Sequence record: NZ_CP054002.1
Origin: a plasmid
DNA length: 64,000 bases
Direction: 5' to 3' (one strand)
This document shows, piece after piece, positions 1 through 64,000 of the stretch (position 1 is the first letter of the stretch; each line of letters opens with the position of its first letter). Position numbers and translations under genes: made by a program. The notes below the pieces were generated by a model. The model made no database searches and was not told the origin of the DNA. It saw nothing but the letters and a program-made list of their open reading frames with translations.

Positions 1-274
1 TATGCGTTACATCGACAAGATGCGCTCCCTTATTCATTATTAGATCTACATTCGTCCGGATTTCCTTCATGGATCTGCCTAAACGATCCAACGACCAGAC
101 ATATAAGATATCCCCAGTTCTAAGATCTTCTAATGCCCGGATTAATTCAGGACGTTCTTTAAACGCTGATTTTTTTTCTTGATAAATTTTCTCACAACCA
201 GCCTTTTCTAATGCTTCCAATTGCAAAGCTGGATTCTGATCCGGAGTCGATACACGTGCATATCCTATCTTCAT
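1..274 (-). CDS. serine recombinase (resolvase/invertase family), N-terminal part; gene runs off the window start
   Basis: Reverse complement of 1..274 is nucleotide-identical to the 5' end of the 195-aa recombinase gene at 23954..24541 (MKIGYARVSTPDQ...); start codon complement at 272..274. Confidence 0.8.
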   Translation of the reverse strand, partial: MKIGYARVSTPDQNPALQLEALEKAGCEKIYQEKKSAFKERPELIRALEDLRTGDILYVWSLDRLGRSMKEIRTNVDLIMNKGAHLVDVTH

Positions 275-352
275 TATAATACGAGGATTTTAATTCTTCA
301 TTAAACATTATTGAGGATTTCATTTTATACTAATTTACATTATTTAGCCAAT

Positions 353-565
353 CTAGAGCCTCCTGCAACGTATAGGCATATTCCGCATGATAAATATATG
401 AAACTTCATCACCTTGCTATATTCACGGTCATTGTCTGTTTCTCCTAGAATGTACTCCATGTTTGGAGTTCCTAATCGATGCACACCTATACAATAGGTC
501 AGATTTTCCACTCGCTGGCTTTTTTTAGTTGCTAAAAGAAATATCCTTTCTGTATCAATTGCCAT
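353..565 (-). CDS. small hypothetical protein; paralog of 23661..23897 with a different C-terminus due to an indel
   Basis: ORF track; first 48 aa identical to the 78-aa ORF of the P2 copy. Confidence 0.35.
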   Translation of the reverse strand: MAIDTERIFLLATKKSQRVENLTYCIGVHRLGTPNMEYILGETDNDREYSKVMKFHIFIMRNMPIRCRRL

Positions 566-593
566 ATTATTACTCCTTTCTTATTATTTGAAA

Positions 594-797
594 TTATCGC
601 AAATGGCTTATATTTAACCACCATCCATCAGTTTCTAGTACATTTTCCCTACTATTATTATCCTGTATAACTATATGATCATCATATAATCCATATGTAT
701 CACTACAGTCTGCACAAGTGAAGCCTATGGAAACATTGTACTTCATAAACAACTGAAGTAAATCTTTCTTCAAATCTTTAATATCATCATCAGTCAT
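594..797 (-). CDS. small Cys-containing hypothetical protein (67 aa)
   Basis: Identical protein in three copies (594..797, 23429..23632, 61244..61447); conservation suggests a real gene. Confidence 0.5.
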   Translation of the reverse strand: MTDDDIKDLKKDLLQLFMKYNVSIGFTCADCSDTYGLYDDHIVIQDNNSRENVLETDGWWLNISHLR

Positions 798-1126
798 ATC
801 TATTATGCTTTATTTTTACTTTTTGTAAAGGTAGTAAAATAATTTAGTAAACAATAAAGTAAAATGTGTTTTTCTTGATACATGCCAAAAAAACATTTTA
901 CTTAACGTATACCAAAAGTAAAACTGTTGTTTCTCTTTCTCACCTCTGATTAAGGAGATTGGAGAATTATTACTTTCCTCAAAATATGACAATTTGTCAT
1001 GCCCGATAGTATTTTTCCGAAAGTATGATGATATAAGCTGAAGGAAAAATATCATTTTTCCGGTCATTTCTTCTGTCCCCTTTGGGGATTATAGGGGTTT
1101 AGGTTTTTAGGTTATATTAAGAAATA

Positions 1127-1437
1127 TGGTGTAGCCTTTTACACAGCTGGAAAAAATCACTTTTCATTAATTATCTAAAAATCAACACTTTATTTTTTTT
1201 GCGATATCTTTAATATGGTGTAGTATTTTACACAGCTAAATTCAAAAGTGTAGTGTTTACACAGCTAAATTTTCAAAAGTGTAGCATTCTACACAGCTGG
1301 AAACCTAAAAGTGTAGTATTTACACACTGGAAACCCAAAAGTGTAGCATTCTACACAGCTGGAAACCTAAAGTGTAGTGTTTTACACAGTGGAAATGTTA
1401 CAGAATTGAAAAGTGTAGTGTTTTACACAGCTAGATA
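1127..1437. repeat. iteron array, P1 copy (inverted orientation); about 8 repeats of a ~24-bp unit at ~33-bp spacing
   Basis: Direct repeats of AAAAGTGTAG(T/C)RTTYTACACAGCT visible at 1127..1437; mirror image of 22775..23095. Confidence 0.8.
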
Positions 1438-1440
1438 ATC

Positions 1441-2596
1441 TTTTCCGGTTCAGGTGTCACAGTAGGTGGATTTTTAACTATAATTCTTTGGCTCACGTGT
1501 CACAGTCGGGGCATACTAGTTAATCCAACTCTTCAGGGGTTTTTCCAAATACCCGAAAGAAATTTTCCCTATATACTTCCTCTTTCAGTGCTTTGTTTTG
1601 TGGAGAATTAGCCCATGCCAAATAATCTTCATACAAGTTTCGATCAGATTTTATATCTTCACTTGTTAACCCGATCTCTGCCTACCGCACAATTAGGAAA
1701 GCTAAACCAGCGTATCTCCATAACAGATCACTATAGAATCTTTGAGTAACATAGCGGTATTAGCGTTCATCAAATAATCAAGCGTTTCTTGAGAAATTCA
1801 AATCTACCGTATATGCCCATTTATCATTAGCACCTTTAACGTACTTAAATTGAAAGTTGGTAATCTCAAGTGTTCATTTATCCCCTTCAAACTTTTGTTA
1901 CATTTCTTTTCCTTTCCTTATTCTCTTCAAATTGAGGTGAACAACTTAGCCAACTGATCACGGTTAATCTGTAACTAGGTGCATCTCCTGTTTTGATTTT
2001 ATACTTAATAGTATATCATTTTCGATAGTTCCAAATAGAATATCGATATTTGGAAGGTAACTCTCTATAATCTGACTTTCAATTAGATTATAGAGAGTAT
2101 AAACAGAATCCTTTATCGATTATTCAGAGTAGCACTATATAATCTTTTCGTTCCTTTCTTGGTTTTAAAATTTGTCCGGATTTCAAATTTGGTAAGGATC
2201 TGAAAATATATATGAAGTGCCTTCGCTTGTAGAAACAGGATAAGACATATTTTCTAAGCCAAGTTTATAAAGGGCGGCTTCAAAAAACGGTTTCTATGGG
2301 GTGGCTTATTTCCTCCCCGTTTATATCCTTACAGATATAATGAGGTGAGCGTTTTCCAAAAAGATCCTTCAGCTGTTCCTTAGATAGTTTTCTTTGAAGA
2401 TTTGTCCGATTATAACCCATTTATTACAAAAATCCTCTATTGAGAACCATGATTCACCAAATAGATCTCTAATATGATTCCACAAAGGTAATTATATATT
2501 AGCATTACACTACCGCCAGAATCATATAGCGCTCAATTAGCCCAGAATTGTAACTTTCACTTAATAGGCGTGGAACCCGGCTTAATTCTTTTCCAT
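1441..2596 (-). pseudogene. degraded copy of the Rep initiator gene
   Basis: Nucleotide homology to the reverse complement of 21584..22777, but no ORF >=60 aa on either strand across ~1.2 kb; multiple substitutions and indels. Confidence 0.6.
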
Positions 2597-2734
2597 AATA
2601 AATTATCATTTATCCTTTTCCGTAACTCTGACTGTACTTTTTTATCGTATGCTTCCCTCTTGATACTAGATATTCAAATTTAACTGTATCATCTACAATC
2701 TTAACGTGGAAAATAAAGAATGCTCTATAATCTC

Positions 2735-3118
2735 CTATACGAATCCGATATACTGATTTATAGGCAATGAGTTTCTTGCATTAGTAATTTCATCAATACC
2801 ATTAGCATTCTTCACTTCCCGGATCATATCAAGGACAGAAGACAGAACTTTCCCTGATAATTTATCTACTGCCTTTAAAATGGCTTTGAATATTCTACAT
2901 TCATGATAAACCATATTTCTGTTCAAAGGCTTTTTGTTCGGCTTCACTAACCATGACATGCCCTTCAGGTTGATTCTTGGAAAGAAACGTATAAGTTTTA
3001 TATCTTCTAAATCATTAGCAGCGGAGATCAATAAGCCTTCCATAAAGGCTTTAGCTGATTTCCCTTCCTTAGCTGCTTGTACGGATAGCACAGTTATAAC
3101 GTCTTCCGGCAGATCCAA
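2735..3118 (-). pseudogene. fused, frameshifted remnant of an RHH antitoxin plus RelE/ParE toxin pair
   Basis: 127-aa ORF starts with the antitoxin sequence (LPEDVITVLSVQAAKEGKSAKAF...) and continues into toxin sequence (KAVDKLSGKVLSSVLDMIREVKNANGIDEITN) in one frame; the RelE core YRIRIGDYRAFF is lost. Confidence 0.55.
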
Positions 3119-3318
3119 CAGTTTCTTTCTCTTATCAATTGGGTGTTTGAGATTGTTGTTCCATAATCATTTATGTTTTAAATTAATAATCTATATCTTT
3201 GCATGAATTAATCGCCCACAAAGATATATAACATATACAATATATATAAATATATAAGTTATATAACATTCGATTTTTGATACATTAAACTATATATACA
3301 TTTTTTAATATTAAAGAA

Positions 3319-3525
3319 ATGGATAAACTGACTTTGGAAGATTCTTTCCGCGAGCTTATTAAACAAAGAAAGTGGTATGTAAATTCCCTACGTTCACCTA
3401 TTCAGGCGAAATATGATAAAGCGACCTTTCAAAAAGGGGGCAAAGTTCCTGAAGAACGAATCCGGGACTATTTAGCTGCCGCTGGTTGGAAATGTGTTCA
3501 GCCTGAATTATGGGAGAAAACATAA
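3319..3525 (+). CDS. 68-aa hypothetical protein; first gene reading into the IR-bounded tra module
   Basis: Identical ORF at 20645..20851 (-); disrupted copy at 58469..58674 (-); each copy points into a T-module IR. Confidence 0.5.
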   Translation: MDKLTLEDSFRELIKQRKWYVNSLRSPIQAKYDKATFQKGGKVPEERIRDYLAAAGWKCVQPELWEKT

Positions 3526-3593
3526 AAATTACAATATTTAACCACAAAATTTTTGCTGTTTTAAATATTTATTTGAATTTGCATTCAATATAA

Positions 3594-3614
3594 CGAACCT
3601 TTTTTTAAACTGAA
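3594..3614. repeat. 21-bp terminal inverted repeat (IR) of tra module copy A, left end: CGAACCTTTTTTTAAACTGAA
   Basis: Perfect inverted match to 20555..20575; same IR at 41415..41435 and 58379..58399. Confidence 0.85.
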
Positions 3615-3615
3615 T

Positions 3616-4179
3616 ATGAGATTATTAAAATTAACTTTATTACTAGTGTTATGTGCATGTACACATAGTGTTTATGCACAACGGCATTATGTAGGTATTT
3701 CAGCCCTAGAAGTAAACTATGGATTGAATATTTTTGGTAGGAATAATACTAACTTAAACCTTTCAGTATCAAAGTATAGGAGTCGAACAACTTACTGGAA
3801 AATAGGTTTGAACTATTTTGAAAAGTCTTATAACTACAGTTATGAAAGCAATACTGCGGAAGTTCCAACGATAGTTTCTTTTAGCTCTACAGCAAAAGAT
3901 TACTATATTGATGCTGCTTATTTCAAAACAGTTGCGACAAATCTTTCTTCACTTATTTTAGCCTAGGTCTAGGTCTTTTTACAGGTGTAGAAGCGTACAA
4001 GAGGCAGGATAATAAGTATGATTTCTTACTTGGTTTAAAGATCGAGCCTGAATTAGAATACTTTGTATCTCCACGAGTTGCGATACTTGGACGTGTTAAG
4101 CAGTATTGGAGTCCGTTTAGCTATGCAAGCAAATGGAATACAGTCTGGAATCTTGGTGTTAAAGTCCTTATTTATTGAT
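3616..4179 (+). pseudogene. outer-membrane beta-barrel-like protein with signal peptide; frameshifted here, intact 187-aa version at 57814..58377
   Basis: ORF 3616..3966 matches the first 115 aa of the copy-B protein, then changes frame; the intact copy has the C-terminal ...VKVLIY aromatic end typical of OM beta-barrels. Confidence 0.5.
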
Positions 4180-4364
4180 TATGATATTATTATCAGCTGA
4201 TGTAAGCGCATTGATTGACTTATTCAAACAATGTGGCGAAATGCTAGCCGGTGTCGGATTTGTCTGTGCAGGTCTTGCGGTTATAAAAAAATAATAACTA
4301 ATCATGAGAAAATGAAAGAAGCTATAATTACGTATATCGTTGCATTAGTAATATTTATACTAAT

Positions 4365-4773
4365 ATGGTCGCTTATATAAATATACAAATGACTGAATAT
4401 CTAGCCACTAATTATTCATTATTTGATCTGGCGATAGTTACGATAGTTATTGTTTCAATTCTAATTTTAGGATTGGTCTATTTTTCCGGAAGTAAAAAGA
4501 AACGGAGTGTACAGCTTCACTATCAGTTGAAGAAGAAAAATCTGATTCTGATCTAGTTTTATCTCCACGCATAACAATAGTTTTCAAAAGGATCTTTCAG
4601 ATGATGAAGAATTAAGTAGAGAGATAGCGGATATGTATATTTCAAACCGGGCGTACTATTATGCTGGTAAGATACCACCATTCCAGCATCAAGTACTTTC
4701 GGAAAAATCAGATGATGTTTTTGTCAAATATGAAAGTGTTGATTTTTCCGCTTTAAGCAAGATTGATATATAA
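4365..4773 (+). pseudogene. small N-terminal-TM protein; frameshifted relative to the 130-aa copy-B ORF
   Basis: 63-aa ORF shares the N-terminus MVAYINIQMTEYLATNYSLFDLAIV... with 57235..57627, then diverges. Confidence 0.4.
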
Positions 4774-4810
4774 ATAACATGTATAAAATAACAATTAAAA
4801 TTTTAAGATT

Positions 4811-5131
4811 ATGGTACAAGTTTTGAAAAAGAGTGTAGATTTTGTTAGTGTACACAAGCGTATTATTATGATTTTAGGGCTTTTCCTGCTGACTTTTGTT
4901 GTTGTTCCTCAAGTTGTAGAAGCCCAAAGCGCATTAAAAATTAGCAGTTTGTCCGATGTTGAATCGAAAGCGCAAGAAGGTTCTGATACGATTCTTAATA
5001 TCGCAAAGTATGTATTAGCTGCCGTGCTTGGCATAGCTTTAGTATTTGTGATCTATTCCCTTGCAACGAATATCCCCACGCCAAGGAGTATCTGCTCGGC
5101 TGGATCATTGCGGTTGCGGTTATTATGGTAG
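4811..5131 (+). CDS. TraE-like small pilin-type membrane protein; C-terminus altered by indel compared with copy B
   Basis: Signal peptide or TM plus a second TM (AAVLGIALVFVIYSLATN), as in Bacteroides conjugative-transposon TraE-type proteins. Confidence 0.5.
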   Translation: MVQVLKKSVDFVSVHKRIIMILGLFLLTFVVVPQVVEAQSALKISSLSDVESKAQEGSDTILNIAKYVLAAVLGIALVFVIYSLATNIPTPRSICSAGSLRLRLLW

Positions 5132-5151
5132 CTTTCCTTATTATCTGATTA

Positions 5152-5460
5152 ATGAGGACTATAAGAAAGATAAATAGACCAATTAAGTTCTTTGGCTTAA
5201 CGTCGGGACAATTTGGTCTATTTATGTTGGCAAATGCTTTGATTATAATTGTTTGCATATTTAAGCATGTGCATCCGGTAATCATAGTTAGTGTCATGGG
5301 AGCTATATTCTTTGCTTCAGGTATCTTATTCAAGAACCTAAAACGGGAACATAAAGCTGGCAATCCGGATTATCTAACTGGCTTATCGGTTAGATCTGCA
5401 ACCCCTAAACAGATAATAGATAAACATAAGGTATTCAATTTTATAATGAAGCAGAAATGA
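5152..5460 (+). CDS. TraF-like small membrane protein (102 aa)
   Basis: Two TM helices, position between the TraE-like and VirB4-like genes; identical copy at 56531..56839. Confidence 0.5.
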   Translation: MRTIRKINRPIKFFGLTSGQFGLFMLANALIIIVCIFKHVHPVIIVSVMGAIFFASGILFKNLKREHKAGNPDYLTGLSVRSATPKQIIDKHKVFNFIMKQK

Positions 5461-5591
5461 TCTTGAAATCCTGCGGAATACGTGATACAGATTAAGGCTG
5501 TCGCTTTTTCTTGCAGAGAGTTTATATCTACTATGTGGTAACTAATTACAAAATAAAATGATAGGATTATTATTATATCGGCATTATTACT

Positions 5592-8139
5592 GTGTGGTGT
5601 CATTACATTACTCGCCATACTTTTATGCGTCCTTCTGAAGTTCCTATATCTGATAAATCAATAGATCTTTCGGCTGTACTACCGATCCAGACCATAACGG
5701 ATAGCGTTATAGTAAACGGTAGCGGAGATTTAACCATTGGATACAGATTGTTTCTTCCGGAAGTATTTACTCTTTCGCAGGAAGATGCAAAATATATACA
5801 TGAGAGGTTAGAGGGGCTTTTTAAGATGTTACCTCCTGCAACGGTGGTGCATCAGCAGTGCTTTTACTATGTAAGCCAGTATAAGAACAATGACTTTTCT
5901 GTTAATCCATTGAAAGCGGAAAGTATTAAACACTTTAATAACAAGCAAATAATAAACTGCTATACAAATTTGTATATCACTTTGCCAATACAGATTTGAA
6001 AAAGGGAGTGCGAAAAAAGGCTTCTAATACATCGCTGCTTAAAAAACTCAATTATCCTTTTAAACAGCCCTACAAGAACTATGAAGAAAGGTTATCAGAG
6101 ATTGAACCGAAAATCTTGAATTTTGAAAATGGGTTATCTTCTATAACTCAATTTGAGATAAAGAAGATGGATAGTAAAGACTTAAATAATGCTGTCTTTG
6201 ATTATCTTAATCTCTCGTATGCTAAACCAACAAAAGACGCTACTCAAGAAACAGTTAGCCCAATTATGGTAACTCCTAGCGGTGATCTGAAGGTTGGACA
6301 AGAATATTTAGCGATGCTTTCTCTTACCGTGGAAGGGGAAAATCTTTATGAGCTGAATGTACCCAATACGGGTAAATCAAAAGCGTATGGAAGTACGATT
6401 GAGCTTCCGGAGAATATACAGTCTAAATGTTCTATGTTGTACCCGGTTGGACTAGGTTTGCCTTTCGATCACATTGTAAATGTTGTGATAGAAATAACAG
6501 ATACAGATACTACGCTAACGGCTATTAATGCTGAAAAAACGGGCTAAACTATTTGACTAACTTTTATCCTCCGGCTAAAGACAAGCAAAAACAGCAAGAA
6601 CTTTTCTGTAAAGAAATTACGGATTTTGATTATCAAACAGCTTATACAGCTTTTAATGTGATTATCAATGATCCGGATCGTTCTTCTCTAATTCGGAAAA
6701 TTTCATTGGCACAGCAGGGATTTAGTTTTATGAACCAAAGTTCTTGTTATGTCGAGAATGCGGAGTTGTGCAATTTATTTTTTTCTAATATACCGGGGAA
6801 TGCTCGGAGCAATTATAGGGATTTATCAATACGACCAAACAGGCGATTTGTTATTTGCAAAAAGATAGTATTTATATTTCTGATCTGCAAGGGCATTTGT
6901 ATAATGACCGATTCGGAAATCCTGCATTGATAAATTTATGGAATAACAAGGCTTTAAACAATAGAAATAAAATAGTAATCGGTCCGTCCGGCTCCGGAAA
7001 GTCTTTTGGCTAAACAACTATATTTATCAGTCTTATTCTTTGGGTAATGATATTACAATTATTGACATCGGTGGATCTTACAGGTCTATGATTAGCCTGC
7101 ACCGAGGTAAATATTTTGATTCTACAAATCAGAAACAGTTTGCTTTTAACCCGTTCTTGTGTGAACGTGATCGGAATGGTAGATATATTTATATTGATAC
7201 TTCAGATGCAGAAGCAGCCGAGGATCTTATTAAAACGATCTGTGCTCTTTTATCCTATATCTGGAAACAAAATAAGCCTATCGATCCCACCGAGAAAGCT
7301 ATTCTTAGAAAATCAGTGATCGCATTTTATGAGTATGTAAATAATTCTTCTGTTGATGGAACAAATGAAAGGATTTTTCCTAATCTGATAGAATACCGGA
7401 ATTTCTTGCGAGATGTATTTATTTACAAAATGACTGACTTTGAAAAACGTAGATTTGAGATAGAGGAAGTGCTTTTACTACTAGAACCTTACACGGATGG
7501 AGAACTATCCTTTTTGTTGAACGCAACTGAAAATATTGATATAGTTAACGATGATTTAATTGCGTTTGATATGGAAGACGCAGCAAAGAAGGAGTATTTT
7601 CCTTTGGTAGCGATTATCACGCTTCAAATGGTTATCGATAAGATCAAGAAGCGTGAAGGAGTTAATAAGGAATTGATTATCGATGAAGCCCTAGACTTTT
7701 TAAGTGATGATAAGTTTGGTGATTTTATCGCCTATTTGTATCGTACATTCCGTAAAAAGACGGGGCTATAACGATAGCTGCCCAAAATGTACTGTTCCTG
7801 AAGAACTGTCCACCGGCGATCAAGGATTCAATACTTATAAACTGTGATACTAAAGTAATACTGGATCATTCAAGTTATAGAAAGGAGTTGCCCAATCTGC
7901 GAGATATTCTTTCTATTTCAGAAGAAGAACTAGTAATGATAGATAGTCTGCAAAATAGGGATGATGAGATCAAGTGGAGAGAGTTCTTCATTAAATTGGG
8001 AAACGAAACCTATGTTTTCGCAATGAAGTATCTGAATTTGCCGCTGTCGCTTTTGATTCAAGACAATCGACTGTGGTTAGGCTCAAACAGCTTTTTGAGG
8101 AAACAGGATCTACTTATGCTGCTATTAACCGGTATTTAG
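5592..8139 (+). pseudogene. traG: VirB4-like conjugal ATPase (TraG-type), split into at least 5 ORF fragments
   Basis: Fragments 5592..5999, 5996..6547, 6553..6930, 7040..7771, 7888..8139; the Walker A motif GPSGSGKSF lies out of frame at ~6970..7010 (ORF 54980..55249 of copy B gives ...IVIGPSGSGKSFG). Confidence 0.7.
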
Positions 8140-8157
8140 AAGAAAGGAGAAAAAAAT

Positions 8158-8376
8158 ATGAATGATGCTGTAGAAGGATTGAACCAGATAAAAGGATGGT
8201 CGGGAGAATTTAACAATACGTCTTTTAGTGTGGCAGGGTATATCACCGCTGCAATGTTAGGCGTTTCTCTGATTTTTGTAGTCTGGGCTTTAGCTACAAA
8301 GAAAGATAATGCAAGAACATATCTAGTCGCTTGGTTTGTGGCTTTGATATTTGCGATAGTGTTTATTCTGCGATAA
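8158..8376 (+). CDS. small two-TM membrane protein (72 aa)
   Basis: Hydrophobic segments; identical copy at 53617..53835. Confidence 0.45.
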   Translation: MNDAVEGLNQIKGWSGEFNNTSFSVAGYITAAMLGVSLIFVVWALATKKDNARTYLVAWFVALIFAIVFILR

Positions 8377-8420
8377 TAAATTTATAATATTATGAAAATA
8401 AAGATACTCTTATTTTTTCT

Positions 8421-8989
8421 GTGTTGCTGTTAAGTAGCTCTTTTTCTGTTCAAAAGGCTAGTGCGCAATGGGTTGTTAATGATCCGGCTCACATGGGAAT
8501 GAACCTTGGCGAATGGGGAGCGAATGCAGCGCAATGGGTTAAGCAGCTTAATGAAATGATTGATGCTGCACATATACGAGAAAATTTACAAAAGATAGAC
8601 CAACTACGCCAACTACAATCTTTAGTAGAACTTGCTGAACTGTTGGATGATGTAGCTTGTCTAAGTAGTGATTACCGTTTTTATATGAATATAGGCGGTA
8701 GCTATCATTGTTTAAAGTTTTAAACTTCCAACAAGTTACGGTAAACCTTAATTTGAGCACAGATCTATTATTTAAGGTTGCTACTGTTTCCGACTATTTC
8801 AGCATGAATAGTGAGGGAAGAATGTCCTTTGTCGGACAGGTAAGAGAAGCCTTAGAAACGGCTTCTGCTGAAATGAAATCTTTTAATGAAATAGTAAGAA
8901 GTGAGATCATAAAAGATGCAAGTCGAAAACATGTAGGGAAAACATATTATAGCGGAAATTTATCTGCTTTTAGTCGATATACTAATTAA
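8421..8989 (+). CDS. TraI-like secreted protein; internal frameshift (ORFs 8421..8723 and 8708..8989)
   Basis: N-terminal signal-like segment; copy B has a 163-aa ORF at 53004..53495. Confidence 0.45.
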
Positions 8990-8997
8990 TTAGCCTT

Positions 8998-10002
8998 ATG
9001 AACGGACAAGATACTTTTTTATGGGGATTGCAGATTAATGATTCCCTTACAACAGAATTAACTGCGCAAATGACGGTAATTGCGCTTGGTGTAGCAGTTA
9101 TTTGTTTCATCTGTAATATAGCTTATAATTACCTATATCATGGTGTTAGTCAGCTTTTAACATCGGATGAAAATAAGTTTCCGGATTTGATGGAAATAGC
9201 TCGCTGTTTTGCTTTAATATTCTGTCTTTCGCTATATACACCTATCGCAAAAACTGTCGTTGGAACCCTTGAAGTAATAAATGAAGCAACATCTTTAAGT
9301 TCAGTCCGGGCACAGGAGTTTGCGGCTTTTCTAGACAGATCAGCGGAAGAACAGCACACCATGATAGCCGATAATGAAAAAACGGCACTTGAAGCGGAAG
9401 TCGCTGCGGGGGAAGATCCGGAAGGTGCTATGAATAAAGAACTACAAAATATAGATCAAGGTAATAAAATAGATGAAAGTGCATCTACATTGAAACAAAT
9501 CTCCCAAATATTAAATCCTGCCAATTTCGCAGCAATGCTCTTACATGCTCTAGCCGCACTGCTGGTCGGGATTGTACAAATTATCATATTGGGTTTGGGC
9601 GTTGTCATTGTAAAGATCCTTGTCATATTAGGTCCCTTCGTTTTTGCTTTTTCCATTCTACCGGTATTCCAAAAGCAGCTGTCTAATTGGTTTGGTACAC
9701 TGTGTTCCGTTGGTATGGTATTTACTGTGATTAATATTTTAAATCAGATAATGTGGTTTACATTTAAGTCAATTTATGATTCTGACGCATTCAACGCAGT
9801 AGATGAAGCGACAAAACAGCTACAATATTTAGGCATGGATCTTGCTTTGATCGGTTCTTATTGTTGTTGTTTCTGGTTGGCAAGTAAGATAGTCGGTCAT
9901 GGTGATGCCGGTAGAATCATTTCTAAAACGGTATCTATTGTAACTGCTGCTGCAACGATGGCGATTGCAGGATCAGCGATAGCAGGGGGGCTACAAATGT
10001 AG
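8998..10002 (+). CDS. traJ: TraJ-like polytopic inner-membrane protein; C-terminal end shifted relative to the 350-aa copy B
   Basis: ~340 aa with several TM helices; position after the TraI-like gene. Confidence 0.6.
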   Translation: MNGQDTFLWGLQINDSLTTELTAQMTVIALGVAVICFICNIAYNYLYHGVSQLLTSDENKFPDLMEIARCFALIFCLSLYTPIAKTVVGTLEVINEATSLSSVRAQEFAAFLDRSAEEQHTMIADNEKTALEAEVAAGEDPEGAMNKELQNIDQGNKIDESASTLKQISQILNPANFAAMLLHALAALLVGIVQIIILGLGVVIVKILVILGPFVFAFSILPVFQKQLSNWFGTLCSVGMVFTVINILNQIMWFTFKSIYDSDAFNAVDEATKQLQYLGMDLALIGSYCCCFWLASKIVGHGDAGRIISKTVSIVTAAATMAIAGSAIAGGLQM

Positions 10003-10055
10003 GGGCTGCTGCTTCATTAGGTAAAAGTGTTATAGATAACGAAGAATAAATAAAT

Positions 10056-10685
10056 ATGAATCTTACAAAATTTAAAACAGTGGATCAGGCTTTTAAAACA
10101 ACTGTGATTGTTGCATCTTCTTGTTGTCTGATTATGGGTATTGCATTTACTGTCTGTTTCTTCTATTTGTCAAACAAGATAGATGCGGCTTATACGAAGG
10201 CTTTAGTACTTGATACTTCAGGACAGGTTTACGATGTTGCAGCCATTGAATCCGCAGCGATGCGAAAGTATGAATATGAAAATCATATCAAAACATTTGT
10301 TTCGCTGTGGTACTCCTTCGATGAAAGCACTTATGAGAATAACGTAACATTAGCTCTTAATTTGATTGGTAATCGAGGAAAAGAGCTTTACAACGAATAT
10401 AACGATATTAATATGCTTAATTCTTTGATTCAGAAAAATATACGCTATGGCGTTATAATCAAGGATATACATATCAATATGCAAACAGTTCCGATATCCG
10501 GGGATATACTGTTTACGCAAACCGGCTATCGTGCTAGGGGGAGCGTAGCACGTGATATTTCTGTGAACTTTACTCTATATGATGTATCTCGATCACGTGA
10601 AAACTCTCACGGTGTTAAAATCGAAAGCTGGGACGTTCGATATTCGGAACCACGAGAAATAACAGATGAAGAAAAATTAAAATAA
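10056..10685 (+). CDS. traK: TraK-like protein (209 aa, N-terminal TM)
   Basis: Size, single N-terminal TM, and order between TraJ and TraM as in CTnDOT-type tra operons. Confidence 0.55.
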   Translation: MNLTKFKTVDQAFKTTVIVASSCCLIMGIAFTVCFFYLSNKIDAAYTKALVLDTSGQVYDVAAIESAAMRKYEYENHIKTFVSLWYSFDESTYENNVTLALNLIGNRGKELYNEYNDINMLNSLIQKNIRYGVIIKDIHINMQTVPISGDILFTQTGYRARGSVARDISVNFTLYDVSRSRENSHGVKIESWDVRYSEPREITDEEKLK

Positions 10686-10715
10686 TGGAGCTATGGGAAA
10701 CTTTTAAGAGAAGCG

Positions 10716-12001
10716 TTGAAGGACAAAAACAAATTGTTAATGTTAGTACCTCTGCTTTTGGGCGTACTGTTTGTAATAGTTTTCTTTGGTAAAAAAGAAA
10801 AACCGGCTGAATCAGCATCCAATACAGAAGAAGTGAATCAGGCTTTTCTTGAACCGGACACAGAAGGAGAAAAGAAGATCGCTAATAAGGTAGATGCTTA
10901 TAAACGTGAACAAGAAGAAGCTGCTCGTAAGAAACGTGAATTGGAAAAATCACAAGTAAAAGGAAGCGATTTCTATTTTGAAATGCAGACATCCGAAGAC
11001 GAATACAACGAGAAAATGAAAGCTCGTATTGAAAAAATGAAGAAAGATCCATTGGACGAAGTTACTAGCGAATACAAGGAGCGAGGAAAAAAATCTAACA
11101 GTGCATTTTCTGATAAAATGCGCCAACAACTAAATGATATTGAGGATCAAGAAACCTTTAATCAGATAGTCAAGGAAGCAAAGAAAGAGGAAAGAATACG
11201 CAAAGAGCTAGAAGAAAATGCAAGATTCCGGGATGAAATGAGAAAGAAATATCAGGATCAAGCATCAGGAAAAGATATAGAGAAATCTCAAGAGAATATT
11301 TTCCGAAAGTAAATGATTCTGTTCCTAAAGTTGAGAAAGCTTCAAAGCCGACTTTTATAGTGGAAAATGGAAAACGGCGTCGCCGGTCACAGTTTACTAT
11401 TGACCAAAAAGTCAATCTTATCAAAGCTGCTATTTATGGAGATCAGACCATTGTTAGTGGAAGTGCTGTCCGGATGCGCTTGTTAGAGCCTTTATGGGTT
11501 GGTGGCGTTGAGATCCCTGCAAATACGATCTTCTACGGAAATGCTAGTGTCGGCTCTACTCGTTTGAAAATTACGGTAGAGAACATACGATATGGGAAAT
11601 ATATAAGTCCTGTCGCTTTTACTATTTATGATTCTGATGCGATTGAGGGATTGAATTTACCCAATAACATGAAAGCTGAAGCTGCTCGAAAAATGGAACA
11701 GGGCTTGCTTCAAGGCGTGCAGCTTCCGATTTCTTCTATTGGCACAGTAACAAGTGAGGTAACTAGTGCGATCACAGCCACTACACAGGTTACTAGACAA
11801 ATTTTAAATCAAAGCCTTTCTCAAGTAAAGGTTCATTTAAAAGCTAACTATAATATGTATATCAAGGAAGAAACTAATGAAGACAGAAAAAAGAGAGAGG
11901 AAGAAGAAGCTGAAATAGAACGTCTGTATAGAGAAATGCAGATGCAGCAGAATGAACCAAAGAAAAAGAATCCTTTAACCCAACTAATTGAAGCATTATA
12001 A
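10716..12001 (+). pseudogene. traM: TraM-like coiled-coil protein, frameshifted (198 aa + 213 aa)
   Basis: Copy A breaks at ~11300 in a T-run that is one T shorter than in copy B; copy B breaks elsewhere (352 aa + 94 aa). Confidence 0.55.
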
Positions 12002-12180
12002 TGATAATTGATATACTTAATTTTATGGTAGCTGTAGCTACTGTATTTTTGGCTTATAGGTTCTTTATAGAACGCTCTAAAGGGAAAAAGATAGCAGAAA
12101 TGAAAGTACTGATGTATAGTTTAATATCTTGTTTCGTTCTGCTTTGGATTATAAATATTTTTATTGGTTTTGTAAAATGA
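12001..12180 (+). CDS. 59-aa small membrane protein, translationally coupled between traM and traN
   Basis: ATG overlaps the traM TAA (TAATG) and its TGA overlaps the traN ATG (ATGA); C-terminal TM helix (YSLISCFVLLWIINIFIGFV); identical copy at 49811..49990 (-); just under the 60-aa track threshold. Confidence 0.4.
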   Translation: MIIDILNFMVAVATVFLAYRFFIERSKGKKIAEMKVLMYSLISCFVLLWIINIFIGFVK

Positions 12181-13259
12181 AAACATTGCTTTTTATATTA
12201 ATCATGTTTTGTGTTCCATTCTCCATTTCTGCACAGGAAAAAAAAGAACTGGACTCCCAAACAATTTATGTTTCGTTTGATAAAACGAAACATATAGTAC
12301 TTCCTGCACAAGTAAGTGACATTTCGTATGGTCGTGAAGATTATGTAAAAGTGGAACGGGTGGATAATGTTCCTAATGTTGTCCGCATAACGGCACAGGA
12401 AGAAGATTTTTCAGGAACGACAAACCTTATCATAGTTTGTACAAACGGGAATGTCTATTCTTATAAAATATCCTATCTGTTACCGGGAATGACGGATCAC
12501 TGCGGAAATATCGTATATGCCGGTGATGTGGATAGATCACGTTGTTATAACGTAATAGTCAATAATAACAATACTACAGAAATGTTTTTTCCAGCAGATG
12601 TGTTATATCTGAAACAAGGAAATGAAGAAGTTTTCGGGGTTGAGTATTATAATAATATGGTTAAAGTTGGTACAACTTTTGATGCCTTTGAACCTTCTAA
12701 TCTGTTTGTTATCGATAAAGATCTGAATACCTATGAAATTACCTTGTTTAAAGACCATGCTCTTACTTACTCTTACAACTTTGACGATGGTCGCAAATAT
12801 ATTGCACACATTGATGTAAATAGCATAGAGATGGATAATCTTATCAATAAACTGCACTATAAAAAGCGTAATATCTTCAGCTTGGGAGTTATAAAAAATA
12901 AGTTTGAGATGTCCCTTGCAAACCTATATGTAAAAGATGATTTCATGTTTTTGTATTTGATATAAAAAACTTCTCAAATATAGATTATGACGTTGATTTT
13001 ATTAAATGCTTCCTTCGTGATCAGAAGAAGGTTAAGAACTCTATCCAGCAGGAAGTTCCGTATGATCCGGTAGAACAAAAAGACTTTGATAAAAAGATAT
13101 TGGGCAAAAGCCAAAATCGCTTTGTCCTAGCATTCAATAAGTTCACTATCCCGGATGATAAGGTTTTTGAGATCGAAATGTTTGAAAGAGGTGGGGGAAG
13201 GCATATGAAATTATCTATATTGAATGAATATATATTGTCCGCTGAATTATTAAAATAAT
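12129..13259 (+). CDS. traN: TraN-like protein; frameshifted in copy A (ORF 12129..12965), intact 376 aa in copy B; likely true start at 12177 (MKTLLFILIMFCVPFSISAQE)
   Basis: Signal peptide, size ~360 aa, position after TraM. Confidence 0.55.
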
Positions 13260-13263
13260 TGTC

Positions 13264-15075
13264 ATGAAGCTACAAGAGGTTCTAACAGAATATCAATATA
13301 ATAATGTCGGGCAATTTAGGGCGATTGCGGAAAGTTTAGGTTACAAAGAAGCCTATAACAAGGGTTCTTTGCTTTTTACCCGGAATGACGAAGTATTTCG
13401 TATCGATATGGATAAGATACGTTCACACACAAAGCGAGAACCGGATTTATCTGCGGAAAAGGCTTCTATGGATCGTGTTTGCCAGTTCTTTAATCGGGAT
13501 CAGGCTTTATCTCCCGACTATAAAAGCGTATTAAAAAATGAAGGGGTTGATATTGTTAACTGGGGTGATCTAAAAAATGATGCCAAAGATCGTTTTACTG
13601 TGATCGATCATAAAAATAAAATCTGTTATACCGGAAAAGAACTATATGAGTATGCTTTGCAAAATGGTTACTCGTTAGACGGGAAAGGCACAAAGTTAGA
13701 GAAGGGTGTATTATCCGGATTAATGGATATCAATGGTAAACCAGCTAAAGTTCGGTTGCATGAACACGGTACTTCTATTATATATAGGAAGGAAGCGTTA
13801 ACCATACCGGATCGCATTTACGGAAAGAAATTATCGAAGCAACAGAAGCAAGATCTACTTGATGGCAATGTGATAGTCTTGTCAACAAAAAAAGGAGATA
13901 TACTTCTTCAGGTCGATAAGGATCTCAACGCTGTGGTGGTACGTTCGGAAAAAGAATTGTCTGTTCCTGCTAAAATTGGAGATTACGAATTGACCGCAGC
14001 AGATAAGTATCTTTTAGCGAATGGTCATTCTTTAGATAACAAAATGATCCACACTCCTGAAGGTTACATAATTACAGATATAGCTATGCTTCCGGATAAG
14101 AAAGGATATGCTTTCTCAAACATCCAGAAAATATCGGAAACAAAGGCACAGCAGATTTTACAGGCAAGAGAAATGGCAAAGGATAAAGAGTATCTTAATG
14201 ATAAGCTAAAGGATATGCAGCGTACCGGAAAAATCGATATAGACGAGTTGAAGGATAAAAGGTATGAGCAATTAATAAACAGCCATTTTGCCACAGAACA
14301 TAAGGAATACCTATCTTATCTGAAAGATGAAAATCCGGATAAAAACTATAATTATGATCTTGAAGCACGCATTAGGTTAAAGGCTGGGGATATGTTAGAA
14401 AAAGAAGGAATAATCGCCAAAGGTACAACTGAAAAGGAATTGAAAGAAGAAGGCTTTAAAGTCGAGAAGATCCGGGAACAATATCAGGAGAAAGTAACGG
14501 GTAAGGATCCTGTTCCTGATCGAGATCTTGACAAGGAGTTAAGAGAAGCCGTTGTCAAGAATGACTATGAAAAAATAGCTAGTTTGAAAGAGGAAGGTTA
14601 CAAGCCTTCAGAGGAAGTTATTAGAGGTTTGGGACAAGATACAAAGATTGATCAGACGCAAGCTATCGTTATAGAAAAACTATTTGGGATGAAACCTGAA
14701 GTGCAAAAAGCGGAAGAAGTAACACAAGCAAAGGAAGAATCCAAAGAAGCAAAGGTAGAGCTTAATGCTGATCCTGCTAGTGCTAAGGTTTCTCCGGAAC
14801 TAGATAAAGAATTTAAAGAAGCAGTAGAGAAAGGCGATTTTGTAAAGATGTCACAACTGAAGGAACAAGGCTATCAACCTTCCAAAGAGTTGATTCAGTC
14901 TTTGAATGAAACTGCATCTGGCAATACGATGATAGCCGTTCAGAAGATATTTAATCTGAAAGGCTCTGCTAATACGCTCGGAGATGTTAAGCTAGCACAA
15001 GGTCAACAAAGTGCAGAAAAAGATCTAAAGCGTCCTCTCGCCAATACGGTAAATAAAATGTTTGCCGATTTATAA
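13264..15075 (+). CDS. 603-aa conjugative-element protein with two tandem copies of the shared ~55-aa C-terminal module
   Basis: Repeat 1 (...KNDYEKIASLKEEGYKPSEEVIRGL...IVIEKLFGMK) and repeat 2 (...KGDFVKMSQLKEQGYQPSKELIQSL...MIAVQKIFNLKGSANTLGDVKLAQG). Confidence 0.7.
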   Translation: MKLQEVLTEYQYNNVGQFRAIAESLGYKEAYNKGSLLFTRNDEVFRIDMDKIRSHTKREPDLSAEKASMDRVCQFFNRDQALSPDYKSVLKNEGVDIVNWGDLKNDAKDRFTVIDHKNKICYTGKELYEYALQNGYSLDGKGTKLEKGVLSGLMDINGKPAKVRLHEHGTSIIYRKEALTIPDRIYGKKLSKQQKQDLLDGNVIVLSTKKGDILLQVDKDLNAVVVRSEKELSVPAKIGDYELTAADKYLLANGHSLDNKMIHTPEGYIITDIAMLPDKKGYAFSNIQKISETKAQQILQAREMAKDKEYLNDKLKDMQRTGKIDIDELKDKRYEQLINSHFATEHKEYLSYLKDENPDKNYNYDLEARIRLKAGDMLEKEGIIAKGTTEKELKEEGFKVEKIREQYQEKVTGKDPVPDRDLDKELREAVVKNDYEKIASLKEEGYKPSEEVIRGLGQDTKIDQTQAIVIEKLFGMKPEVQKAEEVTQAKEESKEAKVELNADPASAKVSPELDKEFKEAVEKGDFVKMSQLKEQGYQPSKELIQSLNETASGNTMIAVQKIFNLKGSANTLGDVKLAQGQQSAEKDLKRPLANTVNKMFADL

Positions 15076-15125
15076 TTAATAGATTTTTCCGAAAGTAAAA
15101 ATGTTATCACTTAAAAATAAATATC

Positions 15126-15314
15126 ATGGAAGATTACAACAAATTGGTAGAAAAGAATCAGACTGGAGAGATTGACGATCTTGAATTTTTATTAGCTCAA
15201 GAAGATTTAGCGGCTCTCTACGTTGCGGATATGCAAGCTGAAGGAGTTAGCCCGAATGCGGAAAACGCTGCTGAATGGTTGCTAAAATATGAAAATGAAC
15301 ACCTTTATCAATAA
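15126..15314 (+). CDS. 62-aa acidic hypothetical protein
   Basis: ORF conserved in both T copies; tightly packed before the ardC-like gene. Confidence 0.4.
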   Translation: MEDYNKLVEKNQTGEIDDLEFLLAQEDLAALYVADMQAEGVSPNAENAAEWLLKYENEHLYQ

Positions 15315-15317
15315 GTC

Positions 15318-16628
15318 ATGGATGGTCAGGCAAATGATAAGGCTCTGCAAAAATTTGCGGATCTTATGGTTAAGAAACTTACGGAAGTCGATGCGGATTG
15401 GCATAAACCTTGGTTTACAACAACAGGATATGGATTACCACAAAATATTGATGGGCGTGTTTATAATGGAATCAATTCCTTCATGCTTTTTCTTCTTCAA
15501 GAGGAACGTAGTTTCCAGACACCTGTATATATGACTTTTCCGCAAGCAAAGAAACAAGGGCTTCACATAAACAAAGGAGCATCGGCTTTTCCTGTCCTAT
15601 TTTGGAATTTTATGATTAAAGACGATAAGGGGAATAAAATTTCGATGGATGATTATAAGGCTTTGACTAAGGAAGAGCAGAAAGAATATACCGTTATTCC
15701 TTATACTAAACCTTATCACGTGTTCAATGTTGATCAAACAAACTTTGCGGAAGTATATCCGGAACAATGGAAGGCATTGAAGGATAAATTTAGTTGTCCT
15801 AAATTGAAAGATGAGCAGGGAATGTTTTCATCGCCAGAGTTGGATCACATGATAAAACACGGTACATGGTTATGTCCTATTATTTCTTCTTTCTCTGACA
15901 AGGCTTTTTTTCGTCCTTCAGAGGACAAGATATATTTACCCCTTAAAGGTCAATTCTATACAGGAGAAGGATTTTATAGCACATTGTTACATGAGATGGC
16001 ACATTCAACCGGTATAGATACCCGTTTAGGACGTGAAATGAAAAACATGTTTGGTGATCCCAAATATGCAAAAGAAGAATTAATCGCAGAATTTACCGCT
16101 GCTGTTTCTTGCCGTTCTCTAGGTATCGTTTCCGGAGTCCGGGAAGAAAACGCACAGTATTTAAAAAACTGGCTCGGAGCGATCAAAAAAGAACCTAAAT
16201 TCCTCTATTCCGTATTAGTTGATGTAGGTAAGGCTAGCACTATGATTTTGAATGAAGTCTGCAAGTATGAGTTATTGAAGAAGGAAGAACAGGAAAAGCA
16301 ACAGGAAGAATGCAAGCATATAGAGAATAAAAAAGTAGATGATAGCAAGGATTTTTCTGAAACCCGGAATGATGAAAAATTATCACCAGCTTTTAATATA
16401 GCTCTAGCTGCTGCGCTAGCCGGTTCGTTTAAGGAATTGGTTAACCTAAAGGAGCAGGGATATAAACTGTCTGCAAAGGAACTTGATGCGTTAAAGGATG
16501 CAGATCCGAAAATATATATTGCCGCACAGAATATATTTAATATAAAGTTGGATGATCCTACTCCTTCCCTACAATTTTCCGAATCAAAAAATAAAAATGA
16601 AGTCAAACAATTATCTTTAAATTTTTAG
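15318..16628 (+). CDS. ardC: ArdC-like antirestriction protein: N-terminal ssDNA-binding domain plus HExxH metalloprotease, with the shared C-terminal module
   Basis: N-terminal WFTTTGYGLPQNIDGRVYNGINSFMLF matches the ArdC N-domain signature; LLHEMAHSTG zinc-metalloprotease motif; C-terminal ...FKELVNLKEQGYKLSAKEL... Confidence 0.8.
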   Translation: MDGQANDKALQKFADLMVKKLTEVDADWHKPWFTTTGYGLPQNIDGRVYNGINSFMLFLLQEERSFQTPVYMTFPQAKKQGLHINKGASAFPVLFWNFMIKDDKGNKISMDDYKALTKEEQKEYTVIPYTKPYHVFNVDQTNFAEVYPEQWKALKDKFSCPKLKDEQGMFSSPELDHMIKHGTWLCPIISSFSDKAFFRPSEDKIYLPLKGQFYTGEGFYSTLLHEMAHSTGIDTRLGREMKNMFGDPKYAKEELIAEFTAAVSCRSLGIVSGVREENAQYLKNWLGAIKKEPKFLYSVLVDVGKASTMILNEVCKYELLKKEEQEKQQEECKHIENKKVDDSKDFSETRNDEKLSPAFNIALAAALAGSFKELVNLKEQGYKLSAKELDALKDADPKIYIAAQNIFNIKLDDPTPSLQFSESKNKNEVKQLSLNF

Positions 16629-16631
16629 CGT

Positions 16632-16928
16632 ATGTTTATAGGTCATGTTACGGGTTATCTTGGATCAGATGCCAAGAAAACACAGAAAGGTTATTCATTC
16701 AATGTTTCCACTAAATATAAAGAGGGAAACGAAGAAAAAACGTTGTGGATCTGTTGTTTCTTAAATTACGAAACAAAGGTTGCGGAGTTTTTAAAAACAG
16801 GAACTATGGTTCATGTGTATGGGGAAATCACTGTCGGTATCTTTAAGCGTGATACTGGTGATACAGTCCCTTCAGTAACTATGAGTGTAGATAAGGTTCA
16901 ATTACTCTCTAGCAAGAATAAAGAATAA
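16632..16928 (+). CDS. ssb: SSB-like single-stranded-DNA-binding OB-fold protein (98 aa)
   Basis: Pattern ...TLWICCFLNYETKVAEFLKTGTMVHVYGEI... resembles the SSB OB-fold core. Confidence 0.5.
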   Translation: MFIGHVTGYLGSDAKKTQKGYSFNVSTKYKEGNEEKTLWICCFLNYETKVAEFLKTGTMVHVYGEITVGIFKRDTGDTVPSVTMSVDKVQLLSSKNKE

Positions 16929-18883
16929 TGGAACCAGCAAAGAAGGAATTATCATTTGTCTTTATATTGCTTTCCGTAATAATCGGGGGTGTGATAATCT
17001 TTCAGTGGGTTTTGGTGAATGATCTTTGTTCACCAAGCCCAGCTGTATTATTGCAGTTGGGAAAGTTTTTACGCAAAGCTATTATGTTTCGATTCCTATA
17101 TGTAGTATTATTAGCTGGGTTGGCTTTCCTATTCCCTGTACAAAAGAGAAGAGATGAATCCTTGAAATATGTATATACTGCCACTACATTAATCTTAGCA
17201 ATAGCCCTAATATTAGGCTTCAGTAATGTTCTATCATGGTACAATTTATTAGTTTTTCCGATAGTATTTATAGGATTTACAATACTAGTTATCCAAACAG
17301 CCGGTTTTTACCTTAAACGGCATGTGGTATCTGATAAATCTATCTTTGGTGTATCACATGAAAAATCAGAGTTTTATTTTGATTTTGAAACAGTAGAAGG
17401 AAATCTTAGAATCCATAAGCCACAGCAAAATCTTTATATTGACGGTGGTCCGGGATCTGGAAAATCGGAAAGCTGGATTAAAGGCATCATCTATCAATGT
17501 GCAGAGCGTAACTATGCCGGATTTGTATATGATTGGGAAGGAGATCCTAGTAAACCGGGTTCACCTATTTTGTCCCGGATCGCATACGGTAGTATAGAAT
17601 ATTTTAAGAGAAAAAATGTACCTACACCAGCCTTTGCTTTCATAAATTTTGTAGACATGTCCCGGACGGTTCGTGTTAATGTACTTTCGGAAAAATATGT
17701 CCCTAAAGGAAGCGAATCCTTGTTTATTCGTAATATCGCTACTACCTTAATGAAAAACCTTGAAAGTTCATGGAAGGAAAAAACTGATTTCTGGGCGAAC
17801 AATGCGATTAACTATGTATATTCAATTGCTTATAAATGTTACAAAGAACGAGCAAAGGGAATAGGAACTTTACCCCATGTAATCGCTTTTGCATTATCAG
17901 ATAGTGATCTGGTCTTTAAATGGCTCTCTGAGGATGCGGAAATTGCGCTAAACATGTCTTCCATGTTAACCGCATGGCGTTTAGGCGCACAGCAGCAGAC
18001 CGCTGGTGCGGTATCTTCCGCACAGACTCCGCTTGTTTTGCTTAACAATAAATACATCTTTTGGGTTCTATCACCACTTCCGGAAGAAGAATATTCACTA
18101 GATATAACTAATCCGGATCATCCTACACTATTGTGTATAGGCAATGCTCCTTCAATTAAAGAAGCTGTATCTCCTCCTGTTAGTTGTATCGCTAGCGTTG
18201 TCATGTCGCAAATGAATAATCCCGGCAAACAAAAGAGCGTTTTTATGGTGGATGAATTTCCAACGGTAAATTTGCAAGGTATAGATGTATTTATAGGTAC
18301 AGCACGTAAACACAATGTAGCTACAATCTTAGCCGTACAGGACTTTAATCAAGCAATCCGGGATTATGGAGAGAAAAGTGCAAATATCCTGCGATCTTCT
18401 TGTGGTAGCCAAGCCTATGGAATGACCGGTAACGAAAAGACAGCAAAGGATCTAGAAAATCTTTTGGGAGAAACGAAAGAAGCACAGGAATCGTTCTCAC
18501 ATCAAGAATCCGGTACTGGAAGCATGACCGAATCTCTGCAAAAGGAGAAAGTAGTAAAGGCTCGTGAAGTTGCCGGACAAAGTGTTGGTCACTTCATCGG
18601 AAAGGTCGCTGGCGGAAAACCACCTTATTTTAATACACAATTTAATATGTGTAAGTTTATAGATAAGGATATTCCGGCTTTTTCCAAACCTGTAAATTTG
18701 GGAGATGGCAAAGAAGAATTAGAGTATGATATAATGGAAGAAATAGTTAGTCAACATTATCTTTCAATCATTTCAAAAGTAAATGCGATCTTGGAAGATG
18801 TAAAGAATAAGACAGAAACGGACAATAAAAATAAGGAAAAAAACATGCCGAAAGATCATAATCATAAGGCATGGAAGGAATAA
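16928..18883 (+). CDS. type IV coupling protein (VirD4/TraG/TraD family, 651 aa)
   Basis: N-terminal TM helices, P-loop GGPGSGKSES, Walker B-like FMVDEFP; identical copy at 43107..45062. Confidence 0.8.
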   Translation: MEPAKKELSFVFILLSVIIGGVIIFQWVLVNDLCSPSPAVLLQLGKFLRKAIMFRFLYVVLLAGLAFLFPVQKRRDESLKYVYTATTLILAIALILGFSNVLSWYNLLVFPIVFIGFTILVIQTAGFYLKRHVVSDKSIFGVSHEKSEFYFDFETVEGNLRIHKPQQNLYIDGGPGSGKSESWIKGIIYQCAERNYAGFVYDWEGDPSKPGSPILSRIAYGSIEYFKRKNVPTPAFAFINFVDMSRTVRVNVLSEKYVPKGSESLFIRNIATTLMKNLESSWKEKTDFWANNAINYVYSIAYKCYKERAKGIGTLPHVIAFALSDSDLVFKWLSEDAEIALNMSSMLTAWRLGAQQQTAGAVSSAQTPLVLLNNKYIFWVLSPLPEEEYSLDITNPDHPTLLCIGNAPSIKEAVSPPVSCIASVVMSQMNNPGKQKSVFMVDEFPTVNLQGIDVFIGTARKHNVATILAVQDFNQAIRDYGEKSANILRSSCGSQAYGMTGNEKTAKDLENLLGETKEAQESFSHQESGTGSMTESLQKEKVVKAREVAGQSVGHFIGKVAGGKPPYFNTQFNMCKFIDKDIPAFSKPVNLGDGKEELEYDIMEEIVSQHYLSIISKVNAILEDVKNKTETDNKNKEKNMPKDHNHKAWKE

Positions 18884-18920
18884 AAGAGGTATTTTTGTGA
18901 AAATATAAAAAAAATAATAT

Positions 18921-19400
18921 ATGAAAAGTAGGATATTGATAGTTTTATTATTTGCCTTATCTTCGTGTGGATCAACTGAATATGAAAAGGCAATAGCGGA
19001 TTGGCTTCAAACCGATGAAAACGGTACTTGGACTGATCTTAAGTTTGAATTGATAGAGTTGCTTGACGAAAAAGATGTTACAGTTTCCGACAGCTTATTG
19101 TATTTGGATAGTAAAGCTGCTCAACAGGTACAGATGATAGAAAGAGCGGAGAATCCTCGTGCTTTGGTAAAACCGCTTTTCTCTGATTACACCAAGGCTA
19201 AAGATAATTTAAAATGGATAGAGAAAAAGAAAATGGAGTATAAGGATAGAGATAGTACGGAGGTGTTAGCCAAACTATTGAAATGCAAGTATGCAATTGT
19301 TCCACCTAGTTTAAAGGCTAGGCAGGAGAGAGTTGGCGAGTTTTTACTCGCTCCCGATATGAAAACGTGCTGGGGAAGGATGAAAGCTACGACTAAATAA
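18921..19400 (+). CDS. lipoprotein (159 aa)
   Basis: Signal peptide plus lipobox (LLFALSSCGS). Confidence 0.5.
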   Translation: MKSRILIVLLFALSSCGSTEYEKAIADWLQTDENGTWTDLKFELIELLDEKDVTVSDSLLYLDSKAAQQVQMIERAENPRALVKPLFSDYTKAKDNLKWIEKKKMEYKDRDSTEVLAKLLKCKYAIVPPSLKARQERVGEFLLAPDMKTCWGRMKATTK

Positions 19401-19517
19401 GAAAAATATGAAGGTTCAGTTTTTTAAAGATTTTAGCAAGTTATCAGAAACGAGCGATTTGTTTATTGTAGAAACAGATCAATTTGGGTTTATTGATGGC
19501 AACGGCAATAGCTATTT

Positions 19518-20045
19518 TTGATAGCAGAGAAAATTTCTAGAAAGAAAAATATAAGGGTTTGTTTACTTTACATACACATGGATCTGAATTTAAAATATAT
19601 AAAGATGATGAAAAAAATTAAGCTGCATTTGTTTGCGTTATGTGCTACTCTAGTATTAGTTTCTTGTGGTGGATCGGATGATGATCCTGTTTTTAATAAT
19701 ACATCTGCTGTATATAAGGTAGTATTAGAGGCTTCAGGGGATGATTATACAGCTGAAGCTATTATTATTAATCCGGATAACGTATCAATTATAGATGAAA
19801 CAAGTAACACAGACCTAAAACAAAGTTCTGTAACGGAGTATTTTAGCGGACGGAAAGTTTATATAACCTCTAAAGAAGTGAAGGTTATTTCTGCTCAAGG
19901 GATTATTCTTAGCAAAAGTAAGTCCGGTGCTATATTGAAAATGACAGTGTATCAGGATGGAAAAGAGGTCTATCAAAATACAGTTTCCGTTCCGGATTCA
20001 GAGAATAATACAAAGTCTATACAATATACTAATATAAAGAACTAG
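19518..20045 (+). CDS. lipoprotein (likely start at MMKKIKLHLFALCATLVLVSCGG)
   Basis: Lipobox LVSC; identical copy at 41945..42472. Confidence 0.5.
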   Translation: MIAEKISRKKNIRVCLLYIHMDLNLKYIKMMKKIKLHLFALCATLVLVSCGGSDDDPVFNNTSAVYKVVLEASGDDYTAEAIIINPDNVSIIDETSNTDLKQSSVTEYFSGRKVYITSKEVKVISAQGIILSKSKSGAILKMTVYQDGKEVYQNTVSVPDSENNTKSIQYTNIKN

Positions 20046-20048
20046 ATT

Positions 20049-20540
20049 ATGGATAACCAAACGGCTATAACATTGAAGCCCAAACTAGGTTATTGGGTTT
20101 CAAAGTATTTTGTGATAATTGTTGTCGCATCTTTACTCCCGTTCTCTGCTATTTATTGGGATTTAGAAATGCCTGTACACTATGCGTTAATGGTGCTGTT
20201 TTTAGTCGTTTGGATTATGTTGTGTTACACATATATAGACACGCTGTTTGCTACAAAGTGGATTATTACTAAGGATGAACTGATTTTCAGGCATGGTATA
20301 ATCTCAAGACGAGAGGAACATTTAGAATTATATAGAGTGATTGATTATTCAGAAAAACAAAATTTCTTGCAATTAGTATTTGGCAACAAGACAGTGAAAG
20401 TTATATCAGGTGATGCTTCCGATCCTATTTTATATATGTATGGGATTGATCGGAATATTCCTATTATAGATACTTTGCGTGATAGAGTCAAAATTGCAAG
20501 GAAAGAAAGCGGAATTTTTGAAGTAGCAAATAGATCTTGA
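20049..20540 (+). CDS. membrane protein with a bacterial PH-like (YdbS/YdbT-type) domain (163 aa)
   Basis: Two N-terminal TM helices followed by a soluble domain; last gene before the right IR. Confidence 0.45.
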   Translation: MDNQTAITLKPKLGYWVSKYFVIIVVASLLPFSAIYWDLEMPVHYALMVLFLVVWIMLCYTYIDTLFATKWIITKDELIFRHGIISRREEHLELYRVIDYSEKQNFLQLVFGNKTVKVISGDASDPILYMYGIDRNIPIIDTLRDRVKIARKESGIFEVANRS

Positions 20541-20554
20541 AAAAGGAAAAAAAC

Positions 20555-20575
20555 TTCAGTTTAAAAAAAGGTTCG
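20555..20575. repeat. 21-bp terminal IR of tra module copy A, right end: TTCAGTTTAAAAAAAGGTTCG
   Basis: Perfect reverse complement of 3594..3614. Confidence 0.85.
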
Positions 20576-20644
20576 TTATATTGAATGCAAAATTCAAATA
20601 AATATTTAAAACAGCAAAAATTTTGTGGTTAAATATTGTAATTT

Positions 20645-20851
20645 TTATGTTTTCTCCCATAATTCAGGCTGAACACATTTCCAACCAGCGGCAGCTAAAT
20701 AGTCCCGGATTCGTTCTTCAGGAACTTTGCCCCCTTTTTGAAAGGTCGCTTTATCATATTTCGCCTGAATAGGTGAACGTAGGGAATTTACATACCACTT
20801 TCTTTGTTTAATAAGCTCGCGGAAAGAATCTTCCAAAGTCAGTTTATCCAT
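20645..20851 (-). CDS. 68-aa hypothetical protein (P2 copy)
   Basis: Identical to 3319..3525. Confidence 0.5.
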   Translation of the reverse strand: MDKLTLEDSFRELIKQRKWYVNSLRSPIQAKYDKATFQKGGKVPEERIRDYLAAAGWKCVQPELWEKT

Positions 20852-21002
20852 TTCTTTAATATTAAAAAATGTATATATAGTTTAATGTATCAAAAAATCG
20901 AATGTTATATAACTTATATATGTTATATATATTGTATATGTTATATATCTTTGTTGGGCGATTAATTCATGCAAAGATATAGATTATTAATTTAAAACAT
21001 AA

Positions 21003-21275
21003 ATGATTATGGGAACAACAATCTCAAACACCCAAATTGATAAGAGAAAGAAACTGTTGGATCTGCCGGAAGACGTTATAACTGTGCTATCCGTACAAGC
21101 AGCTAAGGAAGGGAAATCAGCTAAAGCCTTTATGGAAGGCTTATTGATCTCCGCTGCTAATGATTTAGAAGATATAACAACTTATACGTTTCTTTCCAAG
21201 AATCAACCTGAAGGGCATGTCATGGTTAGTGAAGCCGAACAAAAAGCCTTTGAACAGAAATATGGTTTATCATGA
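21003..21275 (+). CDS. RHH/ParD-type antitoxin (90 aa)
   Basis: Small acidic protein overlapping the downstream RelE/ParE toxin by 4 bp (ATGA). Confidence 0.6.
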   Translation: MIMGTTISNTQIDKRKKLLDLPEDVITVLSVQAAKEGKSAKAFMEGLLISAANDLEDITTYTFLSKNQPEGHVMVSEAEQKAFEQKYGLS

Positions 21276-21574
21276 ATGTAGAATATTCAAAGCCATTTTT
21301 AAAGGCAGTAGATAAATTATCAGGGAAAGTTCTGTCTTCTGTCCTTGATATGATCCGGGAAGTGAAGAATGCTAATGGTATTGATGAAATTACTAATTGC
21401 AAGAAACTCATTGCCTATAAATCAGTATATCGGATTCGTATAGGAGATTATAGAGCATTCTTTATTTTCCACGTTAAGATTGTAGATGATACAGTTAAAT
21501 TTGAATATCTAGTATCAAGAGGGGAAGCATACGATAAAAAAGTACAGTCAGAGTTACGGAAAAAGGATAAATGA
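21272..21574 (+). CDS. RelE/ParE-family toxin (100 aa)
   Basis: Characteristic core ...YRIRIGDYRAFFIFH... Confidence 0.75.
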   Translation: MNVEYSKPFLKAVDKLSGKVLSSVLDMIREVKNANGIDEITNCKKLIAYKSVYRIRIGDYRAFFIFHVKIVDDTVKFEYLVSRGEAYDKKVQSELRKKDK

Positions 21575-21583
21575 TAATTTATT

Positions 21584-22777
21584 ATGGAAAAAGAATTAAG
21601 CCGGGTTCCACGCCTATTAAGTGAAAGTTACAATTCTGGGCTAATTGAGCGCTTATATGATTCTGGCGGTAGTGTAATGCTAGATATTATAATTTACCTT
21701 TGTGGGAATCATATTAGAGATCTATTTGGTGAATCATGGTTCTCAATAGAGGATTTTTGTAATAAAATGGGTTATAATCGGACAAATCTTCAAAGAAAAC
21801 TATCTAAGGAACAGCTGAAGGATCTTTTTGGAAAACGCTCACCTCATTATATCTGTAAGGATATAAACGGGGAGGAAATAAGCCACCCCATAGAAACCGT
21901 TTTTGAAGCCGCCCTTTATAAACTTGGCTTAGAAAATATGTCTTATCCTGTTTCTACAAGCGAAGGCACTTCATATATATTTATTCAGATCCTTACCAAA
22001 TTTGAAATCCGGACAAATTTTAAAACCAAGAAAGGAACGAAAAGATTATATAGTGCTACTCTGAATAATCTGATAAAGGATTCTGTTTATACTCTCTATA
22101 ATCTAATTGAAAGTCAGGATTATAGAGAGTTACCTTCCAAATATCGATATTTCTATTTGGAACTATCGAAAATGATATATCTTATTAAGTATAAAATCAA
22201 AACAGGAGATGCACCTAGTTACAGATTAACCGTTGATCAGTTGGCTAAGTTGTTCAACCTCAATTTTGAAGAGAATAAGGAAAGGAAAAGAAATGTAACA
22301 AAAGTTTTGAAGGGGATAAATGAACACTTGAGATTTACCAACTTTCAATTTAAGTACGTTAAAGGTGCTAATGATAAATGGGCATATACGGTAGATTTTG
22401 AATTTTCTCAAGAAACGCTTGATTATTTTGATGAACGCTATACCGCTATGTTTACTCAAAGATTCTATAGTGATCTGTTATGGAGATACGCTGGTTTAGC
22501 TTTTCCTAATTGTGCGGTAGGCAGAGATCGGGTTAACAAAGTTGAAGATATAAAATCTGATCGAAACTTGTATGAAGATTATTTGGCATGGGCTAATTCT
22601 CCACAAAACAAAGCACTGAAAGAGGAAGTATATAGGGAAAATTTCTTTCGGGTATTTGGAAAAACCCCTGAAGAGTTTGGATTAACTAGTAATGCCCCGA
22701 CTGTGACACGTGAGCCAAAGGAATTTATAGTTAAAAATCCACCTACTGTGACACCTGAACCGGAAAAGATTATCTAG
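21584..22777 (+). CDS. rep: plasmid-type replication initiator (Rep, 397 aa), intact copy
   Basis: Large basic protein immediately followed by its iteron array (classic theta-replicon layout); the other two copies are disrupted. Confidence 0.6.
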   Translation: MEKELSRVPRLLSESYNSGLIERLYDSGGSVMLDIIIYLCGNHIRDLFGESWFSIEDFCNKMGYNRTNLQRKLSKEQLKDLFGKRSPHYICKDINGEEISHPIETVFEAALYKLGLENMSYPVSTSEGTSYIFIQILTKFEIRTNFKTKKGTKRLYSATLNNLIKDSVYTLYNLIESQDYRELPSKYRYFYLELSKMIYLIKYKIKTGDAPSYRLTVDQLAKLFNLNFEENKERKRNVTKVLKGINEHLRFTNFQFKYVKGANDKWAYTVDFEFSQETLDYFDERYTAMFTQRFYSDLLWRYAGLAFPNCAVGRDRVNKVEDIKSDRNLYEDYLAWANSPQNKALKEEVYRENFFRVFGKTPEEFGLTSNAPTVTREPKEFIVKNPPTVTPEPEKII

Positions 22778-23095
22778 CTGTGTAAAACACTACACTTTTC
22801 AATTCTGTTAACATTTCCAGCTGTGTAAAACACTACACTTTTAGGTTTCCAGCTGTGTAGAATGCTACACTTTTGGGTTTCCAGCTGTGTAAAATACTAC
22901 ACTTTTAGGTTTCCAGCTGTGTAGAATGCTACACTTTTGAAAATTTAGCTGTGTAAAACACTACACTTTTGAATTTAGCTGTGTAAAATACTACACCATA
23001 TTAAAGATATCGCAAAAAAATAAAGTGTTGATTTTTAGATAATTAATGAAAAGTGATTTTTTCCAGCTGTGTAAAAGGCTACACCATATTTCTTA
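22775..23095. repeat. iteron array (putative oriV): ~8 repeats of AGCTGTGTA(A/G)AA(C/T)(A/G)CTACACTTTT at ~33-bp spacing
   Basis: Directly visible; each iteron contains an internal palindrome GTGTAG-N4-CTACAC; the first iteron overlaps the rep stop codon. Confidence 0.8.
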
Positions 23096-23215
23096 ATATA
23101 ACCTAAAAACCTAAACCCCCTATAATCCCCCAAAGGGGGACAGAAGAAATGACCGGAAAAATGATATTTTTCCTTCAGCTTATATCATCATACTTTCGGA
23201 AAAATACTATCGGGC

Positions 23216-23230
23216 ATGACAAATTGTCAT
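23216..23230. promoter_or_regulatory. perfect 15-bp palindrome ATGACAAATTGTCAT, followed by repeated GTAAAAT/ATTTTAC motifs (23290..23420)
   Basis: Directly visible; same in all three P copies; lies upstream of the conserved 67-aa and 78-aa genes. Confidence 0.45.
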
Positions 23231-23428
23231 ATTTTGAGGAAAGTAATAATTCTCCAATCTCCTTTAATCAGAGGTGAGAAAGAGAAACAACAGCTGTTTT
23301 ACTTTTGGTATACGTTAAGTAAAATGTTTTTTTTGGCATGTATCAAGAAAAAACACATTTTACTTTATTGTTTTACTAAATTATTTTACTACCTTTACAA
23401 AAAGTAAAATGATAAAAGCATAATAGAT

Positions 23429-23632
23429 ATGACTGATGATGATATTAAAGATTTGAAGAAAGATTTACTTCAGTTGTTTATGAAGTACAATGTTTCCATA
23501 GGCTTCACTTGTGCAGACTGTAGTGATACATATGGATTATATGATGATCATATAGTTATACAGGATAATAATAGTAGGGAAAATGTACTAGAAACTGATG
23601 GATGGTGGTTAAATATAAGCCATTTGCGATAA
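23429..23632 (+). CDS. 67-aa Cys-containing hypothetical protein
   Basis: Identical in three copies. Confidence 0.5.
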   Translation: MTDDDIKDLKKDLLQLFMKYNVSIGFTCADCSDTYGLYDDHIVIQDNNSRENVLETDGWWLNISHLR

Positions 23633-23660
23633 TTTCAAATAATAAGAAAGGAGTAATAAT

Positions 23661-23897
23661 ATGGCAATTGATACAGAAAGGATATTTCTTTTAGCAACTA
23701 AAAAAAGCCAGCGAGTGGAAAATCTGACCTATTGTATAGGTGTGCATCGATTAGGAACTCCAAACATGGAGTACATTCTAGGAGAAACAGACAATGACCG
23801 TGAATATAGGCAAGGTGATGAAGTTTCATATATTTATCATGCGGAATATGCCTATACGTTGCAGGAGGCTCTAGATTGGCTAAATAATGTAAATTAG
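23661..23897 (+). CDS. 78-aa hypothetical protein
   Basis: Intact only in this copy; 9-bp gap with RBS-like GGAG before the start. Confidence 0.45.
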   Translation: MAIDTERIFLLATKKSQRVENLTYCIGVHRLGTPNMEYILGETDNDREYRQGDEVSYIYHAEYAYTLQEALDWLNNVN

Positions 23898-23953
23898 TAT
23901 AAAATGAAATCCTCAATAAATGTTTAATGAAGAATTAAAATCCTCGTATTATA

Positions 23954-24541
23954 ATGAAGATAGGATATGCACGTGTATCGACTCCGGATCAGAATCCAGC
24001 TTTGCAATTGGAAGCATTAGAAAAGGCTGGTTGTGAGAAAATTTATCAAGAAAAAAAATCAGCGTTTAAAGAACGTCCTGAATTAATCCGGGCATTAGAA
24101 GATCTTAGAACTGGGGATATCTTATATGTCTGGTCGTTGGATCGTTTAGGCAGATCCATGAAGGAAATCCGGACGAATGTAGATCTAATAATGAATAAGG
24201 GAGCGCATCTTGTCGATGTAACGCATAATATCGATACGTCCACTCCTTCCGGGAAACTTTTGATCCCGATATTTTCAATGTTGGCAGAAATCGATCAGGT
24301 TTTACGTACAGAAAGAACGGTTGCAGGTTGGGAAGTCGCAAAACGTGAGGGAAGAACAGGAGGAAGAAAGCCCGGCTTAAATGATTTAGCGAAAAAGAAA
24401 GCCGAGCAGGCAAAGAAAATGTATCTGTCAAAAGATCCCTTCTATTCAGCAAAAGAGATCGCTTCAATTCTCAATATCTCCACGAGAACTTTGTATAAAT
24501 ATTTGCGTTCTGTTGGGGTTGAACCAAAACAAAACCAGTAA
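23954..24541 (+). CDS. serine recombinase (resolvase/DNA-invertase family, 195 aa)
   Basis: N-terminal catalytic motif GYARVSTPDQ..., C-terminal HTH (ISTRTLYKYL). Confidence 0.85.
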   Translation: MKIGYARVSTPDQNPALQLEALEKAGCEKIYQEKKSAFKERPELIRALEDLRTGDILYVWSLDRLGRSMKEIRTNVDLIMNKGAHLVDVTHNIDTSTPSGKLLIPIFSMLAEIDQVLRTERTVAGWEVAKREGRTGGRKPGLNDLAKKKAEQAKKMYLSKDPFYSAKEIASILNISTRTLYKYLRSVGVEPKQNQ

Positions 24542-24579
24542 CCGGTTATCTCTTAATGGAAAGTAAGGTAGGAAATCCC

Positions 24580-24804
24580 CTACCCTATTTCCATTTTAAC
24601 TTGTTGCAAAGCCCCTTTGAGTTCTTTCATTGTGTCCCTTTTGTGCTTCTTGCATTCTTCCGGCTGAATGATTTGGAACTGTTCATCTTGGTAGTTGACC
24701 GCACCGCAAATCTTTCCGTCATGGTCGCAAATGGTATCATAACCGCCAAGTGTTTCACTTAGCCATAGCATACCGCAAGAGCATTGCACTTTTATTATTC
24801 CCAT
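24580..24804 (-). CDS. 74-aa Cys4 zinc-ribbon-like hypothetical protein
   Basis: CSCG...CDHDGKIC; conserved in the P3 copy (62393..62617). Confidence 0.4.
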   Translation of the reverse strand: MGIIKVQCSCGMLWLSETLGGYDTICDHDGKICGAVNYQDEQFQIIQPEECKKHKRDTMKELKGALQQVKMEIG

Positions 24805-24898
24805 ATATATATTTTTAGTTGATTATTTACATGTCTTCTATTGTCAATGATTTACTAATTAATATGATAAGGAAAGGTAAAACAACCTTTCCTTATGG

Positions 24899-25387
24899 CT
24901 ATTTTTTTCCTAAAGTACCGTTTATGAATTTGCGTTTATAGCTTGCTATTTCTTTCTTATTTTCTTCCAAAAATGCTTCAAGCAGATTTCCTAGCATTTG
25001 CATCATTGGAACTTTTGACATTGTAGATAGTATTTTAAGTTCTTGATGGAACTCTCTAGGTATCTTTATCGTTTCCGTGTCTATTATCTCTCTTTTAGCG
25101 AAAAGCAAAGAAAGACCTTTAGGAAAAGATGATTCGGGAAATTCTGAAGGTTCTTCTGTCATATTCTCATTTTCCTGAATGATTTCTTCTTCTTGTACTG
25201 GAGCAACAACTTTAGCTGGTTCTGTGGTGCTGGCTGCTGGTTGTACTTCCGGAATTTTCTCTTCTGAAGTCTGTTGTGATGAAACAGATTTTATACTTTG
25301 AACTTTCTTAGCTTCTTCTTTACCAGCCTGTACCAATGCGAACATTGATGTTTTGGGTTTTCCTGTATTTTTCTTTTCTTCAGCCAT
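24899..25387 (-). CDS. ParA-partner protein (TraB-like; possible centromere-binding adaptor), 162 aa
   Basis: Immediately downstream of parA on the same strand; low-complexity acidic N-terminal half. Confidence 0.45.
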   Translation of the reverse strand: MAEEKKNTGKPKTSMFALVQAGKEEAKKVQSIKSVSSQQTSEEKIPEVQPAASTTEPAKVVAPVQEEEIIQENENMTEEPSEFPESSFPKGLSLLFAKREIIDTETIKIPREFHQELKILSTMSKVPMMQMLGNLLEAFLEENKKEIASYKRKFINGTLGKK

Positions 25388-25391
25388 AATT

Positions 25392-26087
25392 TCATTTTTT
25401 AACGTAATTGATTAATAATTGTATCATTTCTTCTCCGAAATCATCACAGGTGTGATTATAGTTGTTTATTATCGTAGAAAGGTTTCTTTGGTAATTAACT
25501 TTGCTTTCCTTGATATGATTGTTCAGTAGCTCGAAAGGTAAATTGTCTTTGTTTGCTATAAGCTCTTTATATTCAAGCAAATTAGGTGTTACCTTGTTAG
25601 GCAATCCTTTTACTATTGTTTTGTAACCTAGACTTTCTCGTTTAGATAAGATATTTTCCTTGTAGTAATTGTAGAACTTTACAGTGTGCAATACTTCGAT
25701 TTTTGAAGGAGCAAAAGGTATAATGACCACATCCATCATCATTAGGGTTTCTACTACTCCTGCCTGTTTCAAGTTTCCCGGAAAGTCAACCACTATTATA
25801 TCGAAACTTTCTTTGAGAAATTCTATGCTGTTAATGAAGTCTGATGAAGATATACTCATTACTTCATACTCGTCTTTTATATCCTCTTCCTGTTGTGCTT
25901 CATCGAAAGCTCTTAACTCCCCCATTGTATTTTGCGCATCGTCTATATCGACAACGCCAATGGTTAAACCTGTCTGCTCGTGGCTCTCATGTACATATCC
26001 TGCGAACAAGGCTGTTAATGTTGATTTACCTGTTCCACCTTTTGGGTTCTCGAATGCTACGAATATACCCGGTAATATTTTTCCCAT
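25392..26087 (-). CDS. parA: ParA/Soj-family partition ATPase (TraA-like), 231 aa
   Basis: Deviant Walker A KGGTGKST near the N-terminus. Confidence 0.8.
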   Translation of the reverse strand: MGKILPGIFVAFENPKGGTGKSTLTALFAGYVHESHEQTGLTIGVVDIDDAQNTMGELRAFDEAQQEEDIKDEYEVMSISSSDFINSIEFLKESFDIIVVDFPGNLKQAGVVETLMMMDVVIIPFAPSKIEVLHTVKFYNYYKENILSKRESLGYKTIVKGLPNKVTPNLLEYKELIANKDNLPFELLNNHIKESKVNYQRNLSTIINNYNHTCDDFGEEMIQLLINYVKK

Positions 26088-26099
26088 AACGTTACGAGT

Positions 26100-26340
26100 T
26101 TAAATTTTTCGCAATATATGAATTAATAATCTAACTAACAAATTAATCAGCTTGTTTAACAAATAATTAACCAATAATCTTATTACATAACCATTTAATA
26201 AACTAATTAGTTAATTAAATGGTTAATTATACAATTAATAGATTAGTTATCTAGTTAATAAGTTATTTGATTTATTTATTAATTAGTTAATTAGTTTATG
26301 GATTAATTAGTTTTCTGATAAACTAGCTAACTAGTTGTTT
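26100..26340. repeat. AT-rich array of degenerate TTAATTAG / CTAATTAA / AACTAGCTAACTAGTT repeats upstream of parA (parS/centromere-like candidate)
   Basis: Directly visible; at least 10 occurrences of TAATTAG-type units within ~240 bp. Confidence 0.4.
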
Positions 26341-26485
26341 TTTTGTTGCCGTGCTTTCAGTTCTTCCTTTTGTTAAGTTATCTGGTTACTTGGTTAATTA
26401 GGGAATCAGTTCTTTGGGTTGATTTTTCCGAAAGTATAGATCTTAAAGTTTTGGTGCTTTATAATTTTTATCTATCTTTGTATAT

Positions 26486-26522
26486 GCAAGGTGTGGTTTT
26501 GTAGCTACAAAACCCACCTTGC
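26486..26522. other. candidate oriT hairpin GCAAGGTGTGGTTTTGTAG-CTACAAAACCCACCTTGC
   Basis: Near-perfect 18-bp inverted repeat in the parA–mobA intergenic region, ~70 bp upstream of mobA. Confidence 0.45.
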
Positions 26523-26589
26523 GACAGCCGAGCTGACGAGTGATGTTCGTTTCACTCACATACATTAGAATAGAGAATAGGAATATAGA

Positions 26590-26898
26590 ATGAAAGAGAA
26601 TAGAACTAAAGTTATTCGGGCACGTCTTTCTGAAGAAGAAAAGGAACAGGTTTTCAGACGAGCTAAAGCTGAAGGTGTAACACTTTCTATGTATTTAAGA
26701 AAATCTGTTTTAGGGGAAAGGATAACTTCAAAAGCGGATATTCAAACCGTCTTTGAACTGAAAAAAATAGGTACTAATTTGAATCAACTTGCAAAGCATG
26801 TTAACTCTTTACCTGTTGATGAAAATATTCGTCTTTCATTGGAAAGTATAGAGATGTACATTAAAGAGTTGAAGCAAATAACAGATAAACTAATATGA
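26590..26898 (+). CDS. mobA: MobA/MobC-type relaxosome accessory protein (RHH-like, 102 aa)
   Basis: Small basic protein overlapping the relaxase start by 4 bp. Confidence 0.55.
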   Translation: MKENRTKVIRARLSEEEKEQVFRRAKAEGVTLSMYLRKSVLGERITSKADIQTVFELKKIGTNLNQLAKHVNSLPVDENIRLSLESIEMYIKELKQITDKLI

Positions 26899-28313
26899 TA
26901 GCGGAGATACAAGACCCGTTTGTAGGAGAAGCATTAAACCGTAAAATCGATTATCAGTTAAAGAAGATTGAAAGCGGTGTAGCTAGGGAATTATATAATT
27001 CTTCTGGTGATTCTCTTATTAATATGTATCGTAATATGTCCCTTGTTGCTGGTCTGAATGATCGTGTGAAATCACCATATATAGAATTTATTCTTAGCAG
27101 CCCGATAGGGGAGGATCTTCCGGACGAAAAGTTTTCTGAAGTAGCGAAAGAATATTTGGAAAGAATGGGATACGGTGATTCTTGCTACACCATCATAAAG
27201 AACGATGATAAGGACCACCGACATGTACATATACTTGCCACTACGATAGACTTAAACGGCTTGTGGATCTCTGATAGTTACAGCAAGGGACGTTCTGGAA
27301 AGATCATGCGAGAGCTAGAGCTTAAACATGGGCTTGAAGTTATGGAGAAAGGAAAGTCTTCCCGGAACAAGACGTTGGGAGAATCCCAGTACCGGCAATA
27401 TTTCTTTGACACAGCTTTGCACAAGGCTTTGCGCAGCCATAATGCAAAAGAACGGGTGAAGGATCTTCTAGGGCAGTCGGAAACCTTTAAAACGATTAAT
27501 CCTGATATGACTAAGGCTTATACTAATGCGGAATGGAAAATCATATTGGGGGAAGATACATACGAAAATATGTTAGATATGTTATCAAAAGGAAAGTTCT
27601 TTAATCCATTACTCAAGGACGAGTTACTTTCCGTCATGGATCGTTTGCGTCAGGAATGCGGCAACATGAAAGAGTTCCGGGATCGATTGGAAAAAGAAGG
27701 GTATTATATGCGTCTGGTATCGGACAAGGGGAAATCTCATTATGTATATGGCATTCCTGATAGGGGCTTTTATCTGAAAGATACAGCCCTTCCGGAATCG
27801 TACCGGTTTGGGAAACTTTTGTTCGCCGGAAAACAAATGACCGCAGACGAGCAAAAGCATTATCTGTATAACCAGATCTTTGCAGTTCTTAATGGTTCAT
27901 CCAGCTATGAAGATTTTAAAGACCGGCTAGCGGAGCATAATATAAATCTGATCGAGCACGTCAACGGTAAAGGGATATACGGCATATCCTTTGCCCTTAC
28001 AAATGTCGATACTCCGGAAATCTTTAAAAGCTCTGATGTATCAAGGAGATTAACCTATCAGAACATACAAGACTTCTTCCAAAAAGAGCAGAATCCGGAA
28101 CAGGGAAAAGAACAGGAGAGAGCAACACCCATCGATCCGGTTATCGTGTGTTATGCGAGTAATCCGCACGAATGGGAGAAGGATCTTATCTATATGTACC
28201 CGGTTGCCATGTCAATGGCTTTAGATAACGGATCAGGGAAGCACCGGAAAGGTGATGAAGATCTTCCGGACAACAAGAAAAAGAAAAAGCGAAATAAAGG
28301 ATTATCATATTAA
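26895..28313 (+). CDS. mobB: relaxase / mobilization nuclease (MobB-like, 472 aa)
   Basis: Histidine-triad motif KDHRHVHILATTIDLNG in the N-terminal domain. Confidence 0.75.
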   Translation: MIAEIQDPFVGEALNRKIDYQLKKIESGVARELYNSSGDSLINMYRNMSLVAGLNDRVKSPYIEFILSSPIGEDLPDEKFSEVAKEYLERMGYGDSCYTIIKNDDKDHRHVHILATTIDLNGLWISDSYSKGRSGKIMRELELKHGLEVMEKGKSSRNKTLGESQYRQYFFDTALHKALRSHNAKERVKDLLGQSETFKTINPDMTKAYTNAEWKIILGEDTYENMLDMLSKGKFFNPLLKDELLSVMDRLRQECGNMKEFRDRLEKEGYYMRLVSDKGKSHYVYGIPDRGFYLKDTALPESYRFGKLLFAGKQMTADEQKHYLYNQIFAVLNGSSSYEDFKDRLAEHNINLIEHVNGKGIYGISFALTNVDTPEIFKSSDVSRRLTYQNIQDFFQKEQNPEQGKEQERATPIDPVIVCYASNPHEWEKDLIYMYPVAMSMALDNGSGKHRKGDEDLPDNKKKKKRNKGLSY

Positions 28314-28358
28314 TAACAAAATTGAATAGAAAATGCGCAAAAAAAGAAGCAAATTAGT

Positions 28359-28571
28359 ATGGAAGCAAATCGCTTCAAAAACGTAAGCGAATTGATAAAA
28401 TCGTTTGAGGAGTATTCTGGGTTCAGTATTGATCCGGAAGAGATAGATACTCGTGATAAGCTGTTGGATAAAATTTCGGAAATACAGGACTATTTATCTA
28501 ATGAAGTATCAGATATATGTTCTCAGTATTATTATGAAGCAGGACAATTAATGCCTGAAGATGAAGATTAA
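28359..28571 (+). CDS. 70-aa acidic hypothetical protein
   Basis: ORF track only. Confidence 0.35.
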   Translation: MEANRFKNVSELIKSFEEYSGFSIDPEEIDTRDKLLDKISEIQDYLSNEVSDICSQYYYEAGQLMPEDED

Positions 28572-28588
28572 CGTATAACGAATCGGAA

Positions 28589-28849
28589 ATGAACGATATA
28601 CTATTCAAAAAAATAAAAAGAGCAAACAGTAAATATGCTGAATACTTATCAGCTTGCGATAAAGTAGCTAAAGCAGCCCAAAAGCATATAAACTGGAACG
28701 ATAGCGTAGGTTGTGCCTATATGCCGGGTGACGGTCTTTGCATAGAGATTGAAGCCCATGTTTGCCCAGCTACAAGATTTTTTGAGCTACCTGATATTAT
28801 CGGTAATGATATGATTGATGAATACACATATCGAACCAATTGCATTTAA
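28589..28849 (+). CDS. 86-aa hypothetical protein
   Basis: ORF track only. Confidence 0.35.
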   Translation: MNDILFKKIKRANSKYAEYLSACDKVAKAAQKHINWNDSVGCAYMPGDGLCIEIEAHVCPATRFFELPDIIGNDMIDEYTYRTNCI

Positions 28850-28866
28850 TTTAAAACAAGTTAATC

Positions 28867-29838
28867 ATGAACTACAGCGAAGTTTTAAATCCATACCAGC
28901 CGTTAGAAACCGGCGATTTCATGTACCGGTATTATATTAATGACCGGGAGTATATAATTTATTCACCGGAACGAAACAAGATATCCTGTTTGGAGTTGTT
29001 CGATTTCAAAGATCTTAGCGCTTTTCAATTATCTATATCCATCCAAGCGAAAGTACAGGTGCAATCGGAAAGCGAGGAATTGAAGGAGTTTAGTTTTGAT
29101 CACGTATGTAGCAAAGAAGATCTGATAGCTTATCTCTTTGATATTACTGAAGGAAAAACGGAGATCCGGAAGGTGAGAAAGGTTTCAAATAACGAGGGCT
29201 ATTTCCTTTTTGAACTGAAGAGTGCGCATAAGATCCGGAACTTTTACCAGTTCAACCCGGAAAGTAAAGAGTATCAGCTCGTGTTTGACAATGATATTTG
29301 CTGTGCAGCGATATATGAAGATGTAACTTCTGATGTCGTAAACGTGTGCTGGAATCCTGCTATCTTTAGTATATTAGAAGGACAGACAGAGCAGCAGAAT
29401 ACTTCTTATCTTCTGCCTTCTTCTAATCCTATCCTTTGTGCGCATGTCTGCAAGAAAGCGCAGGAGAGAAACGCTAGGATCAATCTGTACGTAGGCAAAA
29501 ACGGCATAGAAGCTCTTTTGTTCTTTTCTTACTATATAGCTTCTAAAGGAATTGAGAAAAGCATTTCTATTTTTTCCGACAGTAAGCAGGTGACTGTAGA
29601 AATGGATCGTTGGAATCCTGTTACGGTGGTTAAACTTATGTCTAAGATGCAGAAAACGATCAATGATAAGTTAAGGAAACAGTTTGGGGAAGAAGATGAA
29701 GTGACCATTTACCGGCTGGAATCCGTAGCGGGGAAATCTTTTCTTGCTTTTCAAAACCATCCTCTAGCAATAGATGTGTTCTTTCGGAATATCATCCCGT
29801 TATATGGTTTGGAAAATATTGAGTATATAGAAATGTAG
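28867..29838 (+). CDS. 323-aa hypothetical protein
   Basis: ORF track only; no recognisable motif. Confidence 0.45.
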   Translation: MNYSEVLNPYQPLETGDFMYRYYINDREYIIYSPERNKISCLELFDFKDLSAFQLSISIQAKVQVQSESEELKEFSFDHVCSKEDLIAYLFDITEGKTEIRKVRKVSNNEGYFLFELKSAHKIRNFYQFNPESKEYQLVFDNDICCAAIYEDVTSDVVNVCWNPAIFSILEGQTEQQNTSYLLPSSNPILCAHVCKKAQERNARINLYVGKNGIEALLFFSYYIASKGIEKSISIFSDSKQVTVEMDRWNPVTVVKLMSKMQKTINDKLRKQFGEEDEVTIYRLESVAGKSFLAFQNHPLAIDVFFRNIIPLYGLENIEYIEM

Positions 29839-30158
29839 CTTGTTGTTTATCTGATAAACAAGAAAAAATTATTCTAAATAGGAAACATTTTTATAGGGAA
29901 ATTGTTATTTTTGTGCAGTCGTAAACCGACCGTGTTTTTACATATTGAAGAAAAAAAGCGTTTAGCTGATTTCTGTGCAAGCGAAAAGTCCAAAAATTGC
30001 ATTATACACAGAGAAACAGATAAATGCTCCCCGTGATATGCGGGGGGTATCTCCTGTTTGTGTGTATAGGGCTTGGACTCCCTCGCTTGCGGATAGGCGA
30101 ATGCCCTTCCGCTTTTTTTATGTTTATTGGCTTGGTGTAGGGCACAAGCGAAAACCTT

Positions 30159-30485
30159 ATGGCAATGGAAAAGACACAGCGAAAACAGTCCCTAAACTGC
30201 TTGTCAAACACTCCTAAGCTGTTTGACCTAAACGAACTACTAAGCTCGCTCAAGATCACACCCGGACAAATGGAGAACATGAAAGGGTTGATATACATCG
30301 AAGGGCTGACGGAAAAGCAAGTACGCCAAAGATTAAGCCATGCAAAGATCATCAGAACAAATAAATTCGGGGTTAATTCCTGCCTGTATTATATCCTCTT
30401 TGAGGATGTAAAGGGGAGATATTTGTGCCTGTTTAACGGTGACAGGGAATGTTTCAGAGCGTTGTTTTTCAGTATTCACCTGTAA
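30159..30485 (+). CDS. 108-aa hypothetical ORF in the ermF upstream region; may be a remnant
   Basis: ORF track only; a terminator-like hairpin plus T7 run (30088..30125) lies just upstream. Confidence 0.25.
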   Translation: MAMEKTQRKQSLNCLSNTPKLFDLNELLSSLKITPGQMENMKGLIYIEGLTEKQVRQRLSHAKIIRTNKFGVNSCLYYILFEDVKGRYLCLFNGDRECFRALFFSIHL

Positions 30486-30495
30486 GAAGTTACTA

Positions 30496-31296
30496 ATGAC
30501 AAAAAAGAAATTGCCCGTTCGTTTTACGGGTCAGCACTTTACTATTGATAAAGTGCTAATAAAAGATGCAATAAGACAAGCAAATATAAGTAATCAGGAT
30601 ACGGTTTTAGATATTGGGGCAGGCAAGGGGTTTCTTACTGTTCATTTATTAAAAATCGCCAACAATGTTGTTGCTATTGAAAACGACACAGCTTTGGTTG
30701 AACATTTACGAAAATTATTTTCTGATGCCCGAAATGTTCAAGTTGTCGGTTGTGATTTTAGGAATTTTGCAGTTCCGAAATTTCCTTTCAAAGTGGTGTC
30801 AAATATTCCTTATGGCATTACTTCCGATATTTTCAAAATCCTGATGTTTGAGAGTCTTGGAAATTTTCTGGGAGGTTCCATTGTCCTTCAATTAGAACCT
30901 ACACAAAAGTTATTTTCGAGGAAGCTTTACAATCCATATACCGTTTTCTATCATACTTTTTTTGATTTGAAACTTGTCTATGAGGTAGGTCCTGAAAGTT
31001 TCTTGCCACCGCCAACTGTCAAATCAGCCCTGTTAAACATTAAAAGAAAACACTTATTTTTTGATTTTAAGTTTAAAGCCAAATACTTAGCATTTATTTC
31101 CTGTCTGTTAGAGAAACCTGATTTATCTGTAAAAACAGCTTTAAAGTCGATTTTCAGGAAAAGTCAGGTCAGGTCAATTTCGGAAAAATTCGGTTTAAAC
31201 CTTAATGCTCAAATTGTTTGTTTGTCTCCAAGTCAATGGTTAAACTGTTTTTTGGAAATGCTGGAAGTTGTCCCTGAAAAATTTCATCCTTCGTAG
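30496..31296 (+). CDS. ermF: 23S rRNA (adenine-N6) methyltransferase ErmF (MLSB resistance), 266 aa
   Basis: Protein from MTKKKLPVRFTGQHFTIDKVLIKD... matches ErmF as recalled; SAM-binding LDIGAGKG; the track start at 30439 is an in-frame upstream Met. Confidence 0.9.
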   Translation: MTKKKLPVRFTGQHFTIDKVLIKDAIRQANISNQDTVLDIGAGKGFLTVHLLKIANNVVAIENDTALVEHLRKLFSDARNVQVVGCDFRNFAVPKFPFKVVSNIPYGITSDIFKILMFESLGNFLGGSIVLQLEPTQKLFSRKLYNPYTVFYHTFFDLKLVYEVGPESFLPPPTVKSALLNIKRKHLFFDFKFKAKYLAFISCLLEKPDLSVKTALKSIFRKSQVRSISEKFGLNLNAQIVCLSPSQWLNCFLEMLEVVPEKFHPS

Positions 31297-31508
31297 TTCA
31301 AAGTCGGGTGGTTGTCAAGATGATTTTTTTGGTTTGGTGTCGTCTTTTTTTAAGCTGCCGCATAACGGCTGGCAAATTGGCGATGGAGCCGACTTTTAGC
31401 ACAAATGTTGAATAGAATTACTAATCTTCAACATTGCACAAAAGTTCAATAGAAGTACTTCACCGGCTCTATTGCCAATTTGTTTGTTATGTGCCGTTTT
31501 ATTCCATT

Positions 31509-32675
<1,167 letters not shown>

Positions 32676-33456
32676 TCAAAAATGGCCCATAACAATGGCT
32701 CGGCGAATTGGCGAAGTAGCGAAGCTGTATCGAAGATACAAAAGCGGAGCTATTTAGCCAAGTCGCTTGTTGTAAGCAGTCCGCGAAGCGGCGGCTTACG
32801 GCAAGCGACGTAAGTCGCCGAGCCATTGTTAGCAAGGAGCGCAGCGGATTGCTAACAACGGTTTGCAGCTATACGCAGGCAGGGATTTTTACCACTAAGC
32901 TACCTACGATGAACTGAACTTTAAATTTACCACTTTCCTGTCTTACGAAGCACGAACCCCCTGCTTGCGTATAGGTGATGTTATGCGGTCGGCTTTCATT
33001 TTCTCTTCTTTCTCGTTAATTTGTCAAGCAAAGTTACTAAATTTGCAGTCAAGCAATTTCAATTTTTGAATTATGTATTTCAGCAGACCTTGGACTTCTA
33101 TCTAAGTGATAGGCAGTCCTGAATAAATTCCAATCAATCTTTTAGGGCAAGACAATCAGTCTATGCTTTGTGTGTGCTGTCATTTTTTTTGATGGCATTG
33201 CTTTGTCGTAGTTGCTCTGTCGGGTAATACTGTCTATTCACTTCTCTGTGATTTGAATTCAAGGTATTACTAAATTAACCCCCTATAAGATAGAATTGTA
33301 AAGTTCTTTTCATCCGCAAAATGGAATGAATAGAACGTAATATTCATATTGTTAAAATCTATTAACGGGGGGGGGTAAATTCTAATTTGTATTTCTACAT
33401 GCTTTGAATAATAAAATATATACATATTTTTGAACCATTAAAATATAAACTTTATC

Positions 33457-33657
33457 ATGGAAAAAGCAAATATAGGATTTAAAGCCGGGATCATCTTAGA
33501 AAAATTAGGCGAAACCGGACTTATAACCATTGCCGAGCTTGCGAGAAGGCTAAATCTTGCGGCTGATGAAACCGCACTCGCCGCCGGGTGGCTCGCACGT
33601 GAGAATAAGATATACATCGAACGGCGAAACGGTTTGCTGTATATCAGGAAAGAGTGA
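33457..33657 (+). CDS. small winged-HTH-like DNA-binding protein (66 aa)
   Basis: Paralog of the next ORF (shared ...A(L/S)A(A/I)GWLARE(N/D)KI...). Confidence 0.4.
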   Translation: MEKANIGFKAGIILEKLGETGLITIAELARRLNLAADETALAAGWLARENKIYIERRNGLLYIRKE

Positions 33658-33779
33658 TACAACGTATCAAAAGGATAAACGATAAACGCTGGAATGTTTG
33701 CAGTGCGTAACACTATTGATGTAAAAGTGCTTTTCATTATCCATTTGAAACCATTTATAAACTTATAAAAAATACAGGT

Positions 33780-34016
33780 ATGGATAAGCACATCATCAGA
33801 GAGAACGCAGGGAAACTCTGGCGCTTATTAAGCACAGACGTACACCGGAAATGGAATTTGCAGGAAGTAAAGGAATTGACAGGGTTCAATGATCTGGAAG
33901 TCGCCAGTGCGATAGGCTGGCTCGCTCGTGAGGACAAGATTCAATTCGAGCTTGAACACCACGACACTAAGGATAAGAACGCATTACTATACCTTATGTT
34001 GAACGTCTATTTCTAA
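33780..34016 (+). CDS. small winged-HTH-like DNA-binding protein (78 aa), tandem paralog
   Basis: See previous feature. Confidence 0.4.
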   Translation: MDKHIIRENAGKLWRLLSTDVHRKWNLQEVKELTGFNDLEVASAIGWLAREDKIQFELEHHDTKDKNALLYLMLNVYF

Positions 34017-34039
34017 ACACCTCCCTTTGAATTGTAAAA

Positions 34040-34084
34040 GCCTCCGGCGGGGTTTTCGCCGGGGGGCTTCTTGCATTTGCATAT
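34040..34084 (+). repeat. 45-bp direct repeat, copy 1 (GCCTCCGGCGGGGTTTTCGCCGGGGGGCTTCTTGCATTTGCATAT)
   Basis: Identical copy at 35384..35428; contains a GC hairpin CCGGCG-N7-CGCCGG. Confidence 0.75.
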
Positions 34085-34360
34085 ATAACCTCAAAGGCAA
34101 GTCAAATCGGACGGGGTGGCGGTCGGACGGCTGAAAAGTCGAAAACGTAACACAGGCGTGTTACTACTTGTCTTTGACAAGGCATTTTTTAGGGGTGCTG
34201 GCATACAATCCGAAAGGGGCGGGAACGGCTGTTCCCGTTTGTTCTCCCTGCAACCTACAGGATATTAACCTTAAATCATTAAGTGATAAACACTATATTT
34301 AATAACCCCTTTTAGCCAACAAATTGTTATCTTTGCGTAGGGTAAACAAAAAATAAGCTT

Positions 34361-34804
34361 ATGAAAACTGCTATGGAAAAAAAAGAAACCGGCTTAATGA
34401 GACAGATCGGTTATCTCTCTTTTGTCGTTGTTTTGTTGTATGGGCTTACGCTATTTGCGGTTTCTTGTGACAATGATGAAGATCCTCCTCTTCCTCCCGC
34501 AGTGGAAAAAGTAGTGCTGGCATTTGGTGTGGATCAGGGTGAAGGTCAGCTTTCGGCTAAACCGGAGTTGGAAAATACGGCTGCGGAAAAGATAGGAGAA
34601 TTGATCTCTCCGGCTGAAATAGCGAAAGGCACAACGGTGCATTTTCGTGCTACCCATTCCAAATCATGGACAATCATGTATTGGAAAGTCAATGGCGTCA
34701 TTATTCGTTCTGTGGAGCCGGAGCAGACTTTCGTCATCGATGAGCATAAGGAGGTTCGGGTTGCTTTCAAGCCTTACAAGTCACCGGAACCGGAGGGGCT
34801 GTAA
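34361..34804 (+). CDS. lipoprotein (147 aa)
   Basis: TM or signal segment plus Cys (FAVSCDNDED). Confidence 0.45.
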   Translation: MKTAMEKKETGLMRQIGYLSFVVVLLYGLTLFAVSCDNDEDPPLPPAVEKVVLAFGVDQGEGQLSAKPELENTAAEKIGELISPAEIAKGTTVHFRATHSKSWTIMYWKVNGVIIRSVEPEQTFVIDEHKEVRVAFKPYKSPEPEGL

Positions 34805-34886
34805 AACAAACTGTGTCAGCAAAGCAATAAAATATTAATTTTGCTGACACAGTTTAATTGAATTCTCTTTTTGCTGTTCATTTGCT

Positions 34887-35192
34887 TTATTTCAGGACTT
34901 CGCCCTTCTCGTTGAAGAACACTTCGCTGTCCGTGCCTTCTGCATCGGTAAATGTCACCTTGTAGGTCTTTGTGCCTTCCTCGCTTTCCTCAACTGCGGC
35001 TTCCTTGATTGTCAGGTCTGCGAAATCCTTCTTGATCGTGTCCTGAACCGCCTGCGGCAGATCCTTTACCTCGATTGGCTTATAATCGTTCACCATTACC
35101 ACAATCTCAACATCCGATACCATGTTGCCGGCGAATGCCACTGAACTACCCAATCCCATAACAAGTGCTACTGCAAATAATACCTTTTTCAT
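34887..35192 (-). CDS. secreted small protein, PepSY-like fold candidate (101 aa)
   Basis: Signal peptide MKKVLFAVALVMGLGSSVAFA; short beta-rich body. Confidence 0.45.
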   Translation of the reverse strand: MKKVLFAVALVMGLGSSVAFAGNMVSDVEIVVMVNDYKPIEVKDLPQAVQDTIKKDFADLTIKEAAVEESEEGTKTYKVTFTDAEGTDSEVFFNEKGEVLK

Positions 35193-35383
35193 AATCCAAT
35201 CTATTTAAATATTTAACATATGGTTTCTGAAAGACAAAGAACAAACATTGTGCCAAACAAACAAACAAGTCATATATACCTGATAATCAAAAGCATACAA
35301 AAAACACATATATTTATTGAAGAACTGTTATCTGTGTATCATTTCCACATTTTGTGGAAACGATACACAGACTTTCTACAATT

Positions 35384-35428
35384 GCCTCCGGCGGGGTTTT
35401 CGCCGGGGGGCTTCTTGCATTTGCATAT
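35384..35428 (+). repeat. 45-bp direct repeat, copy 2
   Basis: Identical to 34040..34084. Confidence 0.75.
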
Positions 35429-35842
35429 CTATCAAAAAGAAAGCAATATCGGAGCGTTACACCATAAAAACAGCTAGCCGGTTATTACAAAATGATATTG
35501 CCACAGTTGAGCATAAGGACAGGTCCAGCTATAAAATGGAGTAGGAGAGTAGCAAAATGATATTTATGTTTTAGGCGTTCCCTTCGGTCAGGCTTTCCGC
35601 TTCTACATGGTAAACGCTTCAATCCTTAACGCATAATGCCCACCCACCCGAATAAGGTAGGCTATTTTCCGATTGATCGGTTCGGTGAGCCATCCGGTAA
35701 ACCGAATGACTTTCACCGATCCGAACAGTCGGAAAAGGAGTACCCGGAATAAACCTTTCCGGCTGATAGGTGCAAGCACTTACCAGCTGGAAAGATATAT
35801 TCCTGCATGGGTACTCCGGTAGCCGGTTGTTTGATCCCGTTA

Positions 35843-36766
35843 TTATACTTTCGGAAAAAATCTGTGTTTAGATACTTTTTCTGTGTTTAATCCTAGTTCT
35901 TTGCTATCGCTTTGGGCTAGTTTGATGTTGCTTAATCCGGGAGCATCAGAGGGCAGACCGAAGATCTTCTGGACTGCTATCATCGTTGGAGCCGGTGCGG
36001 ATCCTTTCAGGTTGTTTATCGCTTCCGGAGAAGGGATATATCCTTCATCCTTTAGGAAAGAGATCTGTGCAAAGTCATTTTTTTTTATGGCAAGAAAAAA
36101 GTCTTTTTCTTTTAGATATTGATCTACCATTTCTTTTAAATCATCTTTTACTAATGACCAGTAGTTACCCTTGAAGCAATCTATTCCTTCAGGTGATTCT
36201 TTTACAGAATCTATTTTTTGAAACCCATTTAATATACCTTCCTCTGTAACACTCCATTCGTTCCTTTTTATTCCCCAGTCGATCATATCTTTGAATGAAT
36301 ATTTTTCATTTAGTTCGTGGATATCCCAAAAGTCTTTTTGTCTTGGTTCTTCTTCTGTAATGGCAGATAGTTTCATGGCTGCTATTTCCCGTATGTCTGC
36401 TATTCGTATGTGGTCGATTTCTTGTATGGGGAAAATAAATTTTTCAGTATAGAAAAAATCGACTTTAATTTTGTCTATAGGGGAGTCCCCCATGTATAGT
36501 GTATATCCTAAAGCTGATGTGTCCAGAGAATCTGTATTCTCGGAATATGGAAAACTCCTTTGAATAAACTCTTTCATTTCTTTTGTATTCATGGTTCCAT
36601 AATCTATATCAGTGAATAAATCTATGTCAATAGATCTTCGATGTCCTAGTTGTAGGCTCAAACAGGTTCCACCTATAAGCGTGAAATCTTTAAAAATAGG
36701 ACTATTGACCAGCTTTTGCAGAGTTTCTTTTAATAAAGGAGAAACAGTTTCATAATGTAAGTTCAT
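35843..36766 (-). CDS. AbiEii/DUF1814-type nucleotidyltransferase fused to the shared C-terminal module (307 aa)
   Basis: NTase motifs LIGGTCLSLQLGHRRSIDIDLF; C-terminal ...KKNDFAQISFLKDEGYIPSPEAINNLKGSAPAPTMIAVQKIFGLPSDAPGLSNIKLAQ... Confidence 0.65.
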   Translation of the reverse strand: MNLHYETVSPLLKETLQKLVNSPIFKDFTLIGGTCLSLQLGHRRSIDIDLFTDIDYGTMNTKEMKEFIQRSFPYSENTDSLDTSALGYTLYMGDSPIDKIKVDFFYTEKFIFPIQEIDHIRIADIREIAAMKLSAITEEEPRQKDFWDIHELNEKYSFKDMIDWGIKRNEWSVTEEGILNGFQKIDSVKESPEGIDCFKGNYWSLVKDDLKEMVDQYLKEKDFFLAIKKNDFAQISFLKDEGYIPSPEAINNLKGSAPAPTMIAVQKIFGLPSDAPGLSNIKLAQSDSKELGLNTEKVSKHRFFPKV

Positions 36767-37311
36767 AGAATGTATTTTTGATAGTTATCGTTTCTTGTGT
36801 TACTATTCCATTTGTTTTTTATGTTGGGAATGACTTGTTTTATGGTTTCTATTCCATAGAACCGAATAATCTCCTTGATCTCGATATCGTTGCCATATTC
36901 AAAAGCCCGTTGTATAACCCATTCCTTGTTCCTTATCCAATTTATCTTATCTATTCGTGTGTCCCAAAATAATCCTTTACTTAGTTTAGATAAGTCAGGA
37001 TGTTTCTTTCGCTCTTCTTTCATTATGAAGGTATATATGTCATGGTTGGCTTGTATTTTAAAGAAAAAGCCTTCAATGTTTATGTTTAACGCTTTTTCTA
37101 TTGAAATGGAGGCTTTTATAGTGAATTTTCGTTCCCCTTTTATATAGTCACAAATACGTTGCGGATATTCATTTGACATATGCGCTAACTTTTTTTGAGA
37201 TATATTCCTTTTTTTAAGGATTACATCCAATATCTTACCTGCCGGAACATCTTCCATTGACAAGTATTTTTCATATTTTATATTCATAGGACTATAATTT
37301 TGTTTTGGCAA
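36763..37311 (-). CDS. HTH (XRE-like) protein, putative cognate antitoxin or regulator of the downstream NTase (182 aa)
   Basis: HTH ...ISQKKLAHMSNEYPQRICDYI...; 4-bp overlap with the NTase gene. Confidence 0.5.
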   Translation of the reverse strand: MPKQNYSPMNIKYEKYLSMEDVPAGKILDVILKKRNISQKKLAHMSNEYPQRICDYIKGERKFTIKASISIEKALNINIEGFFFKIQANHDIYTFIMKEERKKHPDLSKLSKGLFWDTRIDKINWIRNKEWVIQRAFEYGNDIEIKEIIRFYGIETIKQVIPNIKNKWNSNTRNDNYQKYIL

Positions 37312-37365
37312 AAATAATGACTCTTAATACAATAACCAAATTTGGTTATTGTTATTTTGGAAAAA

Positions 37366-38643
37366 TTATAATGCCTGCTCAATATTTTTCCCGATTGTTT
37401 GCCTATCATTTTGGGCTAGCTTTATGTCGCTTAGTCCGGGAGTATCAGAGAGCAGACCGAAGATCTTCTGGACTGCTATCATCGTTGGAGCCGGTGCGGA
37501 TCCTTTCAGTTCGTCTATTATTTTAGGGGAAGGGATATACCCTTCATCCTTCAGCCCGGCGATCCGGGTAAAATCGTTTTTTTTTATGGCATCTTGGAAC
37601 TCACATTCCTTGCCTTTTGATATGGATGCTTGTAGATCATCGTTCCAATCACTGTTTACCGATAACTCCACGTTAGGCAGTTGAAGAACTTTATCCTTCA
37701 GTTCTTCAACTGGCAGACCTTCAATATTGGGTAACTCTTGACCTTTTAAGAATGTATCTAGCTTCAGCGCATATTTATAGCCGTTGCTATCATTGTCAAA
37801 TATATAAGTAACCTGATCGGTTATATTATTAATATTTTGCTTTGACAGGAGCAGCTTTATAACGCCCATTTGTCCCTGTGTGATGTTCCCTTCAGTGCTG
37901 ATATATAAGATGTTCTTTTCGGTATTCAGAAGCTTCATTTGATAATGGGACGCAGCATCGATCATGCTTTCACTGATATATATATGCTCTATTGGTCTTG
38001 TCTTGTCATGCTTAGACACTACGATACTATCGTATTTGTTGCCTGATATGCCTTTGAAGCTCTTGCCGTCTTCAGGTCTTATCCCCCTTTGGGAAATACC
38101 CTGAAAGCCGTTTTGGTTAATAAGTCTGGTACAGGTATTATTATAGACTTTTCCATCTTTCCGGTGTTCCCTAGAGGTGAATACCCCGGAAAATACCGGT
38201 GAAGATAGTGTATCTTGAGTAATTCCTCTCTTTTGCAAGAAATCCCCTTGATAGGGTTTCAGTTGGCTGTTCAGGAACGCCAGCTGATTAGGATCTAGTT
38301 TTGCGTTGCTAACTCCAAACCGGCTATCTTGAGATAATACGACTTCTTTATTGTTTACATAGTTCTGAACGGCTTCCCCGGCTTCTCGCAGGCTAGGCAT
38401 TCTCCCGGTCTGGTCGTAGATATGCTTCTGCATTAGATCTATGATAGTCTTTCCTCGTGCTTCTCCGTGAACGTCCCAATAGGTATAGTAATCCTTACTA
38501 TTCTTCTTGATAATAACGGTATCGGATCCGTTGCTCATCTTAGGGGACGAGTTGGAAGATCCGGAAACAAACTTCCAGCCTAAATAGAGAAAAAACTCCG
38601 GAAGGGAAACATCCCTTTTCAGTTTGTCAAAGTCTACTTTCAT
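37366..38643 (-). CDS. Toprim-domain protein (primase/topoisomerase-like) fused to the shared C-terminal module (425 aa)
   Basis: Toprim-like acidic motifs (YISESMIDAAS ... IFDNDSNGYKYA); C-terminal ...KKNDFTRIAGLKDEGYIPSPKIIDELKGSAPAPTMIAVQKIFGLLSDTPGLSDIKLAQ. Confidence 0.6.
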   Translation of the reverse strand: MKVDFDKLKRDVSLPEFFLYLGWKFVSGSSNSSPKMSNGSDTVIIKKNSKDYYTYWDVHGEARGKTIIDLMQKHIYDQTGRMPSLREAGEAVQNYVNNKEVVLSQDSRFGVSNAKLDPNQLAFLNSQLKPYQGDFLQKRGITQDTLSSPVFSGVFTSREHRKDGKVYNNTCTRLINQNGFQGISQRGIRPEDGKSFKGISGNKYDSIVVSKHDKTRPIEHIYISESMIDAASHYQMKLLNTEKNILYISTEGNITQGQMGVIKLLLSKQNINNITDQVTYIFDNDSNGYKYALKLDTFLKGQELPNIEGLPVEELKDKVLQLPNVELSVNSDWNDDLQASISKGKECEFQDAIKKNDFTRIAGLKDEGYIPSPKIIDELKGSAPAPTMIAVQKIFGLLSDTPGLSDIKLAQNDRQTIGKNIEQAL

Positions 38644-38647
38644 AACG

Positions 38648-39865
38648 TCAGATTTTTAGGTTATTACTTTTATCTTTACCTAGCCCTACATTATCGCTTT
38701 GGGCTAGTTTGATGTTGCTTAATCCGGGAGCGTCAGAGGACAGACCGAAGATCTTCTGGACTGCTATCATTGTTGGAGCCGGTGCGGATTTTTTCAGCTC
38801 GTCTATTATTTTAGGGGAAGGGATATACCCTTCATCCTTCAGCCCGGCGATCCGGGTAAAATCGTTTTTTTTTATTGAATCTGAAAAAATAGAATCGGTT
38901 ATTTGTTGCTGTGTTCTTATGATGATAGGATGATCCTGTATGTTATTCAGGATCTCCTTATCAGAAAACAAAAGATCCGGCTTATATTTCCCAGCGTAGA
39001 AGTTTGACAGGTACAGTTCCTCTGAAGGCTCTAATTTCATTAGCGAAGATACGAAATCAGCCACCTTATCGTTGATCTCCTGCATGGGATATTTTCCGCT
39101 GTTGGTATGCATCATCGGAAGTAGCTGCTGCCTTATCTCCGTAAAGGTCACATTCTCTATGCTTTGTTTTGGATCAGCCTTTAACATTTCCTTATTCTCC
39201 GGATTGCCAAGAGAAGAGTAAAAAACAATGGATTTCCTTAAAAGATCCCTTTCTTCTTTGCTCGTCAATATATCAGAGGATGCAAGGGAGAAGAGGTCAT
39301 ATATATCTCTAGGCTTACATCTTTCATAGAACGCCTTTATCTTTCCTGCAAACAATTCGATAGGATTGACGTAGTTTACTACAAATGAAGTCTTGTTCTC
39401 TCTGATGAAGGGAAACTCAATAGATTTAACTTCCGGTTTGAATATATGGGATCGATTATGATAGTTTATATCTAGTTTTATCTTATCTCCGCTTCCTGTC
39501 ACCGTATTATAGTGCAAAGAGAGAGAATCTAGGGTAAAATTACTTCTTTCGGTCTTCCTATACCCGTTCTGCTGGAAATAGCTATCTAAAGCCTTGTTGA
39601 TTTGTTCTCTCTCCGCTAACATATCCTCTTTAGATACGTTTTTAGAGAAATCAAGATCCAGATCGACAGAAAGCCGGGGAAGATCGAAAACAAGCAGGTT
39701 TATAGCCGTTCCCCCCTTCAGTAACAATTTACCGCTAAACTCCGGCTGATTGTTAAGGTCATTGAGGATATTGGATAATCGCATAACTTTCTCTATTCCA
39801 GCAACCGTAAAATTATTTTCTTTTGCTAGTCTAGTGATTTCTTCTTGTGTATAATCAAAACTCAT
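38648..39865 (-). CDS. AbiEii-type nucleotidyltransferase toxin-like protein fused to the shared C-terminal module (405 aa)
   Basis: LKGGTAINLL...RLSVDLDLDF NTase signature; same C-terminal module. Confidence 0.65.
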   Translation of the reverse strand: MSFDYTQEEITRLAKENNFTVAGIEKVMRLSNILNDLNNQPEFSGKLLLKGGTAINLLVFDLPRLSVDLDLDFSKNVSKEDMLAEREQINKALDSYFQQNGYRKTERSNFTLDSLSLHYNTVTGSGDKIKLDINYHNRSHIFKPEVKSIEFPFIRENKTSFVVNYVNPIELFAGKIKAFYERCKPRDIYDLFSLASSDILTSKEERDLLRKSIVFYSSLGNPENKEMLKADPKQSIENVTFTEIRQQLLPMMHTNSGKYPMQEINDKVADFVSSLMKLEPSEELYLSNFYAGKYKPDLLFSDKEILNNIQDHPIIIRTQQQITDSIFSDSIKKNDFTRIAGLKDEGYIPSPKIIDELKKSAPAPTMIAVQKIFGLSSDAPGLSNIKLAQSDNVGLGKDKSNNLKI

Positions 39866-40604
39866 AATATACTCCTTTCTCTATTTCTTTCATTACATCT
39901 TTAGGCGCACATACATTCCATTCCTTGAAATAGGTATCACAACGGGAAGGATTTGTAAGGTAACTTGTTGTATTACCCATCTTCTTTTTACATACATCGA
40001 AGAACATATCCGATAGGTTTAGTTGTTCCTGAAGCTGGGACAGGATGAATCCTGTACGTTGATACAGGCTTTTCTTTTGGTATAGCTTCAGGCATTCTAA
40101 CATATCTTCTTCTATTACGGAATCCGGATCAACCTCGATTAAGGCAAATAACAGTTCTTCAATGCCACCGGCTAAGCCTATATTGTTTAAGCAGTCAATT
40201 ATGGTTTGGCTGATTGATGTAACCGTGATAGGATAGCCGGTATCTTTTTTTGTAACCAATGGTTTGTATATAAACTGCAAAGGCTTATATACATAACGCT
40301 GGTTCAGGTACTCAAAAGACCGGAAGGGAGTAGAACTGTGCACATAAAGCCAGTTAAATTCCTGTGTCTGTAACATATAGAACTCTAATGCAGAATGATA
40401 AGCTAGGCAACCATTATCAACGGAATTGCAAGCTATCTGATACTTGTTCTGTATGTTAGCCGGCAAATATACTCCCCGGCGAATATGTGATAACAAACCT
40501 CGCTTTTTCCAGTTGTAAAGACGGGATTTCATGGTGTTATATCCTACTGGTTGATCTATGCTTATCATGCCTGTTTCTTTATATTTAGATATTATATTAC
40601 TCAT
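39855..40604 (-). CDS. AbiEi-like antitoxin/transcriptional regulator (249 aa)
   Basis: Directly upstream of the NTase gene and overlapping it by 11 bp, as in abiEi-abiEii operons. Confidence 0.5.
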   Translation of the reverse strand: MSNIISKYKETGMISIDQPVGYNTMKSRLYNWKKRGLLSHIRRGVYLPANIQNKYQIACNSVDNGCLAYHSALEFYMLQTQEFNWLYVHSSTPFRSFEYLNQRYVYKPLQFIYKPLVTKKDTGYPITVTSISQTIIDCLNNIGLAGGIEELLFALIEVDPDSVIEEDMLECLKLYQKKSLYQRTGFILSQLQEQLNLSDMFFDVCKKKMGNTTSYLTNPSRCDTYFKEWNVCAPKDVMKEIEKGVYYEF

Positions 40605-40740
40605 TTTACTTAGAATTTATTTCAAAGATATCAAATTTGATAGTATTGAGCAAATTTCTAAGTATATTTTTTATATTTAAACTTGATATTATCAGTTAGT
40701 AGACAGATAATTAAGAATATACTTTCGGAAAAATATTCTC

Positions 40741-41340
40741 TTATCTTTTTCTGCCCTGTATGTTAATCCCTTCTATCCTTAGATACTTGTATAGGGTAGC
40801 TCTGGAAACTCCTACTATCCGGCAAACATCATCTATCGTGCCTATTTCATTTTGTAGATACTTGGTGTATTCTATAGCCGCTAGTTTAGCTTTCCTTTTA
40901 GCTTGATCTGTTAGACCGGGCTTGCGTCCTCCTATTCGTCCTTTTGCCTTTGCTGAAGTCAAACCGGCTATTGTACGCTCGGAAATTATATTTCGCTCCA
41001 TTTCTGCAATACAGCATAAAAGATGAAACGCAAACTTTCCGATTGGTGTTGATGTATTTAATTGCTCTGTTAGACTAATTAGAGCAATGTTTTTCTTTTC
41101 AAGAGCTTCTTGAAGTTTTATAAGTTCGCAGGTTCTTCTTCCTAATCGGTCTAGTTTCCACACGATAAGCTGATCTCCTGTTTTTAATTTTGCAATTAAA
41201 GCATCTAAAACAGGCTTATTTTTATTCTTTCCAGATATTTTTTCTTCACAGATGTGATCCACTCCGTATAAACGTAATGCGTCCAGTTGGAGATTTAAGC
41301 ATTGATCCGGAGTTGATACACGTGCATAACCATATTTCAT
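40741..41340 (-). CDS. second serine recombinase (resolvase/invertase family, 199 aa), distinct from the 195-aa copy
   Basis: GYARVSTPDQ catalytic motif; C-terminal HTH (VSRATLYKYL); start ~75 bp from the T-module IR at 41415. Confidence 0.85.
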   Translation of the reverse strand: MKYGYARVSTPDQCLNLQLDALRLYGVDHICEEKISGKNKNKPVLDALIAKLKTGDQLIVWKLDRLGRRTCELIKLQEALEKKNIALISLTEQLNTSTPIGKFAFHLLCCIAEMERNIISERTIAGLTSAKAKGRIGGRKPGLTDQAKRKAKLAAIEYTKYLQNEIGTIDDVCRIVGVSRATLYKYLRIEGINIQGRKR

Positions 41341-41414
41341 AATTTTTACGGCAAAAGTAGCACGTACATAGCCTTTGAAAAATATAGAGAAGGTGATTTT
41401 TGAATTTATTAAAA

Positions 41415-41435
41415 CGAACCTTTTTTTAAACTGAA
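41415..41435. repeat. 21-bp terminal IR of tra module copy B (end adjoining unique DNA next to recombinase 2)
   Basis: CGAACCTTTTTTTAAACTGAA, identical to 3594..3614. Confidence 0.85.
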
Positions 41436-41449
41436 GTTTTTTTCCTTTT

Positions 41450-41941
41450 TCAAGATCTATTTGCTACTTCAAAAATTCCGCTTTCTTTCCTTGCAATTTT
41501 GACTCTATCACGCAAAGTATCTATAATAGGAATATTCCGATCAATCCCATACATATATAAAATAGGATCGGAAGCATCACCTGATATAACTTTCACTGTC
41601 TTGTTGCCAAATACTAATTGCAAGAAATTTTGTTTTTCTGAATAATCAATCACTCTATATAATTCTAAATGTTCCTCTCGTCTTGAGATTATACCATGCC
41701 TGAAAATCAGTTCATCCTTAGTAATAATCCACTTTGTAGCAAACAGCGTGTCTATATATGTGTAACACAACATAATCCAAACGACTAAAAACAGCACCAT
41801 TAACGCATAGTGTACAGGCATTTCTAAATCCCAATAAATAGCAGAGAACGGGAGTAAAGATGCGACAACAATTATCACAAAATACTTTGAAACCCAATAA
41901 CCTAGTTTGGGCTTCAATGTTATAGCCGTTTGGTTATCCAT
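41450..41941 (-). CDS. PH-like-domain membrane protein (copy B)
   Basis: Identical to 20049..20540. Confidence 0.45.
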   Translation of the reverse strand: MDNQTAITLKPKLGYWVSKYFVIIVVASLLPFSAIYWDLEMPVHYALMVLFLVVWIMLCYTYIDTLFATKWIITKDELIFRHGIISRREEHLELYRVIDYSEKQNFLQLVFGNKTVKVISGDASDPILYMYGIDRNIPIIDTLRDRVKIARKESGIFEVANRS

Positions 41942-41944
41942 AAT

Positions 41945-42472
41945 CTAGTTCTTTATATTAGTATATTGTATAGACTTTGTATTATTCTCTGAATCCGGAA
42001 CGGAAACTGTATTTTGATAGACCTCTTTTCCATCCTGATACACTGTCATTTTCAATATAGCACCGGACTTACTTTTGCTAAGAATAATCCCTTGAGCAGA
42101 AATAACCTTCACTTCTTTAGAGGTTATATAAACTTTCCGTCCGCTAAAATACTCCGTTACAGAACTTTGTTTTAGGTCTGTGTTACTTGTTTCATCTATA
42201 ATTGATACGTTATCCGGATTAATAATAATAGCTTCAGCTGTATAATCATCCCCTGAAGCCTCTAATACTACCTTATATACAGCAGATGTATTATTAAAAA
42301 CAGGATCATCATCCGATCCACCACAAGAAACTAATACTAGAGTAGCACATAACGCAAACAAATGCAGCTTAATTTTTTTCATCATCTTTATATATTTTAA
42401 ATTCAGATCCATGTGTATGTAAAGTAAACAAACCCTTATATTTTTCTTTCTAGAAATTTTCTCTGCTATCAA
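41945..42472 (-). CDS. lipoprotein (copy B)
   Basis: Identical to 19518..20045. Confidence 0.5.
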   Translation of the reverse strand: MIAEKISRKKNIRVCLLYIHMDLNLKYIKMMKKIKLHLFALCATLVLVSCGGSDDDPVFNNTSAVYKVVLEASGDDYTAEAIIINPDNVSIIDETSNTDLKQSSVTEYFSGRKVYITSKEVKVISAQGIILSKSKSGAILKMTVYQDGKEVYQNTVSVPDSENNTKSIQYTNIKN

Positions 42473-42589
42473 AAATAGCTATTGCCGTTGCCATCAATAA
42501 ACCCAAATTGATCTGTTTCTACAATAAACAAATCGCTCGTTTCTGATAACTTGCTAAAATCTTTAAAAAACTGAACCTTCATATTTTTC

Positions 42590-43069
42590 TTATTTAGTCG
42601 TAGCTTTCATCCTTCCCCAGCACGTTTTCATATCGGGAGCGAGTAAAAACTCGCCAACTCTCTCCTGCCTAGCCTTTAAACTAGGTGGAACAATTGCATA
42701 CTTGCATTTCAATAGTTTGGCTAACACCTCCGTACTATCTCTATCCTTATACTCCATTTTCTTTTTCTCTATCCATTTTAAATTATCTTTAGCCTTGGTG
42801 TAATCAGAGAAAAGCGGTTTTACCAAAGCACGAGGATTCTCCGCTCTTTCTATCATCTGTACCTGTTGAGCAGCTTTACTATCCAAATACAATAAGCTGT
42901 CGGAAACTGTAACATCTTTTTCGTCAAGCAACTCTATCAATTCAAACTTAAGATCAGTCCAAGTACCGTTTTCATCGGTTTGAAGCCAATCCGCTATTGC
43001 CTTTTCATATTCAGTTGATCCACACGAAGATAAGGCAAATAATAAAACTATCAATATCCTACTTTTCAT
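42590..43069 (-). CDS. lipoprotein (copy B)
   Basis: Identical to 18921..19400. Confidence 0.5.
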   Translation of the reverse strand: MKSRILIVLLFALSSCGSTEYEKAIADWLQTDENGTWTDLKFELIELLDEKDVTVSDSLLYLDSKAAQQVQMIERAENPRALVKPLFSDYTKAKDNLKWIEKKKMEYKDRDSTEVLAKLLKCKYAIVPPSLKARQERVGEFLLAPDMKTCWGRMKATTK

Positions 43070-43106
43070 ATATTATTTTTTTTATATTTTCACAAAAATA
43101 CCTCTT

Positions 43107-45062
43107 TTATTCCTTCCATGCCTTATGATTATGATCTTTCGGCATGTTTTTTTCCTTATTTTTATTGTCCGTTTCTGTCTTATTCTTTACATCTTCCAAG
43201 ATCGCATTTACTTTTGAAATGATTGAAAGATAATGTTGACTAACTATTTCTTCCATTATATCATACTCTAATTCTTCTTTGCCATCTCCCAAATTTACAG
43301 GTTTGGAAAAAGCCGGAATATCCTTATCTATAAACTTACACATATTAAATTGTGTATTAAAATAAGGTGGTTTTCCGCCAGCGACCTTTCCGATGAAGTG
43401 ACCAACACTTTGTCCGGCAACTTCACGAGCCTTTACTACTTTCTCCTTTTGCAGAGATTCGGTCATGCTTCCAGTACCGGATTCTTGATGTGAGAACGAT
43501 TCCTGTGCTTCTTTCGTTTCTCCCAAAAGATTTTCTAGATCCTTTGCTGTCTTTTCGTTACCGGTCATTCCATAGGCTTGGCTACCACAAGAAGATCGCA
43601 GGATATTTGCACTTTTCTCTCCATAATCCCGGATTGCTTGATTAAAGTCCTGTACGGCTAAGATTGTAGCTACATTGTGTTTACGTGCTGTACCTATAAA
43701 TACATCTATACCTTGCAAATTTACCGTTGGAAATTCATCCACCATAAAAACGCTCTTTTGTTTGCCGGGATTATTCATTTGCGACATGACAACGCTAGCG
43801 ATACAACTAACAGGAGGAGATACAGCTTCTTTAATTGAAGGAGCATTGCCTATACACAATAGTGTAGGATGATCCGGATTAGTTATATCTAGTGAATATT
43901 CTTCTTCCGGAAGTGGTGATAGAACCCAAAAGATGTATTTATTGTTAAGCAAAACAAGCGGAGTCTGTGCGGAAGATACCGCACCAGCGGTCTGCTGCTG
44001 TGCGCCTAAACGCCATGCGGTTAACATGGAAGACATGTTTAGCGCAATTTCCGCATCCTCAGAGAGCCATTTAAAGACCAGATCACTATCTGATAATGCA
44101 AAAGCGATTACATGGGGTAAAGTTCCTATTCCCTTTGCTCGTTCTTTGTAACATTTATAAGCAATTGAATATACATAGTTAATCGCATTGTTCGCCCAGA
44201 AATCAGTTTTTTCCTTCCATGAACTTTCAAGGTTTTTCATTAAGGTAGTAGCGATATTACGAATAAACAAGGATTCGCTTCCTTTAGGGACATATTTTTC
44301 CGAAAGTACATTAACACGAACCGTCCGGGACATGTCTACAAAATTTATGAAAGCAAAGGCTGGTGTAGGTACATTTTTTCTCTTAAAATATTCTATACTA
44401 CCGTATGCGATCCGGGACAAAATAGGTGAACCCGGTTTACTAGGATCTCCTTCCCAATCATATACAAATCCGGCATAGTTACGCTCTGCACATTGATAGA
44501 TGATGCCTTTAATCCAGCTTTCCGATTTTCCAGATCCCGGACCACCGTCAATATAAAGATTTTGCTGTGGCTTATGGATTCTAAGATTTCCTTCTACTGT
44601 TTCAAAATCAAAATAAAACTCTGATTTTTCATGTGATACACCAAAGATAGATTTATCAGATACCACATGCCGTTTAAGGTAAAAACCGGCTGTTTGGATA
44701 ACTAGTATTGTAAATCCTATAAATACTATCGGAAAAACTAATAAATTGTACCATGATAGAACATTACTGAAGCCTAATATTAGGGCTATTGCTAAGATTA
44801 ATGTAGTGGCAGTATATACATATTTCAAGGATTCATCTCTTCTCTTTTGTACAGGGAATAGGAAAGCCAACCCAGCTAATAATACTACATATAGGAATCG
44901 AAACATAATAGCTTTGCGTAAAAACTTTCCCAACTGCAATAATACAGCTGGGCTTGGTGAACAAAGATCATTCACCAAAACCCACTGAAAGATTATCACA
45001 CCCCCGATTATTACGGAAAGCAATATAAAGACAAATGATAATTCCTTCTTTGCTGGTTCCAT
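43107..45062 (-). CDS. type IV coupling protein (copy B)
   Basis: Identical to 16928..18883. Confidence 0.8.
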   Translation of the reverse strand: MEPAKKELSFVFILLSVIIGGVIIFQWVLVNDLCSPSPAVLLQLGKFLRKAIMFRFLYVVLLAGLAFLFPVQKRRDESLKYVYTATTLILAIALILGFSNVLSWYNLLVFPIVFIGFTILVIQTAGFYLKRHVVSDKSIFGVSHEKSEFYFDFETVEGNLRIHKPQQNLYIDGGPGSGKSESWIKGIIYQCAERNYAGFVYDWEGDPSKPGSPILSRIAYGSIEYFKRKNVPTPAFAFINFVDMSRTVRVNVLSEKYVPKGSESLFIRNIATTLMKNLESSWKEKTDFWANNAINYVYSIAYKCYKERAKGIGTLPHVIAFALSDSDLVFKWLSEDAEIALNMSSMLTAWRLGAQQQTAGAVSSAQTPLVLLNNKYIFWVLSPLPEEEYSLDITNPDHPTLLCIGNAPSIKEAVSPPVSCIASVVMSQMNNPGKQKSVFMVDEFPTVNLQGIDVFIGTARKHNVATILAVQDFNQAIRDYGEKSANILRSSCGSQAYGMTGNEKTAKDLENLLGETKEAQESFSHQESGTGSMTESLQKEKVVKAREVAGQSVGHFIGKVAGGKPPYFNTQFNMCKFIDKDIPAFSKPVNLGDGKEELEYDIMEEIVSQHYLSIISKVNAILEDVKNKTETDNKNKEKNMPKDHNHKAWKE

Positions 45063-45358
45063 TATTCTTTATTCTTGCTAGAGAGTAATTGAACCTTATC
45101 TACACTCATAGTTACTGAAGGGACTGTATCACCAGTATCACGCTTAAAGATACCGACAGTGATTTCCCCATACACATGAACCATAGTTCCTGTTTTTAAA
45201 AACTCCGCAACCTTTGTTTCGTAATTTAAGAAACAACAGATCCACAACGTTTTTTCTTCGTTTCCCTCTTTATATTTAGTGGAAACATTGAATGAATAAC
45301 CTTTCTGTGTTTTCTTGGCATCTGATCCAAGATAACCCGTAACATGACCTATAAACAT
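45062..45358 (-). CDS. ssb: SSB-like protein (copy B)
   Basis: Identical to 16632..16928. Confidence 0.5.
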   Translation of the reverse strand: MFIGHVTGYLGSDAKKTQKGYSFNVSTKYKEGNEEKTLWICCFLNYETKVAEFLKTGTMVHVYGEITVGIFKRDTGDTVPSVTMSVDKVQLLSSKNKE

Positions 45359-45361
45359 ACG

Positions 45362-46672
45362 CTAAAAATTTAAAGATAATTGTTTGACTTCATTTTTATT
45401 TTTTGATTCGGAAAATTGTAGGGAAGGAGTAGGATCATCCAACTTTATATTAAATATATTCTGTGCGGCAATATATATTTTCGGATCTGCATCCTTTAAC
45501 GCATCAAGTTCCTTTGCAGACAGTTTATATCCCTGCTCCTTTAGGTTAACCAATTCCTTAAACGAACCGGCTAGCGCAGCAGCTAGAGCTATATTAAAAG
45601 CTGGTGATAATTTTTCATCATTCCGGGTTTCAGAAAAATCCTTGCTATCATCTACTTTTTTATTCTCTATATGCTTGCATTCTTCCTGTTGCTTTTCCTG
45701 TTCTTCCTTCTTCAATAACTCATACTTGCAGACTTCATTCAAAATCATAGTGCTAGCCTTACCTACATCAACTAATACGGAATAGAGGAATTTAGGTTCT
45801 TTTTTGATCGCTCCGAGCCAGTTTTTTAAATACTGTGCGTTTTCTTCCCGGACTCCGGAAACGATACCTAGAGAACGGCAAGAAACAGCAGCGGTAAATT
45901 CTGCGATTAATTCTTCTTTTGCATATTTGGGATCACCAAACATGTTTTTCATTTCACGTCCTAAACGGGTATCTATACCGGTTGAATGTGCCATCTCATG
46001 TAACAATGTGCTATAAAATCCTTCTCCTGTATAGAATTGACCTTTAAGGGGTAAATATATCTTGTCCTCTGAAGGACGAAAAAAAGCCTTGTCAGAGAAA
46101 GAAGAAATAATAGGACATAACCATGTACCGTGTTTTATCATGTGATCCAACTCTGGCGATGAAAACATTCCCTGCTCATCTTTCAATTTAGGACAACTAA
46201 ATTTATCCTTCAATGCCTTCCATTGTTCCGGATATACTTCCGCAAAGTTTGTTTGATCAACATTGAACACGTGATAAGGTTTAGTATAAGGAATAACGGT
46301 ATATTCTTTCTGCTCTTCCTTAGTCAAAGCCTTATAATCATCCATCGAAATTTTATTCCCCTTATCGTCTTTAATCATAAAATTCCAAAATAGGACAGGA
46401 AAAGCCGATGCTCCTTTGTTTATGTGAAGCCCTTGTTTCTTTGCTTGCGGAAAAGTCATATATACAGGTGTCTGGAAACTACGTTCCTCTTGAAGAAGAA
46501 AAAGCATGAAGGAATTGATTCCATTATAAACACGCCCATCAATATTTTGTGGTAATCCATATCCTGTTGTTGTAAACCAAGGTTTATGCCAATCCGCATC
46601 GACTTCCGTAAGTTTCTTAACCATAAGATCCGCAAATTTTTGCAGAGCCTTATCATTTGCCTGACCATCCAT
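45362..46672 (-). CDS. ardC: ArdC-like antirestriction protein with the shared C-terminal module (copy B)
   Basis: Identical to 15318..16628. Confidence 0.8.
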   Translation of the reverse strand: MDGQANDKALQKFADLMVKKLTEVDADWHKPWFTTTGYGLPQNIDGRVYNGINSFMLFLLQEERSFQTPVYMTFPQAKKQGLHINKGASAFPVLFWNFMIKDDKGNKISMDDYKALTKEEQKEYTVIPYTKPYHVFNVDQTNFAEVYPEQWKALKDKFSCPKLKDEQGMFSSPELDHMIKHGTWLCPIISSFSDKAFFRPSEDKIYLPLKGQFYTGEGFYSTLLHEMAHSTGIDTRLGREMKNMFGDPKYAKEELIAEFTAAVSCRSLGIVSGVREENAQYLKNWLGAIKKEPKFLYSVLVDVGKASTMILNEVCKYELLKKEEQEKQQEECKHIENKKVDDSKDFSETRNDEKLSPAFNIALAAALAGSFKELVNLKEQGYKLSAKELDALKDADPKIYIAAQNIFNIKLDDPTPSLQFSESKNKNEVKQLSLNF

Positions 46673-46675
46673 GAC

Positions 46676-46864
46676 TTATTGATAAAGGTGTTCATTTTCA
46701 TATTTTAGCAACCATTCAGCAGCGTTTTCCGCATTCGGGCTAACTCCTTCAGCTTGCATATCCGCAACGTAGAGAGCCGCTAAATCTTCTTGAGCTAATA
46801 AAAATTCAAGATCGTCAATCTCTCCAGTCTGATTCTTTTCTACCAATTTGTTGTAATCTTCCAT
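46676..46864 (-). CDS. 62-aa hypothetical (copy B)
   Basis: Identical to 15126..15314. Confidence 0.4.
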   Translation of the reverse strand: MEDYNKLVEKNQTGEIDDLEFLLAQEDLAALYVADMQAEGVSPNAENAAEWLLKYENEHLYQ

Positions 46865-46914
46865 GATATTTATTTTTAAGTGATAACATTTTTACTTTCG
46901 GAAAAATCTATTAA

Positions 46915-48726
46915 TTATAAATCGGCAAACATTTTATTTACCGTATTGGCGAGAGGACGCTTTAGATCTTTTTCTGCACTTTGTTGACCTTGTGCTAGCT
47001 TAACATCTCCGAGCGTATTAGCAGAGCCTTTCAGATTAAATATCTTCTGAACGGCTATCATCGTATTGCCAGATGCAGTTTCATTCAAAGACTGAATCAA
47101 CTCTTTGGAAGGTTGATAGCCTTGTTCCTTCAGTTGTGACATCTTTACAAAATCGCCTTTCTCTACTGCTTCTTTAAATTCTTTATCTAGTTCCGGAGAA
47201 ACCTTAGCACTAGCAGGATCAGCATTAAGCTCTACCTTTGCTTCTTTGGATTCTTCCTTTGCTTGTGTTACTTCTTCCGCTTTTTGCACTTCAGGTTTCA
47301 TCCCAAATAGTTTTTCTATAACGATAGCTTGCGTCTGATCAATCTTTGTATCTTGTCCCAAACCTCTAATAACTTCCTCTGAAGGCTTGTAACCTTCCTC
47401 TTTCAAACTAGCTATTTTTTCATAGTCATTCTTGACAACGGCTTCTCTTAACTCCTTGTCAAGATCTCGATCAGGAACAGGATCCTTACCCGTTACTTTC
47501 TCCTGATATTGTTCCCGGATCTTCTCGACTTTAAAGCCTTCTTCTTTCAATTCCTTTTCAGTTGTACCTTTGGCGATTATTCCTTCTTTTTCTAACATAT
47601 CCCCAGCCTTTAACCTAATGCGTGCTTCAAGATCATAATTATAGTTTTTATCCGGATTTTCATCTTTCAGATAAGATAGGTATTCCTTATGTTCTGTGGC
47701 AAAATGGCTGTTTATTAATTGCTCATACCTTTTATCCTTCAACTCGTCTATATCGATTTTTCCGGTACGCTGCATATCCTTTAGCTTATCATTAAGATAC
47801 TCTTTATCCTTTGCCATTTCTCTTGCCTGTAAAATCTGCTGTGCCTTTGTTTCCGATATTTTCTGGATGTTTGAGAAAGCATATCCTTTCTTATCCGGAA
47901 GCATAGCTATATCTGTAATTATGTAACCTTCAGGAGTGTGGATCATTTTGTTATCTAAAGAATGACCATTCGCTAAAAGATACTTATCTGCTGCGGTCAA
48001 TTCGTAATCTCCAATTTTAGCAGGAACAGACAATTCTTTTTCCGAACGTACCACCACAGCGTTGAGATCCTTATCGACCTGAAGAAGTATATCTCCTTTT
48101 TTTGTTGACAAGACTATCACATTGCCATCAAGTAGATCTTGCTTCTGTTGCTTCGATAATTTCTTTCCGTAAATGCGATCCGGTATGGTTAACGCTTCCT
48201 TCCTATATATAATAGAAGTACCGTGTTCATGCAACCGAACTTTAGCTGGTTTACCATTGATATCCATTAATCCGGATAATACACCCTTCTCTAACTTTGT
48301 GCCTTTCCCGTCTAACGAGTAACCATTTTGCAAAGCATACTCATATAGTTCTTTTCCGGTATAACAGATTTTATTTTTATGATCGATCACAGTAAAACGA
48401 TCTTTGGCATCATTTTTTAGATCACCCCAGTTAACAATATCAACCCCTTCATTTTTTAATACGCTTTTATAGTCGGGAGATAAAGCCTGATCCCGATTAA
48501 AGAACTGGCAAACACGATCCATAGAAGCCTTTTCCGCAGATAAATCCGGTTCTCGCTTTGTGTGTGAACGTATCTTATCCATATCGATACGAAATACTTC
48601 GTCATTCCGGGTAAAAAGCAAAGAACCCTTGTTATAGGCTTCTTTGTAACCTAAACTTTCCGCAATCGCCCTAAATTGCCCGACATTATTATATTGATAT
48701 TCTGTTAGAACCTCTTGTAGCTTCAT
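46915..48726 (-). CDS. 603-aa protein with two copies of the shared module (copy B)
   Basis: Identical to 13264..15075. Confidence 0.7.
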   Translation of the reverse strand: MKLQEVLTEYQYNNVGQFRAIAESLGYKEAYNKGSLLFTRNDEVFRIDMDKIRSHTKREPDLSAEKASMDRVCQFFNRDQALSPDYKSVLKNEGVDIVNWGDLKNDAKDRFTVIDHKNKICYTGKELYEYALQNGYSLDGKGTKLEKGVLSGLMDINGKPAKVRLHEHGTSIIYRKEALTIPDRIYGKKLSKQQKQDLLDGNVIVLSTKKGDILLQVDKDLNAVVVRSEKELSVPAKIGDYELTAADKYLLANGHSLDNKMIHTPEGYIITDIAMLPDKKGYAFSNIQKISETKAQQILQAREMAKDKEYLNDKLKDMQRTGKIDIDELKDKRYEQLINSHFATEHKEYLSYLKDENPDKNYNYDLEARIRLKAGDMLEKEGIIAKGTTEKELKEEGFKVEKIREQYQEKVTGKDPVPDRDLDKELREAVVKNDYEKIASLKEEGYKPSEEVIRGLGQDTKIDQTQAIVIEKLFGMKPEVQKAEEVTQAKEESKEAKVELNADPASAKVSPELDKEFKEAVEKGDFVKMSQLKEQGYQPSKELIQSLNETASGNTMIAVQKIFNLKGSANTLGDVKLAQGQQSAEKDLKRPLANTVNKMFADL

Positions 48727-48731
48727 GACAA

Positions 48732-49862
48732 TTATTTTAATAATTCAGCGGACAATATATATTCATTCAATATAGATAATTTCATATGCCTTCCCCCACC
48801 TCTTTCAAACATTTCGATCTCAAAAACCTTATCATCCGGGATAGTGAACTTATTGAATGCTAGGACAAAGCGATTTTGGCTTTTGCCCAATATCTTTTTA
48901 TCAAAGTCTTTTTGTTCTACCGGATCATACGGAACTTCCTGCTGGATAGAGTTCTTAACCTTCTTCTGATCACGAAGGAAGCATTTAATAAAATCAACGT
49001 CATAATCTATATTTGAGAAGTTTTTTATATCAAATACAAAAAACATGAAATCATCTTTTACATATAGGTTTGCAAGGGACATCTCAAACTTATTTTTTAT
49101 AACTCCCAAGCTGAAGATATTACGCTTTTTATAGTGCAGTTTATTGATAAGATTATCCATCTCTATGCTATTTACATCAATGTGTGCAATATATTTGCGA
49201 CCATCGTCAAAGTTGTAAGAGTAAGTAAGAGCATGGTCTTTAAACAAGGTAATTTCATAGGTATTCAGATCTTTATCGATAACAAACAGATTAGAAGGTT
49301 CAAAGGCATCAAAAGTTGTACCAACTTTAACCATATTATTATAATACTCAACCCCGAAAACTTCTTCATTTCCTTGTTTCAGATATAACACATCTGCTGG
49401 AAAAAACATTTCTGTAGTATTGTTATTATTGACTATTACGTTATAACAACGTGATCTATCCACATCACCGGCATATACGATATTTCCGCAGTGATCCGTC
49501 ATTCCCGGTAACAGATAGGATATTTTATAAGAATAGACATTCCCGTTTGTACAAACTATGATAAGGTTTGTCGTTCCTGAAAAATCTTCTTCCTGTGCCG
49601 TTATGCGGACAACATTAGGAACATTATCCACCCGTTCCACTTTTACATAATCTTCACGACCATACGAAATGTCACTTACTTGTGCAGGAAGTACTATATG
49701 TTTCGTTTTATCAAACGAAACATAAATTGTTTGGGAGTCCAGTTCTTTTTTTTCCTGTGCAGAAATGGAGAATGGAACACAAAACATGATTAATATAAAA
49801 AGCAATGTTTTCATTTTACAAAACCAATAAAAATATTTATAATCCAAAGCAGAACGAAACAA
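48732..49862 (-). CDS. traN: TraN-like protein, intact (376 aa)
   Basis: Full-length version of the frameshifted copy-A gene. Confidence 0.6.
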   Translation of the reverse strand: MFRSALDYKYFYWFCKMKTLLFILIMFCVPFSISAQEKKELDSQTIYVSFDKTKHIVLPAQVSDISYGREDYVKVERVDNVPNVVRITAQEEDFSGTTNLIIVCTNGNVYSYKISYLLPGMTDHCGNIVYAGDVDRSRCYNVIVNNNNTTEMFFPADVLYLKQGNEEVFGVEYYNNMVKVGTTFDAFEPSNLFVIDKDLNTYEITLFKDHALTYSYNFDDGRKYIAHIDVNSIEMDNLINKLHYKKRNIFSLGVIKNKFEMSLANLYVKDDFMFFVFDIKNFSNIDYDVDFIKCFLRDQKKVKNSIQQEVPYDPVEQKDFDKKILGKSQNRFVLAFNKFTIPDDKVFEIEMFERGGGRHMKLSILNEYILSAELLK

Positions 49863-49990
49863 GATATTAAACTATACATCAGTACTTTCATTTCTGCTAT
49901 CTTTTTCCCTTTAGAGCGTTCTATAAAGAACCTATAAGCCAAAAATACAGTAGCTACAGCTACCATAAAATTAAGTATATCAATTATCAT
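49811..49990 (-). CDS. 59-aa translationally coupled small membrane protein (copy B)
   Basis: Identical to 12001..12180. Confidence 0.4.
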   Translation of the reverse strand: MIIDILNFMVAVATVFLAYRFFIERSKGKKIAEMKVLMYSLISCFVLLWIINIFIGFVK

Positions 49991-51299
49991 TATAATGCTT
50001 CAATTAGTTGGGTTAAAGGATTCTTTTTCTTTGGTTCATTCTGCTGCATCTGCATTTCTCTATACAGACGTTCTATTTCAGCTTCTTCTTCCTCTCTCTT
50101 TTTTCTGTCTTCATTAGTTTCTTCCTTGATATACATATTATAGTTAGCTTTTAAATGAACCTTTACTTGAGAAAGGCTTTGATTTAAAATTTGTCTAGTA
50201 ACCTGTGTAGTGGCTGTGATCGCACTAGTTACCTCACTTGTTACTGTGCCAATAGAAGAAATCGGAAGCTGCACGCTTGAAGCAAGCCCTGTTCCATTTT
50301 TCGAGCAGCTTCAGCTTTCATGTTATTGGGTAAATTCAATCCCTCAATCGCATCAGAATCATAAATAGTAAAAGCGACAGGACTTATATATTTCCCATAT
50401 CGTATGTTCTCTACCGTAATTTTCAAACGAGTAGAGCCGACACTAGCATTTCCGTAGAAGATCGTATTTGCAGGGATCTCAACGCCACCAACCCATAAAG
50501 GCTCTAACAAGCGCATCCGGACAGCACTTCCACTAACAATGGTCTGATCTCCATAAATAGCAGCTTTGATAAGATTGACTTTTTGGTCAATAGTAAACTG
50601 TGACCGGCGACGCCGTTTTCCATTTTCCACTATAAAAGTCGGCTTTGAAGCTTTCTCAACTTTAGGAACAGAATCATTTACTTTCGGAAAAATATTCTCT
50701 TGAGATTTCTCTATATCTTTTCCTGATGCTTGATCCTGATATTTCTTTCTCATTTCATCCCGGAATCTTGCATTTTCTTCTAGCTCTTTGCGTATTCTTT
50801 CCTCTTTCTTTGCTTCCTTGACTATCTGATTAAAGGTTTCTTGATCCTCAATATCATTTAGTTGTTGGCGCATTTTATCAGAAAATGCACTGTTAGATTT
50901 TTTTCCTCGCTCCTTGTATTCGCTAGTAACTTCGTCCAATGGATCTTTCTTCATTTTTTCAATACGAGCTTTCATTTTCTCGTTGTATTCGTCTTCGGAT
51001 GTCTGCATTTCAAAATAGAAATCGCTTCCTTTTACTTGTGATTTTTCCAATTCACGTTTCTTACGAGCAGCTTCTTCTTGTTCACGTTTATAAGCATCTA
51101 CCTTATTAGCGATCTTCTTTTCTCCTTCTGTGTCCGGTTCAAGAAAAGCCTGATTCACTTCTTCTGTATTGGATGCTGATTCAGCCGGTTTTTCTTTTTT
51201 ACCAAAGAAAACTATTACAAACAGTACGCCCAAAAGCAGAGGTACTAACATTAACAATTTGTTTTTGTCCTTCAACGCTTCTCTTAAAAAGTTTCCCAT
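49990..51299 (-). pseudogene. traM: TraM-like protein, frameshifted (352 aa + 94 aa), at a different site from copy A
   Basis: ORFs 50241..51299 and 49990..50274 overlap in different frames. Confidence 0.5.
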
Positions 51300-51306
51300 A
51301 GCTCCA

Positions 51307-51936
51307 TTATTTTAATTTTTCTTCATCTGTTATTTCTCGTGGTTCCGAATATCGAACGTCCCAGCTTTCGATTTTAACACCGTGAGAGTTTTCACGTGAT
51401 CGAGATACATCATATAGAGTAAAGTTCACAGAAATATCACGTGCTACGCTCCCCCTAGCACGATAGCCGGTTTGCGTAAACAGTATATCCCCGGATATCG
51501 GAACTGTTTGCATATTGATATGTATATCCTTGATTATAACGCCATAGCGTATATTTTTCTGAATCAAAGAATTAAGCATATTAATATCGTTATATTCGTT
51601 GTAAAGCTCTTTTCCTCGATTACCAATCAAATTAAGAGCTAATGTTACGTTATTCTCATAAGTGCTTTCATCGAAGGAGTACCACAGCGAAACAAATGTT
51701 TTGATATGATTTTCATATTCATACTTTCGCATCGCTGCGGATTCAATGGCTGCAACATCGTAAACCTGTCCTGAAGTATCAAGTACTAAAGCCTTCGTAT
51801 AAGCCGCATCTATCTTGTTTGACAAATAGAAGAAACAGACAGTAAATGCAATACCCATAATCAGACAACAAGAAGATGCAACAATCACAGTTGTTTTAAA
51901 AGCCTGATCCACTGTTTTAAATTTTGTAAGATTCAT
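51307..51936 (-). CDS. traK: TraK-like protein (copy B)
   Basis: Identical to 10056..10685. Confidence 0.55.
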   Translation of the reverse strand: MNLTKFKTVDQAFKTTVIVASSCCLIMGIAFTVCFFYLSNKIDAAYTKALVLDTSGQVYDVAAIESAAMRKYEYENHIKTFVSLWYSFDESTYENNVTLALNLIGNRGKELYNEYNDINMLNSLIQKNIRYGVIIKDIHINMQTVPISGDILFTQTGYRARGSVARDISVNFTLYDVSRSRENSHGVKIESWDVRYSEPREITDEEKLK

Positions 51937-51942
51937 ATTTAT

Positions 51943-52995
51943 TTATTCTTCGTTATCTATAACACTTTTACCTAATGAAGCAGCAGCCCCTACATTTGTA
52001 GCCCCCCCTGCTATCGCTGATCCTGCAATCGCCATCGTTGCAGCAGCAGTTACAATAGATACCGTTTTAGAAATGATTCTACCGGCATCACCATGACCGA
52101 CTATCTTACTTGCCAACCAGAAACAACAACAATAAGAACCGATCAAAGCAAGATCCATGCCTAAATATTGTAGCTGTTTTGTCGCTTCATCTACTGCGTT
52201 GAATGCGTCAGAATCATAAATTGACTTAAATGTAAACCACATTATCTGATTTAAAATATTAATCACAGTAAATACCATACCAACGGAACACAGTGTACCA
52301 AACCAATTAGACAGCTGCTTTTGGAATACCGGTAGAATGGAAAAAGCAAAAACGAAGGGACCTAATATGACAAGGATCTTTACAATGACAACGCCCAAAC
52401 CCAATATGATAATTTGTACAATCCCGACCAGCAGTGCGGCTAGAGCATGTAAGAGCATTGCTGCGAAATTGGCAGGATTTAATATTTGGGAGATTTGTTT
52501 CAATGTAGATGCACTTTCATCTATTTTATTACCTTGATCTATATTTTGTAGTTCTTTATTCATAGCACCTTCCGGATCTTCCCCCGCAGCGACTTCCGCT
52601 TCAAGTGCCGTTTTTTCATTATCGGCTATCATGGTGTGCTGTTCTTCCGCTGATCTGTCTAGAAAAGCCGCAAACTCCTGTGCCCGGACTGAACTTAAAG
52701 ATGTTGCTTCATTTATTACTTCAAGGGTTCCAACGACAGTTTTTGCGATAGGTGTATATAGCGAAAGACAGAATATTAAAGCAAAACAGCGAGCTATTTC
52801 CATCAAATCCGGAAACTTATTTTCATCCGATGTTAAAAGCTGACTAACACCATGATATAGGTAATTATAAGCTATATTACAGATGAAACAAATAACTGCT
52901 ACACCAAGCGCAATTACCGTCATTTGCGCAGTTAATTCTGTTGTAAGGGAATCATTAATCTGCAATCCCCATAAAAAAGTATCTTGTCCGTTCAT
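51943..52995 (-). CDS. traJ: TraJ-like polytopic membrane protein, full length (350 aa)
   Basis: Longer C-terminus than copy A. Confidence 0.6.
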   Translation of the reverse strand: MNGQDTFLWGLQINDSLTTELTAQMTVIALGVAVICFICNIAYNYLYHGVSQLLTSDENKFPDLMEIARCFALIFCLSLYTPIAKTVVGTLEVINEATSLSSVRAQEFAAFLDRSAEEQHTMIADNEKTALEAEVAAGEDPEGAMNKELQNIDQGNKIDESASTLKQISQILNPANFAAMLLHALAALLVGIVQIIILGLGVVIVKILVILGPFVFAFSILPVFQKQLSNWFGTLCSVGMVFTVINILNQIMWFTFKSIYDSDAFNAVDEATKQLQYLGMDLALIGSYCCCFWLASKIVGHGDAGRIISKTVSIVTAAATMAIAGSAIAGGATNVGAAASLGKSVIDNEE

Positions 52996-53003
52996 AAGGC
53001 TAA

Positions 53004-53495
53004 TTAATTAGTATATCGACTAAAAGCAGATAAATTTCCGCTATAATATGTTTTCCCTACATGTTTTCGACTTGCATCTTTTATGATCTCACTTCTTACT
53101 ATTTCATTAAAAGATTTCATTTCAGCAGAAGCCGTTTCTAAGGCTTCTCTTACCTGTCCGACAAAGGACATTCTTCCCTCACTATTCATGCTGAAATAGT
53201 CGGAAACAGTAGCAACCTTAAATAATAGATCTGTGCTCAAATTAAGGTTTACCGTAACTTGTTGGAAGTTTAAAAACTTTAAACAATGATAGCTACCGCC
53301 TATATTCATATAAAAACGGTAATCACTACTTAGACAAGCTACATCATCCAACAGTTCAGCAAGTTCTACTAAAGATTGTAGTTGGCGTAGTTGGTCTATC
53401 TTTTGTAAATTTTCTCGTATATGTGCAGCATCAATCATTTCATTAAGCTGCTTAACCCATTGCGCTGCATTCGCTCCCCATTCGCCAAGGTTCAT
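53004..53495 (-). CDS. TraI-like protein (163-aa ORF; the N-terminal signal region lies upstream in another frame)
   Basis: Matches 8421..8989 of copy A. Confidence 0.45.
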   Translation of the reverse strand: MNLGEWGANAAQWVKQLNEMIDAAHIRENLQKIDQLRQLQSLVELAELLDDVACLSSDYRFYMNIGGSYHCLKFLNFQQVTVNLNLSTDLLFKVATVSDYFSMNSEGRMSFVGQVREALETASAEMKSFNEIVRSEIIKDASRKHVGKTYYSGNLSAFSRYTN

Positions 53496-53616
53496 TCCAT
53501 GTGAGCCGGATCATTAACAACCCATTGCGCACTAGCCTTTTGAACAGAAAAAGAGCTACTTAACAGCAACACAGAAAAAATAAGAGTATCTTTATTTTCA
53601 TAATATTATAAATTTA

Positions 53617-53835
53617 TTATCGCAGAATAAACACTATCGCAAATATCAAAGCCACAAACCAAGCGACTAGATATGTTCTTGCATTATCTTTCTTTGTAGC
53701 TAAAGCCCAGACTACAAAAATCAGAGAAACGCCTAACATTGCAGCGGTGATATACCCTGCCACACTAAAAGACGTATTGTTAAATTCTCCCGACCATCCT
53801 TTTATCTGGTTCAATCCTTCTACAGCATCATTCAT
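53617..53835 (-). CDS. 72-aa two-TM protein (copy B)
   Basis: Identical to 8158..8376. Confidence 0.45.
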   Translation of the reverse strand: MNDAVEGLNQIKGWSGEFNNTSFSVAGYITAAMLGVSLIFVVWALATKKDNARTYLVAWFVALIFAIVFILR

Positions 53836-53853
53836 ATTTTTTTCTCCTTTCTT

Positions 53854-56398
53854 CTAAATACCGGTTAATAGCAGCATAAGTAGATCCTGTTTCCTCAAAA
53901 AGCTGTTTGAGCCTAACCACAGTCGATTGTCTTGAATCAAAGCGACAGCGGCAAATTCAGATACTTCATTGCGAAAAACATAGGTTTCGTTTCCCAATTT
54001 AATGAAGAACTCTCTCCACTTGATCTCATCATCCCTATTTTGCAGACTATCTATCATTACTAGTTCTTCTTCTGAAATAGAAAGAATATCTCGCAGATTG
54101 GGCAACTCCTTTCTATAACTTGAATGATCCAGTATTACTTTAGTATCACAGTTTATAAGTATTGAATCCTTGATCGCCGGTGGACAGTTCTTCAGGAACA
54201 GTACATTTTGGGCAGCTATCGTTATAGCCCCGTCTTTTTTACGGAATGTACGATACAAATAGGCGATAAAATCACCAAACTTATCATCACTTAAAAAGTC
54301 TAGGGCTTCATCGATAATCAATTCCTTATTAACTCCTTCACGCTTCTTGATCTTATCGATAACCATTTGAAGCGTGATAATCGCTACCAAAGGAAAATAC
54401 TCCTTCTTTGCTGCGTCTTCCATATCAAACGCAATTAAATCATCGTTAACTATATCAATATTTTCAGTTGCGTTCAACAAAAGGATAGTTCTCCATCCGT
54501 GTAAGGTTCTAGTAGTAAAAGCACTTCCTCTATCTCAAATCTACGTTTTTCAAAGTCAGTCATTTTGTAAATAAATACATCTCGCAAGAAATTCCGGTAT
54601 TCTATCAGATTAGGAAAAATCCTTTCATTTGTTCCATCAACAGAAGAATTATTTACATACTCATAAAATGCGATCACTGATTTTCTAAGAATAGCTTTCT
54701 CGGTGGGATCGATAGGCTTATTTTGTTTCCAGATATAGGATAAAAGAGCACAGATCGTTTTAATAAGATCCTCGGCTGCTTCTGCATCTGAAGTATCAAT
54801 ATAAATATATCTACCATTCCGATCACGTTCACACAAGAACGGGTTAAAAGCAAACTGTTTCTGATTTGTAGAATCAAAATATTTACCTCGGTGCAGGCTA
54901 ATCATAGACCTGTAAGATCCACCGATGTCAATAATTGTAATATCATTACCCAAAGAATAAGACTGATAAATATAGTTGTTTAGCCAAAAGACTTTCCGGA
55001 GCCGGACGGACCGATTACTATTTTATTTCTATTGTTTAAAGCCTTGTTATTCCATAAATTTATCAATGCAGGATTTCCGAATCGGTCATTATACAAATGC
55101 CCTTGCAGATCAGAAATATAAATACTATCTTTTTGCAAATAACAAATCGCCTGTTTGGTCGTATTGATAAATCCCCTATAATTGCTCCGAGCATTCCCCG
55201 GTATATTAGAAAAAATAAATTGCACAACTCCGCATTCTCGACATAACAAGAACTTTGGTTCATAAAACTAAATCCCTGCTGTGCCAATGAAATTTTCCGA
55301 ATTAGAGAAGAACGATCCGGATCATTGATAATCACATTAAAAGCTGTATAAGCTGTTTGATAATCAAAATCCGTAATTTCTTTACAGAAAAGTTCTTGCT
55401 GTTTTGCTTGTCTTTAGCCGGAGGATAAAAGTTAGTCAAATAGTTTAGCCCGTTTTTTTCAGCATTAATAGCCGTTAGCGTAGTATCTGTATCTGTTATT
55501 TCTATCACAACATTTACAATGTGATCGAAAGGCAAACCTAGTCCAACCGGGTACAACATAGAACATTTAGACTGTATATTCTCCGGAAGCTCAATCGTAC
55601 TTCCATACGCTTTTGATTTACCCGTATTGGGTACATTCAGCTCATAAAGATTTTCCCCTTCCACGGTAAGAGAAAGCATCGCTAAATATTCTTGTCCAAC
55701 CTTCAGATCACCGCTAGGAGTTACCATAATTGGGCTAACTGTTTCTTGAGTAGCGTCTTTTGTTGGTTTAGCATACGAGAGATTAAGATAATCAAAGACA
55801 GCATTATTTAAGTCTTTACTATCCATCTTCTTTATCTCAAATTGAGTTATAGAAGATAACCCATTTCAAATTCAAGATTTTCGGTTCAATCTCTGATAAC
55901 CTTTCTTCATAGTTCTTGTAGGGCTGTTTAAAAGGATAATTGAGTTTTTTAAGCAGCGATGTATTAGAAGCCTTTTTTCGCACTCCCTTTTCAAATCTGT
56001 ATTGGCAAAAGTGATATACAAATTTGTATAGCAGTTTATTATTTGCTTGTTATTAAAGTGTTTAATACTTTCCGCTTTCAATGGATTAACAGAAAAGTCA
56101 TTGTTCTTATACTGGCTTACATAGTAAAGCACTGCTGATGCACCACCGTTGCAGGAGGTAACATCTTAAAAAGCCCCTCTAACCTCTCATGTATATATTT
56201 TGCATCTTCCTGCGAAAGAGTAAATACTTCCGGAAGAAACAATCTGTATCCAATGGTTAAATCTCCGCTACCGTTTACTATAACGCTATCCGTTATGGTC
56301 TGGATCGGTAGTACAGCCGAAAGATCTATTGATTTATCAGATATAGGAACTTCAGAAGGACGCATAAAAGTATGGCGAGTAATGTAATGACACCACAC
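53854..56398 (-). pseudogene. traG: VirB4-like conjugal ATPase (TraG-type), fragmented into at least 7 ORFs in this copy
   Basis: ORFs 56117..56398, 55872..56132, 55332..55826, 55063..55335, 54980..55249 (contains GPSGSGKSFG), 54474..54953, 53854..54480. Confidence 0.7.
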
Positions 56399-56530
56399 AG
56401 TAATAATGCCGATATAATAATAAATCCTATCATTTTATTTTGTAATTAGTTACCACATAGTAGATATAAACTCTCTGCAAGAAAAAGCGACAGCCTTAAT
56501 CTGTATCACGTATTCCGCAGGATTTCAAGA

Positions 56531-56839
56531 TCATTTCTGCTTCATTATAAAATTGAATACCTTATGTTTATCTATTATCTGTTTAGGGGTTGCAGATCTA
56601 ACCGATAAGCCAGTTAGATAATCCGGATTGCCAGCTTTATGTTCCCGTTTTAGGTTCTTGAATAAGATACCTGAAGCAAAGAATATAGCTCCCATGACAC
56701 TAACTATGATTACCGGATGCACATGCTTAAATATGCAAACAATTATAATCAAAGCATTTGCCAACATAAATAGACCAAATTGTCCCGACGTTAAGCCAAA
56801 GAACTTAATTGGTCTATTTATCTTTCTTATAGTCCTCAT
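56531..56839 (-). CDS. TraF-like small membrane protein (copy B)
   Basis: Identical to 5152..5460. Confidence 0.5.
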   Translation of the reverse strand: MRTIRKINRPIKFFGLTSGQFGLFMLANALIIIVCIFKHVHPVIIVSVMGAIFFASGILFKNLKREHKAGNPDYLTGLSVRSATPKQIIDKHKVFNFIMKQK

Positions 56840-56842
56840 TAA

Positions 56843-57124
56843 TCAGATAATAAGGAAAGCTACCATAATAACCGCAACCGCAATGATCCAGCCGAGCAGA
56901 TACTCCTTGGCGTGGGGATTATTCGTTGCAAGGGAATAGATCACAAATACTAAAGCTATGCCAAGCACGGCAGCTAATACATACTTTGCGATATTAAGAA
57001 TCGTATCAGAACCTTCTTGCGCTTTCGATTCAACATCGGACAAACTGCTAATTTTTAATGCGCTTTGGGCTTCTACAACTTGAGGAACAACAACAAAAGT
57101 CAGCAGGAAAAGCCCTAAAATCAT
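56843..57124 (-). CDS. TraE-like small membrane protein (93 aa, hydrophobic C-terminal TM intact)
   Basis: The C-terminus ...EYLLGWIIAVAVIMVAFLII looks native compared with the frameshifted copy A. Confidence 0.5.
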   Translation of the reverse strand: MILGLFLLTFVVVPQVVEAQSALKISSLSDVESKAQEGSDTILNIAKYVLAAVLGIALVFVIYSLATNNPHAKEYLLGWIIAVAVIMVAFLII

Positions 57125-57234
57125 AATAATACGCTTGTGTACACTAACAAAATCTACACTCTTTTCAAAACTTGTACCATAATCTTAAAATTTTAATTGT
57201 TATTTTATACATGTTATTTATATATCAATCTTGC

Positions 57235-57627
57235 TTAAAGCGGAAAAATCAACACTTTCATATTGACAAAAACATCATCTGATTTTTCCGAAAGTACTTG
57301 ATGCTGGAATGGTGGTATCTTACCAGCATAATAGTACGCCCGGTTTGAAATATACATATCCGCTATCTCTCTACTTAATTCTTCATCATCTGAAAGATCC
57401 TTTTGAAAAACTATTGTTATGCGTGGAGATAAAACTAGATCAGAATCAGATTTTTCTTCTTCAACTGATAGTGAAGCTGTACACTCCGTTTTCTTTTTAC
57501 TTCCGGAAAAATAGACCAATCCTAAAATTAGAATTGAAACAATAACTATCGTAACTATCGCCAGATCAAATAATGAATAATTAGTGGCTAGATATTCAGT
57601 CATTTGTATATTTATATAAGCGACCAT
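57235..57627 (-). CDS. 130-aa N-terminal-TM protein (intact version of 4365..4773)
   Basis: ORF track. Confidence 0.4.
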   Translation of the reverse strand: MVAYINIQMTEYLATNYSLFDLAIVTIVIVSILILGLVYFSGSKKKTECTASLSVEEEKSDSDLVLSPRITIVFQKDLSDDEELSREIADMYISNRAYYYAGKIPPFQHQVLSEKSDDVFVNMKVLIFPL

Positions 57628-57813
57628 ATTAGTATAAATATTACTAATGCAACGATATACGTAATTATAGCTTCTTTCATTTTCTCATGATTAGTTATTA
57701 TTTTTTTATAACCGCAAGACCTGCACAGACAAATCCGACACCGGCTAGCATTTCGCCACATTGTTTGAATAAGTCAATCAATGCGCTTACATCAGCTGAT
57801 AATAATATCATAA

Positions 57814-58377
57814 TCAATAAATAAGGACTTTAACACCAAGATTCCAGACTGTATTCCATTTGCTTGCATAGCTAAACGGACTCCAATACTGCTTAACACG
57901 TCCAAGTATCGCAACTCGTGGAGATACAAAGTATTCTAATTCAGGCTCGATCTTTAAACCAAGTAAGAAATCATACTTATTATCCTGCCTCTTGTACGCT
58001 TCTACACCTGTAAAAAGACCTAGACCTAGGCTAAAATAAAGTGAAGAAAGATTTGTCGCAACTGTTTTGAAATAAGCAGCATCAATATAGTAATCTTTTG
58101 CTGTAGAGCTAAAAGAAACTATCGTTGGAACTTCCGCAGTATTGCTTTCATAACTGTAGTTATAAGACTTTTCAAAATAGTTCAAACCTATTTTCCAGTA
58201 AGTTGTTCGACTCCTATACTTTGATACTGAAAGGTTTAAGTTAGTATTATTCCTACCAAAAATATTCAATCCATAGTTTACTTCTAGGGCTGAAATACCT
58301 ACATAATGCCGTTGTGCATAAACACTATGTGTACATGCACATAACACTAGTAATAAAGTTAATTTTAATAATCTCAT
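57814..58377 (-). CDS. outer-membrane beta-barrel-like protein with signal peptide (187 aa, intact)
   Basis: Signal peptide (cleavage ~VYA/QR), alternating-hydrophobic beta-strand pattern, C-terminal aromatic ...VKVLIY. Confidence 0.5.
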   Translation of the reverse strand: MRLLKLTLLLVLCACTHSVYAQRHYVGISALEVNYGLNIFGRNNTNLNLSVSKYRSRTTYWKIGLNYFEKSYNYSYESNTAEVPTIVSFSSTAKDYYIDAAYFKTVATNLSSLYFSLGLGLFTGVEAYKRQDNKYDFLLGLKIEPELEYFVSPRVAILGRVKQYWSPFSYASKWNTVWNLGVKVLIY

Positions 58378-58378
58378 A

Positions 58379-58399
58379 TTCAGTTTAAAAAAAGGTTCG
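58379..58399. repeat. 21-bp terminal IR of tra module copy B (end adjoining P3)
   Basis: TTCAGTTTAAAAAAAGGTTCG. Confidence 0.85.
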
Positions 58400-58468
58400 T
58401 TATATTGAATGCAAAATTCAAATAAATATTTAAAACAGCAAAAATTTTGTGGTTAAATATTGTAATTT

Positions 58469-58674
58469 TTATGTTTTCTCCCATAATTCAGGCTGAACAC
58501 ATTTCCAACCAGCGGCAGCTAAATAGTCCCGGATTCGTTCTTCAGGAACTTTGCCCCCTTTTGAAAGGTCGCTTTATCATATTTCGCCTGAATAGGTGAA
58601 CGTAGGGAATTTACATACCACTTTCTTTGTTTAATAAGCTCGCGGAAAGAATCTTCCAAAGTCAGTTTATCCAT
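58469..58674 (-). pseudogene. 68-aa gene copy, disrupted by a 1-bp deletion in a T-run (~58560)
   Basis: Nucleotide identity to 20645..20851 except T4 versus T5; absent from the ORF track. Confidence 0.45.
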
Positions 58675-58825
58675 TTCTTTAATATTAAAAAATGTATATA
58701 TAGTTTAATGTATCAAAAAATCGAATGTTATATAACTTATATATGTTATATATATTGTATATGTTATATATCTTTGTTGGGCGATTAATTCATGCAAAGA
58801 TATAGATTATTAATTTAAAACATAA

Positions 58826-59098
58826 ATGATTATGGGAACAACAATCTCAAACACCCAAATTGATAAGAGAAAGAAACTGTTGGATCTGCCGGAAGACGTT
58901 ATAACTGTGCTATCCGTACAAGCAGCTAAGGAAGGGAAATCAGCTAAAGCCTTTATGGAAGGCTTATTGATCTCCGCTGCTAATGATTTAGAAGATATAA
59001 CAACTTATACGTTTCTTTCCAAGAATCAACCTGAAGGGCATGTCATGGTTAGTGAAGCCGAACAAAAAGCCTTTGAACAGAAATATGGTTTATCATGA
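58826..59098 (+). CDS. RHH/ParD-type antitoxin (P3 copy)
   Basis: Identical to 21003..21275. Confidence 0.6.
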   Translation: MIMGTTISNTQIDKRKKLLDLPEDVITVLSVQAAKEGKSAKAFMEGLLISAANDLEDITTYTFLSKNQPEGHVMVSEAEQKAFEQKYGLS

Positions 59099-59391
59099 AT
59101 GTAGAATATTCAAAGCCATTTTTAAAGGCAGTAGATAAATTATCAGGGAAAGTTCTGTCTTCTGTCCTTGATATGATCCGGGAAGTGAAGAATGCTAATG
59201 GTATTGATGAAATTACTAATTGCAAGAAACTCATTGCCTATAAATCAGTATATCGGATTCGTATAGGAGATTATAGAGCATTCTTTATTTTCCACGTTAA
59301 GATTGTAGATGATACAGTTAAATTTGAATATCTAGTATCAAGAGGGAAGCATACGATAAAAAGTACAGTCAGAGTTACGGAAAAAGGATAA
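59095..59391 (+). CDS. RelE/ParE-family toxin (P3 copy, C-terminal 15 aa altered by indel)
   Basis: YRIRIGDYRAFFIFH retained; tail differs from the P2 copy. Confidence 0.6.
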   Translation: MNVEYSKPFLKAVDKLSGKVLSSVLDMIREVKNANGIDEITNCKKLIAYKSVYRIRIGDYRAFFIFHVKIVDDTVKFEYLVSRGKHTIKSTVRVTEKG

Positions 59392-60596
59392 ATGATAATT
59401 TATTATGGAAAAGAATTAAGCCGGGTTCCACGCCTATTAAGTGAAAGTTACAATTCTGGGCTAATTGAGCGCTTATATGATTCTGGCGGTAGTGTAATGC
59501 TAGATATTATAATTTACCTTTGTGGGAATCATATTAGAGATCTATTTGGTGAATCATGGTTCTCAATAGAGGATTTTTGTAATAAAATGGGTTATAATCG
59601 GACAAATCTTCAAAGAAAACTATCTAAGGAACAGCTGAAGGATCTTTTGGAAAACGCTCACCTCATTATATCTGTAAGGATATAAACGGGGAGGAAATAA
59701 GCCACCCCATAGAAACCGTTTTTGAAGCCGCCCTTTATAAACTTGGCTTAGAAAATATGTCTTATCCTGTTTCTACAAGCGAAGGCACTTCATATATATT
59801 TATTCAGATCCTTACCAAATTTGAAATCCGGACAAATTTTAAAACCAAGAAAGGAACGAAAAGATTATATAGTGCTACTCTGAATAATCTGATAAAGGAT
59901 TCTGTTTATACTCTCTATAATCTAATTGAAAGTCAGGATTATAGAGAGTTACCTTCCAAATATCGATATTTCTATTTGGAACTATCGAAAATGATATATC
60001 TTATTAAGTATAAAATCAAAACAGGAGATGCACCTAGTTACAGATTAACCGTTGATCAGTTGGCTAAGTTGTTCAACCTCAATTTTGAAGAGAATAAGGA
60101 AAGGAAAAGAAATGTAACAAAAGTTTTGAAGGGGATAAATGAACACTTGAGATTTACCAACTTTCAATTTAAGTACGTTAAAGGTGCTAATGATAAATGG
60201 GCATATACGGTAGATTTTGAATTTTCTCAAGAAACGCTTGATTATTTTGATGAACGCTATACCGCTATGTTTACTCAAAGATTCTATAGTGATCTGTTAT
60301 GGAGATACGCTGGTTTAGCTTTTCCTAATTGTGCGGTAGGCAGAGATCGGGTTAACAAAGTTGAAGATATAAAATCTGATCGAAACTTGTATGAAGATTA
60401 TTTGGCATGGGCTAATTCTCCACAAAACAAAGCACTGAAAGAGGAAGTATATAGGGAAAATTTCTTTCGGGTATTTGGAAAAACCCCTGAAGAGTTTGGA
60501 TTAACTAGTAATGCCCCGACTGTGACACGTGAGCCAAAGGAATTTATAGTTAAAAATCCACCTACTGTGACACCTGAACCGGAAAAGATTATCTAG
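59392..60596 (+). pseudogene. rep: Rep initiator with internal frameshift (97 aa + 279 aa) in a T-run at ~59646
   Basis: TTTT here versus TTTTT in the intact copy (gatcttttggaaaacgc versus gatctttttggaaaacgc). Confidence 0.5.
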
Positions 60597-60915
60597 CTGT
60601 GTAAAACACTACACTTTTCAATTCTGTTAACATTTCCAGCTGTGTAAAACACTACACTTTTAGGTTTCCAGCTGTGTAGAATGCTACACTTTTGGGTTTC
60701 CAGCTGTGTAAAATACTACACTTTTAGGTTTCCAGCTGTGTAGAATGCTACACTTTTGAAAATTTAGCTGTGTAAACACTACACTTTTGAATTTAGCTGT
60801 GTAAAATACTACACCATATTAAAGATATCGCAAAAAAATAAAGTGTTGATTTTTAGATAATTAATGAAAAGTGATTTTTTCCAGCTGTGTAAAAGGCTAC
60901 ACCATATTTCTTAAT
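60595..60915. repeat. iteron array, P3 copy
   Basis: Same repeats as 22775..23095. Confidence 0.8.
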
Positions 60916-61243
60916 ATAACCTAAAAACCTAAACCCCCTATAATCCCCAAAGGGGACAGAAGAAATGACCGGAAAAATGATATTTTTCCTTCAGCTTATA
61001 TCATCATACTTTCGGAAAAATACTATCGGGCATGACAAATTGTCATATTTTGAGGAAAGTAATAATTCTCCAATCTCCTTTAATCAGAGGTGAGAAAGAG
61101 AAACAACAGCTGTTTTACTTTTGGTATACGTTAAGTAAAATGTTTTTTTGGCATGTATCAAGAAAAAACACATTTTACTTTATTGTTTTACTAAATTATT
61201 TTACTACCTTTACAAAAAGTAAAATGATAAAAGCATAATAGAT

Positions 61244-61447
61244 ATGACTGATGATGATATTAAAGATTTGAAGAAAGATTTACTTCAGTTGTTTATGAAG
61301 TACAATGTTTCCATAGGCTTCACTTGTGCAGACTGTAGTGATACATATGGATTATATGATGATCATATAGTTATACAGGATAATAATAGTAGGGAAAATG
61401 TACTAGAAACTGATGGATGGTGGTTAAATATAAGCCATTTGCGATAA
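61244..61447 (+). CDS. 67-aa Cys-containing hypothetical (P3 copy)
   Basis: Identical to 23429..23632. Confidence 0.5.
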   Translation: MTDDDIKDLKKDLLQLFMKYNVSIGFTCADCSDTYGLYDDHIVIQDNNSRENVLETDGWWLNISHLR

Positions 61448-61767
61448 TTTCAAATAATAAGAAAGGAGTAATAATATGGCAATTGATACAGAAAGGATAT
61501 TTCTTTTAGCAACTAAAAAAAGCCAGCGAGTGGAAATCTGACCTATTGTATAGGTGTGCATCGATTAGGAACTCCAAACATGGAGTACATTCTAGGAGAA
61601 ACAGACAATGACCGTGAATATAGGCAAGGTGATGAAGTTTCATATATTTATCATGCGGAATATGCCTATACGTTGCAGGAGGCTCTAGATTGGCTAAATA
61701 ATGTAAATTAGTATAAAATGAAATCCTCAATAAATGTTTAATGAAGAATTAAAATCCTCGTATTATA

Positions 61768-62379
61768 ATGAAGATAGGATATGCACGTGTATCGACTCCG
61801 GATCAGAATCCAGCTTTGCAATTGGAAGCATTAGAAAAGGCTGGTTGTGAGAAAATTTATCAAGAAAAAAAATCAGCGTTTAAAGAACGTCCTGAATTAA
61901 TCCGGGCATTAGAAGATCTTAGAACTGGGGATATCTTATATGTCTGGTCGTTGGATCGTTTAGGCAGATCCATGAAGGAAATCCGGACGAATGTAGATCT
62001 AATAATGAATAAGGGAGCGCATCTTGTCGATGTAACGCATAATATCGATACGTCCACTCCTTCCGGGAAACTTTTGATCCCGATATTTTCAATGTTGGCA
62101 GAAATCGATCAGGTTTTACGTACAGAAAGAACGGTTGCAGGTTGGGAAGTCGCAAAACGTGAGGGAAGAACAGGAGGAAGAAAGCCCGGCTTAAATGATT
62201 TAGCGAAAAAGAAAGCCGAGCAGGCAAAGAAAATGTATCTGTCAAAAGATCCCTTCTATTCAGCAAAGAGATCGCTTCAATTCTCAATATCTCCACGAGA
62301 ACTTTGTATAAATATTTGCGTTCTGTTGGGGTTGAACCAAAACAAAACCAGTAACCGGTTATCTCTTAATGGAAAGTAA
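61768..62379 (+). CDS. serine recombinase (P3 copy); the C-terminal HTH region is frameshifted (203-aa ORF with a divergent tail)
   Basis: Identical to the P2 copy up to ...DPFYSAK, then a different frame. Confidence 0.6.
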   Translation: MKIGYARVSTPDQNPALQLEALEKAGCEKIYQEKKSAFKERPELIRALEDLRTGDILYVWSLDRLGRSMKEIRTNVDLIMNKGAHLVDVTHNIDTSTPSGKLLIPIFSMLAEIDQVLRTERTVAGWEVAKREGRTGGRKPGLNDLAKKKAEQAKKMYLSKDPFYSAKRSLQFSISPRELCINICVLLGLNQNKTSNRLSLNGK

Positions 62380-62392
62380 GGTAGGAAATCCC

Positions 62393-62617
62393 CTACCCTA
62401 TTTCCATTTTAACTTGTTGCAAAGCCCCTTTGAGTTCTTTCATTGTGTCCCTTTTGTGCTTCTTGCATTCTTCCGGCTGAATGATTTGGAACTGTTCATC
62501 TTGGTAGTTGACCGCACCGCAAATCTTTCCGTCATGGTCGCAAATGGTATCATAACCGCCAAGTGTTTCACTTAGCCATAGCATACCGCAAGAGCATTGC
62601 ACTTTTATTATTCCCAT
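62393..62617 (-). CDS. 74-aa Cys4 hypothetical (P3 copy)
   Basis: Identical to 24580..24804. Confidence 0.4.
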   Translation of the reverse strand: MGIIKVQCSCGMLWLSETLGGYDTICDHDGKICGAVNYQDEQFQIIQPEECKKHKRDTMKELKGALQQVKMEIG

Positions 62618-62671
62618 ATATATATTTTTAGTTGATTATTTACATGTCTTCTATTGTCAATGATTTACTAA

Positions 62672-63157
62672 TTAATATGATAAGGAAAGGTAAAACAACC
62701 TTTCCTTATGGCTATTTTTTCCTAAAGTACCGTTTATGAATTTGCGTTTATAGCTTGCTATTTCTTTCTTATTTTCTTCCAAAAATGCTTCAAGCAGATT
62801 TCCTAGCATTTGCATCATTGGAACTTTTGACATTGTAGATAGTATTTTAAGTTCTTGATGGAACTCTCTAGGTATCTTTATCGTTTCCGTGTCTATTATC
62901 TCTCTTTTAGCGAAAAGCAAAGAAAGACCTTTAGGAAAAGATGATTCGGGAAATTCTGAAGGTTCTTCTGTCATATTCTCATTTTCCTGAATGATTTCTT
63001 CTTCTTGTACTGGAGCAACAACTTTAGCTGGTTCTGTGGTGCTGGCTGCTGGTTGTACTTCCGGAATTTTCTCTTCTGAAGTCTGTTGTGATGAAACAGA
63101 TTTTATACTTTGAACTTTCTTAGCTTCTTCTTTACCAGCCTGTACCAATGCGAACAT
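62672..63157 (-). CDS. ParA-partner (TraB-like) protein, P3 copy with indels at both ends
   Basis: The N-terminus starts at the internal MFALVQ... and the C-terminus is extended relative to the P2 copy. Confidence 0.4.
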   Translation of the reverse strand: MFALVQAGKEEAKKVQSIKSVSSQQTSEEKIPEVQPAASTTEPAKVVAPVQEEEIIQENENMTEEPSEFPESSFPKGLSLLFAKREIIDTETIKIPREFHQELKILSTMSKVPMMQMLGNLLEAFLEENKKEIASYKRKFINGTLGKNSHKERLFYLSLSY

Positions 63158-63202
63158 TGATGTTTTGGGTTTTCCTGTATTTTCTTTTCTTCAGCCATAA
63201 TT

Positions 63203-63898
63203 TCATTTTTTAACGTAATTGATTAATAATTGTATCATTTCTTCTCCGAAATCATCACAGGTGTGATTATAGTTGTTTATTATCGTAGAAAGGTTTCTTT
63301 GGTAATTAACTTTGCTTTCCTTGATATGATTGTTCAGTAGCTCGAAAGGTAAATTGTCTTTGTTTGCTATAAGCTCTTTATATTCAAGCAAATTAGGTGT
63401 TACCTTGTTAGGCAATCCTTTTACTATTGTTTTGTAACCTAGACTTTCTCGTTTAGATAAGATATTTTCCTTGTAGTAATTGTAGAACTTTACAGTGTGC
63501 AATACTTCGATTTTTGAAGGAGCAAAAGGTATAATGACCACATCCATCATCATTAGGGTTTCTACTACTCCTGCCTGTTTCAAGTTTCCCGGAAAGTCAA
63601 CCACTATTATATCGAAACTTTCTTTGAGAAATTCTATGCTGTTAATGAAGTCTGATGAAGATATACTCATTACTTCATACTCGTCTTTTATATCCTCTTC
63701 CTGTTGTGCTTCATCGAAAGCTCTTAACTCCCCCATTGTATTTTGCGCATCGTCTATATCGACAACGCCAATGGTTAAACCTGTCTGCTCGTGGCTCTCA
63801 TGTACATATCCTGCGAACAAGGCTGTTAATGTTGATTTACCTGTTCCACCTTTTGGGTTCTCGAATGCTACGAATATACCCGGTAATATTTTTCCCAT
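63203..63898 (-). CDS. parA: ParA/Soj-family ATPase (P3 copy)
   Basis: Identical to 25392..26087. Confidence 0.8.
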   Translation of the reverse strand: MGKILPGIFVAFENPKGGTGKSTLTALFAGYVHESHEQTGLTIGVVDIDDAQNTMGELRAFDEAQQEEDIKDEYEVMSISSSDFINSIEFLKESFDIIVVDFPGNLKQAGVVETLMMMDVVIIPFAPSKIEVLHTVKFYNYYKENILSKRESLGYKTIVKGLPNKVTPNLLEYKELIANKDNLPFELLNNHIKESKVNYQRNLSTIINNYNHTCDDFGEEMIQLLINYVKK

Positions 63899-64000
63899 AA
63901 CGTTACGAGTTTAAATTTTTCGCAATATATGAATTAATAATCTAACTAACAAATTAATCAGCTTGTTTAACAAATAATTAACCAATAATCTTATTACATA

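Follow-up and report, generated by a model that had tools for sequence, protein, structure and literature searches.

A C-terminal tag shared by AbiEii-family toxins and conjugation proteins of a Bacteroides fragilis plasmid as a candidate signal for conjugative delivery

That a toxin of a toxin–antitoxin (TA) pair can carry a signal for a conjugative type IV secretion system (T4SS) has precedent: VbhT (FicT plus BID) has been shown to be translocated by a conjugative T4SS, the same has been proposed for PezT-BID, and the authors of the VbhT work suggested a logic of 'addiction during transfer' (Harms et al. 2017, PMC5675462). On these Rhizobiales plasmids the toxin ends in a module that also marks further substrates of the T4SS encoded by the same plasmid; the antitoxin has no such module, the two genes adjoin conjugation genes, and fusions of this kind arose repeatedly in different toxin families. 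In Xanthomonas and Stenotrophomonas, the toxins of a dedicated bacteria-killing T4SS combine varied toxic N-terminal domains with a conserved C-terminal domain of ~120 aa, XVIPCD, which is recognised by the coupling protein VirD4, and a cognate immunity gene is adjacent (PMC8740702, PMC6759196). Other systems transfer primases and further plasmid proteins as well (PMC5675462, PMC8406263). With the Sog and TraC primases, the pED208 'conjutome' (PMC8406263, PMC11288057) and the polyvalent proteins, whose domains Iyer et al. proposed to pass via the conjugation apparatus (PMC5512222), anti-restriction, ssDNA-binding, primase and host-modifying enzymes reach the recipient before gene expression.

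The AbiEi/AbiEii pair of S. agalactiae and the MenAT pairs of M. tuberculosis are overlapping antitoxin-then-toxin operons whose toxins have DUF1814 motifs I–IV and a phosphoacceptor Ser/Thr two residues ahead of the first catalytic Asp; the characterised members are without C-terminal extension and exert their effect, phage defence or growth control, in the cell that makes them (PMC3985639, PMC7450476, bioRxiv 10.64898/2026.01.19.700257). The AbiEii motifs are hG[GS]x(9-15)DhD for I/II, with an Arg in motif II, KLxAaxxR for III and +DxxD for IV (PMC3985639). AbiEi combines a wHTH N-domain with an antitoxic C-domain, and AbiE systems are autoregulated at inverted repeats in the promoter. AbiEi neutralises AbiEii via induced covalent autophosphorylation (bioRxiv 10.64898/2026.01.19.700257).

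We analysed a 64,000-nt stretch (the window) of record NZ_CP054002.1, from a conjugative resistance plasmid of Bacteroides fragilis. A first-pass annotation of this DNA had described two regulator/nucleotidyltransferase (NTase) pairs with AbiE architecture, whose NTases share a C-terminal extension. Both pairs of open reading frames lie on the minus strand exactly as first annotated, and a third tagged gene, encoding a Toprim-domain protein, sits between them. The features of this toxin slot are:

40741..41340, minus strand: serine recombinase, resolvase/invertase (Pfam Resolvase, 7e-39)
40607..40664: candidate AbiEi operator, imperfect 58-nt palindrome (repeat search: 33-nt overlapping arms, 79% complementary)
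39855..40604, minus strand: AbiEi antitoxin/regulator of pair 1, 249 aa, untagged (PADLOC AbiEi PDLC02269, E 1.4e-77)
38648..39865, minus strand: NT2, AbiEii/DUF1814 nucleotidyltransferase toxin of pair 1 with C-terminal tag, 405 aa (Pfam AbiEii PF08843, 6.6e-26, 92 bits, cut-off 22.5; PADLOC AbiEii PDLC02305, 1.7e-98)
37366..38643, minus strand: Toprim-domain protein with C-terminal tag, 425 aa (Pfam Toprim_2, 6.7e-6)
37329..37352: candidate operator for the HTH protein, perfect 12+12 palindrome ACAATAACCAAA/TTTGGTTATTGT (repeat search: 100% complementary, no spacer)
36763..37311, minus strand: Xre-type HTH_3+DUF6922 protein of pair 2, untagged (Pfam DUF6922, 2.6e-21; HTH_3, 3.2e-6)
35843..36766, minus strand: NT1, small AbiEii-like nucleotidyltransferase of pair 2 with C-terminal tag, 307 aa as read (Pfam AbiEii, 2.1e-16, 61 bits; PADLOC AbiEii, 1.9e-8)

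The regulator-then-NTase order with overlapping stop and start holds for both pairs, the overlap being 11 nt in pair 1 (ATGAGTTTTGA) and 4 nt (ATGA) in pair 2. The Toprim gene starts 4 nt past the NT2 stop and is therefore probably in the same operon. AbiE architecture proper applies to pair 1, in which PADLOC identifies AbiEi as well as AbiEii; it does not extend to pair 2, where the upstream gene encodes an HTH_3+DUF6922 protein, not AbiEi. The AbiEi protein aligns with its PADLOC profile over its full length (residues 23-247 against profile positions 26-249 of 251), and a Pfam search gave no significant match, with AbiEi_4 appearing faintly. The HTH_3+DUF6922 protein, which may in fact be translated from the ATG at 37287, is presumed to be the antitoxin/regulator of NT1. 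The same two-gene HTH-DUF6922/NTase module, with its 4-nt overlap, occurs with an untagged 222-aa NTase homologue (P0283) and with a tagged one (P0268).

Bacteroides promoters have the consensus TAnnTTTG. The 58-nt palindrome lies directly 5′ of the AbiEi ATG and overlaps a Bacteroides-type -7 box (TATCTTTG). Because AbiEi is known to regulate its own expression (PMC3985639), and given the promoter consensus, we regard this palindrome as a candidate AbiEi operator with promoter. The perfect palindrome that follows the Toprim stop and precedes the HTH gene is likewise a candidate operator, for the Xre-type protein.

Residues 4-321 of NT2 already cover the whole 306-position PADLOC AbiEii profile, so residues 322-405 are extra, and homologues that share 45-60% identity with it measure about 321-330 aa and are untagged. 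NT2 has the full set of four AbiEii motifs as well as the phosphoacceptor serine: KGG (51-52), R64-L-S66-V-D68-L-D70, K175-IKAFYE-R182 and R-D187-IY-D190. G51, G52, R64, S66, D68, D70, K175, R182 and D190 are invariant across 58 homologues, and D187 is conserved in at least 90% of them. The AF2 model (pLDDT 87.5) has MenT4 (6y56) as its best PDB match (E 5.6e-8, TM 0.64 by target) and also matches MenT3/TglT. NT1 keeps the motifs GG32-33, R43, S45, D47xD49, K132-L-S-A and K-D145-FW-D148; the arginine at +7 of motif III is replaced, so that this motif is matched in part. Homologues that share 50-77% identity with NT1 have a length of about 222 aa and do not carry the tag. The catalytic residues, loss of which would have spoken against the first-pass reading, are thus in place apart from the motif III Arg of NT1, and comparison with the AbiEii and AbiEi models assigns NT1, NT2 and the AbiEi protein as described. 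On the strength of these motifs and of the phosphoacceptor serine and modelled fold of NT2, which matches the tRNA-modifying MenT4/MenT3, the toxins look active. Pair 1 thus resembles AbiE and MenAT in operon layout, motifs, serine position, AbiEi partner and MenT-like fold; NT2 differs from the characterised members by its extension, and NT1 differs from AbiE also in its Xre-HTH/DUF6922 partner and missing Arg.

The 3′ end of the NT1 gene contains an A5 run (35876-35880) that aligns with A6 in the sister plasmid L001, and the closest database homologues have 299 aa and end in ...TEKSI or ...IEKGI. NT1 therefore probably ends ~8 codons earlier than first annotated.

The extension is a module of ~75 residues, referred to here as the tag, that forms the C-terminus of both NTases, of ArdC and of the Toprim protein and is present in two copies in a DUF3945 protein, and is thus common to five functionally unrelated proteins of the plasmid. 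The tags, and the conjugation-region genes concerned, are:

38651..38890, minus strand: tag on NT2, residues ~326-405 (tag HMM, E 7e-29)
37369..37602, minus strand: tag on the Toprim protein (tag HMM, E 2e-28)
35846..36103, minus strand: tag on NT1 (tag HMM, E 2e-27); last residues altered by the A5 run relative to the 299-aa form
13264..15075, plus strand: DUF3945 protein with two tag copies (Pfam DUF3945, residues 174-206 only)
14539-14733 and 14812-15072, plus strand: tag copies in the DUF3945 protein (tag HMM, E 1.7e-24 and 4.4e-31)
15318..16628, plus strand: ArdC-N plus zincin metallopeptidase anti-restriction protein (Pfam ArdcN, 3.9e-29; MPTase-PolyVal, 5.5e-31)
16401-16625, plus strand: C-terminal tag on ArdC (tag HMM, 9e-19)
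16928..18883, plus strand: type IV coupling protein, VirD4/TraG-like (Pfam T4SS-DNA_transf, TraG-D_C, TrwB_AAD_bind; NCBIfam Bacteroid_MobC, 5e-76, under that model's cut-off)

Mirror copies of the DUF3945 gene (46918-48744, minus strand) and of the ArdC gene (45365-46675, minus strand) are also present. The tag profile found no tag in either antitoxin, in the relaxase or in any other open reading frame of the window, and the tag matched no Pfam or NCBIfam model. The NT1, Toprim and NT2 genes share ~190 nt at 84-92% identity in direct orientation (blastn E 1e-48 to 6e-71). The shared module is real, far beyond chance. Compared with the toxin tags, those of ArdC and the DUF3945 protein are 29-39% identical, and 8 residues are invariant despite this divergence, which argues for protein-level selection on the tag. 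Synonymous codon differences among the three closely similar core copies are about as numerous as non-synonymous ones (near 1:1), a ratio that does not demonstrate purifying selection between such recent copies.

When 1.84 billion representative proteins were searched exhaustively with the tag profile, only 106 carriers emerged. Of the 55 carriers with at least 200 aa, 51 have no more than 40 residues between the end of the module and the C-terminus (median 21). At least 10 different Pfam families are found N-terminal to it, including DUF3945 (18), ART-PolyVal (5), LPD23 (5), AbiEii (4), ArdC-N+MPTase (3), HipA_C and PBECR5; the tag is limited to toxins and conjugation proteins. The HipA toxin, paired with an HTH protein, has a divergent tag (39% identity) and is encoded by pMMCAT, which is experimentally conjugative (bioRxiv 10.1101/2024.04.29.590671). 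One alternative is that the pairs are plain anti-phage AbiE defence carried as plasmid cargo, the extension being an NTase-specific phage-sensing or regulatory domain. PADLOC does give both components of pair 1 very strong AbiE scores, and AbiE is an established abortive-infection system (PMC3985639). However, the same extension on ArdC, Toprim, DUF3945, polyvalent ART and HipA proteins means that it is not NTase-specific, and the bulk of close AbiEii homologues, chromosomal ones included, are without it. The tag distribution largely refutes this reading, which we consider very improbable.

Most of the tagged genes examined are part of Bacteroidales conjugation clusters, where they often form runs that directly precede the gene for the coupling protein. 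The ten genome loci identified all represent the same conjugation module, nine in gut Bacteroidales-named records and one in a MAG labelled Bacillota. In L019 five, and in L018 four, consecutive tagged genes stand upstream of SSB-like and coupling-protein genes, directly so in L019; the order DUF3945-ArdC-SSB-coupling protein is found in the window and in pMMCAT. An exception is L017, an 8.5-kb contig with the tagged P0091, on which no tra genes are visible. In the closely related ICE/plasmid family L002-L009 the ArdC tag is weak at most, and the 349-aa Toprim orthologue of L004-L006, L008 and L009 showed no tag; the tag is therefore dispensable for those proteins.

In the AF2 model of the Toprim tag, four helices at residues 2-48 (pLDDT 85-92) precede a disordered tail; in that of NT2, helices 336-373 are confident and residues 391-405 are disordered. 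The tag is thus predicted to be a small four-helix, ankyrin-hairpin-like domain followed by ~25-30 disordered residues. As modelled, a folded helical mini-domain with a disordered C-terminal tail has the layout of other T4SS signals, and the cargo is of the kind that is known, or predicted, to travel with DNA. We think it somewhat probable that the tag is a substrate-recruitment or translocation signal for a Bacteroidales-type conjugative T4SS and that the toxins are co-transferred effectors. The first-pass annotation had suggested such a coupling to the conjugation machinery; it gains independent comparative support from the tagged ArdC, Toprim, DUF3945, ART and HipA proteins, the conjugation-module loci and the untagged antitoxins and relaxase. 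The relaxase, the sole obligatory T4SS substrate, has no tag, so the tag cannot be the only signal.

The untagged relaxase would also fit a docking module that stays inside the donor cell and tethers its carriers to a scaffold of the transfer apparatus or relaxosome, such as the DUF3945 protein. On this view the TA pairs would serve as ordinary modules for plasmid addiction or abortive infection, with the toxin merely localised or regulated at the machinery, for instance activated when mating or attack by a pilus-specific phage goes wrong. The structural matches of the tag model, a helical hairpin, are weak and mostly to ankyrin repeats, a classic type of protein-protein interaction module; DUF3945, the commonest carrier, looks scaffold-like with its two tandem tags; and the TA pairs of pMMCAT were viewed as addiction modules by their authors (bioRxiv 10.1101/2024.04.29.590671). 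Docking, however, requires neither a strictly C-terminal position nor a disordered tail, the cargo (ArdC, primase-like, ART/RNase polyvalent) would be useful in the recipient rather than the donor (PMC5512222), and toxins are tagged while antitoxins are not. We consider this explanation unlikely, though one to be reckoned with.

The tag-coding DNA also takes part in recombination. The Toprim tag of L001 consists of the head of the window's Toprim tag and the tail of its NT1 tag, the crossover falling within an identical 28-nt stretch; comparison with this sister plasmid shows that recombination within tag DNA either added or removed the HTH/NTase cassette. In every related plasmid examined the serine recombinase borders the toxin slot (synteny in L001, L012, L025 and L026), and the order resolvase-antitoxin-tagged toxin-Toprim recurs in L012, L025 and L026. 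The slot between resolvase and Toprim holds AbiEi/NT2 in L001 and L012 and an HTH-DUF6922/NT1-like pair in L025 and L026. Tag heads and tails are mosaic among database fragments, and N-domain identities are decoupled from tag identities. Tag DNA doubles as a handle for homologous recombination, by which toxin cassettes are acquired, dropped and exchanged. This recalls polymorphic toxins of the rhs/CDI type, in which a conserved delivery-linked segment is also a recombination site for toxin-immunity cassettes; there the conserved part is N-terminal, the toxin C-terminal and immunity downstream, whereas the present arrangement has a conserved C-terminal part, an upstream antitoxin and a conjugative T4SS as the proposed route.

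The direct orientation and high DNA identity of the three core tags, the cassette difference that corresponds exactly to a tag-tag crossover, the mosaic fragments and the near 1:1 codon ratio would all be expected if the toxin tags acted mainly at the DNA level, the peptide being neutral for the NTases whatever its role on DUF3945 and ArdC, and the pairs being standard AbiE-type TA or anti-phage systems. Tagged AbiEii orthologues with catalytic domains only 38% identical, such as P0061 of L012 in the same synteny, nevertheless keep a full-length, in-frame tag with the conserved hydrophobic/GY-PS pattern. The invariant residues shared with the ArdC and DUF3945 tags, and the tag on the unrelated HipA, too divergent to recombine with these, also count against a neutral peptide, which we hold to be quite improbable.

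If the tag is a delivery signal, its likeliest reader would be the coupling protein (16928-18883) or an adaptor, and it would send ArdC, the Toprim primase-like protein and the DUF3945 protein into the recipient alongside the DNA strand, joined in relatives by polyvalent ADP-ribosyltransferase/RNase proteins. The two AbiEii-family toxins would be recruits to this group. In the donor, untagged AbiEi would neutralise NT2 by binding and by inducing Ser66 autophosphorylation, the HTH-DUF6922 protein would act on NT1, and both antitoxins would probably repress their own operons at the upstream palindromes. In the recipient, we infer, a toxin arriving without its antitoxin would add nucleotides to tRNA 3′ ends and block translation, and growth would resume only once the plasmid is established and the antitoxin expressed. 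Two points weigh against this scheme: AbiEi-induced autophosphorylation is covalent, so a toxin from an antitoxin-replete donor might be inactive on arrival, and a toxin that blocks translation would impede production of the very antitoxin needed for rescue.

By analogy, the tagged toxins would be the Bacteroidales counterpart of the FicT/PezT-BID toxins, which they resemble in the shared C-terminal module, the untagged antitoxin, the position beside conjugation genes, repeated fusion (here to two AbiEii subfamilies and HipA) and a proposed role in addiction starting at transfer. The tag behaves as a T4SS-signal class would, being C-terminal on diverse unrelated cargo; most contexts examined belong to one Bacteroidales conjugation-module family, and tagged runs abut the coupling-protein gene. 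It does not qualify as BID or XVIPCD by similarity of sequence or fold (for XVIPCD none was detected, and Pfam gave no match in the tag region), and it differs from XVIPCD in also marking non-toxic establishment proteins. The tagged set (ArdC, Toprim, ART-PolyVal, PBECR) overlaps the Sog/TraC/pED208 and polyvalent repertoire, but those conjugative substrates have no common recognisable signal domain, and polyvalent proteins fuse their activities in one giant polypeptide where here separate proteins bear one same tag. If this reading is correct, the tagged toxins would impose 'addiction at entry', by which recipients that destroy the incoming DNA are penalised.

The first-pass annotation had described two regulator-nucleotidyltransferase (NTase) pairs, with overlapping stops and starts and with toxins fused to a shared, conjugation-linked C-terminal module. 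All five open reading frames were found on the minus strand as described:

39855-40604, minus strand: AbiEi antitoxin; PADLOC AbiEi profile matched at full length, E 1.4e-77; no Pfam match at threshold
38648-39865, minus strand: NT2, AbiEii toxin with tag; Pfam AbiEii 6.6e-26, PADLOC AbiEii 1.7e-98, with the profile spanned end to end by residues 4-321
37366-38643, minus strand: Toprim_2 protein with tag, between the two pairs; its ATG lies 4 nt past the NT2 stop
36763-37311, minus strand: HTH-DUF6922 protein, Xre-type HTH_3 plus DUF6922
35843-36766, minus strand: NT1, a smaller AbiEii-family toxin with tag; Pfam 2.1e-16

The overlaps measure 11 nt (ATGAGTTTTGA) between AbiEi and NT2, and 4 nt (ATGA) between the HTH gene and NT1. 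Comparison with Pfam and PADLOC models placed both NTases in the AbiEii family and bore out AbiEi for 39855-40604; the reading that this 249-aa gene is not AbiEi, Pfam being silent at threshold, was ruled out by the PADLOC match. The AbiEi designation does not hold for the second regulator, an Xre-type HTH_3 and DUF6922 protein. Each antitoxin gene is immediately preceded by a palindrome (40607-40664 and 37329-37352), a candidate operator. As the Toprim ATG follows the NT2 stop so closely, AbiEi-NT2-Toprim looks like one operon. The diverged plasmids L012, L025 and L026 keep this arrangement, with antitoxin, toxin(tag) and Toprim(tag) following a resolvase. Given this gene order and the 4-nt spacing, the primase-like Toprim gene may be under the promoter of the toxin-antitoxin (TA) pair.

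Both NTases are extended by the same module, as had been claimed. NT1, Toprim and NT2 are alike over about 190 nt (84-92% identity) and unrelated outside this tag; residues 4-321 of NT2 already span the whole PADLOC profile, and residues 322-405 are therefore an addition. A profile search of the window detected the tag in five non-redundant proteins, namely NT1, Toprim, NT2, ArdC (15318-16628) and a DUF3945 protein (13264-15075), the last with two copies in tandem. In all five the stop comes 10-25 residues after the tag, or after its second copy in the DUF3945 protein. Even with filters off, the profile detected no tag in any other window ORF, including both antitoxin genes (AbiEi and HTH-DUF6922) and the relaxase.

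None of the Pfam-A and NCBIfam models covers the tag. Its identification with Pfam DUF3945 was rejected, since DUF3945 lies at residues 174-206 of the 603-aa protein, as was DUF4116, which falls outside the tag in the database protein P0065; DUF4099 was discarded because no Pfam model covers the tag. At the end of NT1 (window 35871-35881, minus strand) the window has a homopolymer A5 and CP103200.1 has A6, so that the NT1 tail reads ...TEKVSKHRFFPKV in place of ...TEKSI; the closest database homologues of NT1 are 299 aa long. Either this is a sequencing error, or the extreme C-terminus of a putative secretion signal has really changed.

The window holds more than one turn of a conjugative plasmid of Bacteroides fragilis of about 38 kb. 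The complete circular plasmid CP103200.1 (33,962 bp; locus L001) and CP103219.1 are 97.5-99.8% identical to it, depending on the segment. The transfer module is of Bacteroidales type, with TraO and a DUF3875/TraG-type ATPase (L001 annotation) and TrbL-like and DUF4138/TraN-like proteins; the plasmid also encodes the DUF3945 protein, ArdC, SSB, a VirD4-like coupling protein, Rep, ParA, and MobC with the relaxase. Self-comparison showed that 41394-62041 is the reverse complement of 1-20596 and that 20555-26189 recurs at 58379-64000, while both toxin pairs and Toprim are located in the unique core, 26190-41393. We considered whether the tag repeats could be an assembly duplication, as the window has 20-kb repeats. 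This was rejected because the three tags have diverged from one another, lie in frame in three different genes within the unique core, and are represented (two of the three) in an independent complete plasmid.

A transfer-gene segment of about 17 kb (L001 17497-33962 plus 1-548) occurs in the window in both orientations. The junctions of the inverted segment (3600-3614, 41394-41421 and 58379-58393) have AACGAACCTTTTTTTAAACTGAA in common, in inverted orientation; a serine recombinase of invertase type (40741-41340, minus strand) adjoins the inversion junction, and L001 is without part of one of the junction sites. The two orientations could reflect inversion of the whole T4SS block by the recombinase, caught in a multimer, or a chimeric assembly of both orientation states. 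Repeat units of about 60 bp (22814-22996, also 1218-1395 and 60633-60814) lie directly downstream of the Rep gene (21584-22777); they show as offset self-matches about 120 bp long (84-88% identity) and are possible iterons. Relative to CP103200.1, the window has an insertion at 30474-33261, which makes the plasmid a macrolide/tetracycline resistance carrier:

30439-31296: erm(F); NCBIfam 612 bits, cut-off 575
31509-32675: tet(X); NCBIfam 861 bits, cut-off 750

Between this insertion and the toxin region are two small adjacent DUF2582 winged-helix genes (33457-33657 and 33780-34016, plus strand; Pfam 1.4e-23 and 8.6e-21).

Checked against the motifs that Dy et al. (PMC3985639) defined and mutagenised, the toxins show no loss of catalytic residues, and NTase motifs are present in both. 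NT2 has motif I/II as G51 G52 ... R64-L-S66-V-D68-L-D70, motif III as K175 ... R182 and motif IV as R-D187-xx-D190. An alignment of 58 homologues shows no variation at G51, G52, R64, S66, D68, D70, K175, R182 or D190, and at least 90% of the sequences keep D187. Ser66, two residues before the first catalytic Asp, occupies the position of T65, the phosphoacceptor of S. agalactiae AbiEii (bioRxiv 10.64898/2026.01.19.700257). NT1 keeps GG32-33, R43, S45, D47xD49, K132 and K-D145-xx-D148; the motif III arginine is absent from it. An AlphaFold model of NT2 was confident (pLDDT 87.5, pTM 0.85); among solved structures it comes closest to MenT4 (6y56, E 5.6e-8) and MenT3/TglT, toxins that modify tRNA. 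These matches came from a fold search with the model; a sequence search of PDB chains with NT1 and NT2 gave no significant match.

Canonical AbiEii proteins are without the extension, as first stated: most homologues of NT2 are about 321-330 aa and those of NT1 mostly about 222 aa, untagged. Homologues with at least 67% identity to NT2 are 404-405 aa and tagged, while the bulk, at 45-60%, have the shorter form. Likewise, NT1 homologues of at least 90% identity are about 299-308 aa and tagged, and the short ones are 50-77% identical. A distant tagged clade (P0061, P0207, P0211 and P0213), 38-40% identical to NT2 in the catalytic domain and 48-59% in the tag, has the same synteny of TraG-ATPase, TraO, resolvase, 254-aa partner, AbiEii-tag and Toprim-tag. 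The gene of the untagged NT1 homologue P0283 overlaps by 4 nt a 171-aa HTH_3+DUF6922 gene, next to an integrase and away from tra genes. As it has the same partner, HTH-DUF6922/NTase is a conserved two-gene module in its own right. That the pairs are plain AbiE phage defence seems very improbable.

A different C-terminal extension of about 60-70 aa ('type B'), absent from Pfam, was seen on AbiEii proteins of both subfamilies (NT2-like P0153, P0171, P0174, P0205, P0206 and P0208; NT1-like P0318; locus L014, 3108-4241). Its rough pattern is ..H[FY]V[KR]C.I.G..Q......S..D...Y..G.[IL][ST]K..L..KY[FY].., and a profile of it found no further carriers among the sequences gathered in this analysis. 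One type B protein adjoins PcfK/PcfJ, RadC, SSB and resolvase genes, which are typical conjugative-element accessory genes. Another transfer system may use type B as its equivalent of the tag.

When 1.84 billion representative proteins were searched exhaustively with the HMM, only 106 proved to carry the tag; an earlier word-indexed search with the tag profile had returned only short fragments (38-145 aa), uninformative on cargo. The tag lies within 40 residues of the C-terminus in 51 of the 55 carriers of at least 200 aa (median 21). Pfam families on the 57 annotated carriers were DUF3945 (18), ART-PolyVal (5), LPD23 (5), AbiEii (4), ArdC-N+MPTase (3), DUF4116 (3), Toprim_Crpt (3), HipA_C, PBECR5 and others. 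Carriers of large size (869-1631 aa) are true polyvalent proteins (ART-PolyVal, LPD23, PBECR5) in which the tag comes last; such proteins have been argued to go with DNA through the conjugation apparatus (Iyer et al., PMC5512222). The same conjugation module was present at all ten species-representative genome loci, nine of which come from records with gut Bacteroidales names (Phocaeicola, Bacteroides, Tidjanibacter). The tenth, JAEWRE010000070.1, is in a metagenome-assembled genome labelled 'Bacillota bacterium'; the genes there match the Bacteroidales module at 50-72% identity, and the label is probably a binning error, not cross-phylum spread. Locus L019 has five consecutive tagged genes directly upstream of an SSB-like and a coupling-protein gene, and L018 a run of four in the corresponding place.

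The tag was also found on 28 PLSDB plasmids, and in 21 of these the annotation under the match is 'HipA family toxin'. Those 21 records are largely the pervasive plasmid pMMCAT (about 98 kb), for which conjugation has been shown by experiment; its describers name five TA 'addiction' pairs and mention no tag-like domain (bioRxiv 10.1101/2024.04.29.590671). In pMMCAT of B. uniformis (L020, NZ_CP072241.1) an HTH gene overlaps that of a 529-aa HipA whose C-terminal tag takes up approximately its last 75 residues; the same plasmid encodes a DUF3945 protein with two tags and an ArdC with a weak one.

L020 7305-9237: HTH/HipA(tag) pair
L020 11307-11570: unannotated 88-aa tag-only ORF, downstream of a second, untagged HipA

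Metagenome contig L017 likewise has a free-standing tag ORF directly downstream of a HipA gene.

The simplest account of the tag is a transfer signal, because it is modular and strictly C-terminal with a disordered tail, is carried by establishment/anti-defence proteins and toxins while the antitoxins are without it, and occurs on genes in runs by the coupling-protein gene, in one T4SS lineage only. Proteins with the tag would be recruited to the conjugative T4SS and passed into the recipient. There, by analogy with MenT and AbiEii (PMC7450476; bioRxiv 10.64898/2026.01.19.700257), the toxins would stall translation by adding nucleotides to the 3′ ends of tRNA. Untagged antitoxins would remain in the donor, and the recipient would have to make antitoxin anew. 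On balance we lean towards such a recruitment domain; translocation itself, the receptor and the phenotype in the recipient are inferred.

Against a transfer signal count the relaxase, which has no tag, and the widespread related element of L002-L009, whose orthologous Toprim (349 aa in five loci) and ArdC have no tag or a weak one only. Moreover, AbiEi inactivates AbiEii covalently by inducing autophosphorylation (bioRxiv 10.64898/2026.01.19.700257), so an exported toxin may be inert unless exported before modification or dephosphorylated. The tag could instead be a docking module acting in the donor only, but we consider this unlikely.

The tag DNA itself has recombined. The window has about 1.3 kb more than L001 in the toxin region, with 33261-36092 aligning to L001 10847-13683 and 37395-41421 to L001 13488-17513. 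As the L001 ranges overlap, two window tags, that of NT1 and that of Toprim, match the one Toprim tag of L001. A five-way DNA alignment showed that this L001 tag consists of the head of the window Toprim tag and the tail of the window NT1 tag with its downstream flank, switching inside a stretch identical in both window tags (ATAGCAGTCCAGAAGATCTTCGGTCTGC). Thus the HTH-NT1 cassette was inserted or deleted through homologous recombination between tag sequences. Head and tail combinations are also mosaic among database fragments, and N-domain and tag identities are decoupled (73% and 43% for P0064 versus 38% and 59% for P0211). The resolvase-Toprim slot, which holds AbiEi/NT2 in the window, L001 and L012, is filled on related plasmids by the tagged NT1 homologue P0268 (catalytic domain 78% identical) and its HTH-DUF6922 partner. 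Repeated cassette exchange through tags would fit the mosaic fragments, the decoupled identities and the alternative slot occupancy.

Codon differences among the three near-identical tags are split about evenly into synonymous and non-synonymous ones, a weak point of the transfer-signal reading. Eight residues are invariant in all six tag copies of the window, yet the ArdC and DUF3945 copies are just 29-39% identical to the toxin copies. That the tag is a largely neutral recombination handle strikes us as improbable.

Fusions of TA toxins to conjugative T4SS signals are already known as a kind. The same logic has been demonstrated for VbhT (FicT+BID) of Rhizobiales plasmids and proposed for PezT-BID, whose authors suggest that a toxin transferred along with the DNA sets off plasmid addiction while transfer is under way, with no need for recipient gene expression (PMC5675462); the XVIPCD of Xanthomonas T4SS toxins is similar (PMC8740702). 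Literature searches on DUF3945, DUF6922, Bacteroides T4SS signals and pMMCAT turned up no description of the tag. Within the literature and model libraries searched, the tag family itself, its occurrence in Bacteroidales, AbiEii (two subfamilies) and HipA as tagged toxins, an operon-scale tagged set by the coupling-protein gene, and tag DNA as a cassette-exchange site all appear undescribed.

We tentatively propose, as a possible wider picture, that a dedicated and hitherto unrecognised T4SS targeting domain in conjugative plasmids and ICEs of gut Bacteroidales marks a set of injected proteins including growth-arresting toxins from at least two families, AbiEii nucleotidyltransferases and HipA kinases. 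Conjugation would then routinely deliver toxins that enforce establishment or punish plasmid-degrading recipients, tag DNA would be an effector-cassette exchange site between elements, and type B may be the signal of another lineage. Bacteroidota conjugation systems drive very extensive gene flow in the human gut, including the spread of antibiotic resistance. Our literature search found no published signal by which they choose protein substrates. With a compact, recognisable tag, the 'conjutome' of Bacteroidales could be predicted from sequence; such a tag would offer a direct experimental handle and could serve as a protein-delivery tool between gut bacteria. The tag is found here on an erm(F)/tet(X) plasmid and on pMMCAT, among the most pervasive human-gut plasmids. 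If AbiEii and HipA toxins are injected, plasmid TA modules would be weapons at entry and not post-segregational killers alone, with a bearing on plasmid host range, on the cost to recipients of restriction/CRISPR defence and on the persistence of resistance plasmids.
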